This document shows, one piece after another, positions 1 to 64,000 of a DNA stretch of 64,000 bases. The translations under genes and the position numbers were made by a program. Each line of letters opens with the position of its first letter. Positions within the stretch are counted from its first letter, which is position 1. This DNA comes from a virus (taxonomy: Duplodnaviria > Heunggongvirae > Uroviricota > Caudoviricetes), in IMG/VR virus record IMGVR_UViG_3300028559_000005; one strand, 5' to 3'. The notes beneath the pieces were generated by a model. That model saw only the letters and a list, made by a program, of their open reading frames with translations. It was not told the DNA's origin and ran no database searches.

Positions 1-1
1 T

Positions 2-487
2 CCAGTATGCACCTAACTGATCTTTTAACTGTGTGTCGCCCTGAAGGTATGCGTCGAATCCTGGTTTTAGTCCTTTTAAGAAACTATCACGGACTTGTTC
101 GAAATGTACTATGTCTGCCGCAGCAACTTCCTGTGTACCGGCTTGTGCTAAGTCTTTTTTGGTCCACCCAGCATCTATTAGATCCTGTATTTCTTCTTGT
201 TTTTGCTGAGCGAACTCATTAACAAAGTTTTCGGTAACAGCGTAATAGCTTGAAGCAGAATTGCCACCAGGGGCAAATTCATTTAATCGACTTCCTGCTA
301 CGCCTTGATCAACTTTTTTCTCTCGTGCCCTACGTTTGGAATAGTCAGTGTCGGCTGGGTTGTTTTTGTTCTTGGCAGGTGGTCGAGTACCTGCAATTCG
401 TTCTTCTTCACTCTTGCGACGAGTAAAATAATCATTGGCAGCAGAGCCTTCAACGACTGTGGGCTTGAAAAGATTCTCAATAATCAT
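2..487 (-). CDS. Partial CDS running off the window edge; modular putative head-cargo protein (not in the ORF track)
   Basis: My translation from ATG at 487 is open to the edge: MIIENLFKPTVVEGSAANDYF...QGVAGSRLNEFAPGG... It starts 1 nt after the stop of 489..1151 and has VVE/G and LNE/F linkers like neighbouring genes. Confidence 0.7.
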   Translation of the reverse strand, partial: MIIENLFKPTVVEGSAANDYFTRRKSEEERIAGTRPPAKNKNNPADTDYSKRRAREKKVDQGVAGSRLNEFAPGGNSASSYYAVTENFVNEFAQQKQEEIQDLIDAGWTKKDLAQAGTQEVAAADIVHFEQVRDSFLKGLKPGFDAYLQGDTQLKDQLGAYW

Positions 488-488
488 A

Positions 489-1151
489 TTATGCTTCTTC
501 TAAGTAATCTTGGCTGGGATCTTGCAACTGTGAACGACGATGTGCTCGAAACATCTCTACTGCCATTTCAGCTTCATCTAAGTCTCTAAACTTGCTGGGC
601 AATATACGGCCTTGATGGCGAATTTCAAATCCGCGACGTTGATCTCCCCAACACTCTAGACATGTGCCATCTTCTAATGTGATTGTTTTTACAGGACCAG
701 ATTCGCCTACACTAACTGGACTCATCATGGCAGTACCTGACATCATTGGCTCTTGGGATTCTTCCTGTGACTGTTCGTCGTATTCGTCTTGATCGTCGGC
801 CTTGGCAGGATTCTTATCTTGAATTTCTTGTTTGGCTTTTTGTTCCAGCTGGTCAAGATATTGTGTGAGATCCTTCTTGACTCGGCTTAACATGTCTTCG
901 TCGATCTCAGACATGCGTTCAGCCAATGCACTCCGAACAGGCTGAACACTATCGCCAACCATGTTTTTGCCTAATGGTTTCTTTTGATTATCACTGCCCA
1001 ATACTGGTGATACGTTTTCTGGCTTGAACAATGCAGGCAGTTGCGGCACTGACTTTTGTTGCTTGTTCAGCCCTTTTTTTACCGAGACGGGAGTAATGTC
1101 TGATTCAATTACGGCCAGACGTTTTAGTATGTTTGCAATATCATAGCTCAT
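489..1151 (-). CDS. Hypothetical protein (late cluster)
   Basis: 220-aa ORF with an ATGA overlap to the upstream gene; acidic linker; no recognised motif. Confidence 0.6.
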   Translation of the reverse strand: MSYDIANILKRLAVIESDITPVSVKKGLNKQQKSVPQLPALFKPENVSPVLGSDNQKKPLGKNMVGDSVQPVRSALAERMSEIDEDMLSRVKKDLTQYLDQLEQKAKQEIQDKNPAKADDQDEYDEQSQEESQEPMMSGTAMMSPVSVGESGPVKTITLEDGTCLECWGDQRRGFEIRHQGRILPSKFRDLDEAEMAVEMFRAHRRSQLQDPSQDYLEEA

Positions 1152-1588
1152 GCTCGTTCAACCTTCAAATAACTGTTCAGTTGCCAACGATACTTGCCAT
1201 GAGCACTAAGTCGTTCTGCAATAAAATTAGCAATACCTTGTTGATTTTCTTCGTTGGCTACCGCAAAGCAAGCGTTCAGTACATCTAGCATTTGATTGTT
1301 GTTGGCGTACAATTCTTCCAACATTAATCGAGCACGTGGAATTTTGGTCTGTCCAGAAATCTCTGTGAGTTCACTATAACGTTCTAAACTTCCCGGAGCA
1401 TACTCACCTAGATAGCGAATGTATTCTGCTGTGGGATCTAGTGCTGAGTAAGCATCTTCGTAAATGTTTTGAAAGAAATCATGCAATTCTCCAAAGTCGG
1501 GACCTTCTACATTCCAGTGAAATTGATGTGCTTTTAAGTAGTAGGCAAAATTAGTTGCCAGGAGTGTTTTTAAATTGTCCGCGAGCAT
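1148..1588 (-). CDS. dps: Dps/ferritin-like DNA-protecting protein
   Basis: Dps signature in LATNFAYYLKAHQFHWNVEGPDFGELHDFFQNIYE...AEYIRYLG. Start moved to MLADN at 1588. Confidence 0.9.
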   Translation of the reverse strand: MLADNLKTLLATNFAYYLKAHQFHWNVEGPDFGELHDFFQNIYEDAYSALDPTAEYIRYLGEYAPGSLERYSELTEISGQTKIPRARLMLEELYANNNQMLDVLNACFAVANEENQQGIANFIAERLSAHGKYRWQLNSYLKVERA

Positions 1589-1763
1589 GCTTGTTCCTTT
1601 TGTATTCCTTGGGCGTGTTAGGCGTCGGGTCCGTTGTGTATTTACCACTCAGCATAGAACCGCCTTGTCTTGTTTGTATACCCATTGGTTGAACTAACAC
1701 TGCCATAGAGCCAGTGCTGGAGCTGCCTGCGCTTGCGTCTTCCATTATTTCATGTGCTCTCAT
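1551..1763 (-). CDS. Small hypothetical protein with CTS-like N-terminus
   Basis: Starts MRAHEIME/DASAGSSS. Confidence 0.6.
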   Translation of the reverse strand: MRAHEIMEDASAGSSSTGSMAVLVQPMGIQTRQGGSMLSGKYTTDPTPNTPKEYKRNKHARGQFKNTPGN

Positions 1764-2052
1764 GTTCAATCCTTAACAATGTGTGGTTCACCATGTGTGC
1801 GCCCGGCGGTCCATCTTTGATGCATGTATTGCTCACTTGAATGCGCCCTTGTGCCGGCGGAACCAATTCTCGGCGTAATTCATATTCGCCCGGCGGTGCA
1901 TAAATCTGTATTAGTTCTTCTAGATACTCTTCTCGCCAGACCCATGTACGTTCTGAAAACAATTCTCCGCCTACATATAGTCTATAATTAGGTGACGGTC
2001 CGTCCCAGTCGACTGAAACATCAGCATTGATCAACACAAACTGTGCAGTCAT
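1750..2052 (-). CDS. Hypothetical protein
   Basis: 100-aa ORF in a tightly packed operon. Confidence 0.55.
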   Translation of the reverse strand: MTAQFVLINADVSVDWDGPSPNYRLYVGGELFSERTWVWREEYLEELIQIYAPPGEYELRRELVPPAQGRIQVSNTCIKDGPPGAHMVNHTLLRIEHEST

Positions 2053-2342
2053 GTGTCGGATATGTCAGGAGTAACTGCTCGGTGCAGACGATGTCTTGAT
2101 GCAGAACTTAAAAGATGATCATCGTCAGAGTCTGGTTCATATCCACCATAACGACTCGGGTCGGCACGATGTTTAATTCCAGTTTTGAGTTTTTCTATTT
2201 TGCCCATTTTAACTGGGGTTTTGTCTGGTGGAGAATTTGGACCACGGCGACCACTGTTAGAATTACCAGCTTCCTCAACATTCTTTTCGCCTAGGAATCC
2301 CATACCTTCACGTGGGTGATTAAATAGTTCGTATATCAACAT
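2049..2342 (-). CDS. Hypothetical protein with weak CTS-like start
   Basis: Starts MLIYELF and contains NVEE/A; overlaps neighbours. Confidence 0.55.
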   Translation of the reverse strand: MLIYELFNHPREGMGFLGEKNVEEAGNSNSGRRGPNSPPDKTPVKMGKIEKLKTGIKHRADPSRYGGYEPDSDDDHLLSSASRHRLHRAVTPDISDT

Positions 2343-2344
2343 GA

Positions 2345-2671
2345 TTATTCAGTCCAGGGCAGTGGAAGTATTACCACTGGAGGGATAATCTGCAAGTCAA
2401 TTTGATCTTGTACTTGTAACTCTACAGCGTTTTTATCGACACCATTGGTCCAGATCCAGTCAAGCACTTGTTGTTGTGTTAGATCAACGTAAGGTGTAAA
2501 AGATGCAGAAGCCAACGGAATCTCGCAGGCGGCGAGTGCTGATACCCGGGCGCTGTAGCCGTCTTGTACACCACTGCATGCCCAATAAACTCCAAATACC
2601 ACATCCGGATAACCGTCTGCTTCGGGATAGCATGTCATCTCAGTCACGGTCCAATTGATTGTTGCGGCCAT
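2345..2671 (-). CDS. Small phage protein, possibly virion/tail-associated
   Basis: INWTV...VV..VYW.C...YVDLTQQQVLDWI pattern, which I recall from aquatic phage proteins near tail genes. Confidence 0.45.
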   Translation of the reverse strand: MAATINWTVTEMTCYPEADGYPDVVFGVYWACSGVQDGYSARVSALAACEIPLASASFTPYVDLTQQQVLDWIWTNGVDKNAVELQVQDQIDLQIIPPVVILPLPWTE

Positions 2672-2694
2672 TGTAATTTACTTTCTAAAATCTG

Positions 2695-3339
2695 TTATGC
2701 CATCTGCGTGGAAGGAGACAATGCTGCGGCCAGGGCCATACGTTTTTGTCTATGTGCGCCCGAACTTCGTTCATAGTATTGATCTACAATAGCAGCAGCA
2801 TCTTCTGCTGTTTTTGCACTCTTCAATCTTTGCCCTGCGTTTGCTTCCTTGTTGTTCAATTCGTACTGTACAAACTCTAATTGGTCTTGTAAGCTAGAAT
2901 CTTGTAATGGTTTACGCATTGCATTAGCAAAATCTTGTTGTCGTGATCCGCGCCATTGTGCAATACCATATGCTTTCTCGCCGGGATTCCATGCAGCAGG
3001 ATTGAGATTTTGACCTGATTCTGCTTGTAGGTTGGCCACTAGTCCAGCAGCTTGTTCAGGTGACCATCCTTGTTGCATAAAGTAGTCTAGAGCAATTTTT
3101 GCATTGCCTGCTGTGCCACCACCTGCTCTATTAGATGGTCCAGACATACCAGATCCAGGCAAACGTATTCGAGATCCAGGCTGAATATCATTAGCACTAG
3201 CAAACTGTGGATTTTGCCACATGATGCCATCTACTGTGGTATCGTAGGACTTTGCTATGTTCGGCAAGGAATCTCCAGATCTCACAGTATAGATATTGTT
3301 AGAGCTAGTGGCTTCAGACAAGAAATCAAATAACTTCAT
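2695..3339 (-). CDS. LysM plus phage-tail-lysozyme-type muralytic protein with CTS-like N-terminus
   Basis: LysM (YTVRSGDSLPNIAKSYDTTVDGIMWQNP...IQPGSRIRLP); lysozyme-like AAGLVANLQAES...AYGIAQW...R; starts MKLFDFLSE. Confidence 0.8.
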   Translation of the reverse strand: MKLFDFLSEATSSNNIYTVRSGDSLPNIAKSYDTTVDGIMWQNPQFASANDIQPGSRIRLPGSGMSGPSNRAGGGTAGNAKIALDYFMQQGWSPEQAAGLVANLQAESGQNLNPAAWNPGEKAYGIAQWRGSRQQDFANAMRKPLQDSSLQDQLEFVQYELNNKEANAGQRLKSAKTAEDAAAIVDQYYERSSGAHRQKRMALAAALSPSTQMA

Positions 3340-3340
3340 A

Positions 3341-4303
3341 TTACCCTTTTAACATGGTAGACATGCGACGCATTTGATCCACGCTGTATTCAAAATTTGA
3401 TTGTTTACTAGTGCTTTCTTGAAGTTTTGCCGGTGCTGTGCCGCCTGCTGGTATACCTAATTTTGCTCTACCTTGATCAATTACAGAAGGCTGTGTTGCT
3501 ATTCTTTGACTAACTGACTGATTAGTTGGATTTGCTGGTGCCGCTGGTTTTGTTGGAGTAGCAGCCTGACCCGTCATATTAGCGGGCGGCGCCTTGGCGT
3601 AGCTGCTACGCTCTTGAGCCGAGGCTGGTCCTCTGAGGTTAGCTGCAGGGCCGCCAGGTTTTTGTGCAGACAAAATAGCGCCTGCTGTGGTAGGCCCAAT
3701 AATACCGTCAGCCGTTAAACCGTTAGCTGTTTGAAATTTCTTAATAGCATCAACATTTGGTTTATTATTCGTTAATAGTCCCATTCTAGATGCATACGCA
3801 GCGATTGCAGGGGACATTGATTTATTAGCAGCTGGCTTAGCTGGACTTGCTGCTTGTGTAGGTGCTGCTGGTGTAGATGCGGCAGCATTGACTGCCGCTG
3901 CTTGTCCCATACTCATATCTGTAGCACTTGCAGCAGTATCGGCAGCATTGACTGCCGCTGCTTGTCCCATACTCATATCTGTAGCACTTGCAGCAGTATC
4001 GGCAGCATTGACTGCACCTGCTTGTCCCATACTCATATCTGTAGCACCTGCAACAGCGTCAGCCTTGTCAGCGGCAGCCTGTGCTGCTGCCTCTTCACCG
4101 GGATTACCTACTCCAGTTGCAGAACTTGTTGCTGCTGGTTTACCTTTATTTGGTGCTCGCATGGCAATGTAAGGGTCATTGATGTCGGGTTTGCCGCCAC
4201 CGCGGGTGTACCATGCTTGATCTTCTGGACTCATGGCTGCAAATTTGGCAGCATCGGCACCTTGGTACGGATTTGCTTCTCTTAAAAATTCTATTGATCT
4301 CAT
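3341..4303 (-). CDS. Ala/Pro-rich protein with peptidoglycan-binding domain and CTS-like N-terminus
   Basis: PG_binding_1-like AIKKFQTANGLTADGIIGPTT; starts MRSIEFLRE. Confidence 0.75.
   Translation of the reverse strand: MRSIEFLREANPYQGADAAKFAAMSPEDQAWYTRGGGKPDINDPYIAMRAPNKGKPAATSSATGVGNPGEEAAAQAAADKADAVAGATDMSMGQAGAVNAADTAASATDMSMGQAAAVNAADTAASATDMSMGQAAAVNAAASTPAAPTQAASPAKPAANKSMSPAIAAYASRMGLLTNNKPNVDAIKKFQTANGLTADGIIGPTTAGAILSAQKPGGPAANLRGPASAQERSSYAKAPPANMTGQAATPTKPAAPANPTNQSVSQRIATQPSVIDQGRAKLGIPAGGTAPAKLQESTSKQSNFEYSVDQMRRMSTMLKG
3880..4047. repeat. 60-bp tandem repeat, about 2.8 copies, in frame
   Basis: The unit ggcagcattgactgccgctgcttgtcccatactcatatctgtagcacttgcagcagtatc recurs at 3881, 3941 and 4001. 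It encodes ATDMSMGQAAAVNAADTAAS. Confidence 0.95.
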
Positions 4304-4341
4304 GTGATATTCCTTTATGAATGACCTATGCTTTATTTATT

Positions 4342-4983
4342 CTATTTGCCCTGTGCTGCCAATCTTGCACCATTGTTAAAACTGTTGCTGTGACTGGCAG
4401 CATTTCTGTTGCCACGTGCTTTTGACCATGCATAACCAGCTCTGTGCCCAGAACAATCTTTGGTGCAAGGCGACCCCAAAAATGATAATTCATCCAACTC
4501 TTGTTTTCCAGTGTATCGTTTAATTATGGACATTGATTCCTGATCATTCAACAGAGATGCTAATCCAGGATGTAGTGGGCGTGGCCAGTCGCCAAACTCT
4601 ACCCATTCAGATCCTTGAGTTTCCCAATTTAACATTGGTTTAAATTCGTGAGCTACTATGGCTAAAAAATTGTAGTATCTAAATCCCGACGGATGCCTGA
4701 ACACATACAACGGGATCAGTTTAAGTGGGCCGTTATACCCTGCTTCTTCTTTGACTTCTCGTTTGACAGCATGTGCTGGATTTTCACCAGCGTCGATTGC
4801 ACCGCCCCATGTTCCCCAGGTGTTAGGTTGCTCCACTTGTGATGATCTATGAGCTATACAAATCCGATTGGTATCGGCTGCCAGGAACAAACAACCAGCA
4901 GCTTGCTTGCCCCAGAATCCTGTTTTCTCCAAAGCATCACGATGTTCTTTATCTGACTCAGTCACAAATTCGGTTGCTCTCAT
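4342..4983 (-). CDS. NUDIX hydrolase with CTS-like N-terminus and a C-terminal Cys-containing module
   Basis: Nudix box GGAIDAGENPAHAVKREVKEEAG; starts MRATEFVTE; module after ELDE/L reads GSPCTKDCSGHRAGY. Confidence 0.85.
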   Translation of the reverse strand: MRATEFVTESDKEHRDALEKTGFWGKQAAGCLFLAADTNRICIAHRSSQVEQPNTWGTWGGAIDAGENPAHAVKREVKEEAGYNGPLKLIPLYVFRHPSGFRYYNFLAIVAHEFKPMLNWETQGSEWVEFGDWPRPLHPGLASLLNDQESMSIIKRYTGKQELDELSFLGSPCTKDCSGHRAGYAWSKARGNRNAASHSNSFNNGARLAAQGK

Positions 4984-5459
4984 TTGGCATCTCCAAAGAT
5001 TGGTCCACCGACATACTGACCATTCTGACTTAACACACCATTGCGTAGATTGTTGATAATGTTATCAGTGATGTTTCTGCGACGGAAATGCGGCAAAAAA
5101 ATATGTGTTTCTACAGGACGATCGCCCTGCTCTGCTTGGATAGCATACATCCTGTGACGCCCGTCATGATCACGCACCTTGGCTTCTAAATTGAAATCAT
5201 CGTTCTCCCAAGCTTCAGGAACTGCTATGGTTAAAAACGGTGCTCCAAACCCTTTATCATTGATCTGTCGGCGTAGATATTGTATAGTTTCTTTTTCGTC
5301 AGGAGAGTTAACATCCAAGGGCAAGCTGAGTTTGAGGAATGTGCTGGGTCGCATGACTGTGCGTAGACCAAAGTAATCTACATCAGCATTGTGCGGAACA
5401 GCACCGAGACCTTGCCGATTGTCTATCTTTAGTTCCGTTATGAATTCCTTTGATCTCAT
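4980..5459 (-). CDS. ParB/Srx-like domain protein with CTS-like N-terminus
   Basis: DHDGRHR resembles the ParB/Srx DGxHR motif; starts MRSKEFITE. Confidence 0.5.
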   Translation of the reverse strand: MRSKEFITELKIDNRQGLGAVPHNADVDYFGLRTVMRPSTFLKLSLPLDVNSPDEKETIQYLRRQINDKGFGAPFLTIAVPEAWENDDFNLEAKVRDHDGRHRMYAIQAEQGDRPVETHIFLPHFRRRNITDNIINNLRNGVLSQNGQYVGGPIFGDAK

Positions 5460-5659
5460 GTGTCTATCCTGTGTACATTGGTCACTATGCTGTCTTTGCC
5501 GTATTGAGCTTGCAGTAATAATCGAGCCATGGCAGGTGACTTGGCAAATATAGCCACATCTATACTGGTAGTATACGAAGGATTTTTGACCCGCACAGAC
5601 GCACTATACACATGAAATCCCGGAAGCAAGTCTTCACAGAGAAATTCTGTTGCTCTCAT
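5456..5659 (-). CDS. Small hypothetical protein with CTS-like N-terminus
   Basis: Start moved to MRATEFLCE at 5659 (TGATG overlap with the upstream stop). Confidence 0.65.
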   Translation of the reverse strand: MRATEFLCEDLLPGFHVYSASVRVKNPSYTTSIDVAIFAKSPAMARLLLQAQYGKDSIVTNVHRIDT

Positions 5660-7368
5660 CAGCAGTTCCACTTTCTCAACGCTAATGCTTTGCGTGTGGG
5701 TTTGCCATTGGGTTTTTTCATTGGCCCTTTGACTCCGCCCATCCTGGCACAGAATGATTTACGACGCTTGGCTGCTTTTGATCCTGGCTTGAGTTTGCTG
5801 GGCTTGGTAGTAACTGCCATTTGTAATTTTGAGCCTGGATTCTCTCTACGATAGCTAGCAACACCTTTGGCATTGAGACCGCCCTTTTTGCTCTTACCTG
5901 CGCTTCTACGCCAAGCTGCTGTTTCAAGAATGATTTCTTCATCGGTGAAGAAGTTGAATATGTCTTCAGTAAGACCACGATCAGCCATGGCCTGTTCAAA
6001 GTCATCAAATATTGCATGGGCTTGTTCTAGGCTGTATACGCTTTCTGTTACACCTTCCTCTACACCCGACTGCATCTGTTGTTTGACTGCACGAGCAACA
6101 TCTCCCGCCAATGCGCCAGGGTCATTATCGCCACCGTAGTTGAGCACACTCATGATTGCATTGTGAATCACACGGTCATCTGCACGACGAGCCATATTGG
6201 GATACATGCGCTCAAACTCAGCATACACTTGATCAGCTAGGTCATCGTATTCACCGTTGAAGCCTTCATCCAGGCCATCTGCTTGTACAGCCCCTTCGCC
6301 GTCGGCATCAAAAGCTACCATTTCTACTTTGGGCCACATACGTGCAGGCACATACAGAATACCCGAAGTTTCGTCATGATCGATCTGGTCGCCAAAGCGA
6401 GCCATTACTGCATTATATGCCCGTTCACTGTTAACGCTAAAACCCACAGTGTCCGTATCGTCAATACCGCTGTATCCGCCTTCCGCCACACCTTGCTTCT
6501 TGAGAATATCCAGTGCGTGTTTTTCCATCTGTTTTTTGGTAATAGGTTTACCGGGTGCTTCCTTACCTTTGAAATAATCAGAACCTTTTTTATCTCTTGA
6601 ACCATAGGTGCTGTGACTTACTTTGCCATCACGACCGGGTTGTGGTGCTGATTTGTCCATTTCATTCAAGCCTTCCGCCACACCTTGCTCACTTGCTTTG
6701 GCTTTGGCTTCGGCCCTGGTACGACTGTATCCCCGTGCTGTTGCTTCTCGTTCTTGGTTAGGATATATAGATATTGCAAACATTTTTCCATCTTTAACAA
6801 AGTACCAATCTGTTGGATCTAGATCGTGTCTTTCGTCATCACCGCGATTGAACGCTCCCCTTACTCCGCGGAAAGGCCTGCCTCTGCCTTCCGCCACACT
6901 TTCTTTTTTGGCAGTCTTTGCAGCATCTTTCCAGGCCTGTGCTGTGGGGGCCTTGGGGCTGTCGGCATCTCTACTGGTACCGGCCTTCTTGCGCTTGTTT
7001 ACATTGTAGTATAACCCTTTGTTCTCCTCTGAGATACTTTCGTTAGGCACACAGTTTCTTACCTGCTTGCCAGTCACAGCTGACTTTTTTGTGCCTTCTG
7101 CATGTTTTCCTGGCCAGCACTTGGTGTAACCATTGCTATCTTTCTGACCCTTTTTGATCTCCATGATATTGCCGTGTGTTTTGCACATACCACAGTCTTC
7201 ACACACCATTTCCATCACAACACTTTCGTTGTGTTTCTTCTTGCCAGCACAATGAGCACGTTGCGAAAAGCCTTTTGGATGAGAGCAATTGATACTGCTT
7301 TTGTATTTTTGACTCCAGCCTTCATCTAATTTTTTGATTTTTCCAGTTATAAATTCATTTGATTTCAT
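5659..7368 (-). CDS. 569-aa modular protein of short basic and acidic domains separated by xxE linkers
   Basis: Starts MKSNEFIT. Modules include WSQKYKSSINCSHPKGFSQRAHCAG, KCWPG, GLYYNVNKRKKAG and AWRRSAGKSKKGGLNAKG...SFCARM...ALRKWNC. Repeated QGVAEG/VEEG linkers. Confidence 0.7.
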   Translation of the reverse strand: MKSNEFITGKIKKLDEGWSQKYKSSINCSHPKGFSQRAHCAGKKKHNESVVMEMVCEDCGMCKTHGNIMEIKKGQKDSNGYTKCWPGKHAEGTKKSAVTGKQVRNCVPNESISEENKGLYYNVNKRKKAGTSRDADSPKAPTAQAWKDAAKTAKKESVAEGRGRPFRGVRGAFNRGDDERHDLDPTDWYFVKDGKMFAISIYPNQEREATARGYSRTRAEAKAKASEQGVAEGLNEMDKSAPQPGRDGKVSHSTYGSRDKKGSDYFKGKEAPGKPITKKQMEKHALDILKKQGVAEGGYSGIDDTDTVGFSVNSERAYNAVMARFGDQIDHDETSGILYVPARMWPKVEMVAFDADGEGAVQADGLDEGFNGEYDDLADQVYAEFERMYPNMARRADDRVIHNAIMSVLNYGGDNDPGALAGDVARAVKQQMQSGVEEGVTESVYSLEQAHAIFDDFEQAMADRGLTEDIFNFFTDEEIILETAAWRRSAGKSKKGGLNAKGVASYRRENPGSKLQMAVTTKPSKLKPGSKAAKRRKSFCARMGGVKGPMKKPNGKPTRKALALRKWNC

Positions 7369-7392
7369 TTAGTTCACCTTTTTCTAACAGTT

Positions 7393-8478
7393 TCATTTGT
7401 TTTTTGCTCTTCCAGCTTTCATATTGGCCAACCAGTGTGCCATGCGTTGTTTTTCACCAGAACTGTTCTTGGCAGTTTTTCTCAAACTACTTACACTGGC
7501 TTTGGTATTTACTCCCACACGTTTGGCCAGACCCTTGCGTCCAGGATTACGGCCGTCAGCAAAGTTTTCGTCAACCGAAGACTCATTGGATGTTGCAACA
7601 GGTTGTTTGGCCTTGTAGATATCTTCCCATTTGTCTGAAATAGCATTCTTTAATTCCAGCGTGGATTTAAAATTATTGTCTTGCATATACTTAATTATCC
7701 ACACAGCACTAGCACGGTCTCCTGAATCAGGCTTGCGAGCATTGCTTAGATCCACGCTGAGATTTTGATCTTCTGATGGATTACCATAGTACCGCATGGT
7801 CTTTAACGCACGTTTTGCTCTATCACTTAGATGTGCTTCGTCGCTCTTGGTAATTAACTCAATCCAGGGCTTTACAAAGTCTGTGGGCTTGCGGGACGAT
7901 CCAGCTGGTGTTGGTCCACGTAATACATCACGGGATTGGCCTGGTATCTGTGCTCGACGTTTGTTCAGCAATCGCCATGCTGCTTCGTCTGTGTAGAAAA
8001 ACACAGGTAAGCCTTGTTGCTTGGCTGTGATCAGGATCTGTCGTGTTTCTGGACTGCGATATTCATCTTGTTCTTTGAGCAACACATGAACTTCAGTCAC
8101 AGGAGTGATTGGAATAGTGGGCTCTTTGCTAAACACACGGTCTTCTGCTTCTCTGGTTCTTGTACCATTGCTGTGTAACCATGCACGGTCCCAGTAGTCA
8201 ATGGGTTTCACAATGTATCGAGAGTTAAACCAGTCACCATTGAGTTTGAACATCACAGCGCCTGATCCCACCCAGCGATGATAATCGCCAGTTATTGTTC
8301 GTGTCAAACTAAGAAAGTATGGATATCCAGCAGGAGCATACTGTTCTTCGCTGCGATTGCCGGTCACGCTGGCCAATTCAAAGTTGCCGGATTGCAGTAT
8401 TCTTAACCCAGCTCTGATACTGGTGTAATGAAACAATACATCAGTTGCTCGTTCAATTAAAAATTCCGTTGCTCTCAT
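7393..8478 (-). CDS. Putative ADP-ribosyltransferase-fold protein with CTS-like N-terminus and a basic C-terminal module
   Basis: VLFHYTS...YFLSLTR...REAEDR gives an H / S-x-T / E-x-E arrangement like ART folds; starts MRATEFLIE. Confidence 0.5.
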   Translation of the reverse strand: MRATEFLIERATDVLFHYTSIRAGLRILQSGNFELASVTGNRSEEQYAPAGYPYFLSLTRTITGDYHRWVGSGAVMFKLNGDWFNSRYIVKPIDYWDRAWLHSNGTRTREAEDRVFSKEPTIPITPVTEVHVLLKEQDEYRSPETRQILITAKQQGLPVFFYTDEAAWRLLNKRRAQIPGQSRDVLRGPTPAGSSRKPTDFVKPWIELITKSDEAHLSDRAKRALKTMRYYGNPSEDQNLSVDLSNARKPDSGDRASAVWIIKYMQDNNFKSTLELKNAISDKWEDIYKAKQPVATSNESSVDENFADGRNPGRKGLAKRVGVNTKASVSSLRKTAKNSSGEKQRMAHWLANMKAGRAKNK

Positions 8479-8843
8479 TATACATACCTTGCTAGTTCAT
8501 CTTCACCTAAATCTTGTATGCGATTGGGCGGGATTTTAGTTGTGGAGAAGTACCATCCGTGGTCATATGTCAATGGAATACCCGTCACATCAATTTGCAA
8601 CAATGTCAATGGATCATCGCTACCCTCTGACTTGGCGTACATCCATCCACCGACCATACTTAGTTCTCTTTGTAACTTGACCTTATCACCTTCGTCTACA
8701 ACCATAAATGCTTTGCCATCATACGGATCTAGCCCAGCATATAGAATTTCTTCTGCGTTTTCAGTACTGGTAATATGGTACGCAGTTTTAAACTCATGGT
8801 CATGATGTGTCCTTGATTCAGTGACAAATTCAGTTGCTCTCAT
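8478..8843 (-). CDS. Small putative ART-fold protein with CTS-like N-terminus
   Basis: AYHIT...EEILYAGL...LLQIDV...IPPNRI pattern of small H-x-T ART/Tpt1-like domains. Start moved to MRATEFVTE at 8843. Confidence 0.45.
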   Translation of the reverse strand: MRATEFVTESRTHHDHEFKTAYHITSTENAEEILYAGLDPYDGKAFMVVDEGDKVKLQRELSMVGGWMYAKSEGSDDPLTLLQIDVTGIPLTYDHGWYFSTTKIPPNRIQDLGEDELARYV

Positions 8844-11800
8844 TTGGGTTCCCATTGCATACTTTTACTACCTTTAACAGTAGGAGTAAACCCTTGACCT
8901 CTGTAGAACTTGGTTAATTTACTTTGACTCACTTGTCCTTTGTCCCAAGGAAACAGTGTCAAGCTGATGCCATCTTCTCTTGCCATGGCTTGTAGTTCTT
9001 GCATGGCACGTGACCCAACACCTTGACGTAGCGGATATGCTTGAATCCATTTGACTTCAACTGCGCCGCGCTTGCTAAAGCTAGGAACAAGTTCAAACAT
9101 AGCAAACTGTTGGTCATCGCCTTTGCCCCAGACCATAACGTGATTGTTCTGCATGGTGTATGGATACTTTGCGTAGACTCGTTCAATCCATGCCTGTGCA
9201 GCATCATTGTTGCCTAGTTTGATTCTTATTGGCTCTTCTTCTTCGGCTACATCTTTCATTAGATGTTTAGCATCGCCGGACTTCTTCCAAGCATCCCACA
9301 TGGCCTTGCCAGGCGGCAATTGATTTCTACTTGGTACAATAGTGTTACCCAACATTCTCACATACGCATAGATGTTACGTGCTATACCGCGGCCTTGATA
9401 TTCAAGTTTCAAGCTGGTAACTGCTGACACTAGACCATTTTTGCTGGGTCTAAATTTTGCAAGACCTATCTGTTGATAATTGTCGTCTAGCACTTTGACT
9501 TGAAAATATTCTTTACCATTTATTTCAATCCCAGTGGCACGATATGTCAGCCCATCAAAAATTTGGGTGTCGTTGAACGCTGGATTGAAAACATCTGGAT
9601 TGATAGTTTCATTTAAGTTGTTGGCCATTACTTGTGGTAAGAAACTGGCGGCAATGTGTTGGCAAGTGTTAAAAATGTCAGCATTATCAGTGACCTGCAG
9701 ATTGAATGGATAGTCTGTGGTAGGATGCTGTGTGGGGTCTTGCCACCCAGCATAACATTTTTCAATACCAAAGTCAGCTAACAAATCAGTGCAACTCTCT
9801 CCATACCTCTCATCCATGTCATGCACACAAGGACTCAATGTAGTGACCATGATGGCATTGGGACCAATACGACCGTGACGTTTGAGATGCTGGTCTATGG
9901 CCACTCGTTCAGCATGGCGTCGTGTTCCGTTGAGCCCAGGCAAGTTGATAGCATAAGTGTGATTGTTTTTGTTATCAATCAAACAAGCAGCCACACGTCC
10001 ATACTTTTCTGGATCAGTCTCATGACCACGATGTATCATGTTGATGCACTTTTTCAGCACATTATCTAGTTTACCAAGTTTTGTGATCTCTTGGCTTTCA
10101 TCCATATCTTCTTCACCAGGCTCGTCTAGGTCGTGTATGGGCAAGCCAAGGCGTTTGAGCTTGTGACTGTACATGTTTTCTAGCTCTTCGCTGCCAAACG
10201 CCAACACAGTATGCGGCGGGCCTTGATTGTAATGAGACTTGTCGGCTTGATCAAGATCGCTAATGTCTTGTCCCAACTGATACCAATCTTGGGTGTCGCT
10301 CACATCCACTTTGATTGTGCCAGCGGGCATTTTGGGAGGTGTTTCAGGACCAGTTGGTTTTTGATTGCCTAGAGCATCCAGGTCACGACGTAATCGTTGT
10401 TCTAACACTGTGATGTTTTCTGACACTGATTGAGAACGTAGTCTCACTGAGAAGTTACTGGCATCCACTTCTGGATTTGCCTGCATTGCAGTAGCCACCC
10501 ATTCTTGACCTCGACGCCAGGCTTCTGTTTGATTTGCTGCCTGTATTACAAATACTGGTTGATTGGAAGATCTATTGTATACTTCCCACTGTGTTTGTGC
10601 CATTGGGATATCTAATTCAACGTCTTCTACTCCTGGAATTGGGGTGGATGTGTATTGGTATTGTTGTTGGCTTGCTGCAACACCCATCTCTGGTACTACT
10701 GTAACTCCAGCCTGCATACGCCCAGGATTACTACGCATCCAGTTTATGGCCACACGGTTGGCATCACTCTGTACATTGCCTACTCCCGAGAAGCGATGTA
10801 TTTCTTGACCGTCCGGATTCAAGATCAACCAGTTGCCAGTGAATGTTTGCTGACCTTGACCCGGACGAGTTAAAGTTTGCGGTATGCCAACGTCAACAAT
10901 GCCACCTTGTGCTGCATCTGAATTATTGCCCTGGCGGGTACGAACACCGTACAATTCAGGAGCTTCGCCACGCATGCCTAACGCCAAACGTGCTTCTTGT
11001 TCAGCTTCGGGTCTACTGGTATTGCTCAACTCTCTCACAGTAGAGTTGTCGCTGATTCTATAGATTTCCCATGGACCTGGGCCAGTGGGCACCAAGTTGC
11101 GTGGCTGTCCTTCGCGTGGTACATTTTGTGTGCTAACGAATGCATTTGATGATCGCGCTGGCACTGTCGACGCCCGGAACAGGTGAGAACGGCCAGCGGT
11201 GTTGCCAAATATATCTGGTCTTGCTTCTCCAGCAGCTCTTATAGCGTTTAGCTCAGATGACGCACGAATTTGTATTTCTTGCCCAGGATTACCTTGTGGG
11301 CTTACATACCAGATTGGTTGTTCAGTCTGTTGTGGTTCAATTTCACGCACTTCAATGTCAGTTATCATACGAGAATTTTGTTCACGACCTTGAGTTATGA
11401 ACTGTTCAGCAGCCTCACGACTTGGGAATCTACGCAACACATTGTTGTCAGACTGGCCAGGAGCTCTAGCAAAGCGGTTCATGTCATTCATCCAAATGCC
11501 CCAGTTGCCTGTACTTGGTTGTGCGGCAGATTGTGGGCCAGGTTGTTGCTGATCACCACCACGGGCAACCACAGTGCCAGCACGATCAACTAAACTAAAG
11601 TCATGTGGATTATTTTCCCCTGAAACAAACTGTCTAAACTTTTGTACAGCGTCTTCTTGACTTGATGCTGTGATCGATGATCTATTGTAACCGGCTCGAG
11701 CATCATAAACGCTATAGGACAATGATGGCTTCGGATCCTGATATGGTCGTAGCGGTTTTGCCTGTAGAGTGTTCCGTGCGCTGGCCCAGTCTGGGTAGTT

Positions 11801-14800
11801 GCCTGGTTCTATAGCCTTGGCGATGGCTTCTTCCTTGCTAGAAGCAACAATTTCAATGCTGGCAAAATATCCAGGACGACTCACATCCCACCAATATTTT
11901 TGTCCCTTTGGTGTCTTGCCTTTGGCAAGATTACGGGCGAGATTCTGTTGCTCTAGTTCTTGAAAAGTTGCTTTTCTAAAGTCTTTGATGGCCTGTTGCG
12001 TTTCTTTGCTTAGTTTGTCGCCGACTTCTTTGCTATTGCCCTGCAACGATACCATGTACTTGGCAAACTCTTGAATCATATCACCATATTCGTCCTTGGT
12101 ACCGTTAGGATTCAACAGTTTGTACAGCTTCTTGAGATATTCTTGGCGATACTTTTCAGGATCCATCGCAGCGTCCAGGGCCACAGTAAATCGTAATAGG
12201 GTATCTTCAATCTTGCTGAAGTTTGAATCCAACCAGTCGCCACCCGGACTCCGGAATTCAATGTATCCTGTCTTGGTATTGATACTGGTATATTTTTCTG
12301 TAGTGCCTGTGTGAATGGCCTTGGTGGCAATGTCTTCCATGTGCTCACGCATCTTGTCCATGACCTGCGGAGCAATATCAGGATTGCGTTTCAGCATGGT
12401 TTTAATTTTGCCAATTGCTGACTTGGCATAGTTATTGCCTGAACGTCCAAACAGTTCTAGCACATATTCATCGCCCATGAGCAGGGCCAGTTTGACATAG
12501 TCCAGTTTGTCAAGACTGTAGTTGGGTACTGAAATGTTGATATGCAAGCCAGTGCTGTCATTGGTATAGCAACCAGACTTGTCTGCCCAAGCCTTGACCT
12601 TGTTTAGATCTGAAATCATTTCATCTATGGGCATAGGCGGACTAACAAATTCTAAACCTTCGTCGCCAGGGTTGTCGCCTTCTAAACTGCCGTCAGGTTC
12701 CACAACATAGGTACCTGCTTCACGACGGCCGCCATGGTAATTTCTACTGGCGTTCACAGGTTTACCCATGTAACTGGAGAATTCATCAGCCACTTGATCT
12801 ATATCCATGTCACCGTCGTTGCCCTCATTAGCGTCAGTGTAATAGGGCCATTCAATATCAAAGTTGCTTTCGATGTCACTCATGGTTTGATATTTGTCAT
12901 CCAAGAAACTGCCTTCATCGTACTCGTCTCGTTGTTCTTCTGCAAACGCTTCAAATGCATCATTGAAGACACGGCCTTGATCTTCAAAAGCTTCCAGCAC
13001 AAACTGTTCTTGTAATTCATCAAGTCTGGCACTCAGCAGTTGAGAGAAGTCTTCGCTCTCTTGTGGCAAGTCAGGATTGGCATCCATGATTTCGTCACGA
13101 GCTTGTAGCATGGCTTCATCACGATCAAACAAGTCATTAACGTTGACAAAGTCACGCATGTAATCTACTCCATCGCGTGTCCAAGCTTCAGCAGTTTGTT
13201 CCTGCTGCCATTCCTCGTACTCGTTTTGTATTTCTTCCATTAGGTCATCTACTGCACGGCGTCCATTGTGGTCACCGTCATGGAAAAAGTCTCGAATGTC
13301 ACTGAAGCTTCTGGTACGTTGATCCTGATCGTAGTCTGGTTCCCAGTCAGGTTCTTGTTCATCGACCCCAACATCGGGCACAATCATTTCAAATTCCATG
13401 CCTGCCTGTGCGCCTGTTTGTGCTGCTAACTGACGCAGATTGGTGCTGGTCATCTTGATTTCAAACAGATCTTTCTCTTTGAACTCTCGCAACATCTTGT
13501 TTAAACCGGCTGTGAGTAATGCAGGATGACCTTGTGAATCTGTTTGTAATCCAAGTTTGTTGGCTTCCTTGCCCACAGCACCTGGACGCACATCTCGGGT
13601 CAAGGCCATGACAAATCTTGGATCGCGTGCCTGTGCCTTTGTGGGTATGTATCCTGACGCTTCTTCCAGTGTGACCCCATCAAACATTTCAGGCTGTTCT
13701 TCAGCCCACTGTCGCATGATACGGCCAGCCATGGCGTTGGCTTGGTCTTCCCAAGGGCTACCAGTTTCACCAGCATCTATAGGCAGGGGATTTCTTTCAT
13801 CCTGCTGACGATGTGTCATCTCATGGGCCATGGTGCGAAGTATATCCAACACATGGCGTCCCGCGGTGGCCAAGATCAGTGTGTTGCTTTCTGGTTCGTA
13901 TTGACCAAAGCTACCGTTCTCTTGACTCCATTCTGGTGTTGTTTCCAAACGCAATCTAGGTGGATTCTCTAATTTAAGTTTATCTACACAACTGGCATAG
14001 AAACGATGTAGGATCTTTTTCAAATGGTCAAGTTCTACACTTTCATCCACTTGTTCTGATTCAGTACCAGCAGGGTGATCTTGGCCAGCATACGCAGTAC
14101 CTGGATACCAGTAATCACGCATGCCGTAATTGACTTTCTTTCTGGCAGCAGGCTTACGATTTAAACTCAACTCACGATCTTGTATTGCTGTCTTGGCATC
14201 TTTTAATTTGCCAATGCAACCCATATTTCTCAACAATTTAAATGCAATGTTCTCGCAGCCAAACTCACCATTCTTTTCCAGGCCAGTTTGGCGCATTGTT
14301 TTGATCTTGTCCCACAGCTGATTCACAGCATCTGCATTGCCGGACTTGATAGCTGAATGTATTCTGGCATCAAGATCAGCTGTTTTGTGTTGTACACAAG
14401 AGTCATCTATGCTAGCACGACGGCGCTGTGGAACTTGTACCCAGTCACCATTCTTTACGCTGTAAATGCCTTGACTCACATGCTTTTGATCACTGGGCTG
14501 CACATACAGTTCCACTGGAACGCCAGCAATCTTTATGTCATGCTCGGCATTATACTGATATTTTTTTGCATTGAACAGTTCTTGATACACAGGATCGTCA
14601 GGCATGTCCACCACAAGGTGTAGATCAATGTCTGAATGGCGAGTATAAGAATAGGCAGCATTGCTACCTGATATGGTAATGTCCTGAATGTTGAGATCAT
14701 CAACACCCAGGAATTCTTGAAAATTTGACGCAATTGCCAGCAACTTGTCACGCACATCAGGTAACAAGTGCTCGTCTGACCCCCACAAACGGGGGTTCAA

Positions 14801-14860
14801 ACGTTGATGGAATTTTACAGCATCGGCGAGATTAAAGTTGTCAAGATCATGGAAATTCAT
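8840..14860 (-). CDS. 2006-aa polyvalent protein: Pol-beta-type nucleotidyltransferase, HExxH metallopeptidase, amidoligase (COOH-NH2 ligase), repeat region, Zn deaminase, two GNATs
   Basis: GSNAAY..SDIDLH (about aa 65); AHEMTH (aa 346); GMEFEM (aa 487)...EPDGSL...GLEFVSPP...STGLHINIS...IEFRSPGG; RHAE (aa 1649)...LSPC...C; EYQGRGIA; LRQGVGS. Confidence 0.8.
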   Translation of the reverse strand: MNFHDLDNFNLADAVKFHQRLNPRLWGSDEHLLPDVRDKLLAIASNFQEFLGVDDLNIQDITISGSNAAYSYTRHSDIDLHLVVDMPDDPVYQELFNAKKYQYNAEHDIKIAGVPVELYVQPSDQKHVSQGIYSVKNGDWVQVPQRRRASIDDSCVQHKTADLDARIHSAIKSGNADAVNQLWDKIKTMRQTGLEKNGEFGCENIAFKLLRNMGCIGKLKDAKTAIQDRELSLNRKPAARKKVNYGMRDYWYPGTAYAGQDHPAGTESEQVDESVELDHLKKILHRFYASCVDKLKLENPPRLRLETTPEWSQENGSFGQYEPESNTLILATAGRHVLDILRTMAHEMTHRQQDERNPLPIDAGETGSPWEDQANAMAGRIMRQWAEEQPEMFDGVTLEEASGYIPTKAQARDPRFVMALTRDVRPGAVGKEANKLGLQTDSQGHPALLTAGLNKMLREFKEKDLFEIKMTSTNLRQLAAQTGAQAGMEFEMIVPDVGVDEQEPDWEPDYDQDQRTRSFSDIRDFFHDGDHNGRRAVDDLMEEIQNEYEEWQQEQTAEAWTRDGVDYMRDFVNVNDLFDRDEAMLQARDEIMDANPDLPQESEDFSQLLSARLDELQEQFVLEAFEDQGRVFNDAFEAFAEEQRDEYDEGSFLDDKYQTMSDIESNFDIEWPYYTDANEGNDGDMDIDQVADEFSSYMGKPVNASRNYHGGRREAGTYVVEPDGSLEGDNPGDEGLEFVSPPMPIDEMISDLNKVKAWADKSGCYTNDSTGLHINISVPNYSLDKLDYVKLALLMGDEYVLELFGRSGNNYAKSAIGKIKTMLKRNPDIAPQVMDKMREHMEDIATKAIHTGTTEKYTSINTKTGYIEFRSPGGDWLDSNFSKIEDTLLRFTVALDAAMDPEKYRQEYLKKLYKLLNPNGTKDEYGDMIQEFAKYMVSLQGNSKEVGDKLSKETQQAIKDFRKATFQELEQQNLARNLAKGKTPKGQKYWWDVSRPGYFASIEIVASSKEEAIAKAIEPGNYPDWASARNTLQAKPLRPYQDPKPSLSYSVYDARAGYNRSSITASSQEDAVQKFRQFVSGENNPHDFSLVDRAGTVVARGGDQQQPGPQSAAQPSTGNWGIWMNDMNRFARAPGQSDNNVLRRFPSREAAEQFITQGREQNSRMITDIEVREIEPQQTEQPIWYVSPQGNPGQEIQIRASSELNAIRAAGEARPDIFGNTAGRSHLFRASTVPARSSNAFVSTQNVPREGQPRNLVPTGPGPWEIYRISDNSTVRELSNTSRPEAEQEARLALGMRGEAPELYGVRTRQGNNSDAAQGGIVDVGIPQTLTRPGQGQQTFTGNWLILNPDGQEIHRFSGVGNVQSDANRVAINWMRSNPGRMQAGVTVVPEMGVAASQQQYQYTSTPIPGVEDVELDIPMAQTQWEVYNRSSNQPVFVIQAANQTEAWRRGQEWVATAMQANPEVDASNFSVRLRSQSVSENITVLEQRLRRDLDALGNQKPTGPETPPKMPAGTIKVDVSDTQDWYQLGQDISDLDQADKSHYNQGPPHTVLAFGSEELENMYSHKLKRLGLPIHDLDEPGEEDMDESQEITKLGKLDNVLKKCINMIHRGHETDPEKYGRVAACLIDNKNNHTYAINLPGLNGTRRHAERVAIDQHLKRHGRIGPNAIMVTTLSPCVHDMDERYGESCTDLLADFGIEKCYAGWQDPTQHPTTDYPFNLQVTDNADIFNTCQHIAASFLPQVMANNLNETINPDVFNPAFNDTQIFDGLTYRATGIEINGKEYFQVKVLDDNYQQIGLAKFRPSKNGLVSAVTSLKLEYQGRGIARNIYAYVRMLGNTIVPSRNQLPPGKAMWDAWKKSGDAKHLMKDVAEEEEPIRIKLGNNDAAQAWIERVYAKYPYTMQNNHVMVWGKGDDQQFAMFELVPSFSKRGAVEVKWIQAYPLRQGVGSRAMQELQAMAREDGISLTLFPWDKGQVSQSKLTKFYRGQGFTPTVKGSKSMQWEPK

Positions 14861-14873
14861 GATCTATTTATCG

Positions 14874-15800
14874 CTATTCAGCAGTAGTGGTTTCCTCTGA
14901 CACCTGTTTGTTGGTAGCAATCACTGTGGCTTCAACTGGTGTAGCGGCTGCTGTTAACTCACTTTCCGTGGGCTGTTGTTGGATCACGATCTGTGGCTGA
15001 TTGGCTTGATTGGTCAGGGCAATTTGATGCAGATCTGCATACAGCTTGTCCTGGGTTTGGTAATCAAACACATAAGTTCCAGTATGTTTCAACAGCACAC
15101 GTTTGTCCACAAATACTTGTCCGCCGATATCACGCCAGTTTTCGCAAAATGTCCAGTCTTCACTGTAGTAACGATTTTCACGCACAGCAGTGTCAAAGTA
15201 TGTTTTCATGTAAGGGTTTAATGCTGGATCAAGTCCAATGTCGTTGATAAACGGCTTCACCGCAGGATGTGCATTGAGTTTTTCAAACACATCACGTTTG
15301 ATCAACAAGAAACCAGTACCAGTCTTGGTGACTTCAATCAAGCCAGATGGATCATTTTGATCTGCACCGGGAATACCGTTGACACACCATTTGACTGGTA
15401 GTGATTTCATTGGATACAATCCGCCTACTACATCTTTGTCATGATTCAACATGACCAGCAAGTGCCAGGGCTCCCAACCAATGTCAGCATCAATGAACAT
15501 CAAGTGTGTTGATCCTTCTGTGTTTAAGAATTTAGCAGTAAGAGTGTTTCTAGCACGAGAAATCAATGATTCATTGGTCATTGTTTCCACGGTCCAGTCC
15601 AAGCCCAATTGACGTGCTATGTTGGCCCACTTGATATAACTCATGAATGTGCTTTCAGTGAGTTGTCCACCATAACAAGGCATAGAAATATGCACTCTTG
15701 TGGTTTTTAAGTAGTCAATGTTAACTTGGATGCTTTGTTGCCCACCAGTTTGATCCACTGGGGATGCATTCTGGTAAGGTAATTGTTGTTCGTCTGCCAT
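14874..15800 (-). CDS. GT-A fold glycosyltransferase-like protein
   Basis: ISMPCYGG, ESLISRARN, LMFIDADI (DxD), YYSEDW. Confidence 0.7.
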   Translation of the reverse strand: MADEQQLPYQNASPVDQTGGQQSIQVNIDYLKTTRVHISMPCYGGQLTESTFMSYIKWANIARQLGLDWTVETMTNESLISRARNTLTAKFLNTEGSTHLMFIDADIGWEPWHLLVMLNHDKDVVGGLYPMKSLPVKWCVNGIPGADQNDPSGLIEVTKTGTGFLLIKRDVFEKLNAHPAVKPFINDIGLDPALNPYMKTYFDTAVRENRYYSEDWTFCENWRDIGGQVFVDKRVLLKHTGTYVFDYQTQDKLYADLHQIALTNQANQPQIVIQQQPTESELTAAATPVEATVIATNKQVSEETTTAE

Positions 15801-15856
15801 AAGGCCCTTTCAATGTTGTGGAATATTTAACGGAGTATAGCAGGTTGGTAGAATTT

Positions 15857-16549
15857 CTACGACCTAGCTTCGTCCAAATAATCTTCAACCATGGGCTGAT
15901 TGTACTTGCTTTGATAGCTGGCCCGCATGCCGCCTTGGCTCATTTGACGTGTGACTTGTTCTGCAACTTCAGTGCCCATAACAGTATCCAACATCCGGAC
16001 CACTGTGTTGGCCAGCTGGGGATTGCCTTGTGTTGTGGGATAAAGGCTCATGACCAATGCAGTTCGTTGGCGTTGATTTAAATCAGGCCATGCTGTGCGT
16101 ATTTGTGTGGCCGATGTCATACCTGGACCAAACTCCACAACGGGCAAGTAGGTCATGTATGCGTGTTGAGTCATGGGCGCCATGTTGTCACTGATGGGTT
16201 GCAGATATGCCGGTGTACCGTCACGTTTCACACCACCCGGCTGCGGAGGCTTGTTGGCGTCTTTTTCACTGCGCACAAAGATCAACTGTGTGTCTGCAGG
16301 GTTATAGTTTTTTGTTATTTCTTCTGCACGAAATGGACTCTTCACTTGATAGAAATCACCTGGAGAAACTCCAGCCAATTGTGCTAGTTTTTCTTTTAAT
16401 TTAAAAGGAAACGGGCGTGTTGAAGTGTCGTTGGTTGCAGCCACTTTGACATCAGCATTGGGAAATGCTCGTTGAGCAGATTTGTACAGTTCTAAATGGC
16501 CGGGGTGAAAAGGGTGTGCGCCCATTGGTAATACTACTAAAGTTTTCAT
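15857..16549 (-). CDS. HxGH-superfamily (cytidylyltransferase-like) nucleotidyltransferase
   Basis: N-terminal VLPMGAHPFHPGH; later SATQIR. Confidence 0.7.
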   Translation of the reverse strand: MKTLVVLPMGAHPFHPGHLELYKSAQRAFPNADVKVAATNDTSTRPFPFKLKEKLAQLAGVSPGDFYQVKSPFRAEEITKNYNPADTQLIFVRSEKDANKPPQPGGVKRDGTPAYLQPISDNMAPMTQHAYMTYLPVVEFGPGMTSATQIRTAWPDLNQRQRTALVMSLYPTTQGNPQLANTVVRMLDTVMGTEVAEQVTRQMSQGGMRASYQSKYNQPMVEDYLDEARS

Positions 16550-16554
16550 GCACG

Positions 16555-16566
16555 TATTTATAAATA
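16555..16566. promoter_or_regulatory. Palindromic bidirectional late-promoter core TATTTATAAATA
   Basis: Perfect 12-bp palindrome giving ATAAATA on both strands, between divergent genes 16549(-) and 16629(+). Confidence 0.6.
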
Positions 16567-16628
16567 AAGGTGTAGTTCGCGATACTGCAAATATCCAACT
16601 ACTCTAACGCTTAGAAGGAGCATCAGCC

Positions 16629-17318
16629 ATGTATTTACAAAACAAATATACCCGTTGTTATTATAATATTATTCAACGAGCCAACATCAGAATTCTTAAA
16701 CCCCCATACGAACATCATCATATAATTCCCCGGAGCCTAGGCGGAAATAATTTTAAAAAAAACATAGTCAAATTAACAGCACATGAACATTTTGTGTGCC
16801 ACCTTTTGTTAACAAAAATGGTCGAAGGTAAGAATAGAGAAAAGATGGTTTATGCAGCCTGGGCAATGGCAAATCAAGAAAATCAAAATCAACAACGACA
16901 CAAGGTTACTGGAAAAATTTATTCTATTCTAAAACAAGAATATTGTAAGGTTAAATCATTGCATACTAAACTTAACAATCCCATGCATGACCCTGAAATT
17001 CGATTACGGCATCAAGAAGCAATTACTAAACGAGGGAAAACTTTAGGGAACACTGGACATAAACGTGGTGCAATGTCAGAAGAATTAAAAGCAATTCTTC
17101 GTCAAAAAACAATAGACTCAATGACCAGCGAAAGACGAGAACAGATTAAACAACAACAGTTAAACAGGACACCGGAACAGAAAGAAAAATATGCATTTGC
17201 TCATTCTAAAAGAATATCATGCATATATTGTCGTTGTGTATGTGCTCCTGGAAACTTTGCCCGTTATCACGGTAATAACTGTAAATTAAATAATCTACAA
17301 GTGGCGGGCATTCAATAG
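16629..17318 (+). CDS. HNH homing endonuclease with C-terminal DNA-binding repeats
   Basis: YEHHHIIPRSLGG...NIVKLTAHEHFVCH; SD GAAGGAG; opposite orientation to its neighbours. Confidence 0.85.
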   Translation: MYLQNKYTRCYYNIIQRANIRILKPPYEHHHIIPRSLGGNNFKKNIVKLTAHEHFVCHLLLTKMVEGKNREKMVYAAWAMANQENQNQQRHKVTGKIYSILKQEYCKVKSLHTKLNNPMHDPEIRLRHQEAITKRGKTLGNTGHKRGAMSEELKAILRQKTIDSMTSERREQIKQQQLNRTPEQKEKYAFAHSKRISCIYCRCVCAPGNFARYHGNNCKLNNLQVAGIQ

Positions 17319-17689
17319 GTAGCTTGTACCGTTTCAATTACACCGTCTTTGAAATTGGTGACCACTGCTCGCAACCATGTGAAGTTGCCTACTACTGCTT
17401 GTATGTAAGTATCTGTAATAGTGCTAGAATCAGCTGAACTACCATCACCATATGCAGCTATGTCAAACCAACGTGAGTCAACAGGATCATTGTCCAGTGT
17501 GGCCTGGATTGAAACTTCACCTTGCACACCACGAAATACCCAACGTAGTGTTTGGATACCTCCACGTCCAAGATAGTAGTTAGCAGCTTTTTGTGGGTCG
17601 CCTATAAAGTCCTCACTAGAACCGTCATAGTTACCCGATGGCACACCATACTCTGTATAGGGCACTAGTGTGACGGTGGTAATGGCCAT
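17312..17689 (-). CDS. Hypothetical, probably structural protein
   Basis: 125-aa beta-rich ORF (IQATL...WFDI...GNFTWLRAVV). Confidence 0.55.
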   Translation of the reverse strand: MAITTVTLVPYTEYGVPSGNYDGSSEDFIGDPQKAANYYLGRGGIQTLRWVFRGVQGEVSIQATLDNDPVDSRWFDIAAYGDGSSADSSTITDTYIQAVVGNFTWLRAVVTNFKDGVIETVQATY

Positions 17690-17853
17690 TATGCTCGTTC
17701 CACTTCCACAACAACACCGGGACCAGCCAGTTCTTCAGCAACTGATGCCAGTGCAGACAGCACATCGTCAGTGGCCACTGTATCTGGAGTGGTATCGTCT
17801 TTGACCAATTTTGATAGCTTGATCACAACTATTTCTTCGTAAATTTTTGCCAT
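17689..17853 (-). CDS. 54-aa hypothetical protein (below the track cutoff)
   Basis: MAKIYEEIVVIKLSKLVKDD...VVEVERA*; TAATG overlap with the downstream gene; ATAAATA 4 nt upstream of the ATG. Confidence 0.7.
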   Translation of the reverse strand: MAKIYEEIVVIKLSKLVKDDTTPDTVATDDVLSALASVAEELAGPGVVVEVERA

Positions 17854-17860
17854 ACTGTAT

Positions 17861-18553
17861 TTATGGTCGTTTTTGCACTTGTACGGTTTTACGAGTTAGC
17901 CCAGGGCATAGCATTGCCAGCATGGTAATATGCTTGAGATCATTGTGTTCTACAAAATAATGTTCCCGGCTCCATGATGAATGCGGTTTTGTTCTACCCC
18001 ATCGGTAACCTTGTAGTATAGTATCAGTGAACCATTTTTCAGTAACAGGACTGGCCACGAGATCTGGAGCCTGATGGCTGATCCAATTCCACACTGCTTG
18101 TTTTTTATCTGTGGACAGCTTCTTTTCTTTAAGATAAGTTCTGTAAGGATATTTGGGTTGATTGTTTAACATGACAACATCCCTGGAATACGCAAGTACT
18201 GCTTGTTTCATAGTGGATTTTGTTGGATAATTCCTGTACATTGTCTCAACGTCTTTGATGTCATTGGTGTACACATGAAATCTATTTTGCCCATAGGTGC
18301 GATGAATGTATGCACTGCGAAGATTTTCTAATACGTCCACTGCATGCATTATGTTTTGTTTGGTCAATTCGTCAGTCACTGGGTGTCCAACTGACAAATT
18401 ATATTGATCACGTCTATGTAACCGTTCCAGGATCTTTGTGAGAGAAAGATTGTTCAACAGCCACGCACCATCAATATCAAAACTTATTGCATATTCATAC
18501 TTTCCAAAATAAAGTGATCCGCGTGGGTCACACTGTAAATAGGGTAGTGACAT
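17861..18553 (-). CDS. Hypothetical protein
   Basis: 230-aa ORF overlapping the end of clpA. Confidence 0.6.
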   Translation of the reverse strand: MSLPYLQCDPRGSLYFGKYEYAISFDIDGAWLLNNLSLTKILERLHRRDQYNLSVGHPVTDELTKQNIMHAVDVLENLRSAYIHRTYGQNRFHVYTNDIKDVETMYRNYPTKSTMKQAVLAYSRDVVMLNNQPKYPYRTYLKEKKLSTDKKQAVWNWISHQAPDLVASPVTEKWFTDTILQGYRWGRTKPHSSWSREHYFVEHNDLKHITMLAMLCPGLTRKTVQVQKRP

Positions 18554-20795
18554 GCTGTGGTTCCTTTAGTTCAAATACAATCTTGTTGTCTTGCAATTCT
18601 ACATTCAATGAACAGTCAGTCAATTGTTCAAACAAAATGCGTCGACTCAATGGTACACGAATCAATTCATCAATTTTGCGATTCAACGGACGAGCACCCA
18701 TTTTGCTGTCGTAGCCTTTTTCTGCCAACAACTCAATCACTTCTTCAGAGAAAAACAACCGGATATTCTTTTCTGCTACACTTGATTTAAGCTGATCCAA
18801 GAACTTCACAACAATCTTCTTGATAGCCAGGGTATCCAACTTGGTAAACTTGCAAATTTTATCAATACGATTGCGTAGCTCTGGGCGGAAGAACTCTTTC
18901 ATTGCACGATCTTCTTCTCCAGATTTTTCCAAATCAGTACTGAATCCAATGTTGTTGGTTTCATTGTCTCTGGCACCTAAGTTAGATGTCATGATGATAA
19001 TGGTATTTTTGCAGTCTACCCGTTTGCCGTTTGCACCTGTTACATGTCCTTCGTCTAGCATTTGCAGCAGGATATTAGTAACATCCGAATGTGCTTTTTC
19101 AATTTCATCAAACAAGATCACAGAGAATGGATGTTTACTCAGATCTGAAATTAGTTTACCACCGCCTACATTACCATCTTCAAATCCCACATAGCCTGGA
19201 GGTGCACCAATCAAACTGCTGACAGAGAACTTCTCTTGAAACTCACTCATGTCATAACGTAACAAGTGCATGTCCAAGTTTTCACTCAATAGCTTGGCCA
19301 ATTCAGTTTTGCCTGTACCAGTTGGACCCAAGAACAAGAAACTTGCCATGGGCTTGCCTTGTGTGCCAATTCCTGAGAAGTTGATATACACACGTTCTAG
19401 TACTGAATCCACAGCTTCTTCTTGTCCGTAGAGTTTTTGTTTGATGTTACTTTCTAAATCCACAATCTTCAAACTGCGTTCATTTTGCAGTCTATCAGTG
19501 GGTACACCAGTCACTCTTGCCACTTGTTCTTCGATCATGCTTTTATTAACAGTGACCTGGCCTGCATCCCGAACACGTTCTCTAGCACAGGCAGCATCCA
19601 GCAAATCGATACTTTTGTCTGGATTCTTCTTGTCATGAATATAACGAGCAGCAAGATCCACAGCAGCAGTCATGGCTTCTGTGTCAATCAGTACATTGTG
19701 GAATGTTTCCAAACGTGGGCTCAGTCCAATTAGAATTTTTTCTGTAGTGTCACGATCAGGTTCATCAATGCTGAGACGATAGAACCGACGCATGAGTGCT
19801 CGATCTTTCTCAAATGATTCGTAGTATTCTTCCCAAGTTGTGCTGGCAATAACTTTCAAATGCCCTTTGGTAATTGCTGGTTTCAACATGTTGGCAAAGT
19901 CCAAGCTGCCCGAACTGCCTGCTCCTGCACCTTTCATGGTATGTGCTTCGTCCACGAACAAAATACACTTCTTCTTGGCTTCCAGTGCAGCAATCACTGC
20001 TTTAAACTTTTCTTCAAAGTCCCCGCGATATTTGGATCCTGCTACCAAACTGCCAATTTCAAGACTCCACACTTCGTGATCTTTGAGGAACTTGGGCACA
20101 CGATTTTGTGCAATTTCCTGCGCAAGTCCTTCGATGATGGCAGTTTTGCCCACACCTGGATCACCTACCATGAGTACATTGGCTTTGAAACGACGTGCTA
20201 GTACAGCAATCATTTCGTCCAGTTCTGTCGAGCGGCCAATTAACGGCTCTAATTGATCAGCAGCAGCCATGGCACTCAGACTGGTACAATATTCTTCCAG
20301 CACTTCAGTAGCTTGTTGACTATTCATACCTGCGGCTGCACGTTCTGACTTGTAGTTCTTGGTCCAAAAATCCACAAATTCAGCTTTGTGTACGCCGTAT
20401 TTCAGCAAGAAGTAGTGTGCATTGCTGTTGGTCTCGCCCATGATGGCCAAGTACAAGTCCACAGTGACCACTTGTCTACGTCCTGTAAACAACACCTGTG
20501 TTAGAGCACGATTAAACACTCGTTCTAATGAAGCGGTTTTGCGTGGAGTCAAATCTTCCCCAGCACGAATCAGACTTTGTAGGCTTTCTAAATAGCCACA
20601 CAGTTCAGTTTCCAACATGACCACGTCACAGCCATATTTGGATAAAGTTTTTCTAAATGGATCATGTCTTACGAGACTCAACAGTAAATGTTCTGTTAGC
20701 ACATATTCGTGTTGCCATGTACGTGCGATTTGCACTGCGCCTTCGATGATAGCGTCAATTTCGGGATTGTCTTGGATTTGATTTGAATTGCTCAT
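18528..20795 (-). CDS. clpA: ClpA-like AAA+ chaperone (Clp ATPase subunit)
   Basis: Clp N-domain (HEYVLTEHLLL); two Walker A motifs, GDPGVGKT and GPTGTGKT; GAPPGYVG; GARPL. Confidence 0.92.
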   Translation of the reverse strand: MSNSNQIQDNPEIDAIIEGAVQIARTWQHEYVLTEHLLLSLVRHDPFRKTLSKYGCDVVMLETELCGYLESLQSLIRAGEDLTPRKTASLERVFNRALTQVLFTGRRQVVTVDLYLAIMGETNSNAHYFLLKYGVHKAEFVDFWTKNYKSERAAAGMNSQQATEVLEEYCTSLSAMAAADQLEPLIGRSTELDEMIAVLARRFKANVLMVGDPGVGKTAIIEGLAQEIAQNRVPKFLKDHEVWSLEIGSLVAGSKYRGDFEEKFKAVIAALEAKKKCILFVDEAHTMKGAGAGSSGSLDFANMLKPAITKGHLKVIASTTWEEYYESFEKDRALMRRFYRLSIDEPDRDTTEKILIGLSPRLETFHNVLIDTEAMTAAVDLAARYIHDKKNPDKSIDLLDAACARERVRDAGQVTVNKSMIEEQVARVTGVPTDRLQNERSLKIVDLESNIKQKLYGQEEAVDSVLERVYINFSGIGTQGKPMASFLFLGPTGTGKTELAKLLSENLDMHLLRYDMSEFQEKFSVSSLIGAPPGYVGFEDGNVGGGKLISDLSKHPFSVILFDEIEKAHSDVTNILLQMLDEGHVTGANGKRVDCKNTIIIMTSNLGARDNETNNIGFSTDLEKSGEEDRAMKEFFRPELRNRIDKICKFTKLDTLAIKKIVVKFLDQLKSSVAEKNIRLFFSEEVIELLAEKGYDSKMGARPLNRKIDELIRVPLSRRILFEQLTDCSLNVELQDNKIVFELKEPQHVTTLFTV

Positions 20796-20842
20796 GTGGA
20801 CAGTATACTATAGATCTCAATAGAGATCAACCTTTCACGTAC

Positions 20843-21625
20843 TTATTCGGCAGATTCCTGCTGTATAGCAGCCATTAATCCTGGAGAGATTCTGGCAGGC
20901 AATCTAGCTTGCACCCGGACCAACATATCTCCCAGCTGCCCATTACGATCTGGTAATCCACGACCTCTGGCACGCAACATGCTGTTGGGTTGTGTGTTGG
21001 GTGGTATGCTGAGTTCAATTCGATTGCCACGTATGTCCAACATGGGAATATCACCCCCGGTTATTAGTTTCCAAATAGACACAGTGGTTTCAGTATGTAC
21101 ATTGTTGTTGACTCGTTGCCATGTTTTATCTGGATGTACCCGGAATGTGATCACAAGATCCTGCCCATTAGGACCAATATTAGGGTATTGCACATTGTCT
21201 CCATCTGCGATGCCGTTGGGTATGTTGATTTCAACATTGTGTGTGCCGGTGTGTGTGCCCATAGAAACCACTCTAGACCCTGGAGCAGCTACATCTTGTA
21301 TGGTCACCCACAAGGTCATTCTGGCATGTCCACGCTGTTGCGGCTGCTGGAATTTGGCTCCAAACATGTTGAAGATTTCGTTGAAATCAAAGTTATGATG
21401 GAACCCCCCACCTCCAACTGGATGTTGTGGCTGCGGGTTATTATAAGCTGCTCGTTTTTGTTCGTCGCCAAGAGTTTCGTAAGCTGCTTGAATCTCTTGG
21501 AATTTTGTTGTGGAACCACCTGCTCTATCTGGGTGATATGTACTTGCTAATTTTCTATATGCTTTTTTTATTTCATCAGCAGAAGCTGTGCGGGCAACGC
21601 CTAGGGTAGAATAGTGATCAGTCAT
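20843..21625 (-). CDS. dnaJ: DnaJ/CbpA-like co-chaperone without zinc finger
   Basis: J-domain YSTLGV...IKKAYRKLA..YHPD; G/F-rich linker; C-terminal GRGLP..GQLGDMLV. Confidence 0.9.
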   Translation of the reverse strand: MTDHYSTLGVARTASADEIKKAYRKLASTYHPDRAGGSTTKFQEIQAAYETLGDEQKRAAYNNPQPQHPVGGGGFHHNFDFNEIFNMFGAKFQQPQQRGHARMTLWVTIQDVAAPGSRVVSMGTHTGTHNVEINIPNGIADGDNVQYPNIGPNGQDLVITFRVHPDKTWQRVNNNVHTETTVSIWKLITGGDIPMLDIRGNRIELSIPPNTQPNSMLRARGRGLPDRNGQLGDMLVRVQARLPARISPGLMAAIQQESAE

Positions 21626-21653
21626 TGTGTGTAGTTATACACACAGCAATGGA

Positions 21654-21863
21654 TCATTTCTTTTCAGGAACCTTAGTACCTTCTAGTTTTTCATGTTTCT
21701 TCATGTTTTTGCAATTTTGTTTCACTTTGCCGTTGGCATCCTTGACTGGTTTTCCATTGCGGTCTTTAACATCCACGCAAACCCTTACAGTTTCTTTGGC
21801 CGCTTCGGCAATTACAAATTGACTACCCAGAGCCAGTGAGAGTGCGATCAACAGTTTTTTCAT
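21654..21863 (-). CDS. Small secreted basic protein with signal peptide and two Cys
   Basis: MKKLLIALSLALGSQFVIA; RVCVD...KQNCKN. Confidence 0.6.
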   Translation of the reverse strand: MKKLLIALSLALGSQFVIAEAAKETVRVCVDVKDRNGKPVKDANGKVKQNCKNMKKHEKLEGTKVPEKK

Positions 21864-21933
21864 ATTACTTTCCTATTTTTTGATTAAGTTCTTTTATTCA
21901 ATAAATGCGCCTTTAGCGGATTCTTCTGCCATG

Positions 21934-22500
21934 TTATCTTTCTGGGAATGGTGGGATCACAGGAGCTGGTCTACCACCCCATCCTGTGACAACTTCTGCG
22001 TTAACAGGTGCCATGGTTCCAAATCCTGTATTTCCGCCAAAGCTTGTTGCCGAAGGTGCACCTCCAAAGCCACTTCCTCCGCCCAGGGACGGTGAGCCCC
22101 AGGACTGATTAACGGGTGTTGATGTACCAAACGCACCAGGGACGGACGGTCTCACAGACCCAGGCGGCATGTATGTTGTTCCAACATTTGGTGGTAAGGC
22201 AATTCCTCCATTGTTAGCTCCTCCGAGTTTTTCTTGTGTGCGACCGTAGGCTGCAATACCCAACACAGCGCCCATTGCTATGTGATATAGCCCAGCACCT
22301 TGTAGAGTCAACGGTTGCCATTGTGTTTGTACACTGCCATGAAATAAACTCTGTGTCAAACTCCAAAGAACTGGTGCTAACACAAAATCAAATATGCAGG
22401 TAATCATATAGGTCCATCCCATCATCGGACGCCATTTTGAATTCATCCAGTCTTCTTTGGCTTTTTCGCTAGAACTTGTTTGATGATTTTTTTTTGTCAT
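21934..22500 (-). CDS. Holin (GTA-type 3TM family)
   Basis: DWMNSKWRPMMGWTY...hydrophobic segments...AAYGRTQEK; adjacent to the endolysin. Confidence 0.75.
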   Translation of the reverse strand: MTKKNHQTSSSEKAKEDWMNSKWRPMMGWTYMITCIFDFVLAPVLWSLTQSLFHGSVQTQWQPLTLQGAGLYHIAMGAVLGIAAYGRTQEKLGGANNGGIALPPNVGTTYMPPGSVRPSVPGAFGTSTPVNQSWGSPSLGGGSGFGGAPSATSFGGNTGFGTMAPVNAEVVTGWGGRPAPVIPPFPER

Positions 22501-22501
22501 T

Positions 22502-23122
22502 TTATACTCCCATCACATGTAATGCATGTTCATAATGTCGGATACGATCTTCTAATCCAATATAACCGCCATTGATGGCTCTGGTAAGCCCTTTTATATC
22601 TCCTGCGTCGGCAAATCTATTCAAGTTGTTGGTTTCCCAAAACCAGCAAGCTGATTGCGCAGCACCTTCAAATGTGGCCAAATATTCACTGGCTTCTTCT
22701 ACTGGAATCTCCAAACTGCCAGCAAAGAATGTGTAGTTGTCACGACCGGTAAGCTGTATCAACCCACGACCACAGAACCGATATCCATCGCCGCTGGCTT
22801 CATCGCCGTTGCCCATGCGATTAGCATAAACTCTGTTGGCAATTTTTTCAGGCCGATTTGCATAAGCTGCTGCAATAGTATCATCAGTGAAATATTTGGC
22901 AAATGTTTTTCTTAGACTAGCAGCACGATAGTTAAGATTTTCTTTAACAAAAACAAAATTTCCTGACTCATGAGCGCATTGTGCAATAAAGGCCGACACT
23001 CTGGCAGGTGTGTTGATATCATAATCGGGCAACAGTTGATCAATAGCTTGGTACCAATGATCAATGTAGGGATTTTTAACCATTTGTTTAAGTTGACTTA
23101 GTGACAATATTGAGTTGCTCAT
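22502..23122 (-). CDS. Endolysin, glycoside hydrolase family 19
   Basis: AFIAQCAHESG, GDGYRFCGRGLIQLTGRDNY, TRAINGG.IGLEDR. Confidence 0.92.
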   Translation of the reverse strand: MSNSILSLSQLKQMVKNPYIDHWYQAIDQLLPDYDINTPARVSAFIAQCAHESGNFVFVKENLNYRAASLRKTFAKYFTDDTIAAAYANRPEKIANRVYANRMGNGDEASGDGYRFCGRGLIQLTGRDNYTFFAGSLEIPVEEASEYLATFEGAAQSACWFWETNNLNRFADAGDIKGLTRAINGGYIGLEDRIRHYEHALHVMGV

Positions 23123-23382
23123 TTTGTGTTATCCCATATTTTTTTTTGTTTCACATACCATTCTTGCCAACCTGAGTTTTTGGCTGAACATTCGTGATAT
23201 GTTGTGTAGTTTTCCGTGACTGTTTTTACAAAATCTACTATGCTGACCTGTTCTCCAGAAATGGTCTTTAGATCAGCACAGCGTTCCATTAACATTTCTG
23301 GTGCTGCCGGGAACTCAGCAACCACTGGTACAGATGTGCAAGCTGACAAACTCATGACTAGTGGAATTACAATATACTTCAT
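23119..23382 (-). CDS. o-spanin (Rz1-like lipoprotein)
   Basis: Lipobox LSAC; FPAAPEMLM proline stretch; lies in the lysis cassette. Confidence 0.75.
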   Translation of the reverse strand: MKYIVIPLVMSLSACTSVPVVAEFPAAPEMLMERCADLKTISGEQVSIVDFVKTVTENYTTYHECSAKNSGWQEWYVKQKKIWDNTK

Positions 23383-23870
23383 TTGTTTTTCTCAACGGGT
23401 TGATTTAGTGCTGCCGCATTGTGCGTGTCAATAACGACTGAAGGTATAGGACAAATTTCCACAAAGCGAATCACTTCTTGATTGCGAACCACTTCTCTGT
23501 CTATGTAACTAACAATGTTCTGTCCTTTTTCTCGTATGACTTTGGTGTTGTTTACCAGTTTGGTTATTACTTGTGTATTGGTTTCTGCACTGAGTTTTTC
23601 TGCTGCTGCTACTTTTGCTTCTGCTTCACGCACACGTTCTCGCCAGGCCATTTCTGTTGAATATCCGCCTTTGAAATAAACACCCGTGGTCAACAGCACT
23701 ATGCCCAGGACCTGCAGAGGTATTCTATAAGTGTTTACAAACGGAATAAAACGCACAAAAAAGCCGGCCACTGTGGTCAGTGCGCCGGCTATTAGAATGG
23801 TGTTGACGATCCATGAAATGAATGCGTCAGGAAGAAGATGTAAGATCCACATGCAGATATTTATCTGCAA
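23379..23870 (-). CDS. i-spanin (Rz-like)
   Basis: N-terminal TM segments, then a coiled-coil (AWRERVREAEAKVAAAE) and a C-terminal Cys. Confidence 0.7.
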   Translation of the reverse strand: MQINICMWILHLLPDAFISWIVNTILIAGALTTVAGFFVRFIPFVNTYRIPLQVLGIVLLTTGVYFKGGYSTEMAWRERVREAEAKVAAAEKLSAETNTQVITKLVNNTKVIREKGQNIVSYIDREVVRNQEVIRFVEICPIPSVVIDTHNAAALNQPVEKNK

Positions 23871-23876
23871 ATGGTA

Positions 23877-24734
23877 TTATAATCCCATGCTTTTTCTTAT
23901 GTTTGTAGCTGATATACTTGTGATAGATTCATCAAACTTTTCTTCTTCTATTGTATATCCTACCCCACGACCGTAGCCAATGTGAGTGATATTAGGAACT
24001 ACTAATATTTCGTATTGCCCTTGATACAATGTATCAAGATCTCGTTTAATAGCTTGTTTGACCTGGTCGATAGCAAATGGATTACTGCCTTGCCAGCCCT
24101 GGCAGTCGCGAATCATGATGCATACTTGTCCTGTTCGTTGTATCAATCTATCAAACAATGCACGATGCCCGGCATGCCACGGTTGCCAGCGACCCAACAT
24201 CTGTATAGTTTCTTTCTTGAAATCAAACACAGGTCTACGGCGATTGTCTAGTATGTGTTGCCCAATGAATTCTACCCATTTTTCAGCGTTTTGTTCTGTG
24301 ATTCTGAAATCATATACATTCGGAGGAATAAAGGCTCGGTTAGTATCATCATATCTACCAGCATCAATTGTGTCCATCCAGATGGTCCAATCTGCTTTAA
24401 AATTGTTTCTCATTTCGGGCAATGGTGCAACAAAGTCACAGATAACAAAGTCGCCCGAACATTTAACAGCGAACTCAAACATTCTTAAACTTTGTCGAAT
24501 TCTACCTTCTCTGCTGAAATCCCAATCATTAAATCGTTTGCGTATTTCATCTGCGTTAAACCAGTCTACTTTTACATTGTAAAAATCAGGTCCAGGAATA
24601 CCCTCATAATCTAACACACGCCCTGGAGATATTTTCATAACATCTCCGTGTTGTTCTAGATATCTTTTTAATTTTTCGGCAAAGTATGTTTTGCCTGCAC
24701 CTGGAAGACCCATTATCAATATTTTTTGTGTCAT
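23877..24734 (-). CDS. Fusion of an APS-kinase-like P-loop kinase and an HxGH nucleotidyltransferase
   Basis: GLPGAGKT, NADEIR, RIRQSLR; C-terminal MLGRWQPWHAGH...SISATNIR. Confidence 0.8.
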   Translation of the reverse strand: MTQKILIMGLPGAGKTYFAEKLKRYLEQHGDVMKISPGRVLDYEGIPGPDFYNVKVDWFNADEIRKRFNDWDFSREGRIRQSLRMFEFAVKCSGDFVICDFVAPLPEMRNNFKADWTIWMDTIDAGRYDDTNRAFIPPNVYDFRITEQNAEKWVEFIGQHILDNRRRPVFDFKKETIQMLGRWQPWHAGHRALFDRLIQRTGQVCIMIRDCQGWQGSNPFAIDQVKQAIKRDLDTLYQGQYEILVVPNITHIGYGRGVGYTIEEEKFDESITSISATNIRKSMGL

Positions 24735-24904
24735 ATGTGTTTCTTTAATGAATAAATTGCAACATCATCTTTGTGATGATGTGCAACGTTACTAAAGTAT
24801 TTACTGCCAGCGTTTTGCCACAGAATTATTTCCCTAGACTTTTGGAGTGGTGAATCAGGTTGCAAAACATTTAACCGTTCTGCAAATGATAGATGGTGTT
24901 TTGT

Positions 24905-25483
24905 TTATAGTATACCTGCTGCGGCTTGCATGGCCTGCAAGTCTTTGCTGACCTTGGTGTAGATGGGTTTTACATCTAGGCCAGCTGCAATACGCATCTC
25001 ATTGAGATCGCCTTCTGTGCGTGCTCTATACTCATTGGGTGTAAGTGGAACCAGTTTGGCAAATGTTTCAGGGCTCCACTCATGCTTTTTCTTTTTGTAC
25101 ACCATGATCCAATCGTCGGGCTCATATTCTGTGAGTGTATTAAGATCTTTGAGAATCTCGTCAATTTGCCCAGGTGCAGCATTACGACGGCGCATTTCTA
25201 AGTACACTAGATAACGATTGGGTTTGATTTCGCCAGGGCTTTGGTCAGCATCAAGAACAAAGTCATATCCTTTTTCAAACCAATTCATGAGATCTTTGGC
25301 AGCTTGTTTGTCGCGAACAAAAAAGCTCACCACAATTACATCTGCATCTTCGCCCATCTTGGAACTGAATTCGTCGATATGCACGGTGGGCTTCATCATG
25401 CCCTCCATGTCTTTATAGCCTAACCCTTCGTTAAGCTGCCGGCGGCGCTGCTGCGGGTTGTTGAAGTTGTTGTTGTGCTGCAT
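24905..25483 (-). CDS. Hypothetical phage protein (start uncertain)
   Basis: ORF body LNEGLGYKDMEG...IDEFSSKMG. The nearest plausible ATG (25483) overlaps the upstream gene by about 50 nt. Confidence 0.6.
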   Translation of the reverse strand: MQHNNNFNNPQQRRRQLNEGLGYKDMEGMMKPTVHIDEFSSKMGEDADVIVVSFFVRDKQAAKDLMNWFEKGYDFVLDADQSPGEIKPNRYLVYLEMRRRNAAPGQIDEILKDLNTLTEYEPDDWIMVYKKKKHEWSPETFAKLVPLTPNEYRARTEGDLNEMRIAAGLDVKPIYTKVSKDLQAMQAAAGIL

Positions 25484-26015
25484 TTGCTTTCTCTTCATCT
25501 TTGTATTGATCTTTGTCGATATCTTCTGCGTAAGCATCGTCAAGATCTTGTAAATCTATTTCTTCACCTTCTAAATCAATGCTGCCTGTGCGTATATCTG
25601 CAATCAGATTCTTGGGCATGACGATCTCGACCAACCATACTTTTTTAGTTATTAATCTAGCAATATGTGTACCAGCTTCGTAGTCACTGGGTTCTGTGAC
25701 CTTGATAGGAATCTTCATGTCTACTTTTTTGAATTTTACTTCACAATCAAATGGCAGCAATCTACGTCCACCACGTGGGTCTGGCATGAGATTTTCAGGC
25801 CACATGAATATACAGCTTATTTTGTATTTGCCAATATCAGGACCTTGCACTAGTTCTCCGCGATCCCAGTTACGAAATGCATAGATATCCAGTTCATCAA
25901 GAACTCGTTCAAAATCCAACAACGTGAGCAAACTGCCCTCACTAAGGTAGATATCACGGATGTTGTCGGCGACCATCCAGTAGTCTGTGTGATCTTTAAA
26001 GATGTTTTCGTCCAT
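25431..26015 (-). CDS. Hypothetical phage protein
   Basis: 194-aa ORF with ATAAATA 5 nt upstream of the ATG. Confidence 0.65.
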   Translation of the reverse strand: MDENIFKDHTDYWMVADNIRDIYLSEGSLLTLLDFERVLDELDIYAFRNWDRGELVQGPDIGKYKISCIFMWPENLMPDPRGGRRLLPFDCEVKFKKVDMKIPIKVTEPSDYEAGTHIARLITKKVWLVEIVMPKNLIADIRTGSIDLEGEEIDLQDLDDAYAEDIDKDQYKDEEKANAAQQQLQQPAAAPPAA

Positions 26016-26180
26016 ACAGATATTTATGGCAAGAGACTAGAACCTGTGCGCTTTGATTTTTTCCGCACAGAGAAATACTTATGCCGCAAATCTCTGAAAT
26101 CTCGGTACATAGATCTCACACTACAAACACCTAAATATTCGTGCTAAACACAATTAGCAAACACTTTAGGAGAACCACAC

Positions 26181-26924
26181 TTGAGTAGACAACGCGGGGC
26201 TAAAGCCCAAATCCAAAAACGCATCACAACACATATGGTAGAAAACACAATTCCATTTAATCCAGAACCCAGGCAGCGACAACGACCTATAGAACTCATC
26301 CCAAAATCACGCAATCAAGAAAATCTCATATTAAATCTACTCAACTCAGAACAATCAATTGTAGTAGCAGTTGGCCCTGCAGGTACTGGTAAAACTTACC
26401 TGGCTATGTTGGCTGCTGTAAAAGCATTTAGAACAGGCGAATGTAAACGAATCATCCTAACACGACCGGCCATTGGCGTAGAAGACGAACAGCACGGGTT
26501 CTTACCCGGGAATCTCGTTGCCAAGATGGAACCGTGGACTCGTCCCTTGCTGGATGTATTACGCGAATACTATCGCCCGCCCGAAATTGCAGCTATGATT
26601 GACGACGGCACTATAGAAATATCACCCTTGGCCTACATGCGTGGACGAACATTTAAACATGCATGGATCATTGCGGACGAGATGCAGAACGCCACGCCAT
26701 CACAGATGAAAATGTTGTTGAGTCGCATAGGCACTGAATCACGCATTGTGGTCACCGGAGATGTAGAACAAGCTGACCGCGCCCGAGGCGAAAATGGTCT
26801 GTTAGATCTTTGTTCACGGTTAGAGCATTATCCAGTCAACGGAATGGCTGTTTGCAGGCTAACCGGGCGAGACATACAACGCCACCCAATTATAGGGAGT
26901 GTACTTGCACTATACGACAAATAA
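26181..26924 (+). CDS. phoH: PhoH-family ATPase
   Basis: GPAGTGKT, GFLPG, PLAYMRGRTF, DEMQN, GDVEQAD; TTG start after SD AGGAG. Confidence 0.95.
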   Translation: MSRQRGAKAQIQKRITTHMVENTIPFNPEPRQRQRPIELIPKSRNQENLILNLLNSEQSIVVAVGPAGTGKTYLAMLAAVKAFRTGECKRIILTRPAIGVEDEQHGFLPGNLVAKMEPWTRPLLDVLREYYRPPEIAAMIDDGTIEISPLAYMRGRTFKHAWIIADEMQNATPSQMKMLLSRIGTESRIVVTGDVEQADRARGENGLLDLCSRLEHYPVNGMAVCRLTGRDIQRHPIIGSVLALYDK

Positions 26925-26933
26925 CTGATCCAC

Positions 26934-26958
26934 AGTAATGGGCCTTGTGCCCATTACT
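26934..26958. terminator. Hairpin between convergent genes (probable bidirectional terminator)
   Basis: AGTAATGGGC-cttgt-GCCCATTACT, a perfect 10-bp stem. Confidence 0.6.
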
Positions 26959-27238
26959 CTGTGACTGCTGGTGCGGCCTTTACCAATTCGTATCCGTTTT
27001 CTGCAAACAGTCGATTGATGATGTTTTCATAATGCTGAATGTAGTATTCTACGATCTTGTTAAAGTCCTTGGGCACATTTACCCCATTCATGTGGGCTTT
27101 AACTACTTGAAGTTTTTTGAAATCTAAGATTACATTGCAGGTCTGAATATCTTTGGTTTTGAGATTTTTAGATATCTCGGCAATTTCGTCGATTTTACCA
27201 TCAGATTTTAGATAAAAGGTGATTAGAAAATATCTCAT
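26954..27238 (-). CDS. Hypothetical protein
   Basis: 94-aa ORF with an ATGA overlap to the clamp loader gene. Confidence 0.6.
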   Translation of the reverse strand: MRYFLITFYLKSDGKIDEIAEISKNLKTKDIQTCNVILDFKKLQVVKAHMNGVNVPKDFNKIVEYYIQHYENIINRLFAENGYELVKAAPAVTE

Positions 27239-28164
27239 TTTAGATTTGCCAATTCAATTATGGTAGCACTCAAGTTGATCTCAACATCAGCAACTGAGTT
27301 ATGATTTACAATACCATTGCGAATGATCACAACTGCTTGATCTTTTTGTTCGTCAGTGTCACCCCAAAGATCTAAATTATCATACATCCAACGGAATACA
27401 TCTTCAGCTTCTTCTGGTGTGCTGCTTTGGCAAAGCAAAGTACGTGCTTGTCGAATTTGTCCACGCTTGAACATATCCACACAGTCCAGTTTCCAATCCT
27501 TGGCTGCTTTGTCTGTGGCACTGGGTGGTGCCAATGTGCCCGACTGTGAATTCATTTGTGTTAGATTCAGACACTTGCGTAGATCGGGATATGTGGCTTT
27601 GACGTATGTGTCTAACACATCCAAATCAAACTCCACACCTTCAGTTACTAGCACAGTAGCTACTCGTGCCGTGAACTCTGTGTGATCAGTCTTGGTAATA
27701 TGAAATCCTTGACAACGACTATGTATTGGATCAATAATCTTGTGAGGATAGTTACAAGTCATAATGAATCGCACTGTGCTGGAATAATCTTCCATCAGAT
27801 TGCGCAATGCTGGCTGTACACTTTCCTTGTTCATGTAGTCAGCTTCATCAATCAGCACAACTTTGAACCGGCCAAATGGCATAGTTTGTACAAAGCTGAT
27901 CAGCTTGTCTACCCATTCAATCTTGCGACCTTCCTTGGATCCATTTACATACATTACATCGTACTGATCTATTCCTAGTTCGTTGATCAGTACTTTGGCC
28001 AAAGTGGTCTTGCCCGTACCTGCTGCACCACTCAGCAACAGATGTGGAATTGTACCTTCTCGGATCCATGATTGCACTTGTTCTCGCTGAGAGTCATCCA
28101 CAAACACATATCCGTCAACTGTGCTTGGCCTGTGCGCCTCAACCCATAACTGTCGCATATTCAA
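27235..28164 (-). CDS. Sliding-clamp loader AAA+ subunit (T4 gp44 / RFC-small-like)
   Basis: WVEAHRP, GAAGTGKT, LIDEAD, IHSRC, DLRKCLN. Confidence 0.92.
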   Translation of the reverse strand: MNMRQLWVEAHRPSTVDGYVFVDDSQREQVQSWIREGTIPHLLLSGAAGTGKTTLAKVLINELGIDQYDVMYVNGSKEGRKIEWVDKLISFVQTMPFGRFKVVLIDEADYMNKESVQPALRNLMEDYSSTVRFIMTCNYPHKIIDPIHSRCQGFHITKTDHTEFTARVATVLVTEGVEFDLDVLDTYVKATYPDLRKCLNLTQMNSQSGTLAPPSATDKAAKDWKLDCVDMFKRGQIRQARTLLCQSSTPEEAEDVFRWMYDNLDLWGDTDEQKDQAVVIIRNGIVNHNSVADVEINLSATIIELANLK

Positions 28165-28192
28165 TCCTTTGTTGATTTAAAACTAATATCAC

Positions 28193-28222
28193 ATTATACC
28201 CTTGTTTGACGCAGGTTGTCAA
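28193..28222 (-). promoter_or_regulatory. sigma70-type promoter
   Basis: TTGACA-18 nt-TATAAT on the minus strand, upstream of the clamp loader. Confidence 0.7.
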
Positions 28223-28266
28223 CTTTGCTTTGTTCTTTTCCTCTAACACTGTATGGGCGTCGCCCA

Positions 28267-28455
28267 TTATGTGCGCCCAAGTGGAATGTTTTTGCCAAGC
28301 TGTTGTTCGTGCGAAGATTGTGTTTGCAATTCAGCGGGCAGTGGTGGTGGAACATAACGTTCTTTTGGTAGTTTCTTGCCAAATATTGATTCGTGCCGAT
28401 TGGCCAATTCTTCTTGATCCACCGTGGATTTTCTTGGTCTTGATCCTCTACTCAT
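28267..28455 (-). CDS. Hypothetical protein
   Basis: 62-aa ORF with ATGA coupling. Confidence 0.45.
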   Translation of the reverse strand: MSRGSRPRKSTVDQEELANRHESIFGKKLPKERYVPPPLPAELQTQSSHEQQLGKNIPLGRT

Positions 28456-28700
28456 ACCAGTTCCTCAACAATGCCCAACATTTCGGCTGCAATGAGTAAT
28501 GCTCCGCCAATCACAAGTGATCCTTGAATAAATGCAATACCTGCAACTATTCTAAGTGCGCTTTTGACCAGACTTACATAAAAGTGTCCGCGGCTGGTAT
28601 CTTTGGGTTGAATTTCTATCATGGATTTCCTATGTGGGCAACGCCCCTGTTTATAATCACAGTCTGGTTGAATCAGACTGTGACAAATTTTACATTTCAT
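28452..28700 (-). CDS. Small membrane protein with N-terminal CxxC
   Basis: MKCKIC...C...C followed by a hydrophobic C-terminus. Confidence 0.55.
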   Translation of the reverse strand: MKCKICHSLIQPDCDYKQGRCPHRKSMIEIQPKDTSRGHFYVSLVKSALRIVAGIAFIQGSLVIGGALLIAAEMLGIVEELV

Positions 28701-29188
28701 TGTTGTGTCAAACCACGTTCTACTTCAGCTTTGGCCACACGTCGACGTAGACTTGAACTGGAAAAAGAATGATCTCTTTTGTTGAATACTAGTTCGATGC
28801 CTCGTCGACTACCTTCGTCTCGACCAGTAAAATCTTTGTCGCAGTATTCCACGCCCAAGATACGTACATCCACGGGCAGGATCAATAACAGATCAATGAG
28901 ATCTTGTTCAGTTTGATACACCACAACTTCGTCCACATAGCGGCAAGCAGCCAATTGTATTTGACGTTCTACTATGCTTTGTACTGGTGAGTTTTTGGTA
29001 TCTGGTCGATCTATTGTGGGATCAGTTTGTAGCCCGGCAATGAGATAATCACAGTGGTTCTTGGCTTCACTTAACATGGCAATATGGCCTGCATGAAACA
29101 TGTCAAATGCCGAAAAAACAATCCCAATTTTCTTGCCATCCTTCTTGAGCTGTTTGATGTGATTGAAAATCAATTGTGTTGCATCCAC
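28697..29188 (-). CDS. Glycerol-3-phosphate cytidylyltransferase-like protein (TagD family)
   Basis: FSAFDMFHAGH, YVDEVV, RDHSFSSSSLR. Confidence 0.85.
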   Translation of the reverse strand: MDATQLIFNHIKQLKKDGKKIGIVFSAFDMFHAGHIAMLSEAKNHCDYLIAGLQTDPTIDRPDTKNSPVQSIVERQIQLAACRYVDEVVVYQTEQDLIDLLLILPVDVRILGVEYCDKDFTGRDEGSRRGIELVFNKRDHSFSSSSLRRRVAKAEVERGLTQQ

Positions 29189-29571
29189 TCAGGTTTGGCT
29201 TCCACATGGATTGCTGTGGAGAAAGTGTCATCGTTGGGCTGTTCGTCTGATACCATCATGATATCTTTGGGATCCACACGACGTAGAGTTACCTTGCCGT
29301 TTTCATCTTCAATATCAATACCTCGAGTCCAACGCCCATGTTCAACACAGATCCATTGCCCAGGAACAACATCTTGTTGCTCAGGGCCCACTGCATACAC
29401 TTGGCCCCAGCGCGGGCGAATGCCAGTGCTTTTGCCATTGTCGTTAGGGATAATAATACCACTTGTGGTAATACGTGAATCAAAAACCATGTCACTCACA
29501 ATCACTGAATTTTTCAGTGGTACAATTTGTTGACGTTTTAGTTGGTGTGGCTGAAAAGCAAATTTACTCAT
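29170..29571 (-). CDS. groES: GroES-like co-chaperonin
   Basis: IVPLKNSVIV, TTSGIII, GQVYAVGP. Confidence 0.85.
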   Translation of the reverse strand: MSKFAFQPHQLKRQQIVPLKNSVIVSDMVFDSRITTSGIIIPNDNGKSTGIRPRWGQVYAVGPEQQDVVPGQWICVEHGRWTRGIDIEDENGKVTLRRVDPKDIMMVSDEQPNDDTFSTAIHVEAKPEWMQHN

Positions 29572-29973
29572 TTATTCCTCGTTAGGGTGTGTTGCTGCAC
29601 GAGCCATGGCAGCAGCCAGGCCTGTTACGGGTTGTTCAACTGGCGGCACTGCACCCTGAGCTCGCAAGGCCTGGCGGTGCAATCTTGCTTGCTCTAGTTT
29701 TTCCTGATCAGCTGCTCGAATGGCTGCAACATCTGCATCTTTTTGTGCTTGTGTGCTGGTAGGAATTGGTTCAGGTGCTGCATTGGTAGTACGATTTAGA
29801 TTGCGATTGACCTGTTGTGCTCTAGTAGAGATAATGTTTCCATCAGCATCTAGTTTATCGCCTCGGGCGTTCACTTGCATATTGCCCACCGCTCGCACTT
29901 GTTCATTTTGTGCTTGTAATGCACCAAAGTCAACAACTCGACCTTGCGCTGTTCTGTAAATTTTCTTTGACAT
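29572..29973 (-). CDS. Hypothetical protein
   Basis: 133-aa ORF (YRTAQGRVVD...VGNMQVNARGD); SD AAGGAG. Confidence 0.65.
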   Translation of the reverse strand: MSKKIYRTAQGRVVDFGALQAQNEQVRAVGNMQVNARGDKLDADGNIISTRAQQVNRNLNRTTNAAPEPIPTSTQAQKDADVAAIRAADQEKLEQARLHRQALRAQGAVPPVEQPVTGLAAAMARAATHPNEE

Positions 29974-29992
29974 AATTGTCTCCTTGAGATAT

Positions 29993-30586
29993 TTAACGCA
30001 GGAACTCTGCGATATCTAAATTGTAGTGCAGGCTGTCTATTCTATGTACCCCCAATAGATACAACACATAGCTGGCCACTGAGCTCCCACGTCCTACACC
30101 CCAAATTAGATTGTTTTGTTTCATGATATCTACTAGAAATTTTAGATATTGTAATAGACTAAACAAGTCACGTTCTTGATACAGTAATAGTTCTTCTCCT
30201 ACACGCTGTAATGCTGCTTCAGATTGGCATAGGTTTAACACATGTTCTGCAATGTCTAAGTTTTTGTATTGGTCAGGCATGAGCCAATTGCGTTGGTTTG
30301 TATGATCAAATTCTTCTACTGTTACATCCTGCAATGCTAGTTTGTTGTATTTTACAAAAGCAGGAATATTTTCCAAAATTACAGCAGATGTTTCTAAATT
30401 CACAGTGGCATCCACCAGCATGCCATCTACTTGCATACTATGCCCACGCATGAGCATGTTTACACAGTCGTCTTCGTTGTAGATCAGTTGACCTAGATGA
30501 TCAGTTCTCATCGCTAGGAAACTTAGCAAATACCACGGTATTGGTAGTAGAGTCAGTAATGGGTGTTGATGTTCCGCTCCACTCAA
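29993..30586 (-). CDS. dnaE: Stand-alone fragment of a DNA polymerase III alpha (DnaE)-like protein
   Basis: YLKFLVD.MK.NNLIWGVGRGSSVASYVLYLLGVHRID matches the DnaE GxGRGS motif; only about 170-197 aa. Probable start is MRTDH near 30510. Confidence 0.75.
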   Translation of the reverse strand: MSGAEHQHPLLTLLPIPWYLLSFLAMRTDHLGQLIYNEDDCVNMLMRGHSMQVDGMLVDATVNLETSAVILENIPAFVKYNKLALQDVTVEEFDHTNQRNWLMPDQYKNLDIAEHVLNLCQSEAALQRVGEELLLYQERDLFSLLQYLKFLVDIMKQNNLIWGVGRGSSVASYVLYLLGVHRIDSLHYNLDIAEFLR

Positions 30587-31115
30587 GATCTAAATCACGC
30601 CAAGCTGGTGTACGATTTAGTTTGACCACTTGTTTTTTGTTGCCTATGGCAGGTTTGAAATTGTTATGGATAGGACCAGCATCAACCCACCAACCTGGCT
30701 CATCACACGGCCCTAAACTTTCTTGATCGCTGTGCAAGTATCGAACATTGTCTCCAAGGTTACTTTGTATGGTTATGTCTGTTATTATCATTCGTTGTTC
30801 TAAAATTGCGTTGAGTTTACAGTATAACATAATACCTATCACCTGGTCAATGGGCTCTTCGGGCAATGGAGTAATATTAATACCTGCTGTGGTCAGCGCT
30901 TGCATCTGTTCTTGATTATCTTGTTTGATAAACACAGTGTTGGTAAGTTCGTTATATACAAAATGATTCAACCGTTCCAAACTGGTCACATGATCGTCTT
31001 GATTGGTGGTGTTGGTATAGATAGACAATTCGGCTGTGTAATCATTGATTTGTAGGCGACCGTCAAACCATATGGCAGCACTCCATGCCATGTCATATTC
31101 TAATCTTACGTTCAT
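30501..31115 (-). CDS. Hypothetical protein
   Basis: 204-aa ORF. Confidence 0.6.
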   Translation of the reverse strand: MNVRLEYDMAWSAAIWFDGRLQINDYTAELSIYTNTTNQDDHVTSLERLNHFVYNELTNTVFIKQDNQEQMQALTTAGINITPLPEEPIDQVIGIMLYCKLNAILEQRMIITDITIQSNLGDNVRYLHSDQESLGPCDEPGWWVDAGPIHNNFKPAIGNKKQVVKLNRTPAWRDLDLEWSGTSTPITDSTTNTVVFAKFPSDEN

Positions 31116-31351
31116 GATATATCAATCTTGTTGTTAAATGAGTTGTTTTCGCCTGGTGGCGGTGAGTTCAGCGCCATCATTTTTTGTTGATGTTTACCAG
31201 TATAGCTTGCCAATGCCATGCGAATTTGGTCACAGAGATAGCTATTGCCCATCCTATGCGCTATGCTGAGTTTTTTATGTAGTTCAGAAATTTTTGACCC
31301 TAGTTGTTCTAAGGTCAAATCTTCTAAATTGTTGATAAACGGGTGTTCCAT
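31112..31351 (-). CDS. Hypothetical protein
   Basis: 79-aa ORF; SD AAGGAG; TTGACT-17-TAAACT upstream. Confidence 0.6.
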   Translation of the reverse strand: MEHPFINNLEDLTLEQLGSKISELHKKLSIAHRMGNSYLCDQIRMALASYTGKHQQKMMALNSPPPGENNSFNNKIDIS

Positions 31352-31403
31352 TTGACTCCTTGCTGATTAAGTTTACAGCAACAGTCGGCTAAAGTCAACG
31401 CAT

Positions 31404-32300
31404 TTAGGCAAATACAGTTCCGTTGTTGCCAATACAGAACCATTTGTTGTTGATGTATTGCAATGTTACTGCACTACCAATGGTGTTGAATGTGATAGTC
31501 CCTGTACCAGAAGTTTTCCATCCAGCATTGGTTACGGTGACCACCATGTCCCCTGCATTGGCCAACATCATGATAGTTTTGATTTGACCGTTATAGCCAG
31601 CTGCTAACGTGGCAGTTGCAGCACCTCCACTAGTGGCAAAATATGTAGCTGTGGTAGTGATATTAATGGCACCTAATGCTCCACTACCTGTGCCAAGATT
31701 TTGAGTGCTGGGTAGATAAATTGGATCCTGGTTCTGACTAGAATCAAATACCGAAATAGTAGTACCGCCATTGCTGGTAGTGAAATCGTATGTGTATGTT
31801 CCTGTCTTATTATAAGTGATCACTCCGGCGTTATACCCTTGTAGATTACTGGTTCCCACGCTGACAGTATTGGGTAACGTAACAGTATAACCAATATTAG
31901 TTACTGTGATTTCCACACGAACTATACCAAAATTACCAGCTGCTGGAAAGTTGGTAAATGCCAAAGATATTGATCCACTGGTGGTCACAGTTTGATAGTG
32001 CCCGTCAACATAATCAATGGTCACTGAGCCTGATTGATTGCCTAGCTGGGCTACTATTGCACTGAAATCAGAAATGTTGGCATTACTTAATGGGCTGCCA
32101 GCCATGTCGTTGTCCAATACAGTGCCTACTAATGCTGCTTTAAGCACTGCTTTGCTTTGAAGATCAGTAATTTCATTGGCTGCATACTGAAAGTTAGTTT
32201 TGGTATTGGTGAAGTTGTCACGAAAACCTTGACTGTTGTTATCTTGTCCGGCTACTGGATAGGTGCCGTCGATGTCGTTTGGGTTAATTGCACTGGTCAT
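31404..32300 (-). CDS. Structural (baseplate/tail) protein
   Basis: YPVAGQDNNSQGFRDNF N-terminus; Thr/Gly/Asn-rich beta composition; lies in the tail cluster. Confidence 0.65.
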   Translation of the reverse strand: MTSAINPNDIDGTYPVAGQDNNSQGFRDNFTNTKTNFQYAANEITDLQSKAVLKAALVGTVLDNDMAGSPLSNANISDFSAIVAQLGNQSGSVTIDYVDGHYQTVTTSGSISLAFTNFPAAGNFGIVRVEITVTNIGYTVTLPNTVSVGTSNLQGYNAGVITYNKTGTYTYDFTTSNGGTTISVFDSSQNQDPIYLPSTQNLGTGSGALGAINITTTATYFATSGGAATATLAAGYNGQIKTIMMLANAGDMVVTVTNAGWKTSGTGTITFNTIGSAVTLQYINNKWFCIGNNGTVFA

Positions 32301-32309
32301 ATGTTTGTC

Positions 32310-35177
32310 CTACACTAAAATGTTCCTACGGGGAAATACTAGATATTTATCGAATGCATCTGTGTTGGTATAGATATCAACAGGTGCTTCGAATCTCATA
32401 CTAGTGGCGTCAAATGTTGTTTCAATTCCAGATCCGATTACCAGATCAAACTGGGCACCTGTACCTGTTCCTATTATGTTGGTACTAGATATATTGTTGA
32501 ATGCCTTATTCAAAGCCCAGTTGTTATATGTACCTGATCCCACTGTGGCCGTGACAAATACAACCAAATTACCAGTTACTGCAGAGTACGAGGTAACTGC
32601 TCCAAACATGTAATTGGATTGATCGTACGCAATAGTCAGGTACTGTCCTATAGAATAAGGCATTCCTGGACTTACGTTTAAATTTTTAGAACCGTTGCCC
32701 AGGGTCAAGCTGGTATTGCTAACTGTACTGTATTGAATCAATAACGGGGCAGTACCAGTATAATTTACTGTGGTTATTGCACCAGTTGTAGTGTTTATAT
32801 CTTGAACATTAATGATTACATCATTTAAAACATCTGTGCCGCTTAGATCACTGCCCTGGATCAGTATCTTGTCACCAATATTGTATCCAGTTCCACCATT
32901 TGCAATTGATATAATCACATAATGAAGTAACAAATCAAACGTAGTTTCGGCACCCGGGGGTACCCATGCACCGTGAGTTGAGTCTGCAATCGGATCCCAA
33001 TTTATACTGAGTAGTCTATCTAGTTCATAACGATCAACTTCAAAATCAACCAGATTAAGTTGTTGACCAAACTGAGTTCTTACATTATATGCAATTTGTC
33101 CCGAAGTTCCGGGGTTGCAATAGGCTATGACCCAGGCCGGAGTAAATCCTAATACTTTTCCATCTGCTTGCTTGCTCAACATCCACAACGGCAACAAGTT
33201 TGAAATTTGCCCAACTACATCAATCACTTGATTACGCATGTTGTCCAAGCTGTTGGGATACACTGTGGCAATCTCTGTGCTGTCACCTGCATTGATTGGA
33301 TAAGGCAGTGTGACTTGTTTACTCACGCTGATACCTGAATTATTAACCAAATTATCTTGTATAGCACTATAAACTACTTCATAAATCACATTTCCAGTTG
33401 CGGGATCTATGGCTTGAGCTGTTTTAATTTCGCCTAGTATTAAGTTTTTCCAGTAATGATTTTCAATCAAACTACTGATATACAGTTCATAAGTCGAACT
33501 GGTCAACCCAAAGCAATGATCATAAATTACTGAAGTTGCTATCCCAAAGTTAGGATCTTGAGATCTAAATATCTTGTCTGGTGGAAATATATCTGAATTT
33601 TGAATCAAACTGTTGATCAATGCACGATTTGAATATGGTGGCATTGCTTTGATATAGAGATTTTCGTACGGCTCGTTGTACACTCGTAACACTTTTACTG
33701 TGAATGTTTTGAACACAGATATTTGTCCGTCGGAGGAAAATGCATTTACTGTGAATGTGAATTGACTATCAAATGTGGTCTCTTGTGGAGATTGAATTAG
33801 ATTGGTGCGTAATTCTTTATCAAAAGTAGTAGTTCCTAGATCCAACGCAAAAGTATTAAAACTCACACGGCCGGCAATTTCTCCTGATGGCAATAATGAT
33901 AATCCCTGTGGCAACTTATTGTAAAATCCTGGCACGTAATCAGTAGGAGGAATTGCACCCGGACGTAGTCGATACTGCAATGAACGTCCACCAGTGTTAA
34001 CTGCTTGAACTTGTAATAAACTAGTTGATCCGTTGATTATACTACCAAGATCTGAATCTGTGAGCCATATTACTTGTGTTTCTACCTGGCCAGTTATGGT
34101 CACACTGAAATAGTATGGATCAGAATTTATCACTGGGTCGGCTGTATCTATTAGATAGATAGCAAAGTTATATGTGATTTCTGTAATGCCCAAATCTGGC
34201 AGATATCCATACAACCAACCAGTGAATGGATCAAGTGTAGTACCCGGCGGTAATTGTAATCCAACGCCTGGATATTCCAAGTATTCAATTGTATAAGGAC
34301 CAAATGTTAATCCTTTGAATTGATATGCCCAGAAGTTGTCTGAACGAACTACACCAAGATCGCTTGGTGTGGCATTGGTCAAGAATGGCGAATAATTAGG
34401 AGTCTGTGATGCATCAACAAAAGTGTCATCTGAGGTGATGTCTGTGGTGGATGCTTGCAGAGTAGTTCTACTGTATACATAAATTTGATAATTTCTCAAA
34501 TCACTACTTTTACCATCAGTTACACGTAATGTGAATTGGTAATTGGTATTGGGACTTTGTCTAACAAAGTCAAACGGAAACATATCAAAGTTTTGTTGAA
34601 ATCTATCAAACCCGCCAGTTTCGTTAATGGGATTAACTGGAATAATATATCCAGTAATGAGCCCTTGAGTGCTGATAGATAGTCCTGGTGGTAATGTGCC
34701 TGCTGCCACAGTTATAATTGTGGTATCGCCGGGGTCTGGGTCAGAAATTTGTATTTGTATAGGATCAATAGGAGTTCCATCATAGAAGGTTCCTACATTG
34801 CCAGTGGGGGTGATAAATTGAGGAGGGTTTTGTCCAGTCACTGTGAGACTGAATGTGCGATCCGCCAGTCGATCAATTACCACCTGTCCCAATACTGTTT
34901 TTTTAGTGTAGGCACGTATAGCAAACACACTTGTGGTATCTGAATTCACCGGCAACGGAACTCCTTGAATGTTAGCAACAGCTTGTGGTGTTCCAGAAAT
35001 TACGCCAGATGAATTGCATTGTATACCGGGCGGCAGTTGCCCTGCTAGCAAAACATAAAATACTTCGTTACCTGATGGGTCCGCTGGGTCATATGCCACC
35101 AATGGTACCTGATAAAAAATACCTTCTGGTATGGTACCTAAACTTCCGGTATCAGTGACCCAAACTGGTTGTGCCAT
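32310..35177 (-). CDS. Baseplate-wedge-like protein with putative Ig-like repeats
   Basis: PVWVTDTGSLG; repeated LPPG.x.SSG.ISG.P motifs (He_PIG-like); TTFD repeats. Confidence 0.7.
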   Translation of the reverse strand: MAQPVWVTDTGSLGTIPEGIFYQVPLVAYDPADPSGNEVFYVLLAGQLPPGIQCNSSGVISGTPQAVANIQGVPLPVNSDTTSVFAIRAYTKKTVLGQVVIDRLADRTFSLTVTGQNPPQFITPTGNVGTFYDGTPIDPIQIQISDPDPGDTTIITVAAGTLPPGLSISTQGLITGYIIPVNPINETGGFDRFQQNFDMFPFDFVRQSPNTNYQFTLRVTDGKSSDLRNYQIYVYSRTTLQASTTDITSDDTFVDASQTPNYSPFLTNATPSDLGVVRSDNFWAYQFKGLTFGPYTIEYLEYPGVGLQLPPGTTLDPFTGWLYGYLPDLGITEITYNFAIYLIDTADPVINSDPYYFSVTITGQVETQVIWLTDSDLGSIINGSTSLLQVQAVNTGGRSLQYRLRPGAIPPTDYVPGFYNKLPQGLSLLPSGEIAGRVSFNTFALDLGTTTFDKELRTNLIQSPQETTFDSQFTFTVNAFSSDGQISVFKTFTVKVLRVYNEPYENLYIKAMPPYSNRALINSLIQNSDIFPPDKIFRSQDPNFGIATSVIYDHCFGLTSSTYELYISSLIENHYWKNLILGEIKTAQAIDPATGNVIYEVVYSAIQDNLVNNSGISVSKQVTLPYPINAGDSTEIATVYPNSLDNMRNQVIDVVGQISNLLPLWMLSKQADGKVLGFTPAWVIAYCNPGTSGQIAYNVRTQFGQQLNLVDFEVDRYELDRLLSINWDPIADSTHGAWVPPGAETTFDLLLHYVIISIANGGTGYNIGDKILIQGSDLSGTDVLNDVIINVQDINTTTGAITTVNYTGTAPLLIQYSTVSNTSLTLGNGSKNLNVSPGMPYSIGQYLTIAYDQSNYMFGAVTSYSAVTGNLVVFVTATVGSGTYNNWALNKAFNNISSTNIIGTGTGAQFDLVIGSGIETTFDATSMRFEAPVDIYTNTDAFDKYLVFPRRNILV

Positions 35178-35181
35178 GATT

Positions 35182-35955
35182 TTACATTCTTCCTACAACA
35201 ATTTCTATTTTGCCATTCTTGCCATTAAAATTTTCTAATGCTTTACCAATCACTGTGCCCATTGTCGGCGTAGAACAGGCTTGAGCGTATCCGTTGCCAG
35301 CAGATACCATCATGTCTCCCTTGACCACCGGACCATGCACCAACGTGGGAACACGACCAGTTAATGCCACTATGGCTCTGTGGTCAGCAGTGAGTCCGTT
35401 ATTCATCAAGTAACTGGGATTTTCAGATATCACCCCAGCTACTCTAGGATCTCCTGACTTCTGAGTTAATGTGACTTCTTTGTCACCGCCAAATACCACC
35501 ACAGTACCAGGTGAATAGTCTGCATCCGCTTCGTAAACTTCGGCCAGGTCAGCATACAATGCTGTGGTTGCTTGTGCAAATACTCGATTGAAATATGAAC
35601 TGGTTGATCCAATGTTGCCCACAGAATTGGCAGCACCATTTACAATGGCTGTGGCTTGGGCACCACCGCTATTCACAGTAAGTGCAGTGGTCATTGCCAC
35701 ACTGGACCCAGAGATACCGCCAGTGACTGATACTGTAGTTCCTGCAATAGTGCCGGCACTCACAGTACCAGTTGTACTTAAATTTCCACCAGTGACTGTG
35801 CCTGTTGCAGATACTGTGGTAGCATTCTGAGTTATAAAAGCACCCAACGTGGTGACTGATACCTTATAGGTGCTACCAGAAAAATCAACTGGGGCTACAG
35901 TGGCTCCGTCAATGGTTACCGTTTCTGTTAATCCAGATATGCTTGTGGTTGCCAT
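35182..35955 (-). CDS. Short tail-fibre-like protein with C-terminal intramolecular chaperone / autocleavage domain
   Basis: [10 protein letters not shown]...[12 protein letters not shown]...VALTGRVP...GD.MVS...IGKALE. Confidence 0.75.
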   Translation of the reverse strand: MATTSISGLTETVTIDGATVAPVDFSGSTYKVSVTTLGAFITQNATTVSATGTVTGGNLSTTGTVSAGTIAGTTVSVTGGISGSSVAMTTALTVNSGGAQATAIVNGAANSVGNIGSTSSYFNRVFAQATTALYADLAEVYEADADYSPGTVVVFGGDKEVTLTQKSGDPRVAGVISENPSYLMNNGLTADHRAIVALTGRVPTLVHGPVVKGDMMVSAGNGYAQACSTPTMGTVIGKALENFNGKNGKIEIVVGRM

Positions 35956-36116
35956 GCGTATTTCCTTAAATGGTGATCAACAAGTCACCAGACAGAGTGG
36001 TAATATTTAACCCACTGATGGTGACAATTTCTGTTCCAGGTGGCGGCCCACCTTGTATACTCCATCCACTGGCTATTCTCCATCCTCTTCCTATGTTTAT
36101 ACCCATTTTATTTTCC

Positions 36117-39100
36117 TTATAATCTTCCTACTACAATTTCTATCATACCTTCAAGGCCTGTGAAATCTTCCAATGACTTACCAATGATAGATCCTGACAA
36201 TGGATTTTCTTCTGCACGAGCTCGGCCATTGCCAGCAGATACCATCATGTCTCCTTTGGATACATTTCCAACTACCAGAGTTAGCACACGACCAGTTAAT
36301 GCTACTATGGCTCTGTGGTCAGCAGTGAGTCCGTTATTCATCAAATAACTGGGATTTTCAGATATCACCCCAGCCACACGACGACTTGAATCAACGGTGC
36401 TTATTGTAACTTCTTTGTTGCCGCCAAATACCATCACAGTACCTGGTGAATAATCTGCATCAGCTTCGTATACCTCAGCCAAGTCAGCATACAATGCGGT
36501 GGCTGCTTGTGCAAATACTCGATTGAAATATCCAGTTGCGGAGCCAATATTTCCTACAAGATTTCCAGCAGCATTTACAATTCCAATTGCACCACCACTA
36601 GAATTTACACTCAATGCTCCTGTAAGACTAAAGTTACCGCCGTTATCAAGAATAGCTTTTGCATTTGCAGTAGTTGCACGGCTAGCAGTTCCTAAGTATA
36701 GTATATTTGTGTTGCCAAGTAGCCATGGGCCACTAGACTGAAATCTCACCTCGTTGTTGGCAGCAGACAAAATCATAGGACCATCAACTGACAGTTTAAA
36801 TCCTGCTGTTGCTGATCCAACTATTATATTACCACTGCCAGTGATGTTACCTGTTGATGATATACCGCCACCAGTTATAGTACCTGTGCCTGAAATTGCA
36901 CCGCCGGCACCAGTTGTAACAATACCAGCGGATGTAAGATTTCCAGTTACAGATACTGCACTACCCAGTAGACTTGTTCCAGTAACATTACTAGCTGCTG
37001 ATATAAGTCCACTAGATATTAAATTACCACCTGTAATATTACCCGTAGCTGATATAGTAGTAGCAGCTGACACAGCCCCAGTTGCACTAATAAATCCTCC
37101 GAGTACCAATCCTCCAGTGCTGAACACAGCAATATTACCAACACCACCAATTGTGATATTTGCATTGCCGCCCGGCGTACCAATATTGACCTCGGATGTA
37201 CCATTGACAATTTTGACACTAACACCTTGTGTACCTTGAGCACCAATCACACCCTGCGTACCTTGAGCACCAGTTGTGCCCTGTGCTCCTATACCGGCAA
37301 AAGACCCTGATATGCCTTGTACGCCTTGTACACCTTGCCCAGCAAATTGACCATCACGACCTTGTACACCTTGTACACCTTGCCCGGCAAACAAACCAGA
37401 TGTACCTTGAGCACCAGTTACGCCTTGTACACCTTGACCGGCAAATTGACCATCAAGACCTTGTACGCCTTGTACACCTTGCCCAGCAAACAAACCAGAT
37501 GTACCTTGCACACCTTGCACACCTTGACCGGCAAATTGACCATCACGACCTTGTACACCTTGTACACCTTGCCCAGCAAACAAACCAGATGTACCTTGAG
37601 CGCCAGTTACACCTTGAACACCTTGACCGGCAAATTGACCATCAAGACCTTGTACGCCTTGTACACCTTGCCCAGCAAACAAACCAGATGTACCTTGAAC
37701 GCCTTGTACGCCTTGAACACCTTGCCCAGCAAATTGACCATCACGACCTTGCACACCTTGTACGCCTTGTACGCCTTGTACACCTTGACCGGCAAATTGA
37801 CCATCACGACCTTGTACGCCTTGTACACCTTGTCCGGCAAACAAACCATCTGTACCTTGCACACCTTGCACACCCTGAGCACCAGTTGTACCTTGAGCAC
37901 CAATTAAACCTTGTGAACCTTGAACACCTTGTACGCCTTGTACACCTTGACCGGCAAATTGACCATCAAGACCTTGTACGCCTTGAACACCTTGTCCGGC
38001 AAACAAACCAGATAAACCTTGTGTGCCTTGTGCAGCTTGTACGCCTTGTACGCCTTGTGTACCCTGAGCACCAATTAAACCTTGTGAACCTTGAACACCT
38101 TGTACGCCTTGTACACCTTGACCGGCAAATTGACCATCAAGACCTTGTACGCCTTGAACACCTTGTCCGGCGAACAAACCAGATATACCTTGCACACCTT
38201 GCACACCTTGCACACCTTGCACGCCTTGTGTACCTTGAGCACCAATTAAGCCTTGCACACCTTGTGTACCTTGCGCAGCTTGTACACCCTGTACACCCTG
38301 TACACCTTGAACACCCTGAACGCCTTGGCTGCCTTGTACGCCTTGAACACCTTGACCGGCAAATTGACCATCAAGACCTTGTACGCCTTGTACACCTTGA
38401 CCAGCAAACAAACCAGATATACCTTGCACACCCTGTACGCCTTGCACACCCTGGAGACCCTGTACGCCTTGTGTACCCTGAACGCCTTGTACACCTTGTG
38501 TGCCTTGCGCAGCTTGTACGCCTTGCACACCCTGTACGCCTTGGAGACCTTCAACACCTTGTACACCTTGCACCCCTTGTGTACCTTGCGCAGCTTGCAC
38601 ACCTTGTACACCTTGAACACCCTGAACGCCTTGGCTGCCTTGTACGCCTTGTACACCTTGACCGGCAAATTGACCATCAAGACCTTGTACGCCTTGTACA
38701 CCTTGCCCAGCGAACAAACCATCAAGACCTTGCACACCTTGCACACCTTGCACACCTTGTATGCCTTGTACGCCCTGAACGCCTTGTACACCTTGTGTGC
38801 CTTGCGCAGCTTGTACACCTTGTACTCCTTGTACTCCCTGTACGCCTTGTACGCCTTGTGTGCCTTGTACACCCTGTACACCTTGTGCTCCAGATCCTGC
38901 TACTGCTGCACCATTGGCATAGGTAAATCCAGCTGCTTGCACATTTCCCACAGCAGTTATTACTCCACCAGTAGTGATATTGCCAGTAGCAGTTATTTGT
39001 GCAGCACTTTGGATGTTACCCACGGCTGTAACTAATCCGTTAGTTCGTAAGTTATCACCTTGAATATTACCTGTAGCTGAGATATTACCAGCCAAGATAT

Positions 39101-40685
39101 TACCAGCACTGGTGATGTTTCCTGAAACTGATATCAACGTACCAGTTAAACTAGTTGCGTTGAATAAAGTTGTTACATTGATATTATTAGCATTGACATT
39201 GCCCAGTAAACTAACACCAGTAGAGGTGAATGTGGCAACGGGGATAATTCCAGCTACGCTTACTACAACATTACCATTTGCACTAGGGATGGTGACATTA
39301 CTATTGCCATTTATAATCTGGGTACCAGTGGCAATGGTAAGATTAGTAAGTAGGCTGCCGTCTCCAATAAAATACGCACCAGTGTTGGCTGTGATGTTTC
39401 CAGTGACACTTACTATACCACCTGTAAAGCTGGCAGCATTAGCACGATTAGCGGCTATAATATTGTTGGCGGTGACGTTACCAGAGACTGAAACTAACCC
39501 ACCTGTGAAGCTGGCCACATTCACAATATTAGTAAACATGCCATTGTTGGCAATTGCATTGCCGGTTACTGATAATGTGGTACCAGTTAGACTAGGAGCA
39601 TTAAAATTAGCCACAACACTGATATTGTTAGCAGTGACATTTCCTGATACTGAAACTAACCCACCTGTGAAGCTGGCTGCGTTGGCTCGAGTGGTTGCAA
39701 AAATATTGTTGGCAAAGATATTGCCCGAAGTTGACACTAATCCTGCGGTATTTAAATTACCACCAGTAACATTGCCCGATACTGAAACTAGTCCACCTGT
39801 GAAGCTGGCAGCATTGGCTTGAGTGGTTGCAAAAATATTTCCACCGTTGATATTGGCACCTGTGACATTGCCGGAGACACTTACTAGTCCACCTGTGAAG
39901 CTGGCAGCATTGGATCGAGTGGTTGCAAAAATATTGTTGGCGGTAACATTGCCGGTGATCTCAACCCCATCTATGGTGAATACAGCCACATTGGGCACAC
40001 CGGTCACAGCCACAGAAACATTTGAATTTGCAGCCACAACAATATTACTGTTACCGTTAACTATTTGAGTACCGCCAGGTATCGCAAGATTGGTAATCAG
40101 GCCGCCGTCACCTAAAAAGAATCCACCAGTAGAGATGTTGCCCGATGCTGAAATTATATTACTATTGACAGTTCCTGTGACATTGGCTATATTGGTAGCA
40201 GAATCAAATGTAAATCCTGCCGAAGCGCCGGCATTGCCTGAATTGTTAAACAACACCTGTGTATTAGACCCAGGGACTGTGAGATTACCTGCTATGTTAC
40301 CTGCAAAAGTCCCAATGAAATAACCATCTGTGTTGATGTTACCTGTAGCAAAAACCTGGCCACCAGTGTTGAGATTGCCGCCCCGGACGTTGCCTGTGGC
40401 TGAGATATTACCAGCTGAGATATTACCAGCACTGGTAACAATCAAAGAATTTCCAATCAGCACATTGGCAGTGACATTGCCAGATGCTGTGACAGATACT
40501 AGACTAATTGCATTGGTCCATACTCTGACTCCATCAGTTCCTAGTCTAAGAACATCATTGGCGTTGGTGCCATTGCCAAGATTTGGCTCAGCTTGATTTA
40601 ATCCTAAGAATTGATAACGATCGGCTGTGAGATTGCCCAGATCTGTTACTGGAACACGCCCACTGATAAGTCTAGTTGAATTCAT
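36117..40685 (-). CDS. 1522-aa tail fibre with SGNVT repeats, collagen-like (GVQ)n region and C-terminal chaperone domain
   Basis: Repeated [16 protein letters not shown]; about 550 aa of G-x-Q triplets; same ADLAEVY...ALTGRV C-terminus as the adjacent gene. Confidence 0.85.
37225..38890. repeat. Collagen-like nested repeat (9-bp ccttgtaca/ccttgtacg units in roughly 27-72-bp higher-order units)
   Basis: Recurring gcaaattgaccatca(a/c)gaccttgtac and gcaaacaaaccag blocks. Encodes GVQ runs interrupted by [15 protein letters not shown] and AAQGTQ. Confidence 0.95.
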
Positions 40686-40692
40686 TCTGGCT

Positions 40693-41028
40693 TTATCCTG
40701 TTGATGTTTCTAGCACGCTCAATGTCAATTGCGAAGCAGAATTTACATTAGCACCCACTGCAAAACTGTCACCAGTTTGTAATATCAATCTACCGCCCAC
40801 AAGGTTTATTGCATCGTTTGGCGGCAATAGCGCACTTTGTACCAAGGCCACATTATTCCCAGTTATTTTATATATATTTCCACTCACTGCGATAGTGTTA
40901 CCAGTGATATTACTGACCTGAGCCAACAGCACTACCGCGCTGTATCCGCTAGGGCAAGTATACACATTGCCAATGACATCGGTCACGGTTGCTGTTACTG
41001 TTTTAAATGCATTTAATACTGTTGCCAT
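40693..41028 (-). CDS. Small structural protein
   Basis: [10 protein letters not shown]...VYTCP...VVLLAQVSN...LILQTGD; lies in the tail cluster. Confidence 0.6.
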
Positions 41029-41048
41029 GTTGATTCCTTAACTGTTAC

Positions 41049-43388
41049 TTATGGCACTTCTTGCAAGGCCAATATGTAAGGGGTCATGATTGCAAACAAT
41101 GATCGGTAGAAGTCATCTCCACTCACGGTTCCTGTTGCTTGATTCACTGTGAACCCTTTGCCTACTCTAAAGTTACCCTTCTGGTCTGTGCTAGTAAATG
41201 TAACTACACCACCATTCACTGTGCGCACCTCGTTTTCAGGTATTGGTATTCCGCCGTACTGTGGCAATGCTGTGGCTGGAACAGTTCCGGCTCCTACATA
41301 TTCAAATGTGTGTGCGCTGGCAATAATAGCACTGCGGGTGTAGAATTCTAAATTGGTGCCAGGCACCAGATTGGCTGAAAATGTTTCTTGTATGAGTACA
41401 GTGGCATTGCCTGCCGATGGAGTATTGGGCTGTATAGTGTCAATAGTGTAATATGTTATGGGGAACAGATTTACGTCCCATGCACTGTATGTGCCCGACC
41501 CGTTGGTGCCAGTCACATCCACAATCAAGTCACCTGTGAGTGTATCATATGATTGTACTTCACCAGTCATGAAATTGATCGAATCATATGCTATGATTAC
41601 ATCTTGCCCTACCGAATATGATAATCCTGTTCCTATGATCAACGAAGCCACCTGGATTGCAATAGTAAGTGTAGTGCTGCTGGTAGTAACGTAGTCAAAA
41701 TCATTTATAACCATCACGGTATTCACGTGAGGTTGTCCATTGCTTAACCCTTCAATCACAAAAGTTCCAGCGGTGCTGTAACCCACGGTGTTGCCCGAAG
41801 TTTGTAGTGGGCCTATCCCTTCAGATACCAAACCGTAGTTACCAATCGAGCAATCCGATCCGTTAAGTGTCACAAACGAACCGCTACGTGTTCTTAGGCC
41901 AATATCAGCAGCAATGGTGTAGATGTTAACTGCTTGACTGTATGCGCTGTTGAGTAGATCGACACCAATACCACCACGATTGATAATGGTATAGAAACCC
42001 AAAATCATGGCCTTGGTGCTAATACCGCTAACAAGACTGCCGTCAATCCGGCAACCAGTTCCTGTAGTAGTAGTCGATGTGATATTCTGTATGTAAGGAC
42101 TCACAAACACATTCTGCCCTGGTGTAGCAGGATCATATGCAAATGCTGCACCCAAGTAATCTCTCACCGAGATCCCCCATACATAGGTGCCATTGGTCAT
42201 GTAAAACAAGTCAGTGGCTGGATCAGCTGGTTTAATTGTGACTGTGCGTAGGTTATCCCCCATGAGTGCTGTGTTACGAGGAATTGTGATAGGAGTCTGT
42301 TCAACATATGTGCCCGACGATACACGGATAGCAACGTTGCCGTTCAGTGCAGTTGCTGCGGTACAGGCCTGTTTGATAGTACGGAATGGAGTATTCAATC
42401 CACCGTCGTTTGAGTCGCTGCCGTTTGTGGCCACATAGAATGTGTTAGAAACTGATGGAATAGGTCCTAACACATTGCCACTGGCACTAAGGATGCTGGT
42501 GTTGATACGTTGGGCTAGGATTGTGCTGACATCTAGTTCGTTGTCTATGGTCACCGTGGCCGAGAACCGGGTGTCCGGTGTGACTACAATTTGACTGCTG
42601 TCCGGAGAATCAATCAAGGTGGTAAAAATGTTACCATATACTCCCTGATTACCTATGATAGTATTGCCCTGAACTGTGTTGATACCTATAACATTGTTAC
42701 CAATCACATTGCCCACAGCCGACACGTAATTTAGACTGCTGACAGTATTGCCAATAACACTTCCAGTAACACTGACTGCGCCAGTTACACTTAGACCAGT
42801 TGTGGTGAATACGGCCACATTTGATGTGCCTGCAATGGTAACATTGGCATTGCCGTTTGCTGTAAAAAATCCCAACTCACTGCTGCCAAAAGCTATGGCG
42901 TTTCTAGTGATATTACCTGCAATTGTAGCGTTACCTGTAATGTTAAGATCGCCGTAAACAGTTACCAAACGATCAGCAACTTCCAATGTTAAATTTCCAT
43001 TGGCCACGGTGTTTACATTGCCATTTGTGACAGGAATGCTTACATTGCTGGTGCCATTGGTCAGGGAACTGGCGCTGGAAATATCAGTAAGATAATATCC
43101 ATTACCTACAAAATTAGTTTGTGCAACTACATTGCCGGTTGCTGTTAAATTGCTACTAGTCACTCCATTGAAAGCTATAGTCATTACATTGGGCACATCT
43201 CCTACCATTGCATAGATAGCACCACCTGCAGCGGGGATATTTATATTGCTAGTGCCATTGGAGATTTTGGTAGTGCCAAACTGTTGCAGTTGGGCAAAAT
43301 TGTTGTTTATTTTTATATACGCCGTGCGTAATGGGTCACCGGTTCCGTCATCGGGCTGGGCACCAACATCCACATATTCATAGGTCAT
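41049..43388 (-). CDS. Baseplate/tail protein with T4 gp9/gp10-like N-terminus and beta-helix-like domain
   Basis: VGAQPDDGTGDPLRTAYIKINNNF (gp9/10 N-motif); FYVATNGSDSNDG...PFRTIKQA (pectate-lyase-like lead-in). Confidence 0.75.
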   Translation of the reverse strand: MTYEYVDVGAQPDDGTGDPLRTAYIKINNNFAQLQQFGTTKISNGTSNINIPAAGGAIYAMVGDVPNVMTIAFNGVTSSNLTATGNVVAQTNFVGNGYYLTDISSASSLTNGTSNVSIPVTNGNVNTVANGNLTLEVADRLVTVYGDLNITGNATIAGNITRNAIAFGSSELGFFTANGNANVTIAGTSNVAVFTTTGLSVTGAVSVTGSVIGNTVSSLNYVSAVGNVIGNNVIGINTVQGNTIIGNQGVYGNIFTTLIDSPDSSQIVVTPDTRFSATVTIDNELDVSTILAQRINTSILSASGNVLGPIPSVSNTFYVATNGSDSNDGGLNTPFRTIKQACTAATALNGNVAIRVSSGTYVEQTPITIPRNTALMGDNLRTVTIKPADPATDLFYMTNGTYVWGISVRDYLGAAFAYDPATPGQNVFVSPYIQNITSTTTTGTGCRIDGSLVSGISTKAMILGFYTIINRGGIGVDLLNSAYSQAVNIYTIAADIGLRTRSGSFVTLNGSDCSIGNYGLVSEGIGPLQTSGNTVGYSTAGTFVIEGLSNGQPHVNTVMVINDFDYVTTSSTTLTIAIQVASLIIGTGLSYSVGQDVIIAYDSINFMTGEVQSYDTLTGDLIVDVTGTNGSGTYSAWDVNLFPITYYTIDTIQPNTPSAGNATVLIQETFSANLVPGTNLEFYTRSAIIASAHTFEYVGAGTVPATALPQYGGIPIPENEVRTVNGGVVTFTSTDQKGNFRVGKGFTVNQATGTVSGDDFYRSLFAIMTPYILALQEVP

Positions 43389-43441
43389 AGATACATATCC
43401 TCTGGTGTATTTACCAGAGCTGCGTATCTATGTCTAACAGA

Positions 43442-43762
43442 CTAAACGGAGAAGCTTGATCCGCATCCGCAGGTGCTGACCGCGACGGGATTGTTGATTA
43501 CAAAGCTGGAACCCATGACGTCCTCACGAAAATCAATGGTAGAACCTTGTAAATATTGCATGCTCATGGCATCTACTATTACATGTACTTCTTCATAATT
43601 GAAGTCAAAATCGTCTTCATTTTGCTCTTCATCAAAGGTAAATCCATAACTGAATCCTGAACATCCGCCACCTTGTACAAACACTCGTAGCTTGATTGCA
43701 GGGTTGGCCTCTTCGGCAATGAGTTCTCGCAGTTTTGTGACTGCTCCTAGTTCTAGTTTCAT
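43442..43762 (-). CDS. erpA: Fe-S cluster insertion protein, ErpA/IscA (HesB) family
   Basis: [17 protein letters not shown]...[12 protein letters not shown]. Confidence 0.95.
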
Positions 43763-43774
43763 AATGTGTTTAGT

Positions 43775-44317
43775 TTATAGTCTATCTGAGCACACATCCC
43801 AGTTGATGATACGCCAGATGTTGTTGAGATATTTTTCTTTTTCCCACTGATAGTCAGTGGCCCAAACATGCTCCCACCAGTCAATAAGTACACATATATC
43901 TGTACGTACAGCATGATTTTTGATGGTTTTGATCTCTCCACCGGTGCTCAAGTAAACCCAACCCGATCCCTGGATTTTCATTGCTGTTTCTTTCACAGCG
44001 TCTTGAAATGCTTCGTAACTTTTGAACTTGCGTTCAATCAGTTCCAATACAGCGCCTCTAGGTCGATTTGTGCCTCGGGGCGGTTGTAATTGTGGGAAGA
44101 ATTTGTTGTGCAAAAAGCTACCTGCACGATTAAAATCAGCATCACCTTCGCCGGCATTGTAGCGTTTGGCATAGCCTTTGGCCAGATGCTCGTAGTGATA
44201 GTTGATACTGTCTGCACTCAGCACAGGTGCTAACTCGTCAGTAGCATAAGGCAGAGGTGTAGTTTCCAGTTTGGCTGGTCTTGTGCTGGCTTCTAATAGA
44301 TCAATATGTTCACGCAT
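43775..44317 (-). CDS. sodB: Fe/Mn superoxide dismutase
   Basis: LPYATDELAP, HYEHL..Y, LHNKFF, IQGSGW, DWWEHVW. Confidence 0.85.
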   Translation of the reverse strand: MREHIDLLEASTRPAKLETTPLPYATDELAPVLSADSINYHYEHLAKGYAKRYNAGEGDADFNRAGSFLHNKFFPQLQPPRGTNRPRGAVLELIERKFKSYEAFQDAVKETAMKIQGSGWVYLSTGGEIKTIKNHAVRTDICVLIDWWEHVWATDYQWEKEKYLNNIWRIINWDVCSDRL

Positions 44318-44325
44318 GCAAGTAT

Positions 44326-44544
44326 TTAGCGCCGACGGGTAATACGCCCTTTGGTGAGATCATACGGTGAAAATTCAATCAACACCCTATCACCCAGTAA
44401 GATCTTGATATCATGCTTGCGCATACGGCCTGAGATATAGCCGATAACTGGGTTTTTTACACCATCTAACTGTATACGGAACATGGTATTTGGTAGGACT
44501 TCTAGTACCTTGCCTTCTAATTCTATGTTTTCTTCTTTTGCCAT
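44326..44544 (-). CDS. infA: Translation initiation factor IF-1
   Basis: [22 protein letters not shown]...[32 protein letters not shown]. Confidence 0.97.
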
Positions 44545-44555
44545 TGACCTATTAC

Positions 44556-44957
44556 TTAGCTAAAGTTGATTTCTGCTGTGATCTTTTGCAGACGGTCAAA
44601 ACGGAAACTACGCCATTCATTTTTCTCCAGGTCAAATACTCGTAGACTGTGCGGATCTGGTTCTTTACGTGATTTCTTGCTTTTGACCAGCCCGTCCACA
44701 TTTGCTGTGCTGGTGCTGAAAATTGCAGCATCAGGTTGTGCAGGCATCCGGCTGCTGTCTAGGGTACAAAGCATGTCACGTACAGAGCCATCGGCTTTGA
44801 CAAAGGTCACAGTGATTGGGTTCTTTTGTAACAGACTGCGCACCCAGTCTCGGATTACAGTTTTTTCTGTGTCTGTGGATTCTTGATATTGTGTGCCCGG
44901 TGCTTTTTTGAGCAGTCGAAACACTTCACTCTTTTCCCAATCCATTATTGTATCCAT
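44556..44957 (-). CDS. WYL/SH3-like small phage protein
   Basis: [15 protein letters not shown]...[13 protein letters not shown]. Confidence 0.65.
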
Positions 44958-44978
44958 ACTATCTCCTTTTAAAAATTT

Positions 44979-45215
44979 CTACGACCACTTCAACGCAAAC
45001 CAAGTTGCCAACTTTGGATCCTTGACTGTGATAGTTGGTATGTATTCAACTGTGGCGTCGCCCAATGGTTGTGGATTTATTTCCTTTTCAACACGCTCAT
45101 AGAACCAGTCATAATCAGTGCCGTCTTTGGGTTTGTTCAAATTGCCTCTGCCCACATTTTTCCACAACCATTCTGTACATCCTGATGGCACACCTTGCCG
45201 AAACTCTAATGTCAT
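44979..45215 (-). CDS. LRW-family paralog 5 (ends FALKWS)
   Basis: Shared C-terminal motif; start moved to the ATGA overlap. Confidence 0.65.
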   Translation of the reverse strand: MTLEFRQGVPSGCTEWLWKNVGRGNLNKPKDGTDYDWFYERVEKEINPQPLGDATVEYIPTITVKDPKLATWFALKWS

Positions 45216-45460
45216 GACCACCTCAACAAGAATAACGTAGCATCTTTACTTTCCTCAAAAGCAACCTCTCCGCCCCACCATAACTGGTATTCTCCGCAGT
45301 GTGTGTTTATCCAGTTTATTACATCCTGGCTATCATGGTGCAAGAATAAATTTGGTACCTGGACAATGGTCCATCCCCGAGCTTTGCACAGCACTTGTGC
45401 ATCAATAGTATCAGACAAGTTTTTTGCAATTTTATCAATATATTCTTGTTGTAAATTCAT
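45212..45460 (-). CDS. LRW-family paralog 4 (ends FLLRWS)
   Basis: Shared C-terminus; TAATG coupling. Confidence 0.65.
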   Translation of the reverse strand: MNLQQEYIDKIAKNLSDTIDAQVLCKARGWTIVQVPNLFLHHDSQDVINWINTHCGEYQLWWGGEVAFEESKDATLFLLRWS

Positions 45461-45849
45461 TATGACCACCTTAATGCCGCCATTGTAGCATACTTGGCAT
45501 ATTTCTGTCTAATCTTTATTGATAGACGATTTGCAGCCACATCATTATTGGCCATACCCCAGTTCCAATCCCACCCTTGCCGACCAACATGCTGTTCCAT
45601 CCAAGGACGATAATGATCGTTTGGGTCAGCACTGTCAACATATTCAAAGCATTCGCCTATACCCGACCATCCATCTCTATGACTGGGTCCAACTTTTACC
45701 GGTCCCTTTGGCCACGCTACATTGACCACAACCCCGGGCATGAATCTCCACCAAAGTTTGTCATAAAAATTAAGACCGCAAGGCGTCCACCTGCTGAGTC
45801 CATTCAAGTTTTTCCAACAGAACAATCCTTTGATTTCACTCTTGCTCAT
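45460..45849 (-). CDS. LRW-family paralog 3 (ends AALRWS)
   Basis: Shared C-terminus; ATGA coupling. Confidence 0.65.
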   Translation of the reverse strand: MSKSEIKGLFCWKNLNGLSRWTPCGLNFYDKLWWRFMPGVVVNVAWPKGPVKVGPSHRDGWSGIGECFEYVDSADPNDHYRPWMEQHVGRQGWDWNWGMANNDVAANRLSIKIRQKYAKYATMAALRWS

Positions 45850-46046
45850 GCCCACCTCAATGCAAACCACATGGCATCTTTACCCTCGCCAAAATAATAC
45901 ACGATACTAGAGTCATTTACCCAACCACCGGGCACCGACTTTAGTCTTGTAGTATTAACAGACTCATTGGTAATATAACTAGGACAATTTTCTTTAGCCC
46001 ATGCTAATGCAGTCCAATCTGGATCGTAGGGTAGTGTAACTGTCAT
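45846..46046 (-). CDS. LRW-family paralog 2 (ends FALRWA)
   Basis: Shared C-terminus; ATGA coupling. Confidence 0.65.
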   Translation of the reverse strand: MTVTLPYDPDWTALAWAKENCPSYITNESVNTTRLKSVPGGWVNDSSIVYYFGEGKDAMWFALRWA

Positions 46047-46273
46047 GACCACCTCAGTATAAACCAAGTACGATCTGCTTCTTCACGGAACCAATACTTT
46101 TGATTACTGCCCACCCAACGAGCATTTTCTGTAAACCAATTATTTTGACCCATTATATCCAGCAGCCATTTATTCATATCATACCACTCTTGTTCATTAT
46201 AGTTGTATGGTCGAATCCAATAGGGCCATTTGGGTTGATTGTCAGCATAACCAGTTTCAAGGCGTTTTGTCAT
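46043..46273 (-). CDS. LRW-family paralog 1 (ends FILRWS)
   Basis: Shared C-terminus; ATGA coupling. Confidence 0.65.
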   Translation of the reverse strand: MTKRLETGYADNQPKWPYWIRPYNYNEQEWYDMNKWLLDIMGQNNWFTENARWVGSNQKYWFREEADRTWFILRWS

Positions 46274-46671
46274 CGACGCATATGTGCAGAATCTTCTGCT
46301 GCCTGCCGATTGAACACTGGCTGCAAACAACTCTTGTGCATCACAGCAATGCCAATGATCTCAGTACCTGTATACACTTTGACGTTGGAACTAGTATCAT
46401 GCCCTTGGGTCACGCGGCTAGGAATATGATGTGTGTTAGTACGACCCACTGGCGTGTTTAGTTTATACACCAGTGGGTCTGCTGCCATTGCCCGTTTACG
46501 CTTGCGTTCTTCAGCTTCCACACCCTGGCGTTTCAACAGTTCTTTCCAGCTTGAATCTAGCTCACGGGCACGAGCAGCTTCGGCAGCATTGCGAAACTTG
46601 ACCTTGCCCCGCTTTTTGCCACTCATACTGAGACTGGGGTGTGCTAAATGCATTGTCATATGTATCTCCAA
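46270..46671 (-). CDS. Basic hypothetical protein
   Basis: Ends YTG..IIGIAVMHKS..QPVF; SD GGAG; promoter upstream. Confidence 0.65.
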   Translation of the reverse strand: MEIHMTMHLAHPSLSMSGKKRGKVKFRNAAEAARARELDSSWKELLKRQGVEAEERKRKRAMAADPLVYKLNTPVGRTNTHHIPSRVTQGHDTSSNVKVYTGTEIIGIAVMHKSCLQPVFNRQAAEDSAHMRR

Positions 46672-46682
46672 GTAATGCTGTT

Positions 46683-46711
46683 ATTATAGCATATACAGGA
46701 TTATTGGTCAA
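46683..46711 (-). promoter_or_regulatory. sigma70-type promoter
   Basis: TTGACC-17-TATAAT. Confidence 0.75.
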
Positions 46712-46725
46712 GTAGTACTAGAGTA

Positions 46726-47034
46726 TTACCTGAACAGCAGCAGGGCCATGAGCACAGCTTGCACAATAAAGCCCAGGCCAATTGTGATGATGTTGAGCAT
46801 GTCTTTGAGCACCACAGCACGTAGGAACATCAGTACCAGGCCTGCCCACATAAACAATACCATATCCAGCTGTGGGGCACGGTCGCTGAGTCCAGACATT
46901 AGAGCCAACAAGGTGGGAATGGTAGCAGCGTGAATCACAATCACTGAAAGCCAACCCAGGGTCTCTGCTGAGATTTTTCCAAAGTGTTCAACAAAGAAGT
47001 TTCGAACTGCGGGCACAATGTTGTTGATGTTCAT
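46726..47034 (-). CDS. Small integral membrane protein
   Basis: Three hydrophobic segments; ATGA coupling to the hydrolase gene. Confidence 0.65.
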   Translation of the reverse strand: MNINNIVPAVRNFFVEHFGKISAETLGWLSVIVIHAATIPTLLALMSGLSDRAPQLDMVLFMWAGLVLMFLRAVVLKDMLNIITIGLGFIVQAVLMALLLFR

Positions 47035-47609
47035 GAGCGGTCTCCGTAAAAAATATGACGTCCAATTTTTTCAATCCGGGGCAGTTTCCACCCCGGGCTA
47101 ACATAGTCAGCATGATAGTAAAGTGCATCTTCTAGACCAGGCAATCTAAATCCTTCCAGCAACACTTTTTTGGCCACAATCTCTGATTCATTCCACAAGG
47201 GTTTGTTAATTGCACGAGTGGTATGGTTGCCTTCGCAGTACCAGCTAAACTGACAAACTACTTTTTCGTAGAATACATTTTTCTGATACACTACCCCGCA
47301 AACAGAATCGGGAAATTTTCCAGACTCCATTCGATTCAGGGTAACCTGCGCCACACCAACTTTGCCTTCAAACGGCTCACTGGCCGCCTCCCAGTAAATG
47401 TTGCGTGTCAAACATTCTAGCTCTTTGGTTCTTTGAGCTGCTGACACATAATTGTCAGACATGTTGTTGTTTGCTTGTCGTAGGTAATCGAGTTTTGTAG
47501 TGCTAGTCACAAACACAGCAGCCAACACCACCCATAGTCCAAAGACTTTTAGTAGGCGTGAGCTCCAGGTTGCAACTTGCAAAGTGGTTGAGGTTACATT
47601 TGCGTTCAT
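47031..47609 (-). CDS. SleB/Hydrolase_2-family cell wall hydrolase
   Basis: CLTRNIYWEAASE...VAQVTLNR...CQFSWYC...ALYYHADYV.P.W...IGRHIFY. Confidence 0.9.
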   Translation of the reverse strand: MNANVTSTTLQVATWSSRLLKVFGLWVVLAAVFVTSTTKLDYLRQANNNMSDNYVSAAQRTKELECLTRNIYWEAASEPFEGKVGVAQVTLNRMESGKFPDSVCGVVYQKNVFYEKVVCQFSWYCEGNHTTRAINKPLWNESEIVAKKVLLEGFRLPGLEDALYYHADYVSPGWKLPRIEKIGRHIFYGDRS

Positions 47610-47703
47610 AGGCTGTTACTTAGTAGGTAGTACCACATTGTGAAGCATAGCCCCACAAAATGGTACGTTTTGGCCAATAAGTGGGTAGTTATCCCACAAT
47701 AGT

Positions 47704-47732
47704 ATTATAGCACAGTTTGACTTATTGGTCAA
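47704..47732 (-). promoter_or_regulatory. sigma70-type promoter
   Basis: TTGACC-17-TATAAT overlapping the nadE stop. Confidence 0.7.
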
Positions 47733-48522
47733 ACTTGCAAACCGGGATTGGTTGCATTTTGTGCATGTTTTTAGCACGAAGCTCTTGATAACGTTTTAGC
47801 TTTTTGCGATCGTCTGCTGACAGCTTGGTACTGCCGGGCATGTCCGAGTCCACCGCCTTGACAAGTTTTAAGAAGTCCAAGGCCATCATGCGTTCTAGAT
47901 CAGGGTAAGTCATGCCAATCTGATCTTCATCTGTACGACCATCTGCCCAAAGTCCATCAGTAGGAGCAGCATCGATGATCTCCGGTGCTACGCCAAGTTC
48001 GCGACCCATGTCCCATACATGTGTTTTGAGACAGTCGCCAATGGGACTGAGGTCTACTCCACCGTCACCATATTTAGTAAAGAATCCCACTCCAAAATCC
48101 TCTACACGGTTACCTGTACCTACCACAATACCCTTCATGCTTTGTGCAATCTGATACAAAGTCATCATGCGCAATCTGGCTCTACTGTTGGCATACGCCA
48201 GTTCATTGTATACACCATCTGCTGTGGCTTTTTCAAACTGTTTAAATGCAGCAGTAAGATCAATATTTTTGTGCAGCACAGTGTTGGGGAATTTCTCTAA
48301 CAGCCAGGCTCCATGTGCCATGCTTAGACTGTGAGTGGCCTTGCTTTGACAAATGGGCATGCTCACCGCATGTACATTTAGTCCGGTCATAGCACACAAG
48401 GTACTGACCACAGCAGAATCAATTCCGCCAGAGATTCCTATCACTAATGTGTCAATTTTGGCACTTCGGGCATATGCACGAATCCACTTGACAATTGTGT
48501 TGATACGTTGTTTTGGGGTCAT
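47722..48522 (-). CDS. nadE: NH3-dependent NAD+ synthetase
   Basis: GISGGIDSAV, NSRARLRM, VGTGN..E...GFFTKYGDGG, PTDGLW...TDE. Start moved to the ATGA overlap at 48522. Confidence 0.95.
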   Translation of the reverse strand: MTPKQRINTIVKWIRAYARSAKIDTLVIGISGGIDSAVVSTLCAMTGLNVHAVSMPICQSKATHSLSMAHGAWLLEKFPNTVLHKNIDLTAAFKQFEKATADGVYNELAYANSRARLRMMTLYQIAQSMKGIVVGTGNRVEDFGVGFFTKYGDGGVDLSPIGDCLKTHVWDMGRELGVAPEIIDAAPTDGLWADGRTDEDQIGMTYPDLERMMALDFLKLVKAVDSDMPGSTKLSADDRKKLKRYQELRAKNMHKMQPIPVCKFDQ

Positions 48523-49106
48523 AGTGTTGGCGGTTGCATTTTCTTGAGTGCTTCCCACATCTGACTTTTCTCTTGGCATTTCTTTTCCAGTTTTCTATAT
48601 CGTTCGCCAAGTCGGCGTAGATCATCCCATTCTTTTTCCATGTCAGGATTAGGTGTGAGAATGTTGAGTCTTTGTTCTATCTTGTCCATCCAGGCACTCA
48701 TGCTTTTGCCATTGATCTCAATGTCGGCGGTTTGGCCCTTTAGACTCATTTTGCCGCTTTGATCAATGTTTGCTAAAGAAATATTACCCGGACTCCATGA
48801 GGTTGCCCCAGTGGCATTGGTGGTATAGATGTACGGTCCTACAGTACCAGAGGAGAGTCCTACAGTACCAGAGGAGAGTCCTACAGTACCAGAGGAGAGT
48901 GATCCTGTAGCACCAGTAACTTGCATATCACTAGCACTATACCCTACATCCATTGATCCAGTGACTTTACTAGTAGTCCATGGATATGCATTGGCATTTT
49001 GAATTGTTTGATCGACTTGGTCTTGTGTTAGGATGTCAACAGAGTTCCAGATCTCGCGAATGTCGCGGAGGTTTTCAAGATCCAATGATGATAACTTGTG
49101 ACTCAT
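48519..49106 (-). CDS. Hypothetical protein with Ser/Gly/Thr-rich linker and C-terminal coiled coil
   Basis: 195-aa ORF. Confidence 0.6.
   Translation of the reverse strand: MSHKLSSLDLENLRDIREIWNSVDILTQDQVDQTIQNANAYPWTTSKVTGSMDVGYSASDMQVTGATGSLSSGTVGLSSGTVGLSSGTVGPYIYTTNATGATSWSPGNISLANIDQSGKMSLKGQTADIEINGKSMSAWMDKIEQRLNILTPNPDMEKEWDDLRRLGERYRKLEKKCQEKSQMWEALKKMQPPTL
48836..48900. repeat. 21-bp tandem repeat, three copies (LSSGTVG)
   Basis: gtcctacagtaccagaggaga at 48836, 48857 and 48878. Confidence 0.95.
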
Positions 49107-49108
49107 GA

Positions 49109-49297
49109 TTATGCCTTGGCAGACAATGCTTCTTTTTCGGCAGTGATTTCTTTACGGCGTTCTTTGATGCCCTTGCTCATTTCCTGCAAGGCCTTGCGAG
49201 CGCGAGCTGCTGCGGCTTTTACACCTTTGGCTGTGAATTTTTCATTCTCTGCAATATAAGTTTGGTACGCGGCGACGATTTGGTCGTGATTGGTCAT
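49109..49297 (-). CDS. Histone-H1-like Hc1-family small basic protein
   Basis: ENEKF..KGVKAAAARARKALQEM.K.IKE.RKEI. Start moved to MTNHD. Confidence 0.7.
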   Translation of the reverse strand: MTNHDQIVAAYQTYIAENEKFTAKGVKAAAARARKALQEMSKGIKERRKEITAEKEALSAKA

Positions 49298-49374
49298 GAT
49301 ATTTGTTCCTTTGTTAATGACTGGATGTTGTGTCCATGTCAATAGTATATACTCTTGTTGACCGGAAGTCAATA

Positions 49375-49590
49375 TTATTCTATTATAATATGGCGACGTT
49401 CCCATGAATCCCATATCACCGTGAGCTTCCAATCACCAGACCAACTTAATTGGAATAGTTCCAACGCCCTATAGTCAGGCAAGTGCAAGCGATTGTCTTG
49501 TATGCGAGCACGACCTCTAGGATTGTTTTTGATCCAGGACTTGAATTTAGCATCCGGCTCCTGGCCGCGATATAGTATTATGTATTGCAC
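49375..49590 (-). CDS. Hypothetical protein
   Basis: 71-aa ORF with a GTG start. Confidence 0.45.
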   Translation of the reverse strand: MQYIILYRGQEPDAKFKSWIKNNPRGRARIQDNRLHLPDYRALELFQLSWSGDWKLTVIWDSWERRHIIIE

Positions 49591-49634
49591 AGAATTAGCA
49601 TGAACTTGTGTTCATGAAATATTTATCCAAAAGG

Positions 49635-49655
49635 AAAGGCCCTGTACGGGCCTTT
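49635..49655 (-). terminator. Rho-independent terminator
   Basis: AAAGGCCC-gtaca-GGGCCTTT followed by CCTTTT on the minus strand, downstream of 49678..50025. Confidence 0.7.
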
Positions 49656-49677
49656 GGCGTGCGGAAGTTGCAGTTGA

Positions 49678-50025
49678 TTATACCGCTACCTTGTCACCAT
49701 TGAGAGTGGTTTCAGTAGAAGTTGGCACTGCCACGGTCTTCACAGCCTTGACTTTGATTTCGCCCTTCTTGGCGATTTTGCTCTTTTCAGAGATCTTATT
49801 AGCCACAGCAAAGCCAGCGTCGCCTGCTGTGATACCCAGACTCTGCAAGTGTTGCAGAGCTTCCAGCTTGGTCATTGCCCTGGGCAGTTCAACCAAGTTG
49901 ATATCGGTGCAGTTGTTTTTGTTGAGAATCTTGATACGTGCTACCAAGTCGTTTGCAAAGCGGACCTTAACAGTGCCATCGGCATTGGTTGCAGTTCCTG
50001 CTACGGTAAAAGTTTTTTCAGTCAT
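49678..50025 (-). CDS. Hypothetical protein
   Basis: 115-aa ORF with its own promoter (TTGACA-17-TATACT near 50080-50108) and terminator. Confidence 0.65.
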   Translation of the reverse strand: MTEKTFTVAGTATNADGTVKVRFANDLVARIKILNKNNCTDINLVELPRAMTKLEALQHLQSLGITAGDAGFAVANKISEKSKIAKKGEIKVKAVKTVAVPTSTETTLNGDKVAV

Positions 50026-50136
50026 GATTTAAGTTGCCTTTTGAGTTGATTTAAATGCTGTTCCGCACAGCTGACCTAAGTATAACACAGAGATTGGTCA
50101 ATGTCAATCTTTTTGTTACATTAGATTGGGGATGAT

Positions 50137-50394
50137 TCACTTGGAACCAGTATTGGTGATTTGGCCTGTTTGCAGCATGCTTTCGAATGTGTCAAACAGT
50201 GTTTCAAATTTGCGATGATACACCGTGGCCAGAGCAGTAAACTCATTGCCCAGTGCTCCTTGATCAGCAAACAGCTTGACATCATCTACCATGCTCCAAC
50301 ATTGCAGGATTTGCTGTTCCAGATCAAAACGATCTACTTGAGTTGTTGGAACTATAGTCACGGATTCCGTGGATTTGTTTTTGCCTTTTTTCAT
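50137..50394 (-). CDS. Hypothetical protein
   Basis: 85-aa ORF (DRFDLEQQILQCW). Confidence 0.6.
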   Translation of the reverse strand: MKKGKNKSTESVTIVPTTQVDRFDLEQQILQCWSMVDDVKLFADQGALGNEFTALATVYHRKFETLFDTFESMLQTGQITNTGSK

Positions 50395-50678
50395 TCTTCA
50401 ACTCCAGATTTCTTTTTTGCTAATTCTTGTTCGCATTGAGTAATTGCGGCGTCAAGCATAGCAGTTGTAATTTCTTTGGGATTCATTCCAAAATGCAGTT
50501 TAATTAACTCTACACCCTGCCCGCGACTAATCATGTCACGCAACATGGGATTCAATGCTATGCAACATTCCCGCACAATCAACTCGGCAAATTTTTCAGC
50601 GTGATCAACACCCATCCATTTACCGCTGGTATCTGTTCCGGCCTGCTGCATCAGTTCTCGAATTCGTTCGTTCATCAT
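50391..50678 (-). CDS. MNERI/EKFAELIV family paralog
   Basis: MNERIREL...EKFAELIVREC...GVEE. Confidence 0.7.
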   Translation of the reverse strand: MMNERIRELMQQAGTDTSGKWMGVDHAEKFAELIVRECCIALNPMLRDMISRGQGVELIKLHFGMNPKEITTAMLDAAITQCEQELAKKKSGVEE

Positions 50679-50914
50679 TCAACTCCGAAATGTTCTTTAA
50701 TCTCGTCCCTAATCTCTTTCAACGCATCATAAGTCCATTCGCAGGCCATTTCACCTGCGGCACTATTGCCAACTGGAATACGATATGTTTCAATCTTGTC
50801 AATACATTCCCGCACAATCAACTCGGCGAACTTTTCCTTACTGAAGACGAGTTCTCCATCGTATTCCACAAGACTTTGTGCGGCAAACCGTTCTAACATA
50901 GGTATTTTATTCAT
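50675..50914 (-). CDS. EKFAELIV family paralog
   Basis: EKFAELIVREC...HFGVE; start moved to the ATGA overlap at 50914. Confidence 0.7.
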   Translation of the reverse strand: MNKIPMLERFAAQSLVEYDGELVFSKEKFAELIVRECIDKIETYRIPVGNSAAGEMACEWTYDALKEIRDEIKEHFGVE

Positions 50915-51069
50915 AGTCCTACTTGCTTTCCAAATAAACAATAAACTTCGAACCACTTGGTAGGAGGATTCTCAATGAAATATGGATTCACACGGAATGT
51001 GATTTCCCAGTCTCTTGACCACTGAAAGTGTCGTGTTCCAAATCTAATATTAAACCAAAGATTGCTCAT
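50911..51069 (-). CDS. 52-aa Trp-rich hypothetical protein (below the track cutoff)
   Basis: MSNLWFNIRFGTRHFQW...VYCLFGKQVGL*; ATGA overlaps at both ends. Confidence 0.6.
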   Translation of the reverse strand: MSNLWFNIRFGTRHFQWSRDWEITFRVNPYFIENPPTKWFEVYCLFGKQVGL

Positions 51070-51377
51070 ACATTCCCCAATCCTATTCTACTATAACCCA
51101 ACCGGCTCTTGATATCTTTACGGTCTTTGTTCTTCTCTGGTTTCCACGCTCTGGGATCAACTGTAGCACCTGTGAGTTCATATCTAAAATCTGGGTCATA
51201 AACCATATAGCCCAGTTTGTTCCATTTGATTGCTCCATCGTCAAACAAAAAGATACAACCACGACACATACAGAAACTGGCACCACGATCACTCATGACA
51301 TTGCCATTGACGGTGCCCACATACTTGACAACATTACCCTTGTGCATTTCTCTCAGGGCTTCCGAATAATCAATCAT
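51066..51377 (-). CDS. Hypothetical protein
   Basis: 103-aa ORF, translationally coupled. Confidence 0.6.
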   Translation of the reverse strand: MIDYSEALREMHKGNVVKYVGTVNGNVMSDRGASFCMCRGCIFLFDDGAIKWNKLGYMVYDPDFRYELTGATVDPRAWKPEKNKDRKDIKSRLGYSRIGLGNV

Positions 51378-51601
51378 TCTTCAACTCCAAAATGTTGTTT
51401 TAGATTGGCAATAATAAAACTTTTAGATAAAATTAGTGTGCCTTCTTCGGTGGCAGGCGAGCCATCAATCCAACTTACACATTCCTGAACAATCAACTCG
51501 GCGAACTTTTCAACATCAAACTTGTTACCAATATAACAACCAGTTTCATCATAACAACGAGGTGTTGCTAACTTCTCCAGTTCTTTAATTCGTTCGTTCA
51601 T
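51374..51601 (-). CDS. MNERI/EKFAELIV family paralog
   Basis: MNERIKEL...EKFAELIVQEC...HFGVEE. Confidence 0.7.
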   Translation of the reverse strand: MNERIKELEKLATPRCYDETGCYIGNKFDVEKFAELIVQECVSWIDGSPATEEGTLILSKSFIIANLKQHFGVEE

Positions 51602-51699
51602 TTTGCCATGATCCTTGCCAACACTTCACGAGCCGCAGACAGGTCTTCTACTGGCCAAGTTGAATAAGATTGTGTCCAAGCAACGGAATACATTTTCAT
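51598..51699 (-). CDS. 33-aa hypothetical protein (below the track cutoff)
   Basis: MKMYSVAWTQSYSTWPVEDLSAAREVLARIMAK*; SD GGAGG; ATGA overlap. Confidence 0.5.
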   Translation of the reverse strand: MKMYSVAWTQSYSTWPVEDLSAAREVLARIMAK

Positions 51700-51700
51700 T

Positions 51701-52129
51701 TTAGGCCTCCAAGGCATAGGGCTTGTCCCATGTGCCAATGTTGATGTCAATGTAGTGTGAGCGATGAAAGTAATCAGTTTGGGCGTCGTCTTTGTTGAAG
51801 AAGTCCGGACCTTCCATAGCAGCCTTCATCTCGGTAAGAAACGCTCGGGCCTTGCCGCTGTAGTGTTCATGGATCCAATAAGTGTTCACGTCCAGGCTAC
51901 GATTCTTGCGGATGTAAGCCACTTGGTCCTCGCTCATCTTGTTACCGTAGTTCTTGGCAGCATCGGTTTGGATGTAGTTTTCAACAAAGTCAATGCTGCC
52001 TTGACGCACATTCAGCACCAGTGTTGAGTGATTGCGAACTGCAATACTTGCCTTGATGCCGTACTTTTTGCAAATTGCCTTGATAGTAGGGGCCAGTTTT
52101 GCTTTCATGTCCTGGGATACGTATGCCAT
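51701..52129 (-). CDS. Hypothetical early protein
   Basis: 142-aa ORF behind a perfect promoter and SD AGGAG. Confidence 0.7.
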   Translation of the reverse strand: MAYVSQDMKAKLAPTIKAICKKYGIKASIAVRNHSTLVLNVRQGSIDFVENYIQTDAAKNYGNKMSEDQVAYIRKNRSLDVNTYWIHEHYSGKARAFLTEMKAAMEGPDFFNKDDAQTDYFHRSHYIDINIGTWDKPYALEA

Positions 52130-52135
52130 CTTTCA

Positions 52136-52191
52136 CTCCTGTTTGTTGCTGTCTATGTGTATATTATAGCAAATTGAGAAATTCTGGTCAA
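52136..52191 (-). promoter_or_regulatory. Early promoter/leader module, copy 1
   Basis: TTGACC-17-TATAAT-atacacatagacagcaacaaacaggag. Confidence 0.85.
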
Positions 52192-52233
52192 CCGTTTTTG
52201 CTACACAAAAAGTAGTACTAAAAAGTATTACTT

Positions 52234-52473
52234 TTAGGCCATGTTGAGTTGAACTTGCAGACCTTCCCAAGTGCCGCCAAGGCCTGTGGAACACATCTCA
52301 ACACCGTCACCTGAACGGTATGCTTCGAGTGCATTCAGAGCCTTTTGAGTAGCGGCATTACAGTTCACAAAGTCACCGACACCGTTGCGAATCTGTTTAG
52401 CGGTGGCATAGAAACATGCATCACCAACAATCACGCGGAATTTTTGGCTGGTCCTAAAACGCTTCATGTTCAT
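52234..52473 (-). CDS. Hypothetical early protein
   Basis: 79-aa ORF behind a repeated promoter. Confidence 0.65.
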   Translation of the reverse strand: MNMKRFRTSQKFRVIVGDACFYATAKQIRNGVGDFVNCNAATQKALNALEAYRSGDGVEMCSTGLGGTWEGLQVQLNMA

Positions 52474-52478
52474 TTGGA

Positions 52479-52536
52479 GCTCCTGTTTGTTGCTGTCTAT
52501 GTGTATATTATAGCAAATTGGGAATTATCGGGCAAC
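52479..52536 (-). promoter_or_regulatory. Early promoter/leader module, copy 2
   Basis: TTGCCC-17-TATAAT with an identical leader, atacacatagacagcaacaaacaggag. Confidence 0.8.
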
Positions 52537-52558
52537 CGAAATTTGTAATACTCAAGTA

Positions 52559-53041
52559 TTACATCGACCAATAAGATTCTGACGCAGGGTTGCACGACCA
52601 GGGAGTGTCACGGTCAATTTCAATGTCCTGGCCAGTCATCAGGTTTTTAACTGTTTTCATTGTGGGAAAGAACTCAATGCGGAAGCCTTTGCTCACAGGC
52701 CAAAGTTCATATTGCAGTTCACGGACTTCACGCTTCATTTCAGCTTCATCGCGATTGCGCCATACAGTAGTCGAAACCAATCGCTCACCACTCTTGGTGC
52801 GACGATCTGTTTTGTAAATGTACACGGTGTGATCTTGCTTGCTCATGAGATTCTTGCGAGTGACCATGCGCGGTTGATAAGTTTTGGTATCAACAATGTC
52901 CAGCTCGTCAATGCTCCAACCTGCTTTATTGCAAAGACGAGTACGAGTGGCGCGAGCGGCACCAAAAGTCTTGTATGCACGGGTTCTGTGGGGACCGTCT
53001 GTAACAATGTGCCCGGTACCTTTTGCGACAATGTAAAACAT
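52559..53041 (-). CDS. Hypothetical early protein (two small domains)
   Basis: 160-aa ORF; the MKTVKNLMTGQDIEI..DTPWSC.PASESYWSM end echoes an internal MVTRKNLMS. Confidence 0.65.
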   Translation of the reverse strand: MFYIVAKGTGHIVTDGPHRTRAYKTFGAARATRTRLCNKAGWSIDELDIVDTKTYQPRMVTRKNLMSKQDHTVYIYKTDRRTKSGERLVSTTVWRNRDEAEMKREVRELQYELWPVSKGFRIEFFPTMKTVKNLMTGQDIEIDRDTPWSCNPASESYWSM

Positions 53042-53058
53042 TCTAGCTCCTTTGTTGC

Positions 53059-53200
53059 TGTCTATGTGTATATTATAGCCGATCTAGCAATTCCGGTCTA
53101 CCGTTTTACACCATATTTTTACAAAAAAGAACTAGATTTTTGTGGGATTTTTGCAACAAAATTTTGTTGTTTTTTTGCAACATTATCCAGTTCTGCTTCA
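53059..53200. repeat. About 140-bp direct repeat, copy A, containing early promoter copy 3
   Basis: About 90% identical by eye to 53672-53813; TAGACC-17-TATAAT on the minus strand. Confidence 0.9.
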
Positions 53201-53252
53201 TATCGATCTCCTTTGTTGCCATGGGTGTCTATAGCGCCCGTCGGCACCCTTG

Positions 53253-53657
53253 TCACGCCGCTCTGTAGTGTCTCCAGCTGTCGTGGTCGCCCGAGCGCTT
53301 GCCTTTTTCCTTGTGGCATACACTGCATAACTCTTGTAGATTCGCAGTGCGGTTGTCTGTGTTGTTGCCGTTCTTGTGATCTACTTCTGTGCTGAGTTTA
53401 AAGCCGGTGCTCTTTACCAGAGCCCAATTTATCACACAGGGGAACCCCAATCGGCTCTTGGTGTTGCTGCAACGATTCTTCTTAAATCGCGTGACACCTG
53501 GCGCCAAGGGATAGTCCATGTAGCTGTTCTTGTGGCAAGTGCCGCAGAACACTCGGTACCGCACGCCTTCTTTACCCACTTTGCCACGCATGGGAACGCA
53601 AAAACTGCCACAGCCTAGATTGATACAAACGGGTCTAAAATGCAATACTTTTCCCAC
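53253..53657 (-). CDS. HNH endonuclease with Cys-rich zinc-binding elements
   Basis: C..LGC, FCGTCH, TEVDHKNGNNTDNRTANLQELCSVCH. Confidence 0.85.
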   Translation of the reverse strand: MGKVLHFRPVCINLGCGSFCVPMRGKVGKEGVRYRVFCGTCHKNSYMDYPLAPGVTRFKKNRCSNTKSRLGFPCVINWALVKSTGFKLSTEVDHKNGNNTDNRTANLQELCSVCHKEKGKRSGDHDSWRHYRAA

Positions 53658-53671
53658 AATGTGCTCCTTAG

Positions 53672-53813
53672 TGTCTATGTGTGTATTGTAGCCAATCTAG
53701 CAATTCTGGTCTACCGTTTTACATCATATTTTTTCAAAAAAGAACTAGATTTTTGTGGTATTTTTGCAACGAAATCTTGTTGTTTTTTTGCAACATTATC
53801 TAGTGCAGCTTCA
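53672..53813. repeat. About 140-bp direct repeat, copy B, containing early promoter copy 4 and overlapping the 3' end of the GGCT gene
   Basis: See copy A; the -10 variant is TACAAT. Confidence 0.9.
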
Positions 53814-54193
53814 ATTTGATCCCAGGGCACACCGTGTTCCTTATACCCTTCTGATAGCATATTCAAGTATTCTTGACTGGGATAACCATCAGGATTATCG
53901 GGCTGCATACGGTAACATTCTGCCATCACAATATTGCCTTGATATTGCACAGGCAATATGTCACGGCCGTAATAATACGGATATCCTTCCAGCTGATCCA
54001 ACGATTTCAAATGATCCGTATCAATCAGCCACAGCACACCATCAACTGAAGAGTCAGCTGGCACTACATCAGCATGTCGCGCAAATCTAAACTCATGATC
54101 CAGCAGGGTGGCTGCACCCATGCTGATGGCACCAGGACAACGATGAGCCATCTGGGCGGTGTTTGTGTTCATGCCATATGCAAAATAAAACAT
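53711..54193 (-). CDS. Gamma-glutamylcyclotransferase (AIG2-like) family protein
   Basis: YFAYGMN, VDGVLW, LDQLEGYP..Y.R. Confidence 0.85.
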   Translation of the reverse strand: MFYFAYGMNTNTAQMAHRCPGAISMGAATLLDHEFRFARHADVVPADSSVDGVLWLIDTDHLKSLDQLEGYPYYYGRDILPVQYQGNIVMAECYRMQPDNPDGYPSQEYLNMLSEGYKEHGVPWDQIEAALDNVAKKQQDFVAKIPQKSSSFLKKYDVKR

Positions 54194-54753
54194 CAGTCGA
54201 TAATCAAGTGTTTAAAATAGTCAAAGTGGCGTTCCAGTGTCCAAGTGTTTGGATCAACTGAAACTCCGTCATGGGTTTCAAATGTGGCCTCAAATACCTG
54301 ACTGTAACGTCGGAATGGCAACCACATGTCCGGAGTGGCACTGGCCCACCCTGCATCTTTGAGTTGGACATGTTTTGCACGGCTCAACTTTACTGTAGGG
54401 GCATTCAGTGCCTGTTCAACTGTGATTGCCCCTGCCAGCAACAAATCTCGAATACGTTTTAGCGGAATTAAATGTTCAAAGTCTGTTTCTGTATCAGCAC
54501 CTTGTTCGTGATAATGTGCAGCCATGTTGTCACGTTGTTTGATACAATACTCGTGATAACGACGAATTTGTTCATCAATATCAGTACGGATTTCTCGCAA
54601 CAGTTGTTGATCATTTTCCACAGCACGATATTCGTCGATGAATCGAGCCAGTTGTGTGTTACAGCGTGTTGCTACTGTTTTGTAAGTTTCCGCAGTGCGT
54701 TTGGTCTTACTATACACTGGTGCTGTGAATTTTTCAAGAGATTCTTTAAGCAT
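54193..54753 (-). CDS. Hypothetical protein with HNH-like EHxxP motif
   Basis: TDFEHLIP; TGATG coupling. Confidence 0.45.
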   Translation of the reverse strand: MLKESLEKFTAPVYSKTKRTAETYKTVATRCNTQLARFIDEYRAVENDQQLLREIRTDIDEQIRRYHEYCIKQRDNMAAHYHEQGADTETDFEHLIPLKRIRDLLLAGAITVEQALNAPTVKLSRAKHVQLKDAGWASATPDMWLPFRRYSQVFEATFETHDGVSVDPNTWTLERHFDYFKHLIID

Positions 54754-54755
54754 GA

Positions 54756-55331
54756 TTATTCAAACAATGTGTTCCAAGTTGATGTTGCTATGTAACTTTT
54801 TTTATCAATGTAAGATTCATCCTTGATGTTGCCAATTGGGATGTGGCCATGCAATTCCAGATGTTCTTTAATTAATTGTCTTTCAAGTTGTTTTACGTGT
54901 AGAACAGGATCATGAATACTAGGGCTTGGCACCTTGGTTAAATCATAAACCGTAAGTTTCATTCCAACACGATTTAGATTCTTTCCAGTTTTCTGAAAAA
55001 AATATTCGTCAATGGTACGCATATCACTGCCATTTGGCCCAGACAATCGATATTTCCACCCAAGTAAATGTCCAGCTTGTCGATATGTACGATCACCTGA
55101 GTTTGAGTTCTTATCTACACTAATCCCATGTTTGACTATCATTTCTTGATATTCAAATGTGTATACATAGTAGATTACATCTAAAGCCTTCATGATTGAA
55201 GAAATATCTGATGCCTGAGAAAGTGAAGCCAATTCAATTTCGTAAACTGGATACGGAGTAGTTTTTAATATTCGATAACTCATTTTACATCTCCTTGGGG
55301 AACAATCCTTCAGCAACATTGCCTTCTTCAA
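54756..55331 (-). CDS. Putative GIY-YIG-like nuclease
   Basis: IYYVYTF...VKHGIS...RTYRQ...LERQLI; AT-rich. Probable start is MSYRI near 55283. Confidence 0.45.
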   Translation of the reverse strand: MKKAMLLKDCSPRRCKMSYRILKTTPYPVYEIELASLSQASDISSIMKALDVIYYVYTFEYQEMIVKHGISVDKNSNSGDRTYRQAGHLLGWKYRLSGPNGSDMRTIDEYFFQKTGKNLNRVGMKLTVYDLTKVPSPSIHDPVLHVKQLERQLIKEHLELHGHIPIGNIKDESYIDKKSYIATSTWNTLFE

Positions 55332-56331
55332 TACCCATCTTGGCTCCTTCGCCGTGATATGGCAGATTCAATGTGCCACCGTTCCGCATGTACAGTTCAC
55401 GCAGGAAGTTGCTCATTGCACTTGGGGCACTCCAGGTACTACCTGGATTTACATGTTCCCATTGCACTTTGGCCTTGGCGTGAATCAAGTTGGAACTTTT
55501 AAAGGTATTCTTGACTAATTTAAGAACGTCTTGCATCCAACCGGCAGGCAACGGTGTAACAACTGCATTGATGCGATGCAGCTCGTACAATCCAATGTAC
55601 ACACCCTGATCAATTTCTTCTTGCATAGGGAATACATCTTTGATTGCAGTTAGAATATTAAACAACACCTTTCCGCTGTCATCAACTTCAATGCCTTTTT
55701 GTGCATACTTAAAGTGACTGAAGAAATGATCGTTGTCGCCGCGCAGGTTGTCGCTGGCACGTGATCCTTTGTCTTGCAAGTCAATACCCACAGCATCAAA
55801 TTGATCTTGCATAGTGCGAGCTCGTACCACTTTGATATCACGGCTTCCATTTTTGTAACGCACTAGGGCATTACGATGAAGGTCGCCAGGATTCAGTCGC
55901 TTGACGCCAGTATCATTGAGCATTTCAAATGCATAGCTGGCAAAGTTTGGGTCGTCAGTTTCAACCACAGCACAAGGAATTTCTGTAAATCCCAGAATAC
56001 CAGCTGCAATAGTACGATGCTGGGCATCATACAAATAGGTCTTGGGCAATCCATTCAGGCGACAGGCAGAACCTGGCGAACAGATACGAGGATCCCATTT
56101 GCGCATGATGTTAATGATGTGCTTGTGAATAACATCACGTTGCACCTCATAGTCGATCCAGAGATCCTCAATCAAGATCATTGTGCTTACTGGAAATTTA
56201 TGTGACATTGCACGAGCACGGGTTTTCCATGCGTCAATGTCTTTTTGTGTTACTCCGTAGTGTGCTTTGAGTTGAGTTTCAACCTCGGCAATAACATCCG
56301 TGAGTTTACGTGTGAGGCGTTTAGCTGCCAT
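55285..56331 (-). CDS. ParB-like DGQHR-type domain protein
   Basis: LWIDYEVQR...YLYDAQHRTIA; upstream TTGACC-17-TATACT near 56384-56412. Confidence 0.55.
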   Translation of the reverse strand: MAAKRLTRKLTDVIAEVETQLKAHYGVTQKDIDAWKTRARAMSHKFPVSTMILIEDLWIDYEVQRDVIHKHIINIMRKWDPRICSPGSACRLNGLPKTYLYDAQHRTIAAGILGFTEIPCAVVETDDPNFASYAFEMLNDTGVKRLNPGDLHRNALVRYKNGSRDIKVVRARTMQDQFDAVGIDLQDKGSRASDNLRGDNDHFFSHFKYAQKGIEVDDSGKVLFNILTAIKDVFPMQEEIDQGVYIGLYELHRINAVVTPLPAGWMQDVLKLVKNTFKSSNLIHAKAKVQWEHVNPGSTWSAPSAMSNFLRELYMRNGGTLNLPYHGEGAKMGIEEGNVAEGLFPKEM

Positions 56332-56414
56332 TTGAGTTACCTTTCTTACCGGAACAATACCGGATTAGTTAATTAAGTGTGTAGTATAGCAGCACCTGCG
56401 ATACTGGTCAACCT

Positions 56415-56771
56415 CTAAATAATTGCTATTTTTTCGTTGGCAGATCTGCGATCACTGTACAACTGCTCGCCCCTGGCTCGAATCAAATCAGCTGCCGATT
56501 GCGGATGTTGAGTGAACATTTCCACAAGATCTTCTCGGTCTATACTACCATCCACACCGATGGCATAGATTTCATAATGCCGTTGTGGATTAAACCTTGC
56601 GCGAAGTTTCCAGTGCTCGATGTTGAAATTCTCTTTAGGCACAGGTTTGTTGCCCAATATAGCCCAGGCTTTGAGAGCAGGATCGTAAACTTCGGCCACA
56701 GCTTCTAGTCCGTTGCAATCCCACATCACAACAAACGTTCGTGGGCGCGGTTCTTGATCGTCTTGAATCAT
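56415..56771 (-). CDS. Hypothetical protein
   Basis: 118-aa ORF (FVVMWDCNGLE...RARFNPQRHYEIY). Confidence 0.65.
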   Translation of the reverse strand: MIQDDQEPRPRTFVVMWDCNGLEAVAEVYDPALKAWAILGNKPVPKENFNIEHWKLRARFNPQRHYEIYAIGVDGSIDREDLVEMFTQHPQSAADLIRARGEQLYSDRRSANEKIAII

Positions 56772-56992
56772 AATTGAAATTGCTTTAGCACTTGTTTGGC
56801 TTGATTGAAATTCTTGATGTCAAGCTCTATAGTCTCATATTCCAGTAGACACATCAACGTACTGGCTTGAACTTGGTCTTGTTCATTGAGATTTTCATAC
56901 CAGGAGAGAAATTCATCACGTGTGGAACAACTCCAAATCTTATCCAACATGGCATATTGTGATCGGGTAAGGTTGTCAATTTTTATAAGCAT
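56768..56992 (-). CDS. Hypothetical protein
   Basis: 74-aa ORF, translationally coupled. Confidence 0.6.
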   Translation of the reverse strand: MLIKIDNLTRSQYAMLDKIWSCSTRDEFLSWYENLNEQDQVQASTLMCLLEYETIELDIKNFNQAKQVLKQFQL

Positions 56993-56997
56993 GGTTG

Positions 56998-57282
56998 TTA
57001 CTTTTCTTCGTTGTTGATTAATCCGTTACTGCGTCGATCTGAAACATTATCTAGGTCTTGTTCCAATCGTCTTTCTTTGATTGATTTTATACCTAAAACT
57101 TTTTCTCCCGAGCAAAGCAAACATTTGGGATTGCCACAATCCAATGCATGGTGTTTCACAAACTTGTGAGGTTCTGTAACTGGAACTCTAAAAGTTTTGG
57201 CGATCTTGGTTTGCTTTTTCACAGCATTCTCATCTTTTTGAATGCGCTTGTTTTTTTTGATTTTGTCTTGTTCTGTGCTCAT
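56998..57282 (-). CDS. Hypothetical protein with CxxxxCxxC motif
   Basis: HALDCGNPKCLLC; start moved to the ATGA overlap. Confidence 0.6.
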   Translation of the reverse strand: MSTEQDKIKKNKRIQKDENAVKKQTKIAKTFRVPVTEPHKFVKHHALDCGNPKCLLCSGEKVLGIKSIKERRLEQDLDNVSDRRSNGLINNEEK

Positions 57283-57512
57283 TGCCACCTCAGTAAAAAT
57301 GCAAAATAATCTCGCTCACTGTCGAAATAAAAAACATATCTACCTGGCTGTTGATAATTGCTCATCTCTACCAGTTGCCATCGCCAATCATGCACCAGTT
57401 CATCTTTGCACCATTCGATCATCTGGTCCAGAATGCCTGTTTTCTTTCCAAGTTCATGCGAATGTCGAAAACTTTCCTTGTCGCGTACAGCATAATGATC
57501 TAAAATTTGCAT
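57279..57512 (-). CDS. LRW-family paralog 6 (ends FLLRWQ)
   Basis: W..D...W.W...Y.FYFDSERD..AFLLRW. Confidence 0.65.
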   Translation of the reverse strand: MQILDHYAVRDKESFRHSHELGKKTGILDQMIEWCKDELVHDWRWQLVEMSNYQQPGRYVFYFDSERDYFAFLLRWQ

Positions 57513-57537
57513 GTATTATTATATATGTACTCGTCTT

Positions 57538-57729
57538 CTATCTCTGACACTTTAGACCATAGAAGGTGGTCATTGTTTGGTCCTGAAACATCAGCACCAC
57601 AGATTTGGGATTTGGAATATATTTCCAACAAAAGTCCTGGCCTTGCACAAGACCATCATTTCTCAATTGGTAACATATTTCTATACCACGAGCAGCACTG
57701 GTATTCTCAAACACAATTTCATACCACAT
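57538..57729 (-). CDS. Hypothetical protein (possibly a divergent LRW-family member)
   Basis: Ends MFQDQTMTTFYGLK. Confidence 0.5.
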   Translation of the reverse strand: MWYEIVFENTSAARGIEICYQLRNDGLVQGQDFCWKYIPNPKSVVLMFQDQTMTTFYGLKCQR

Positions 57730-57952
57730 ACGATGCTCGTATGTATTGTTCTAGTTCAGGTGTATGCATGTCAAATAGCTGCAACACAGCATCGTATATC
57801 TCAAAATACTGGCAAAAACTTAGACCATACTCGATGCCCTTTAACGCATCCCAGGTATAGAGCTTTTGCCAGTGTTCAAAGTCAGATTCTGAAATCTTGA
57901 GATCTCTAGCATTGAAACGAGCACTCAGTTGGTCTACCATATTTTTAAACAT
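57719..57952 (-). CDS. Hypothetical protein
   Basis: 77-aa ORF. Confidence 0.55.
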   Translation of the reverse strand: MFKNMVDQLSARFNARDLKISESDFEHWQKLYTWDALKGIEYGLSFCQYFEIYDAVLQLFDMHTPELEQYIRASYVV

Positions 57953-58709
57953 TCTTGCTCAATCTAAAAGTTTTTAACAAAACATAATACTGGTCTTGCT
58001 CACCATAGAATGGTTTCCAGCTTGCATTACGTCCAGCAACTGATATACTGCCACTATCAAATAAACTATCCATGACTCCGTACAAACTATTTGTATGCCC
58101 AACTGCAACCATAACCGGGCAGTCCTGACAGTCACGAAACCAAAATTGAGTAGTATCGTGTGCCCGTCGATATTGCACTACACGTTCTACGCTATGCAAG
58201 TTCCAAACAAGTGGTCCAGGAGATTGTGTCCTCAGGCGTGCTGGTACTGGTTTTGTCAATTTCATCACGTTGGCCACAGCTTGGTCTTCATGATAAAAGT
58301 ATGGCAAACGATACAGCATACCAACTTCGGCTTTGGTCAGCTCGTGATTGCCCACAAGAAATGCACCCAACTTGGCTCGCCAGTCAGACACTTTTTGATC
58401 ACGTAGTTTTGCCATGACCAACTGATCCAAAAAGTGTTTTCTCACAGCAGCACCACACACACGGTCTTCTTCAGTGACCTCTGTGATTTCTTCAAGATCT
58501 GTCCATAGTCCGTCTCCAGCATTGCCAATGCGCCAACTGGCACAACTCAGCACCACTGGATCGTCTTGAAACTTTAGTTTAGGACTGCTGGTATACGGAT
58601 CTGGCAGGTTAACTTCTGTACTAGTATCAAACACAAATGTCATATCAATCCCAAAGATTTTGATAATATCGGCCGAACAAACGAAATCCATTTTGGATTC
58701 TATTTTCAA
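57945..58709 (-). CDS. Hypothetical protein
   Basis: 254-aa ORF; start uncertain. Confidence 0.6.
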   Translation of the reverse strand: MKIESKMDFVCSADIIKIFGIDMTFVFDTSTEVNLPDPYTSSPKLKFQDDPVVLSCASWRIGNAGDGLWTDLEEITEVTEEDRVCGAAVRKHFLDQLVMAKLRDQKVSDWRAKLGAFLVGNHELTKAEVGMLYRLPYFYHEDQAVANVMKLTKPVPARLRTQSPGPLVWNLHSVERVVQYRRAHDTTQFWFRDCQDCPVMVAVGHTNSLYGVMDSLFDSGSISVAGRNASWKPFYGEQDQYYVLLKTFRLSKNV

Positions 58710-59310
58710 CTACTTTCATTCCATCATAATCACATTTGTATGTGTTGTTAGGACCATCTTTCATTTGAAAAAACTTATGTTCACCTTTGGGCACTTCGTT
58801 ACCATGCACATCAACTGGAACCCACAGCATATCAATTTCGCCTTCACGGAAAGCATCTTCCCAGGAGTTGTCAACTTTGCACTCAAATGCAAAGATCATT
58901 TCGTTTATGACCCACTCCCAACGAGCAAAGTGGTTGCTGTCAGTGTCATACTCATTTTCTTTGGGGGCTGCTTCGGTGCTGCGTAGGCCAAGGCCTTCGG
59001 GCAGATCTGAATCATCTACAAAGCCAGCGCCGTGTTGTTTTTCTTTCAGTTGTTTCAGCATGGGCAGGATGATGTGGGCCAGGGTATAATCCATGCTCCA
59101 AGTGTCATAGCGATCAATCTTCACATACTCAATCTTGGGATGCACAAAATCCAAGAACCGTTGTGCAGCCACACACAGTGGATTCAGTCGATTCTTCCAC
59201 CGTTCAATCACAGGCTCGTCGTACTCAATCTCACGCCAGAAAAACACTTTTTCTAGTATGGTATACGGACTCAGCCAATGGTCACGATAACCAGATAGAT
59301 ATACTTTCAT
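58645..59310 (-). CDS. Hypothetical phage protein
   Basis: YDTWSMDYTLAHIILPML.QL...HG...RW.W...EMIFAF...GFRLFG.YY..LWD. Confidence 0.7.
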   Translation of the reverse strand: MKVYLSGYRDHWLSPYTILEKVFFWREIEYDEPVIERWKNRLNPLCVAAQRFLDFVHPKIEYVKIDRYDTWSMDYTLAHIILPMLKQLKEKQHGAGFVDDSDLPEGLGLRSTEAAPKENEYDTDSNHFARWEWVINEMIFAFECKVDNSWEDAFREGEIDMLWVPVDVHGNEVPKGEHKFFQMKDGPNNTYKCDYDGMKVVENRIQNGFRLFGRYYQNLWD

Positions 59311-59492
59311 TTTTCAACCTTTTGAATTTCCCAAGTGCCATCGTTACGGTCAATCCATTTTAGATTGTCGCCGGTGTTCCATCCTGCTTCATCCAACATG
59401 TCTTTGGGAAATGGCAACACAAGATCACCACTGCCGTCTTCGGCTTGTTCCAATGTAACTGTCCAAATTTTGCAATTTTCTGTAGTCATCAT
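59307..59492 (-). CDS. AbrB-like small DNA-binding protein
   Basis: GDLVLPFPKDMLDEAGW..GD.LKW.D..DG.W. Confidence 0.6.
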   Translation of the reverse strand: MMTTENCKIWTVTLEQAEDGSGDLVLPFPKDMLDEAGWNTGDNLKWIDRNDGTWEIQKVEK

Positions 59493-59650
59493 TTGCTCCT
59501 GATACGATCAAGCACCTGTTTAGCTTCACTGAAGTCACTGTGCTCTATTAGAGATTCTTCCAGCTGTTCTTGTAGTTTACAAATAGTTGCCTCCACTGGA
59601 TACGGTTGTGACCAACGCACTGTGTATGATACCAGTTTGTAATCATTCAT
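59489..59650 (-). CDS. Small hypothetical protein
   Basis: Start moved to MNDYK. Confidence 0.5.
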   Translation of the reverse strand: MNDYKLVSYTVRWSQPYPVEATICKLQEQLEESLIEHSDFSEAKQVLDRIRSK

Positions 59651-59651
59651 A

Positions 59652-60545
59652 TTATACCTCAAACGTTTGCAAAGTCCAAACGTCAGCCTGGTGTTCGTAA
59701 CCAATGTATCCACGTGGGTTACATACCACACGACATGAACCAATCATGTAATCAAAGTTATGATGGGTATGTCCATGTGTCCATAACTTGATCTGCGGAT
59801 GATTCAACATCAACTCACTCAAGTCCGAACTATATGCGCCATTCATCATGACATCATCCTGGTACTGTGGTTTGGTACTGAGCTTGCTAGGAGAATGATG
59901 TCCTACCACTACAAACTTCCCTGCGGGATTCTCTGCCACTGCTGCACGAATAACTGTGAGCATGGCTTTGTGATCTTCCACAGAATCCTCTGGTGTGAAC
60001 GTAGCCGGCCGTTCGTGAAATGTCACAATCTCTCGATCGGGATCATCAGGAAACTTTGGATTAGGCTGGTAACCTTTGAATGTGATCATTCTAAGACTAT
60101 TTTTGATGCAACGGTAATCATTCATCATTTTACGAATACTATACAAAGTATGTGGATCTTCTTGATTCATATCAGTCCACAGTGTACCGCACACAAAGGT
60201 CACATCACCCAGTGTGATGGTTTCTTTTTCCAGCACATGAAGGTTCTTCAAGTAGGCCAGTTTTTCACGAAGGTGGGATATTGTGGTACCGTAGTCACCA
60301 TGATAATGTTCATGGTTGCCCACGATGTAAATCACGTGCTTGAACTGTGCTGCACAGTTTTCAAAAAATTCGTGATACTTATGGCTCTTGGTATGTTCGC
60401 CCAGGAGATTGTGAACGTCACGATCAGCTAGATCACGTGCCACACAGATATCGCCGCTGAGAATCAATACATCGGCACCTTCGGTGTTGTGCAGTTCAAG
60501 TGGTCCAAATTCCAAGTGTACATCAGATGCTAGTGCTATTTTCAT
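59652..60545 (-). CDS. Calcineurin-like metallophosphoesterase
   Basis: SDVHLE, LSGDI, GNHEHY, VVGHH, HGHTH. Confidence 0.92.
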   Translation of the reverse strand: MKIALASDVHLEFGPLELHNTEGADVLILSGDICVARDLADRDVHNLLGEHTKSHKYHEFFENCAAQFKHVIYIVGNHEHYHGDYGTTISHLREKLAYLKNLHVLEKETITLGDVTFVCGTLWTDMNQEDPHTLYSIRKMMNDYRCIKNSLRMITFKGYQPNPKFPDDPDREIVTFHERPATFTPEDSVEDHKAMLTVIRAAVAENPAGKFVVVGHHSPSKLSTKPQYQDDVMMNGAYSSDLSELMLNHPQIKLWTHGHTHHNFDYMIGSCRVVCNPRGYIGYEHQADVWTLQTFEV

Positions 60546-60888
60546 GTAATACTTTCAATTGCTGTTTCAATATGCTTAATGCAGCAGGGTCACCTTTGGC
60601 CACTGCTGCTTCTTTGTCTGGATACCGTTGTTCGAATCGATCTCGGATTTCTTCAATATTTCGTCCGGTACACACAAATTCTTTTGTAAAGTAATTATAA
60701 CACAGAAATTGGTCATTTACAGGTTCAACTTCTAAAATAACCAAAGTTTTGTTGGCCACTCTTGTCAATATATCTTGTGCTTCGGGCGTGATCTCAACTG
60801 CTGGGTTTACTCGTACAGCTTGAAACAAAGAAACTATTACCCATCCAACAAGTATGCTTATCACAACTGGAAGTAAAAAGTCTAACAT
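60523..60888 (-). CDS. Hypothetical membrane-anchored protein
   Basis: N-terminal TM segment; FLCY...FVCTG. Confidence 0.6.
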   Translation of the reverse strand: MLDFLLPVVISILVGWVIVSLFQAVRVNPAVEITPEAQDILTRVANKTLVILEVEPVNDQFLCYNYFTKEFVCTGRNIEEIRDRFEQRYPDKEAAVAKGDPAALSILKQQLKVLHENSTSI

Positions 60889-60895
60889 ACAGTAA

Positions 60896-61204
60896 TTACC
60901 CCTGACGAATTGATTCTAGTGTGATCATTTTGCCCAATTCACGCTCAAAGTCCAGATCATCTGGAATCACATAGTGACGGAATTGATTGTCATCCTTGCG
61001 TCGATCGTAGTGTCGAAATGTTATAATCTTGCCACCTATAGCTGGCATCACAGTGATGTTCAAGCCTGTATGGCTATCAATATTGTCACTGTTACTACGA
61101 ACAGCGGTAAATGTGTCAGGACTGGACAACCCGTATTTTTCTTGCTGGTCACAGTACTGATCTTCTTGTGCCCAACGAACGATCATGCGTTTAAACCATT
61201 TCAT
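60896..61204 (-). CDS. Hypothetical protein
   Basis: Start moved to MKWFK (ATGA overlap). Confidence 0.6.
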   Translation of the reverse strand: MKWFKRMIVRWAQEDQYCDQQEKYGLSSPDTFTAVRSNSDNIDSHTGLNITVMPAIGGKIITFRHYDRRKDDNQFRHYVIPDDLDFERELGKMITLESIRQG

Positions 61205-61653
61205 GCTGCTTTCCTTTGTGTCAAATATTGTTCCCACTGTACCCATTTATTCTTGACCAAGAATCCCCAATCACGTTGTTTGATACCTGGCATGAACAAG
61301 GTCCAGCATTGAATATCTGGATCCAGTTCAATCCTGTGATAGGTATTGGCCTTGGCTATACGGAAACTGCCTGCACCGCACCAACGAGCAATTTCACCCA
61401 TTTTGCGACCTTGATTATCAAACTGTGGTTGCCATTCCCAATAGCCACCTTTCAAAATTAGTGTGGCAAAGGGCCATGGATGATCATGTACATCGTCCGG
61501 ATCTGATTTCAAGAACTTATGCACAAAGATATTAAATGGAAACCAGTTGCGATCTTTGAGAAACACATAGTAGCGTTCCAAATAAGGCTCGTTGTCTACG
61601 CGATCTTGAATAACACGATGCCGACCCAGTTTTTGAAAAATTTTCTTAATCAT
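61201..61653 (-). CDS. Cupin-fold protein
   Basis: HKFLKSDPDDVHDHPW..ATLILKGGY.E...YHRIEL...WTLF. Confidence 0.7.
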   Translation of the reverse strand: MIKKIFQKLGRHRVIQDRVDNEPYLERYYVFLKDRNWFPFNIFVHKFLKSDPDDVHDHPWPFATLILKGGYWEWQPQFDNQGRKMGEIARWCGAGSFRIAKANTYHRIELDPDIQCWTLFMPGIKQRDWGFLVKNKWVQWEQYLTQRKAA

Positions 61654-61706
61654 TGATCAATTCCTTCATGATTGTATTATACATGAACTGTGGTTATTGG
61701 GCAAGA

Positions 61707-61733
61707 AAAAACCCTGCATTGAGCAGGGTTTTT
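61707..61733 (-). terminator. Rho-independent terminator
   Basis: AAAAACCCTGC-5 nt-GCAGGGTTTTT downstream of 61757..62056. Confidence 0.8.
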
Positions 61734-61756
61734 GGTGTGGAACCTAGTTAATAGGA

Positions 61757-62056
61757 TTAGACCAAACCAAGTGCCATTGCTCGGTAACCAGCAGCCACCA
61801 ACTTGCGGCTGGGCTTGCCAATCACGTACTCAGTGACTTGCACACCATTGCCAGCTTTACGGTTGTTGGCATATACTGCAAATCCGGCTTGACGAACGCG
61901 GCTAACTTCGGCGCTCATGTTCTTGATGCCAAAACGCTTTTCAGCAGCAGCAGGGGTCACTGCTTCGCCATTTTGCAAGGCGGTGAACAGTTTAAAAGTT
62001 TTGGTGTTTTCGCTAATACGCATGTTTTTAATCTCCTGTAAAGTTGCTGTTGCCAC
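61757..62056 (-). CDS. Small HTH-like DNA-binding protein
   Basis: ALQNGEAVT...AEKRFGIKN.SA.VSR.RQAG.AVY...Y.IG.PSR. Confidence 0.6.
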   Translation of the reverse strand: MATATLQEIKNMRISENTKTFKLFTALQNGEAVTPAAAEKRFGIKNMSAEVSRVRQAGFAVYANNRKAGNGVQVTEYVIGKPSRKLVAAGYRAMALGLV

Positions 62057-62173
62057 AGCATGATCTTAGTATAAGCGATCTGTCATATCAATGCAACATT
62101 TTTGGCAATCAATTTTGCCAAAATGTTTAGAAATAAACGGCGCACATAAATAACAATGTAACCGGAGGCACCC

Positions 62174-62605
62174 ATGTTACACACCATAACACAACCCAAC
62201 GAATATCTACTGTCTTTGATAAAAGATGATCCTGTACGTCCAGAAATTCCTCTCAGCGACCGTGTGAATCACAACAGTCGAATTTATGTCTGGATGAATG
62301 GTGACGAAACTGCTGCTGTGACTTGTGTAAAGTTTCTAGAGTCAGTTCCTGCTGCTGTGGAAGATATGGCCAACATGGTCGAGAGTGCCACCACAGCGGT
62401 ATTTTATACCATCTGGAGTTATGCTGCCGGTGCTGGTCGTGTGTTGATCCAAGAAGCTCAAAAGAGCATAGAGACTGAATTTCCGGGCATACAGACCTAT
62501 GTGACCTTGAGTCCCAAAACCGAAATGGCTCGGCGTTTTCATCTCAAAAATGGTGCTCGAGAACTACGCGAAAATCTCAACACCATCAACTACATTTATA
62601 AGTGA
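62174..62605 (+). CDS. Putative GNAT-fold protein
   Basis: AVFYTIWSYAAGAGRVLI...YVTLSP.T..ARRFHLKNGA; ATAAATA and SD GGAGG upstream. Confidence 0.55.
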   Translation: MLHTITQPNEYLLSLIKDDPVRPEIPLSDRVNHNSRIYVWMNGDETAAVTCVKFLESVPAAVEDMANMVESATTAVFYTIWSYAAGAGRVLIQEAQKSIETEFPGIQTYVTLSPKTEMARRFHLKNGARELRENLNTINYIYK

Positions 62606-62671
62606 TTAGATAAATAAAATACACACACATCACACACACTTTCTATATTCCACAAACTAATAGGAGGGTGT

Positions 62672-63193
62672 ATGTACCAGGAATATCTAATTTATTGGAT
62701 CCATAGCGATCAAGAAACCAGCATAGAAACACAAGGCTATGTTGGTATTACTAAAGACCTAACTCGCAGACTTAAAGAACACAGAAGAAAACACAACTTT
62801 CTGGACAACAGAACGGTAGATGTTTTTCTTTATGGTGATAAACTCTATTGTAAACAAATAGAAAAATCATTGCGGCCTAAACGCAATGTTGGGCTAAACA
62901 TTGCCGAAGGCGGTGGGCTCCCCCCAAATGTGAAGGGTATTAAACGGAGCATGGAAACCAGGGCCAAAATAAAAGCCAGCATGGTTGGGTTTAAGGGCCA
63001 AACACATTCGGAAGAAACCAAAGCAAAGATGAGATCAGTAAAAAGAACTCCACATTTACATACAGAAGAAACTAAAAAACGGTTATCAGAGATTGCCAAA
63101 AATCGAACAACGCCCAATTCTATGTTAGGTAAAAAACATTCCCCTGAAACAATAGAAAAAATAAGGGCCAAGGCCAAAGCTCGATGGACATAA
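62672..63193 (+). CDS. GIY-YIG homing endonuclease with NUMOD3 repeats
   Basis: YLIYWI...YVGIT..L.RR..EH; repeated HSEETKAKM / HTEETKKRLS / HSPETIEKI. Confidence 0.85.
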   Translation: MYQEYLIYWIHSDQETSIETQGYVGITKDLTRRLKEHRRKHNFLDNRTVDVFLYGDKLYCKQIEKSLRPKRNVGLNIAEGGGLPPNVKGIKRSMETRAKIKASMVGFKGQTHSEETKAKMRSVKRTPHLHTEETKKRLSEIAKNRTTPNSMLGKKHSPETIEKIRAKAKARWT

Positions 63194-63197
63194 AAAT

Positions 63198-63219
63198 GAA
63201 AGCCCCGCAAGGGGCTTTC
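63198..63219. terminator. Bidirectional terminator hairpin
   Basis: GAAAGCCCC-GCAA-GGGGCTTTC between convergent genes. Confidence 0.85.
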
Positions 63220-63558
63220 TTATACTTGCTTGATATGTCTGCAATCACCGCGGAAACGAAATCCTGAGCAGGTACAACTATAGCTGCCATCAAGTTCTGT
63301 GACTTTGTACTCATCGCCTTTGCTACCTTTTACAGTCCAGGTACGGCCTTCGGGTTCTTTCAAACCAGTCGCAAACTGCACTGGATTCACCACAAACTTG
63401 CGACCACGGGTATCAATACGGATAAAGTTTTTAAACGTTTTGATGTCGTCTGTGACGCGGGGCCGGAACGCATACATCTTGGTCTTGCTATCATCCAGCA
63501 AGTAGATGCCGTTGGGAACAGAGTCCTTGTAGTCGGTTGTTTCGGCAAACCATTTCAT
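63220..63558 (-). CDS. SWIM zinc-finger protein
   Basis: VKGSKGDEYKV...SCTCSGF.F.GDCRH. Confidence 0.75.
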   Translation of the reverse strand: MKWFAETTDYKDSVPNGIYLLDDSKTKMYAFRPRVTDDIKTFKNFIRIDTRGRKFVVNPVQFATGLKEPEGRTWTVKGSKGDEYKVTELDGSYSCTCSGFRFRGDCRHIKQV

Positions 63559-63567
63559 TTTGATTCC

Positions 63568-63735
63568 TTAGCTGAGTCTACGGGCATTACGTTGATATTG
63601 ATATTCACGTCTAAGCCACCATTTGTATCGAACAAAGTATTCTTTAAAAGTATGGCGAGGTTGGCCGTATCCATCCAGCTCGTCGCAGTTTTCACGCCAT
63701 AACTCAACCAACCAATGTCGAAATGACTGATTCAT
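63568..63735 (-). CDS. 55-aa hypothetical protein (below the track cutoff)
   Basis: MNQSFRHWLVELWRENCDE...YKWWLRREY*. Confidence 0.6.
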   Translation of the reverse strand: MNQSFRHWLVELWRENCDELDGYGQPRHTFKEYFVRYKWWLRREYQYQRNARRLS

Positions 63736-63737
63736 GT

Positions 63738-63959
63738 TTAGTTCCCGCCTTTAGTAGAGATACTAGTGTTAACCAACAGATTGAACAGGAACTGTAGACC
63801 CCACGCCTGAAGCCACGTGATCTCGTTGACGCCATTGATGGCACCAACCAAGCACCCGTTCCACAGCATCCAAACAGGCCAACTCAACAGGAAGGACAGC
63901 AAAAACAGGCCTGCAATCACAGTAACGATTGTTCCAATGGTCTCAGAAATTTTTATCAT
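63738..63959 (-). CDS. Small membrane protein
   Basis: Hydrophobic; WPVWMLWN...EITWLQAWG. Confidence 0.6.
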   Translation of the reverse strand: MIKISETIGTIVTVIAGLFLLSFLLSWPVWMLWNGCLVGAINGVNEITWLQAWGLQFLFNLLVNTSISTKGGN

Positions 63960-64000
63960 GATATTTTACTTTATGATTAATTAAGCAACAGACAGCATGT

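Follow-up and report, generated by a model that had tools for sequence, protein, structure and literature searches.

Why should a run of unrelated genes in one phage begin with almost the same nine residues? The question is raised by the window, the whole 64,000-nt stretch of DNA analysed here, which lies within a 153,873-bp contig (approximately 44% complete) of an uncultured giant freshwater phage of the Caudoviricetes. A preliminary description had proposed that one portable peptide tag sits on at least 8–10 diverse cargo proteins (10–11 genes were listed), and all of the N-termini that it quoted were recovered on the minus strand where it had placed them. A six-frame translation of the whole contig was scanned with the strict pattern M[RK]xx[ED][FILMVY][ILVMF]x[ED], which gave eight matches, all of them ORF starts on the minus strand between positions 1763 and 8843 of the window. 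A PSSM trained solely on the tags of other contigs, with a threshold of 6 bits, was used to score the 4,212 Met positions in the window's contig. Nine matches were obtained, the eight strict tags and a degenerate copy without the final Glu, MKSNEFITG, on a ninth array gene (position 7368; 9.9 bits), with no internal match and none outside the array. Every match of at least 6 bits was likewise an ORF start in G000, G004 and G009. A loose motif lacking the Met gave 19 start matches versus 15 internal ones, and the Glu-Phe pair was present in none of the latter. The array tag, the nine-residue peptide M-R-A-T-E-F-[ILV]-x-E, takes the form M-[RK]-x-x-[ED]-[FI]-[ILVM]-x-E over the eight strict copies and is strictly N-terminal and limited to the gene set of the array. 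The number of tagged genes proposed earlier was therefore upheld for eight firm cases and the degenerate ninth, but not for the two weakest: the 97-aa ORF beginning MLIYELF (2049..2342, minus strand) and the 162-aa ORF beginning MIIENLF (2..487, minus strand) both scored below 6 bits and were rejected.

The genes of the array, all on the minus strand, are unrelated and have only the tag in common, and gene content varies between close relatives. Three of the cargoes named in the preliminary description were borne out by Pfam matches. These were a 213-aa NUDIX hydrolase (4342..4983; NUDIX, E 4.8e-13, 49.7 bits vs a cut-off of 21.1) with the tag MRATEFVTE followed by Ser (PSSM 26.8 bits), a 320-aa Ala/Thr-rich protein with a peptidoglycan-binding domain (3341..4303; PG_binding_1, E 5e-6) and the tag MRSIEFLRE followed by Ala (19.6 bits), and a 214-aa LysM and phage lysozyme protein (2695..3339; Phage_lysozyme2, E 1e-31; LysM, E 1.5e-10) with the tag MKLFDFLSE followed by Ala (12.5 bits). 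In G009, a relative that aligns with a third of the window's contig and is about 80% identical there at the nucleotide level, the NUDIX gene is mostly absent and the 3′ end alone is kept.

The two ART-like proteins of the earlier account gained support at the level of the fold. The 121-aa protein (8478..8843; MRATEFVTE followed by Ser; 26.8 bits) carries a predicted minimal KptA/Tpt1-like ART-superfamily domain. Its AF2 model had a mean pLDDT of 83, with residues 1–13 below 50 and the fold beginning near residue 20; in this model the tag is a disordered stretch ahead of the folded domain. Foldseek analysis against the PDB gave KptA/Tpt1 as the best matches (E 2e-4, TM about 0.5). Alignment of 26 sequences of this family revealed that Met1 and Glu5 were invariant and Arg2 was conserved in at least 90%, and that Glu9 was absent in some members. 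The 361-aa protein (7393..8478; MRATEFLIE followed by Arg; 25.6 bits; pI 9.8) is predicted to have an N-domain with a DarT/Tpt1-like ART fold, and its C-terminal module is very basic. Its best PDB match by Foldseek was DarT (E 8e-4), and in homologues from cultured phages (Salicola phage SCTP-2 and Dickeya phage JA13) the tag is missing and the protein begins at the LFHYTS core. No Pfam match was obtained for either protein. Both have a conserved [FY]-H-x-T-[ST] at the first strand, and the models support an ART fold for both, the match at the fold level being moderate.

The proposed ParB-like cargo, a 159-aa protein (4980..5459; MRSKEFITE followed by Leu; 21.9 bits), contains a DGRHR motif and has Atlas neighbour clusters with ParB_N in 26% of members, but no Pfam match at E ≤ 0.01 and no PDB sequence match was obtained, and the possible ParB/Srx-like domain is a lead only. 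For the 67-aa protein (5456..5659; MRATEFLCE followed by Asp; 18.6 bits) no Pfam or PHROG family was found. The 569-aa basic mosaic protein (5659..7368; pI 9.2), which ends in a DUF6321 domain (Pfam, E 1.7e-21), is the bearer of the degenerate tag, with Gly in place of Glu9; the syntenic protein of G009, which shares the KWSQKYKSSINC module, has the full tag MKSSEFITE. Finally, a 70-aa basic protein with the divergent tag MRAHEIMED (1551..1763; 10.1 bits), conserved as a 70-aa ORF in G009, is encoded directly upstream of an untagged Dps/ferritin-like gene within the array (1148..1588; Pfam Ferritin, E 3e-20). This Dps-like gene is a recurrent neighbour, found in 17 of the fetched tag loci, and small tagged ORFs precede it in loci L039, L099 and L118 as well. 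The charge of the cargo is mixed, some proteins being basic (pI 9.2–9.9) and others acidic or neutral; the very basic mosaic proteins are probably DNA-binding.

The strict motif was thus confined to the array within the contig, and a scan extended to relatives, as had been suggested at the outset, showed that tags are widespread in related contigs. At least 156 different proteins carry one; they come from more than 100 uncultured jumbo-phage contigs and fall into 54 mutually unrelated groups of cargo (36 of them singletons). Clustering was performed after removal of the first 12 residues, and the cluster representatives had a mean column identity of 6%. Cargoes across these contigs include NUDIX proteins, lysozymes, GH19 and a C5 methylase. 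The 18-nt start of the tag was present in more than 118 IMG/VR loci, many with arrays of 2–8 tagged ORFs, whereas G004, a complete genome, has its tagged genes spread over seven places. The tag-bearing phages are uncultured freshwater genomes of 320–525 kb that form one clade, with MCPs 80–86% identical. Among the 156 tags, Phe6 was present in 82%, Ile, Leu or Val at position 7 in 97% and Glu9 in 98%, and residue 10 was Ala, Ser or Gly in 49%.

Such a distribution raises the question of whether what the genes share at their 5′ ends serves mainly as a module of the DNA or mRNA, either a recombination joint between cassettes or a favoured translation-initiation region, the peptide itself having no part in sorting. 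The 18-nt 5′ end ATGAGAGCAACNGAATTT occurs in exactly four copies in the window (at 4983, 5659, 8478 and 8843), as the preliminary description had claimed, and in a fifth copy with two mismatches at 4303, against a chance expectation of 0.01 for the window; 17 of its 18 nucleotides are common to the four copies. Arg2 is encoded by AGA in 78% of the tags vs 22% genome-wide, and Ala3 by GCA in 73% vs 50%, an excess that could reflect a further constraint at the nucleotide level or a recent spread through recombination. The array also differs by gene-sized indels between close relatives. However, all four bases are represented at the N of ATGAGAGCAACNGAATTT, each resulting codon specifying Thr, so the Thr4 codon shows all four third bases within the window. 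Positions 5–9 are synonymously free while their residues stay fixed, with codon use as found genome-wide (TTT/TTC, ATT/ATA/ATC and GAA/GAG), which indicates that selection there acts on the peptide. Moreover, the polyvalent protein described below retains [ILV]-x-E at the homologous internal position, which has no start codon. We consider a mainly nucleotide-level role quite unlikely. Recombination at the tag may occur additionally, as has been proposed for the IP loci of T-even phages.

A peptide-level role has a precedent in phage T4, where the capsid targeting sequence of IPII and IPIII is removed by the gp21 prohead protease (Mullaney and Black 1996, reviewed in PMC9026906 and PMC8442874). 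Both T4 proteins begin with MKTYQEFIAE, as the preliminary description had stated and as we read from the T4 genome (NC_000866). The T4 sequence and the tag are alike in being short N-terminal peptides on unrelated proteins, in their core (E-F-[ILV]-x-E in the tag, E-F-I-A-E in T4), in ending with [ILV]-x-E and in the small residue after the Glu; in relatives, the likeness extends to the S77 protease family and, in G009, to the T4 head gene order. Mutagenesis of the T4 sequence traced its targeting function to positions 4 and 7, and its processing to positions 8 and 10 (PMC9026906), and Phe7, Ile8 and Glu10 of T4 correspond to Phe6, Ile7 and Glu9 of the tag. The tag differs in having nine residues rather than ten, without the Tyr4 position of T4. 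In addition, the MCPs of the tag clade are nearest to those of PA5oct-like jumbo phages and not Straboviridae, and the tag sits mostly on predicted enzymes, whereas the T4 internal proteins are small and basic. When a relaxed N-terminal motif was applied to T4, six ORF starts matched: IPII, IPIII, gp24, Alt, Inh and the uncharacterised gp61.1. Alt is an ADP-ribosyltransferase that is packaged in the head and injected. Its ART fold follows a short propeptide at the N-terminus (MELITE...), a layout comparable with that of tag and predicted ART fold in the window, although the window's proteins are nearer to KptA/Tpt1 and DarT than to the R-S-E clade of Alt. A second precedent comes from phiKZ, 201phi2-1 and SPN3US, in which gp21-like proteases remove the propeptides of head and ejection proteins at S/A/G-x-E or A-x-E sites (PMC5694885). 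These are giant phages too, and many of their head-loaded proteins are processed after Glu, but their propeptides are mostly longer than 100 residues, with no single shared tag and a small residue at P3, whereas P3 of the tag is Ile, Leu or Val as in T4.

We consider it likely, by analogy with T4, that M-R-A-T-E-F-[ILV]-x-E is a T4-type capsid-targeting propeptide and that its cargo is loaded into the head and injected with the DNA, as the preliminary description had suggested. Read in this way, the tag system is a further case of the known T4-type capsid-targeting and propeptide system. All of the in silico tests that were run spoke in favour, namely the N-terminal position, portability and predicted disorder of the tag, the match to the T4 core and the S77 protease of relatives. 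From the T4 parallel we infer packaging, cleavage, ejection, timing, core binding and every cargo activity. The tagged proteins would be produced during prohead assembly, and the tag would bind a scaffolding core like that of gp22, gp67 and gp68, leading to enclosure of the cargo by the capsid shell. A gp21-type (S77) prohead protease would then cleave behind the final Glu, so that [ILV] occupies P3; the peptide would depart, and the mature cargo would remain with the packaged DNA and enter the host with it. The cargo of the window would come into play as soon as infection begins, to get through the cell wall, take over the host or counter its defences. Cleavage cannot be universal, because Glu9 is missing in some members of the 121-aa family and in the 569-aa protein.

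Does the clade encode the machinery that such a tag would need? In the window's contig no head genes and no protease were found, and the link between the tag and a protease therefore rests on relatives. The S77 protease (Pfam PF03420) was detected in each of the seven tag-bearing contigs with a completeness of 55% or more (G001–G005, G009 and G010), including five of five that are at least 91% complete, and every match (E 1e-24 to 2e-30) scored above the curated cut-off; the motifs GE[VIL]DHP and GVSSRGSG are kept in all seven. The search for a prohead protease gene thus succeeded in relatives but not in the window's own contig. A head module in the T4 gene order (portal, small core protein, acidic protein, protease, scaffold and MCP) was read in one genome, G009. 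An L-x-E is conserved approximately 40 residues before GVQPM in all eight MCPs of the clade and in the PA5oct MCP, on the same side of GVQPM as the T4 gp23 site FLTE/AEIGG. The strict tag pattern had no match in five cultured jumbo phages with MCPs 61–66% identical, showing that the tag is not general to this head type. A late-promoter signal was looked for ahead of the tagged genes but not found.

The conserved core proteins at the gp67/gp68 positions have tag-like N-termini such as MNKFEKLIE and MKINDIITE, the latter being the start of PA5oct gp150 (gp67 position), which is annotated as MS-detected in virions and gives the one experimental hint in favour of packaging. The similarity of the core proteins to the tag would also fit a prohead-core propeptide whose cargo works inside the head, where it would condense DNA or neutralise charge as internal proteins, assist the scaffold or serve assembly as enzymes. 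Many tagged proteins are indeed mosaics of very basic Lys/Arg-rich modules, for example DUF6321, and the gene that recurrently adjoins them encodes a Dps-like DNA-binding protein. However, the NUDIX, ART-fold, methylase, GNAT and lysozyme cargoes have no obvious capsid function, and the two readings are not exclusive, as the T4 internal proteins are DNA-associated as well as ejected (PMC3012670). We regard a function within the head as an unlikely explanation of the array.

A recognition peptide might also be addressed to another machine: an enzyme that modifies it, a Clp/AAA+ chaperone of the phage, a route of secretion or a place on the tail where the proteins dock. A ClpB-like AAA+ protein and a DnaJ are encoded in the window. 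However, every untagged gene family was limited to 24 or fewer of the 91 tag-bearing loci, and the scattered tagged genes of G004 have no dedicated neighbour. The tag peptide has no hydrophobic signal-peptide character, and the cargoes are enzymes with intracellular targets, not adhesins. A machine other than the prohead is, in our judgement, very unlikely.

Capsid targeting also offers a reading of the gene next to the array. The array adjoins, and shares modules with, a 2006-aa polyvalent protein (8840..14860, minus strand), whose gene overlaps the first tagged gene and has no N-terminal tag. Deaminase, amidoligase and GNAT domains were identified by Pfam, and its HExxH peptidase module is homologous to stand-alone proteins. 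The [ILV]-x-E of the tag matches sites in the inter-domain linkers of this protein residue for residue: the tagged stand-alone proteins of L077 and L035 (...FINE/EINPD) align with LNE/TINPD at position 1749, and that of L014 (...FITE/EHEPTRIKLGNND) aligns with VAE/EEEPIRIKLGNND at position 1871, with 89% identity. The QVDE and LNE sites are retained in the G009 orthologue. Polyvalent proteins have been predicted to be packaged in the head and delivered with the DNA, and self-processing by their own metallopeptidase domain was proposed (Iyer, Burroughs, Anand, de Souza and Aravind 2017; PMC5512222). The 2006-aa protein is of this class, and the ART, ParB-like, lysozyme, GNAT and zincin-type peptidase domains predicted here overlap the predicted repertoire of these proteins. 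The window departs from that description in that the domain boundaries line up with a site of the prohead-protease type, and in that the modules are found in separate genes with a tag as well. The alignments suggest that the polyvalent protein is probably a fused form of the tagged arsenal, cut at the homologous [LV]-x-E linkers. A wider proposal, which we put forward tentatively and hold to be possible rather than probable, is that tagged genes and polyvalent proteins are interconvertible forms of one head-packaged arsenal, and that the prohead protease, not only their own metallopeptidase, cuts the [LV]-x-E linkers homologous to the cleavage site of the tag. A module would then move between the two forms by fission with addition of the nine-residue tag, or by fusion with loss of the first six residues of the tag.

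A comparison of scaffolds across the clades that share the T4 capsid-targeting signal could help in the search for its receptor. The tag might also serve as a tool to load large capsids with foreign proteins, and its alignment with the polyvalent linkers offers a concrete, testable processing rule for polyvalent proteins. If the tag acts as in T4, the core E-F-I-x-E would be conserved far beyond the T-even phages, and the tag would label the injected proteome across a large clade of uncultured freshwater phages. The nine-residue motif would then suffice to list their first-strike proteins (ART-fold, NUDIX, methylase, GNATs, lysozymes and DNA-binding basic modules), most of which are unannotated. 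If, in addition, the two forms interconvert, one sequence rule would predict the injected proteome of a large jumbo-phage clade.

The N-terminal nine-residue tag, M-R-A-T-E-F-[ILV]-x-E, was analysed over the whole source contig. All of the N-termini quoted in the preliminary description were found where it had placed them, and the 18-nt 5′ end that it had described as common to several genes, ATGAGAGCAACNGAATTT, occurred in four exact copies and one with two mismatches (chance expectation, 0.01); all four bases were used at its variable N, with Thr encoded each time. In a six-frame translation of the contig the strict peptide motif gave eight matches, every one an ORF start on the minus strand within window 1763-8843. 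A score matrix, whose training tags came only from other contigs, was then applied to the 4,212 Met positions of the contig and returned nine matches at a threshold of >=6 bits, namely the eight strict-motif starts and MKSNEFITG at 7368. The latter lacks the final Glu, and the syntenic protein of G009, the closest relative of the window, retains the full MKSSEFITE. Two N-termini proposed as weaker candidates, MLIYELF (2342) and MIIENLF (487), fell below the matrix threshold and are not supported as tags. The tag was thus confined to the array and always N-terminal, with the replication, chaperone and other genes of the contig untagged rather than carrying it equally often. The tag is real and far beyond chance, and the window array is among the denser ones of its clade.

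The source record, in which the window occupies positions 28,692-92,691, is linear, 153,873 bp long and ~44% complete (CheckV), and therefore represents part of a jumbo phage genome of ~350 kb, with almost all of its genes on the minus strand. These genes include an adjacent pair for a ClpB-like double AAA+ chaperone (755 aa) and DnaJ (260 aa) at window 18528-21625 (-), and a gene at 36117-40685 (-) for a 1522-aa protein with long collagen triple-helix repeats (Pfam Collagen, E 4.5e-50), which is probably a fibre or decoration protein. Megablast of window 1-9000 gave no match to cultured phages.

Among uncultured phages, at least 118 IMG/VR stretches contained the 18-nt start, which opened an ORF in most of the matches listed. 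Its flanks contained more tagged ORFs, detected by the peptide alone, with up to eight in 7 kb (locus L016). After removal of the first 12 residues, the at least 156 distinct tagged proteins among the matches listed fell into 54 clusters, 36 of them singletons, whose representatives had only Met1 and Glu9 in common; Pfam searches detected a NUDIX domain, lysozymes of two types, a C5 DNA methylase and several DUFs among them, while most had no family. The smaller tag-bearing contigs that were checked (32-115 kb) were 8-30% fragments of much larger genomes, and complete genomes had 3-12 tag-pattern matches each versus 0-1 with the reversed control. A degenerate tag pattern gave no matches in PA5oct, Vibrio phage 2.275.O, Serratia phage BF, Sinorhizobium phage Phosso or Xanthomonas phage XaC1, and a literature search found no paper describing the tag. 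One further pattern, M-[KQHN]-Y-[ND]-E-M-V-V-E (genomes G001, G003, G004 and G005 and locus L033), was rejected as a false positive, since it lies within a conserved ORF, 96-110 codons from the start. In the complete genome G004, a giant protein of ~4370 aa (a 4374-codon plus-strand frame) begins MARIRSIDFLPE, which is tag-like with a three-residue offset.

The tag might instead be the recognition site of a modifying enzyme encoded nearby. This is unlikely, because a test for a dedicated partner gave no untagged family present in more than 24 of the 91 tag-bearing loci, and because the tagged genes of G004 are scattered rather than arrayed. In G009 the tag array is syntenic with that of the window, but most of the NUDIX gene is absent and only its 3′ end (~140 nt) is left (window 4482-4967 versus G009 153278-153325). 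The array therefore both gains and loses cargo between relatives at ~80% nucleotide identity, as measured over the third of the source contig that aligned (its first 67 kb), and recombination at the tag may contribute to such gene-sized differences, including the NUDIX loss.

We analysed the codons of 94 tags that had been selected without the DNA pattern. Codon use at tag positions 5-9 equalled genome-wide use (TTT/TTC 70/30, all three Ile codons, GAA/GAG 80/20), and the constraint there therefore acts on amino acids. At positions 2-3, AGA was used in 78% of cases versus a genome average of 22%, and GCA in 73% versus 50%, a preference that leaves room for an RNA effect in the start region or for recent spread by recombination. 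In 49% of tags, Ala, Ser or Gly followed at residue 10. The putative late promoter TATAAATA was rare, and no common motif was detected upstream of the tagged genes, the majority of which overlap the gene before them. Salicola phage SCTP-2 and Dickeya phage JA13 encode homologues of the 361-aa cargo that start directly at its conserved LFHYTS core, before which the window protein has MRATEFLIERATDV. The AlphaFold model of the 121-aa protein had a mean pLDDT of 83, with residues 1-13 scoring <50 and the first strand starting from residue 20, and in that of the 361-aa protein residues 1-6 scored <50 with the first strand from residue 14. Judged by homologues and models, the tag is an add-on to the cargo.

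A further link was found in the untagged polyvalent protein, the 2006-aa multi-domain product of window 8840-14860 (-), whose gene and the first tagged gene have 4 nt in common. Stand-alone tagged proteins of other loci are homologous to several modules of the polyvalent protein, and the alignments extend into the tag: MRATEFINE/EINPD (L077, L035) aligned with LNE/TINPD (residues 1749-1751), MRATEFITE/EHEPTRIKLGNND (L014) with VAE/EEEPIRIKLGNND (residues 1871-1873; 89% identity), and the HExxH module of L017 projected to within one residue of QVDE273. At one boundary, LRRD1493, Asp replaces Glu. As [ILVM]-x-E occurs 27 times over the 2006 residues of the protein, the chance that a site falls exactly on a given position is ~1.3%. 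The G009 orthologue retains QVDE and LNE, and its third site is shifted by one residue. These alignments support a role of the tag end as a processing site, which would operate with or without a preceding start codon, and suggest that the polyvalent protein is cleaved at the aligned linkers. Self-processing of polyvalent proteins by their own metallopeptidase domain has been proposed (Iyer et al., PMC5512222), and the two ideas are compatible. The window's polyvalent protein has both modules and processing-type sites in common with the tagged genes. The alignment of the tag with internal linkers, together with its synonymous variation, contradicts the explanation of the common 5′ end as a purely nucleotide-level module.

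The tag was compared with phage T4, in whose genome IPII and IPIII begin with MKTYQEFIAE, the published capsid targeting sequence (CTS; PMC8442874). Phe, Ile and the terminal Glu occupy the same relative positions in M-R-A-T-E-F-I-T-E, although the tag is one residue shorter. Mutagenesis of the T4 CTS showed that targeting depends mainly on residues 4 and 7 and processing on residues 8 and 10, and that Asp10 blocks cutting but not targeting (PMC9026906). As a control, a relaxed N-terminal motif was searched against the whole T4 genome and gave six ORF-start matches: IPII, IPIII, gp24, Alt, Inh, which carries the annotation of a minor head protein, and gp61.1, which is uncharacterised. Therefore, in T4 a tag-type N-terminus is nearly diagnostic of a prohead protein. 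T4 gp61.1 (NC_000866 18966-19130, L195) is a 54-aa hypothetical protein beside the primase gene, and its start, MKTFKEFIKE, is a near-copy of the IPII/IPIII CTS; MKTFKEF... had been considered as the start of IPI, but in NC_000866 it belongs to gp61.1. The relaxed motif also matched two proteins of PA5oct: gp150 (MKINDIITE...), at the gp67 position and annotated 'structural protein, ESI-MS/MS', and gp271, which was not detected by MS.

The prohead protease was found in relatives of the window but not on its own ~44%-complete contig, where no head genes were detected by a Pfam S77 search or by tblastn with the MCP, scaffold, protease and portal of a relative. All five tag-bearing genomes that are >=91% complete (318-525 kb) carried one Pfam S77 (T4 gp21) protease each (E 1e-24 to 1e-28), and the protease was also present in G010 and G009. 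The head genes of G009 run portal, small core protein, acidic protein, protease, coiled-coil scaffold and MCP, the same order as gp20, gp67, gp68, gp21, gp22 and gp23 of T4; its protease, encoded at L144 5010-5651, starts MALYLKEHL. The MCPs of the tag-bearing genomes were 80-86% identical to one another and 61-66% identical to those of cultured jumbo phages, among them PA5oct, Vibrio phage 2.275.O and Serratia phage BF. In all eight clade MCPs and that of PA5oct, L-x-E followed by Ser or Asn lies ~40 residues before GVQPM, on the same side of this motif as the maturation site FLTE/AEIGG of T4 gp23. Conserved core proteins at the gp67/gp68 positions have tag-like N-termini ending [LI]-x-[ED], such as MNKFEKLIE, MKLFEMYD and MILNELYE (G009 L144 5658-6994; L119-L125). 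The tag may be derived from core-protein propeptides.

Regarding the cargo, whose activities are predicted ones, Pfam confirmed the previously named NUDIX, LysM plus Phage_lysozyme2 and PG_binding_1 proteins and also identified DUF6321, on which a literature search found no paper. The two ART-like assignments agreed with structure models: that of the 121-aa protein best matched KptA/Tpt1 (E 2e-4, TM ~0.5), followed by DarT and toxin-type ARTs, and that of the 361-aa N-terminal domain matched DarT and Tpt1 (E 8e-4). The two are not called paralogues here, since the profile of the 121-aa family matched the 361-aa protein with a probability of just 9%, though both models are ART-like. The 159-aa protein, described as ParB-like, contains the motif DGRHR, and 26% of the members of its Atlas neighbours carry ParB_N, but it had no match in the profile search. 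Seven small proteins, tagged or neighbouring, had no PHROGs family. Four cargoes are basic (pI 9.2-9.9) and the rest are not. Over all loci, many tagged proteins are built as mosaics from short, very basic, Lys/Arg/Cys-rich modules, among them KWSQKYKSSINC..., DUF6321, ENFADGK...MKSGK and a Gly-rich WDRYN module, which recombine freely (window 5659-7368 and 7393-8478; L092, L095, L099, L100, L107 and others). In T4-like cyanophages a DUF6321 gene lies beside the small terminase gene (gp16), and the S-CAM1 DUF6321 protein begins MKSFKELRSDIRE. An untagged Dps/ferritin-like gene (window 1148-1588 (-)) recurs beside tagged genes in 17 fetched loci, and in at least five loci (window, L081, L039, L099, L118) a small tagged ORF (51-70 aa) directly precedes it and ends at its start codon. 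Conservation of this separate ORF in several loci led us to reject a frameshift fusion of the 70-aa ORF with the Dps gene.

The tagged proteins may act inside the head instead of after injection; in T4 the two roles of such proteins coincide, and sequence alone cannot separate them here. Taken together, our results make it likely that the tag is a T4-type capsid-targeting propeptide of a large clade of uncultured jumbo phages. By analogy with T4, the tagged proteins would be packaged into the head, cleaved after the tag and injected, as the preliminary description had proposed.

Follow-up and report, generated by a model that had tools for sequence, protein, structure and literature searches.

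The closest described counterparts of the gene analysed here are the internal head proteins of phage T4 (IPI, IPII, IPIII and Alt), gp21-processed proteins ejected along with the DNA. They are cut once, next to a capsid-targeting sequence that reads MKTYQEFIAE (PMC8442874); the T4 head protease, gp21, cleaves after L/I-x-E (PMC9026906). The giant phages phiKZ, 201phi2-1 and SPN3US also pack many head proteins, and their gp21-related proteases (gp175/gp245) recognise a motif of three residues, cutting after its Glu and often at multiple places in a given protein (PMC9026906). For the polyvalent proteins of phages and conjugative elements, in which a single polypeptide combines two to fifteen unrelated domains, Iyer, Burroughs, Anand, de Souza and Aravind (2017) predicted delivery with the DNA and proteolytic release of the domains (PMC5512222). 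Polyproteins made by eukaryotic RNA viruses provide an analogy only: short conserved motifs separate the functional units of one translation product and are the places where it is cut, but there is no homology, and their protease is itself a part of the polyprotein, with the cytoplasm as its site of action.

In the window (the whole stretch of 64,000 nucleotides that was analysed), an ORF at 8840..14860 (-), with an ATG start and including the stop codon at 8840-8842, encodes a protein of 2006 aa (226 kDa, pI 5.0). The source is an uncultured freshwater T4-like giant phage. Because exactly the same protein sequence is present on 11 contigs, the ORF is not an assembly artefact; it is real. Its likeness to the T4 internal proteins lies in the T4-type head module with an S77 protease found in a related phage, in neighbouring and stand-alone genes whose tag, MRAxEF[ILV]xE, is close to the T4 targeting sequence, in candidate cut sites of the form hydrophobic-x-Glu, like those of gp21, and, in the case of Alt, in the enzymatic nature of the cargo. 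In contrast to the single cut of the T4 proteins, up to nine modules are joined here in one 226-kDa precursor with internal sites; the canonical N-terminal tag is missing, and the position three residues before the candidate cut also accepts Val and Met.

With nine modules, six of them enzymatic, and a supported phage context, the protein falls within the definition of polyvalent proteins, with which it shares the presence of many unrelated catalytic domains in one phage polypeptide, a zincin as the recurring hub domain, and GNAT and Pol-beta NTase domains. The published account (PMC5512222), however, mentions no amidoligase and lists no deaminase domain among the components, both of which are present here; it reports Pol-beta NTases only in conjugative elements, whereas this one is in a phage; and it assigns release to embedded peptidases, while the motif at the joints of this protein is that of a head-maturation protease acting in trans. 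In addition, the modules described here alternate with tagged stand-alone genes. An earlier note on this DNA, made from the sequence alone, had called the combination of domains unusual; this holds against the published catalogue of polyvalent proteins, but not against metagenomes, where the architecture is very common (2096 clusters at 50% identity, E <= 1e-30). The cut motif of phiKZ, 201phi2-1 and SPN3US is S/A-x-E, and these phages represent another lineage and head module. We are not aware of any description, in these phages, of a multi-enzyme polyprotein whose modules can be permuted.

Module composition of the polyprotein

Profiles and predicted folds bore out the order of domains given in the earlier note (NTase, HExxH peptidase, amidoligase, repeats, deaminase, GNAT, GNAT), to which two small modules have to be added, at 401-459 ('ASGYIPT') and 1503-1578 ('GPETPP'). 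All modules are encoded on the (-) strand. Module 1 (aa 1-273, 14042..14860) consists of a flexible peptide (1-16), a Pol-beta/ANT-like NTase (17-231) and, up to QVDE273/S, a disordered linker. The NTase matched phrog_36119 (E 3.6e-44), and its match to Pfam NTP_transf_2 was under the cut-off (E 0.012). Its predicted fold (pLDDT 76-90 over most of 21-230, with one block at 63, and below 50 over 232-275) gave Foldseek matches to the adenylyltransferases AadA, ANT(9) and ANT(4'). In an alignment of 69 homologs with 60-76% identity, G65, S66, D77, D79 and E117 are invariant, corresponding to the Pol-beta signature of GS65-66, D77xD79 and a third carboxylate.

Module 2 (aa 274-400, 13661..14041) is a minimal zincin metallopeptidase with HEMTH at 346-350 and E371, and ends in TLEE400/A. 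The domain itself (277-394) matched abylysin (4jiu) in Foldseek with a probability of 1.00 and a TMt of 0.58; all its Pfam matches were under the cut-offs (DUF6782, E 8.5e-4), and H346, E347, H350 and E371 are invariant in the same 69-homolog alignment. Module 3 (aa 401-467, 13460..13660) is the small, basic and conserved 'ASGYIPT' module, with the candidate cut sites LRE459/F and LFE467/I; pLDDT is low over 395-467.

Module 4 (aa 468-984, 11909..13459) is a glutamine-synthetase-like amidoligase (Amidoligase_2). Its domain (468-915) scored 26.6 bits with PF12224, against a cut-off of 22, and gave Foldseek matches to glutamine synthetases with probabilities of 0.9-0.97; E489 and E491 are among its invariant core residues, and the module carries an acidic helical insert (519-666) and a helical tail. 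In module 5 (aa 985-1481, 10418..11908), which ends in SVSE1481/N, we found seven degenerate beta-beta-alpha-beta repeats of ~55 aa each (985-1476), resembling DUF2188 under the threshold. Module 6 (aa 1482-1588, 10097..10417) comprises a helix and the 'GPETPP' module, and ends in DMDE1588/S.

Module 7 (aa 1589-1751, 9608..10096), ending in NLNE1751/T, is a zinc deaminase of the CDA superfamily that scored 39.4 bits with PF00383 (cut-off 25). Its zinc motifs are HAE at 1649, PC at 1677-1678 and C1690, this second Cys being 11 residues past the PC instead of the 2 of the canonical P-C-x-x-C. Model confidence in this region is only moderate. Modules 8 (aa 1752-1873, 9242..9607, ending in DVAE1873/E) and 9 (aa 1874-2006, 8843..9241) have predicted GNAT folds at 1755-1868 and 1885-2006, the first with pLDDT 72-92. 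Both gave Foldseek matches to single and tandem GNATs with probabilities of 0.95-1.0; the GNAT Pfam matches of the polyprotein were under the cut-offs, and relatives carry precomputed PF13508 and PF00583 annotations.

Glu-ending joints between modules

The seven joints at which the earlier note had placed domain boundaries (E273, E400, E467, E1481, E1588, E1751 and E1873) all exist, and all lie in linkers with AlphaFold2 pLDDT below 50 between folded domains. Another two conserved sites, E1173 and E1391, stand 3-4 residues ahead of the next low-confidence segment. The motif [LIVM]xE is not enriched in the protein as a whole (27 seen, 28.9 expected) and is mildly enriched in the linkers (13 seen, 7.0 expected), and the coincidence of joints and boundaries is significant only through comparison with relatives.

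Among the 69 aligned sequences, E467 is invariant and E400 is conserved in at least 90%, while the neighbouring linker residues vary; E1751 and E1873 are invariant in alignments A4 and A3, respectively. The joint peptides differ from one another (QVDE, TLEE, DLFE, EVRE, SVSE, DMDE, NLNE and DVAE), and what is conserved is a hydrophobic P3 and a Glu at P1, followed by a variable residue after the cut (S/A/G/E/I/T/N). Among 97 homologs, the joint upstream of the deaminase is [LIVM]xE in 85%, and it is so in 42 of the 52 distinct contexts. [LIV]xE/[IVL]xM precedes every one of the 196 amidoligase modules retrieved, although the LxE/IxM at this place could partly reflect the structure of the amidoligase domain itself.

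The motif is present at 557 of 643 mapped module joints, compared with 44% of random windows of equal size, and at 100% of the joints in the ten commonest pairs of enzyme modules (NT-MP, MP-AS, AS-AM, AS-GP, GP-AM, GP-DA, R7-DA, G1-G2, DA-G1 and R7-GP). Some relatives have a permuted module order, and the rate is likewise 100% for nearly all of the permuted pairs, with the exception of DA-MP (2/3). Across ~390 relatives, additional modules enter the conserved core at just three joints. When 120 homologs were aligned, core insertions of at least 30 aa occurred after 275 (44), 399 (34) and 456 (52), the only others being two cases at 917. The inserted module types include GDSL-like, ParB-like, deaminase and GPETPP, and the inserted modules all end in [LIVM]xE (DITE/S, GIME/S, NMSE/A, DIAE/A, IVKE/A, DLVE/S and DIDE/S); the GPETPP module, at aa 1482-1588 in our protein, is found at the 456-459 joint in other homologs.

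As an internal control we used the joints inside the repeat array, where the motif occurs in 2% (R5-R6), 0% (R12-R3) and 38% (R6-R7), but in 97% for R3-R5; in the polyprotein, the array has a single conserved internal site, VRE1173/I. Since most repeat-internal joints do not have the motif, the array is probably left uncut between most of its repeats.

Modules are clearly swapped between phages exactly at the joints, and this would also be compatible with joints conserved mainly as DNA breakpoints of module exchange, the protein motif being a by-product. However, the joints encode different peptides and the conserved pattern is at the protein level; no DNA block of at least 14 nt recurs at several joints of the polyprotein, and the sole two-copy match, of 18 nt, joins joints 273 and 1588. 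We consider this explanation very unlikely.

Tagged stand-alone genes and the head module of a related phage

Directly downstream of the polyprotein gene there is an array of genes with a tag like the T4 capsid-targeting sequence, M[RK]xx[ED][FIL]xx[ED] (1763..8843, (-)). All 8 matches to this tag in the 153,873-bp record fall within the array, and the same gene order was seen in 7 related loci. The polyprotein gene and the first tagged gene (MRATEFVTES...) overlap by an ATGA at 8840..8843 (-), in which the TGA of the former shares bases with the ATG of the latter.

Separate genes that start with the tag MRAxEF[ILV]xE also occur for the amidoligase and for each of the two GNAT modules; among the 97 short relatives whose N-termini are complete, 62 begin with the strict tag. 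Stand-alone first-GNAT genes read MRATEFVTE/EINPDV... and stand-alone second-GNAT genes (~142 aa) read MRATEFITE/EHEPTRIKLGNN..., the final Glu of the tag aligning with E1751 and E1873, respectively. Proteins with an N-terminal amidoligase start with M[RK] and a leader ending in LxE in 31 of 33 cases; in the cultured jumbo phages, the stand-alone amidoligase of Atu_ph07 begins MRWQDISSKKLTE/LKM and adjoins the portal gene, and that of RsoM2USA has the leader MKLIQKLSE/LKM. In a fusion intermediate, P0200, the two genes that overlap by ATGA in the window are fused and the whole tag is kept internally (...MQWEPQ-MRAIEFEAIE...). Most likely, the polyprotein arose by in-frame fusion of adjacent tagged cargo genes.

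The fusion origin visible in P0200 and in the ATGA overlap would also suit a multi-enzyme chain that stays uncut, in the virion or in the cytoplasm, with the xxE joints as non-functional scars of fused tagged genes. A Met located 5-9 residues upstream of 7 of 10 joints, the loss of the Glu in some fusions (e.g. GIAK/DD in P0212 and P0213) and an overall motif count equal to chance fit this explanation as well. Nevertheless, scars in disordered linkers would be expected to decay, whereas the Glu is invariant or nearly so at 35-76% identity while adjacent linker residues vary, and nearly all joints newly made between enzyme modules retain the motif. An uncut chain seems rather unlikely.

No S77 protease was found in the record of the polyprotein, which is 44% complete, nor in 4 of 5 related fragments. 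The related record G003, with 70% identity in the core and the same gene order around the polyprotein, encodes a portal, a major head protein and a Peptidase_S77 of the T4 gp21 type (87 bits). In this record, the protein at the scaffold position contains 26 motifs against 12.7 expected, and 4 motifs lie within the first 42 residues of the capsid protein.

The apparently intact metallopeptidase of the polyprotein could instead be the processing enzyme, cutting the joints before packaging or after injection with no role for a prohead protease. The domain is present with its catalytic H346, E347, H350 and E371 invariant, and this role was proposed by Iyer et al. for such peptidase domains, citing the processing of P1 DdrB (PMC5512222). 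On the other hand, a conserved hydrophobic P3 and Glu P1 with a variable residue after the cut are the signature of T4 gp21, and the same motif is carried by tagged stand-alone genes that have no peptidase at all and is packed into the related phage's protein at the scaffold position. The residue that zincins usually read is the one following the cut, which also counts against self-processing, and we regard this possibility as unlikely.

Proposed processing and exchange of cargo

Because the Glu-ending joints match the site of the T4-type head protease, loading of the polyprotein into the capsid, its cutting there and its delivery with the DNA are probable. The analysis establishes the domain architecture, the conserved pattern of the joints, the shuffling of modules, their exchange between tagged stand-alone genes and the polyprotein, and a T4-type head module in a related phage; the cleavage, the protease responsible, the capsid location, the ejection and the substrate of every enzyme are inferred. 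On balance, we favor the idea that this is the gene of a capsid-cargo polyprotein which the prohead protease cuts, and all the computational tests able to contradict it went in its favor. The earlier note had proposed such a polyprotein, processed into 6-8 enzymes. The domain boundaries match the xxE sites, which outlast the divergence of the linkers and are kept at permuted and inserted joints, a related record of the lineage encodes a gp21-type protease, and modules also occur as tagged genes; on the other side, the canonical tag is missing, most repeat joints have no motif, and about nine products are likely.

According to this proposal, the polyprotein would be produced along with the tagged array that lies downstream and would be taken up into the prohead, where a T4 gp21-type serine protease would cut after the Glu of the exposed [L/I/V/M]-x-E joints, at 273, 400, 459 and/or 467, 1173, 1481, 1588, 1751 and 1873. 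This would yield approximately nine products, six of them enzymes: the NTase (31 kDa), the zincin peptidase (15 kDa), a basic peptide (7 kDa), the amidoligase with repeats 1-3 (80 kDa), repeats 4-7 (34 kDa), a 12-kDa module, the deaminase (18 kDa) and the two GNATs (14 and 15 kDa). They would remain inside the head and be carried into the host along with the DNA, to act early as modifying enzymes; it is the genomic context, with tagged genes next to the polyprotein gene, that favors such a transfer.

The N-terminus of the polyprotein, MNFHDLDNFNLAD, is not the canonical tag of ~10 residues ending in L/I-x-E. Its likeness to the tag is confined to the first six residues (M-x-hydrophobic-x-E/D-L); further on, L11 and D13 are invariant and no Glu follows, and [LIVM]xE is found at positions 3-5 in only 39% of the N-termini of the family.

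More tentatively, these uncultured T4-like giant phages might follow a plug-in rule for capsid cargo, by which any protein could be added either as its own MRAxEF[ILV]xE-tagged gene or in-frame behind a hydrophobic-x-Glu joint, with genes switching freely between the tagged and the fused state. The 2006-aa protein would then be a fused cargo set giving its ~nine products at a fixed 1:1 ratio, and a new form of the targeting peptide (MNxxEL...LxD), one that is not cleaved, would bring it into the head. The invariant core of NTase, zincin and amidoligase may carry out an undescribed modification of the host or of nucleic acid. The modules found among the relatives include cell-wall hydrolases (M23, PF00182).

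Modules of the polyprotein and its genomic setting

The polyprotein is encoded by a single unbroken reading frame of 2006 codons that starts with ATG (window 8840-14860, minus strand). Its first module is a Pol-beta/ANT-like nucleotidyltransferase (NTase, aa 17-231; phrog_36119, E 3.6e-44; Foldseek matches AadA/ANT(9)), in which G65, S66, D77, D79 and E117 are invariant among the homologs aligned; this module is a gene of its own in T4-like cyanophages and in Maribacter and Lak phages. It is followed by a minimal zincin peptidase (aa 277-394; HEMTH at 346-350 and E371 invariant; Foldseek match to abylysin, probability 1.00), a small basic module designated ASGYIPT (aa 401-459), and an Amidoligase_2 module (aa 468-915; 26.6 bits; cut-off, 22) with a predicted glutamine-synthetase-like fold and an acidic helical insert at aa 519-666. 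Seven degenerate beta-beta-alpha-beta repeats (aa 985-1476, window 10433-11908) show a weak likeness to DUF2188 (E 0.055) and Phage_ORF5, with E-values of 0.01-0.06 that fall below the cut-offs; the fold of the fourth repeat (aa 1180-1236) was not confidently predicted, and an ESM Atlas search with the repeats gave no usable match. The remaining modules are a second small one, designated GPETPP (aa 1503-1578) and, like ASGYIPT, left unnamed in the earlier note, a CDA-type deaminase (aa 1589-1751; PF00383 at 39.4 bits; HAE at 1649, PC at 1677-1678 and C1690), and two predicted GNAT folds, GNAT1 (aa 1755-1868) and GNAT2 (aa 1885-2006).

A sequence search of the PDB with the deaminase returned RibD deaminase as the best real match (E 8e-4); the designed PPR repeat proteins at the top of the matches were treated as spurious, since every single matched stretch was insignificant. 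None of the single modules scored above the cut-offs in NCBIfam. For Foldseek against the PDB, two query models of roughly 1000 residues were used, and because each held several domains the E-values were only 0.004-0.1; the fold assignments were made from the match probability and their consistency with Pfam and PHROGs.

The parent of the window is a 153,873-bp IMG/VR virus record with an estimated completeness of 44%, and the identical polyprotein is present on 11 public contigs, the longest of 255,929 bp. Phage genes near it include tail fibres (window 36117-43388), a T4-type clamp loader, a ClpB-like ATPase, a NUDIX hydrolase and a homing endonuclease (window 16629-17318, plus strand; phrog_655, E 1.8e-35), the last being the sole plus-strand gene of that stretch. 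Among cultured phages, T4-related jumbo phages are the nearest by portal protein (Sinorhizobium phage Phosso, Atu_ph07, PA5oct and XaC1; 48-52% identity). A nucleotide search against cultured phages gave no match, and at the protein level the matches were confined to stand-alone NTase and amidoligase genes. The T4 late promoter TATAAATA was found three times in the window with 2.0 matches expected, and this count was dropped as uninformative.

Joints between modules

The family comprises 1119 proteins of similar length in a 90%-identity collection, and 2096 cluster representatives in a 50%-identity library at E <= 1e-30. Residues 1 to about 930 are common to all 119 of the 119 top matches, and the C-terminal part is variable. 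When 120 proteins were aligned, insertions of at least 30 aa in this core were located after residues 275, 399 and 456 (44, 34 and 52 cases, respectively), with only two cases elsewhere, at 917. The inserted modules start directly after a hydrophobic-x-Glu and end in another one (DITE/S, GIME/S, NMSE/A, DIAE/A, IVKE/A, DLVE/S, DIDE/S). The GPETPP module occupies the 456-459 joint in many relatives, and the deaminase does so in some others. We also observed permuted relatives (for example, deaminase-zincin-GNAT2-NTase), which carry the motif at every joint.

A census of 643 mapped joints revealed the motif in 87% of them, versus 44% of random windows of equal size. The ten commonest pairs of enzyme modules had it at 100% of their joints, as did nearly all permuted pairs (deaminase-zincin, 2/3). 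Most joints within the repeat array lack the motif (R5-R6, 2%; R12-R3, 0%; R6-R7, 38%), and the repeats therefore serve as an internal negative control; the R3-R5 joint (E1173) carries it in 97%. E467 shows no variation among 69 sequences (60-76% identity), and E400 is conserved in at least 90% of them, while the other linker residues vary; [LIV]xE/[IVL]xM precedes all 196 of the amidoligase modules retrieved.

In the polyprotein alone, [LIVM]xE occurs 27 times with 28.9 expected from composition, so that a motif near any one boundary is expected by chance; the raw count from a single sequence was accordingly rejected as evidence. The claim of the earlier note that domain boundaries coincide with xxE sites was nevertheless borne out, as E273, E400, E467, E1481, E1588, E1751 and E1873 all lie in linkers that separate folded modules and that AlphaFold2 predicts with pLDDT<50. 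The low-confidence segments hold 13 motifs (7.0 expected) and the folded parts 14 (21.9 expected), an enrichment that is suggestive, not decisive.

In seven of ten joints, with about three expected, a Met (at residue 392, 456, 1165, 1382, 1586, 1745 or 1868) is located 2-11 residues upstream of the joint Glu. These residues may be relic start codons of formerly separate, tagged genes. Separate initiation at the joints is unlikely, because six of the seven Met codons, including M1745 and M1868, are not preceded by a Shine-Dalgarno-like sequence, which is present only at M1586. With such a history in mind, the joints might be inert scars left by gene fusion, a reading that we consider unlikely. 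It is highly improbable that the joints are conserved as DNA recombination breakpoints; a search for a DNA linker common to the joints of the polyprotein yielded chance two-copy matches only.

The joints are occupied by additional modules in relatives such as P0004, P0010, P0030, P0043, P0053, P0128, P0153 and P0186; these are M23 peptidase, PG_binding_1, PF00182 (class-I chitinase/lysozyme-like), ParB-like, SET, NUDIX, Peptidase_U49 (PF10463) and a GDSL-like hydrolase.

Tagged genes, fusions and splits

The genes downstream of the polyprotein begin with MRATEFVTE, MRATEFLIE, MRSKEFITE and similar sequences; the capsid-targeting sequence of T4 is MKTYQEFIAE (PMC8442874). Eight ORFs of the whole 153,873-bp record carry the tag in its strict form, M[RK]xx[ED][FIL]xx[ED], and all of them are clustered within the 7 kb immediately downstream of the polyprotein (window 1763-8843, minus strand); seven related loci repeat this gene order. 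In the sequence ATGA (window 8840-8843, minus strand), the stop TGA of the polyprotein overlaps the start ATG of the first tagged gene, which suggests that their translation is coupled. In the related protein P0200 the two genes are joined in frame at this boundary, with the tag retained whole inside the fusion (...MQWEPQ-MRAIEFEAIE...). Conversely, in a related locus (L012:10001-14778) joint 467, before the amidoligase, is apparently the exact point at which the gene is divided into two ORFs (791 and 780 aa), the second of which begins with the Met of 'IKM'.

The end of the tag and the joint coincide when stand-alone modules are compared with the polyprotein. Stand-alone GNAT2 reads MRATEFITE/EHEPTRIKLGNN where the polyprotein has MKDVAE/EEEPIRIKLGNN, with the Glu invariant in the alignment, and stand-alone GNAT1 reads MRATEFVTE/EINPDV versus NNLNE/TINPDV. 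Among short relatives of the GNAT modules with complete N-termini, 62 of 97 start with the tag. Proteins with an N-terminal amidoligase begin with M[RK] in 31 of 33 cases, with a leader ending in LxE right before INM/IKM. Two of these come from cultured jumbo phages and are annotated as hypothetical proteins: AUZ94978.1 of Agrobacterium phage Atu_ph07 (L014:5620-7122; leader MRWQDISSKKLTE/), located one gene away from the portal gene, and ORF26 of Ralstonia phage RsoM2USA (AVH84955.1; L016:4365-5936; leader MKLIQKLSE/). Virion proteomics of RsoM2USA (PMC8504454) was limited to identifying the ten most intense gel bands, and none of them was ORF26.

Candidate processing by the prohead protease

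The T4 prohead protease gp21 cuts after L/I-x-E (PMC9026906). The record of the window, which is 44% complete, gave no match to PF03420. A related phage record, G003, matches the polyprotein at 70% identity over the core and shares its gene neighbourhood; a portal, a major head protein and a Peptidase_S77/phrog_207 protease (87 bits) are all encoded there. The 365-aa protein located between this protease and the head protein, in the position of a scaffold (L015:3909-5006; phrog_10922, 'unknown function' in PHROGs), contains 26 [LIVM]xE, versus 12.7 expected, spaced 8-20 residues apart, as would be expected of a scaffold resembling T4 gp22 that is cut up into peptides. The capsid protein of G003 has four [LIVM]xE in its first 42 residues. 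Val and Met appear three residues before the Glu in these head-protein motifs, as they do in the joints of the polyprotein.

The simplest account, and one we hold to be probable, is that the polyprotein would be packaged as cargo, cut by the prohead protease into about nine products and ejected, these products being delivered along with the phage DNA. Polyvalent proteins are widespread. The definition of Iyer et al. (2017; PMC5512222) fits the polyprotein. Amidoligases go unmentioned in that work, a deaminase is not among the domains it lists, and it reports Pol-beta NTases in conjugative elements only. Domain release is credited there to embedded peptidases. Applied here, this would mean that the embedded zincin, with its invariant HEMTH, cuts the polyprotein, which seems distinctly unlikely. 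Neither self-processing nor fusion scars nor recombination breakpoints cover all three of the following: the Glu-specific three-residue pattern, its retention at new joints, and the match between this pattern and the last residues of the tag.

Cutting by the prohead protease would make the system work like the T4 cargo that carries a capsid-targeting sequence and is processed by gp21. Unlike that cargo, the polyprotein has no tag at its own N-terminus; its flexible first 16 residues resemble the tag partly, with L11 and D13 invariant. A mini-propeptide ending in [LIVM]xE at residues 3-5 was dropped, because only 39% of the family has the motif there.

Cleavage of the joints by a head-maturation protease would represent a concrete alternative to the self-cleavage by embedded peptidases proposed in the literature, and would connect the capsid-targeting system of T4 with a very large set of uncultured giant phages, represented by the 2096 clusters given above. 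The family also provides a list of enzymes that are probably injected along with the phage DNA (NTase, amidoligase, deaminase and GNATs; in relatives, ParB-like, SET, NUDIX, M23, lysozyme-like and U49 peptidase modules), whose targets may include host defence systems. Such natural multi-cargo precursors could guide T4-based protein delivery.

The gene upstream of the polyprotein (window 15857-16549, minus strand) carries the HxGH motif (MKTLVVLPMGAHPFHPGH) known from cytidylyltransferase/NMNAT-like enzymes. A homolog of it is fused to GNAT2 in the related protein P0213, where the joint is without Glu (GIAK/DD).
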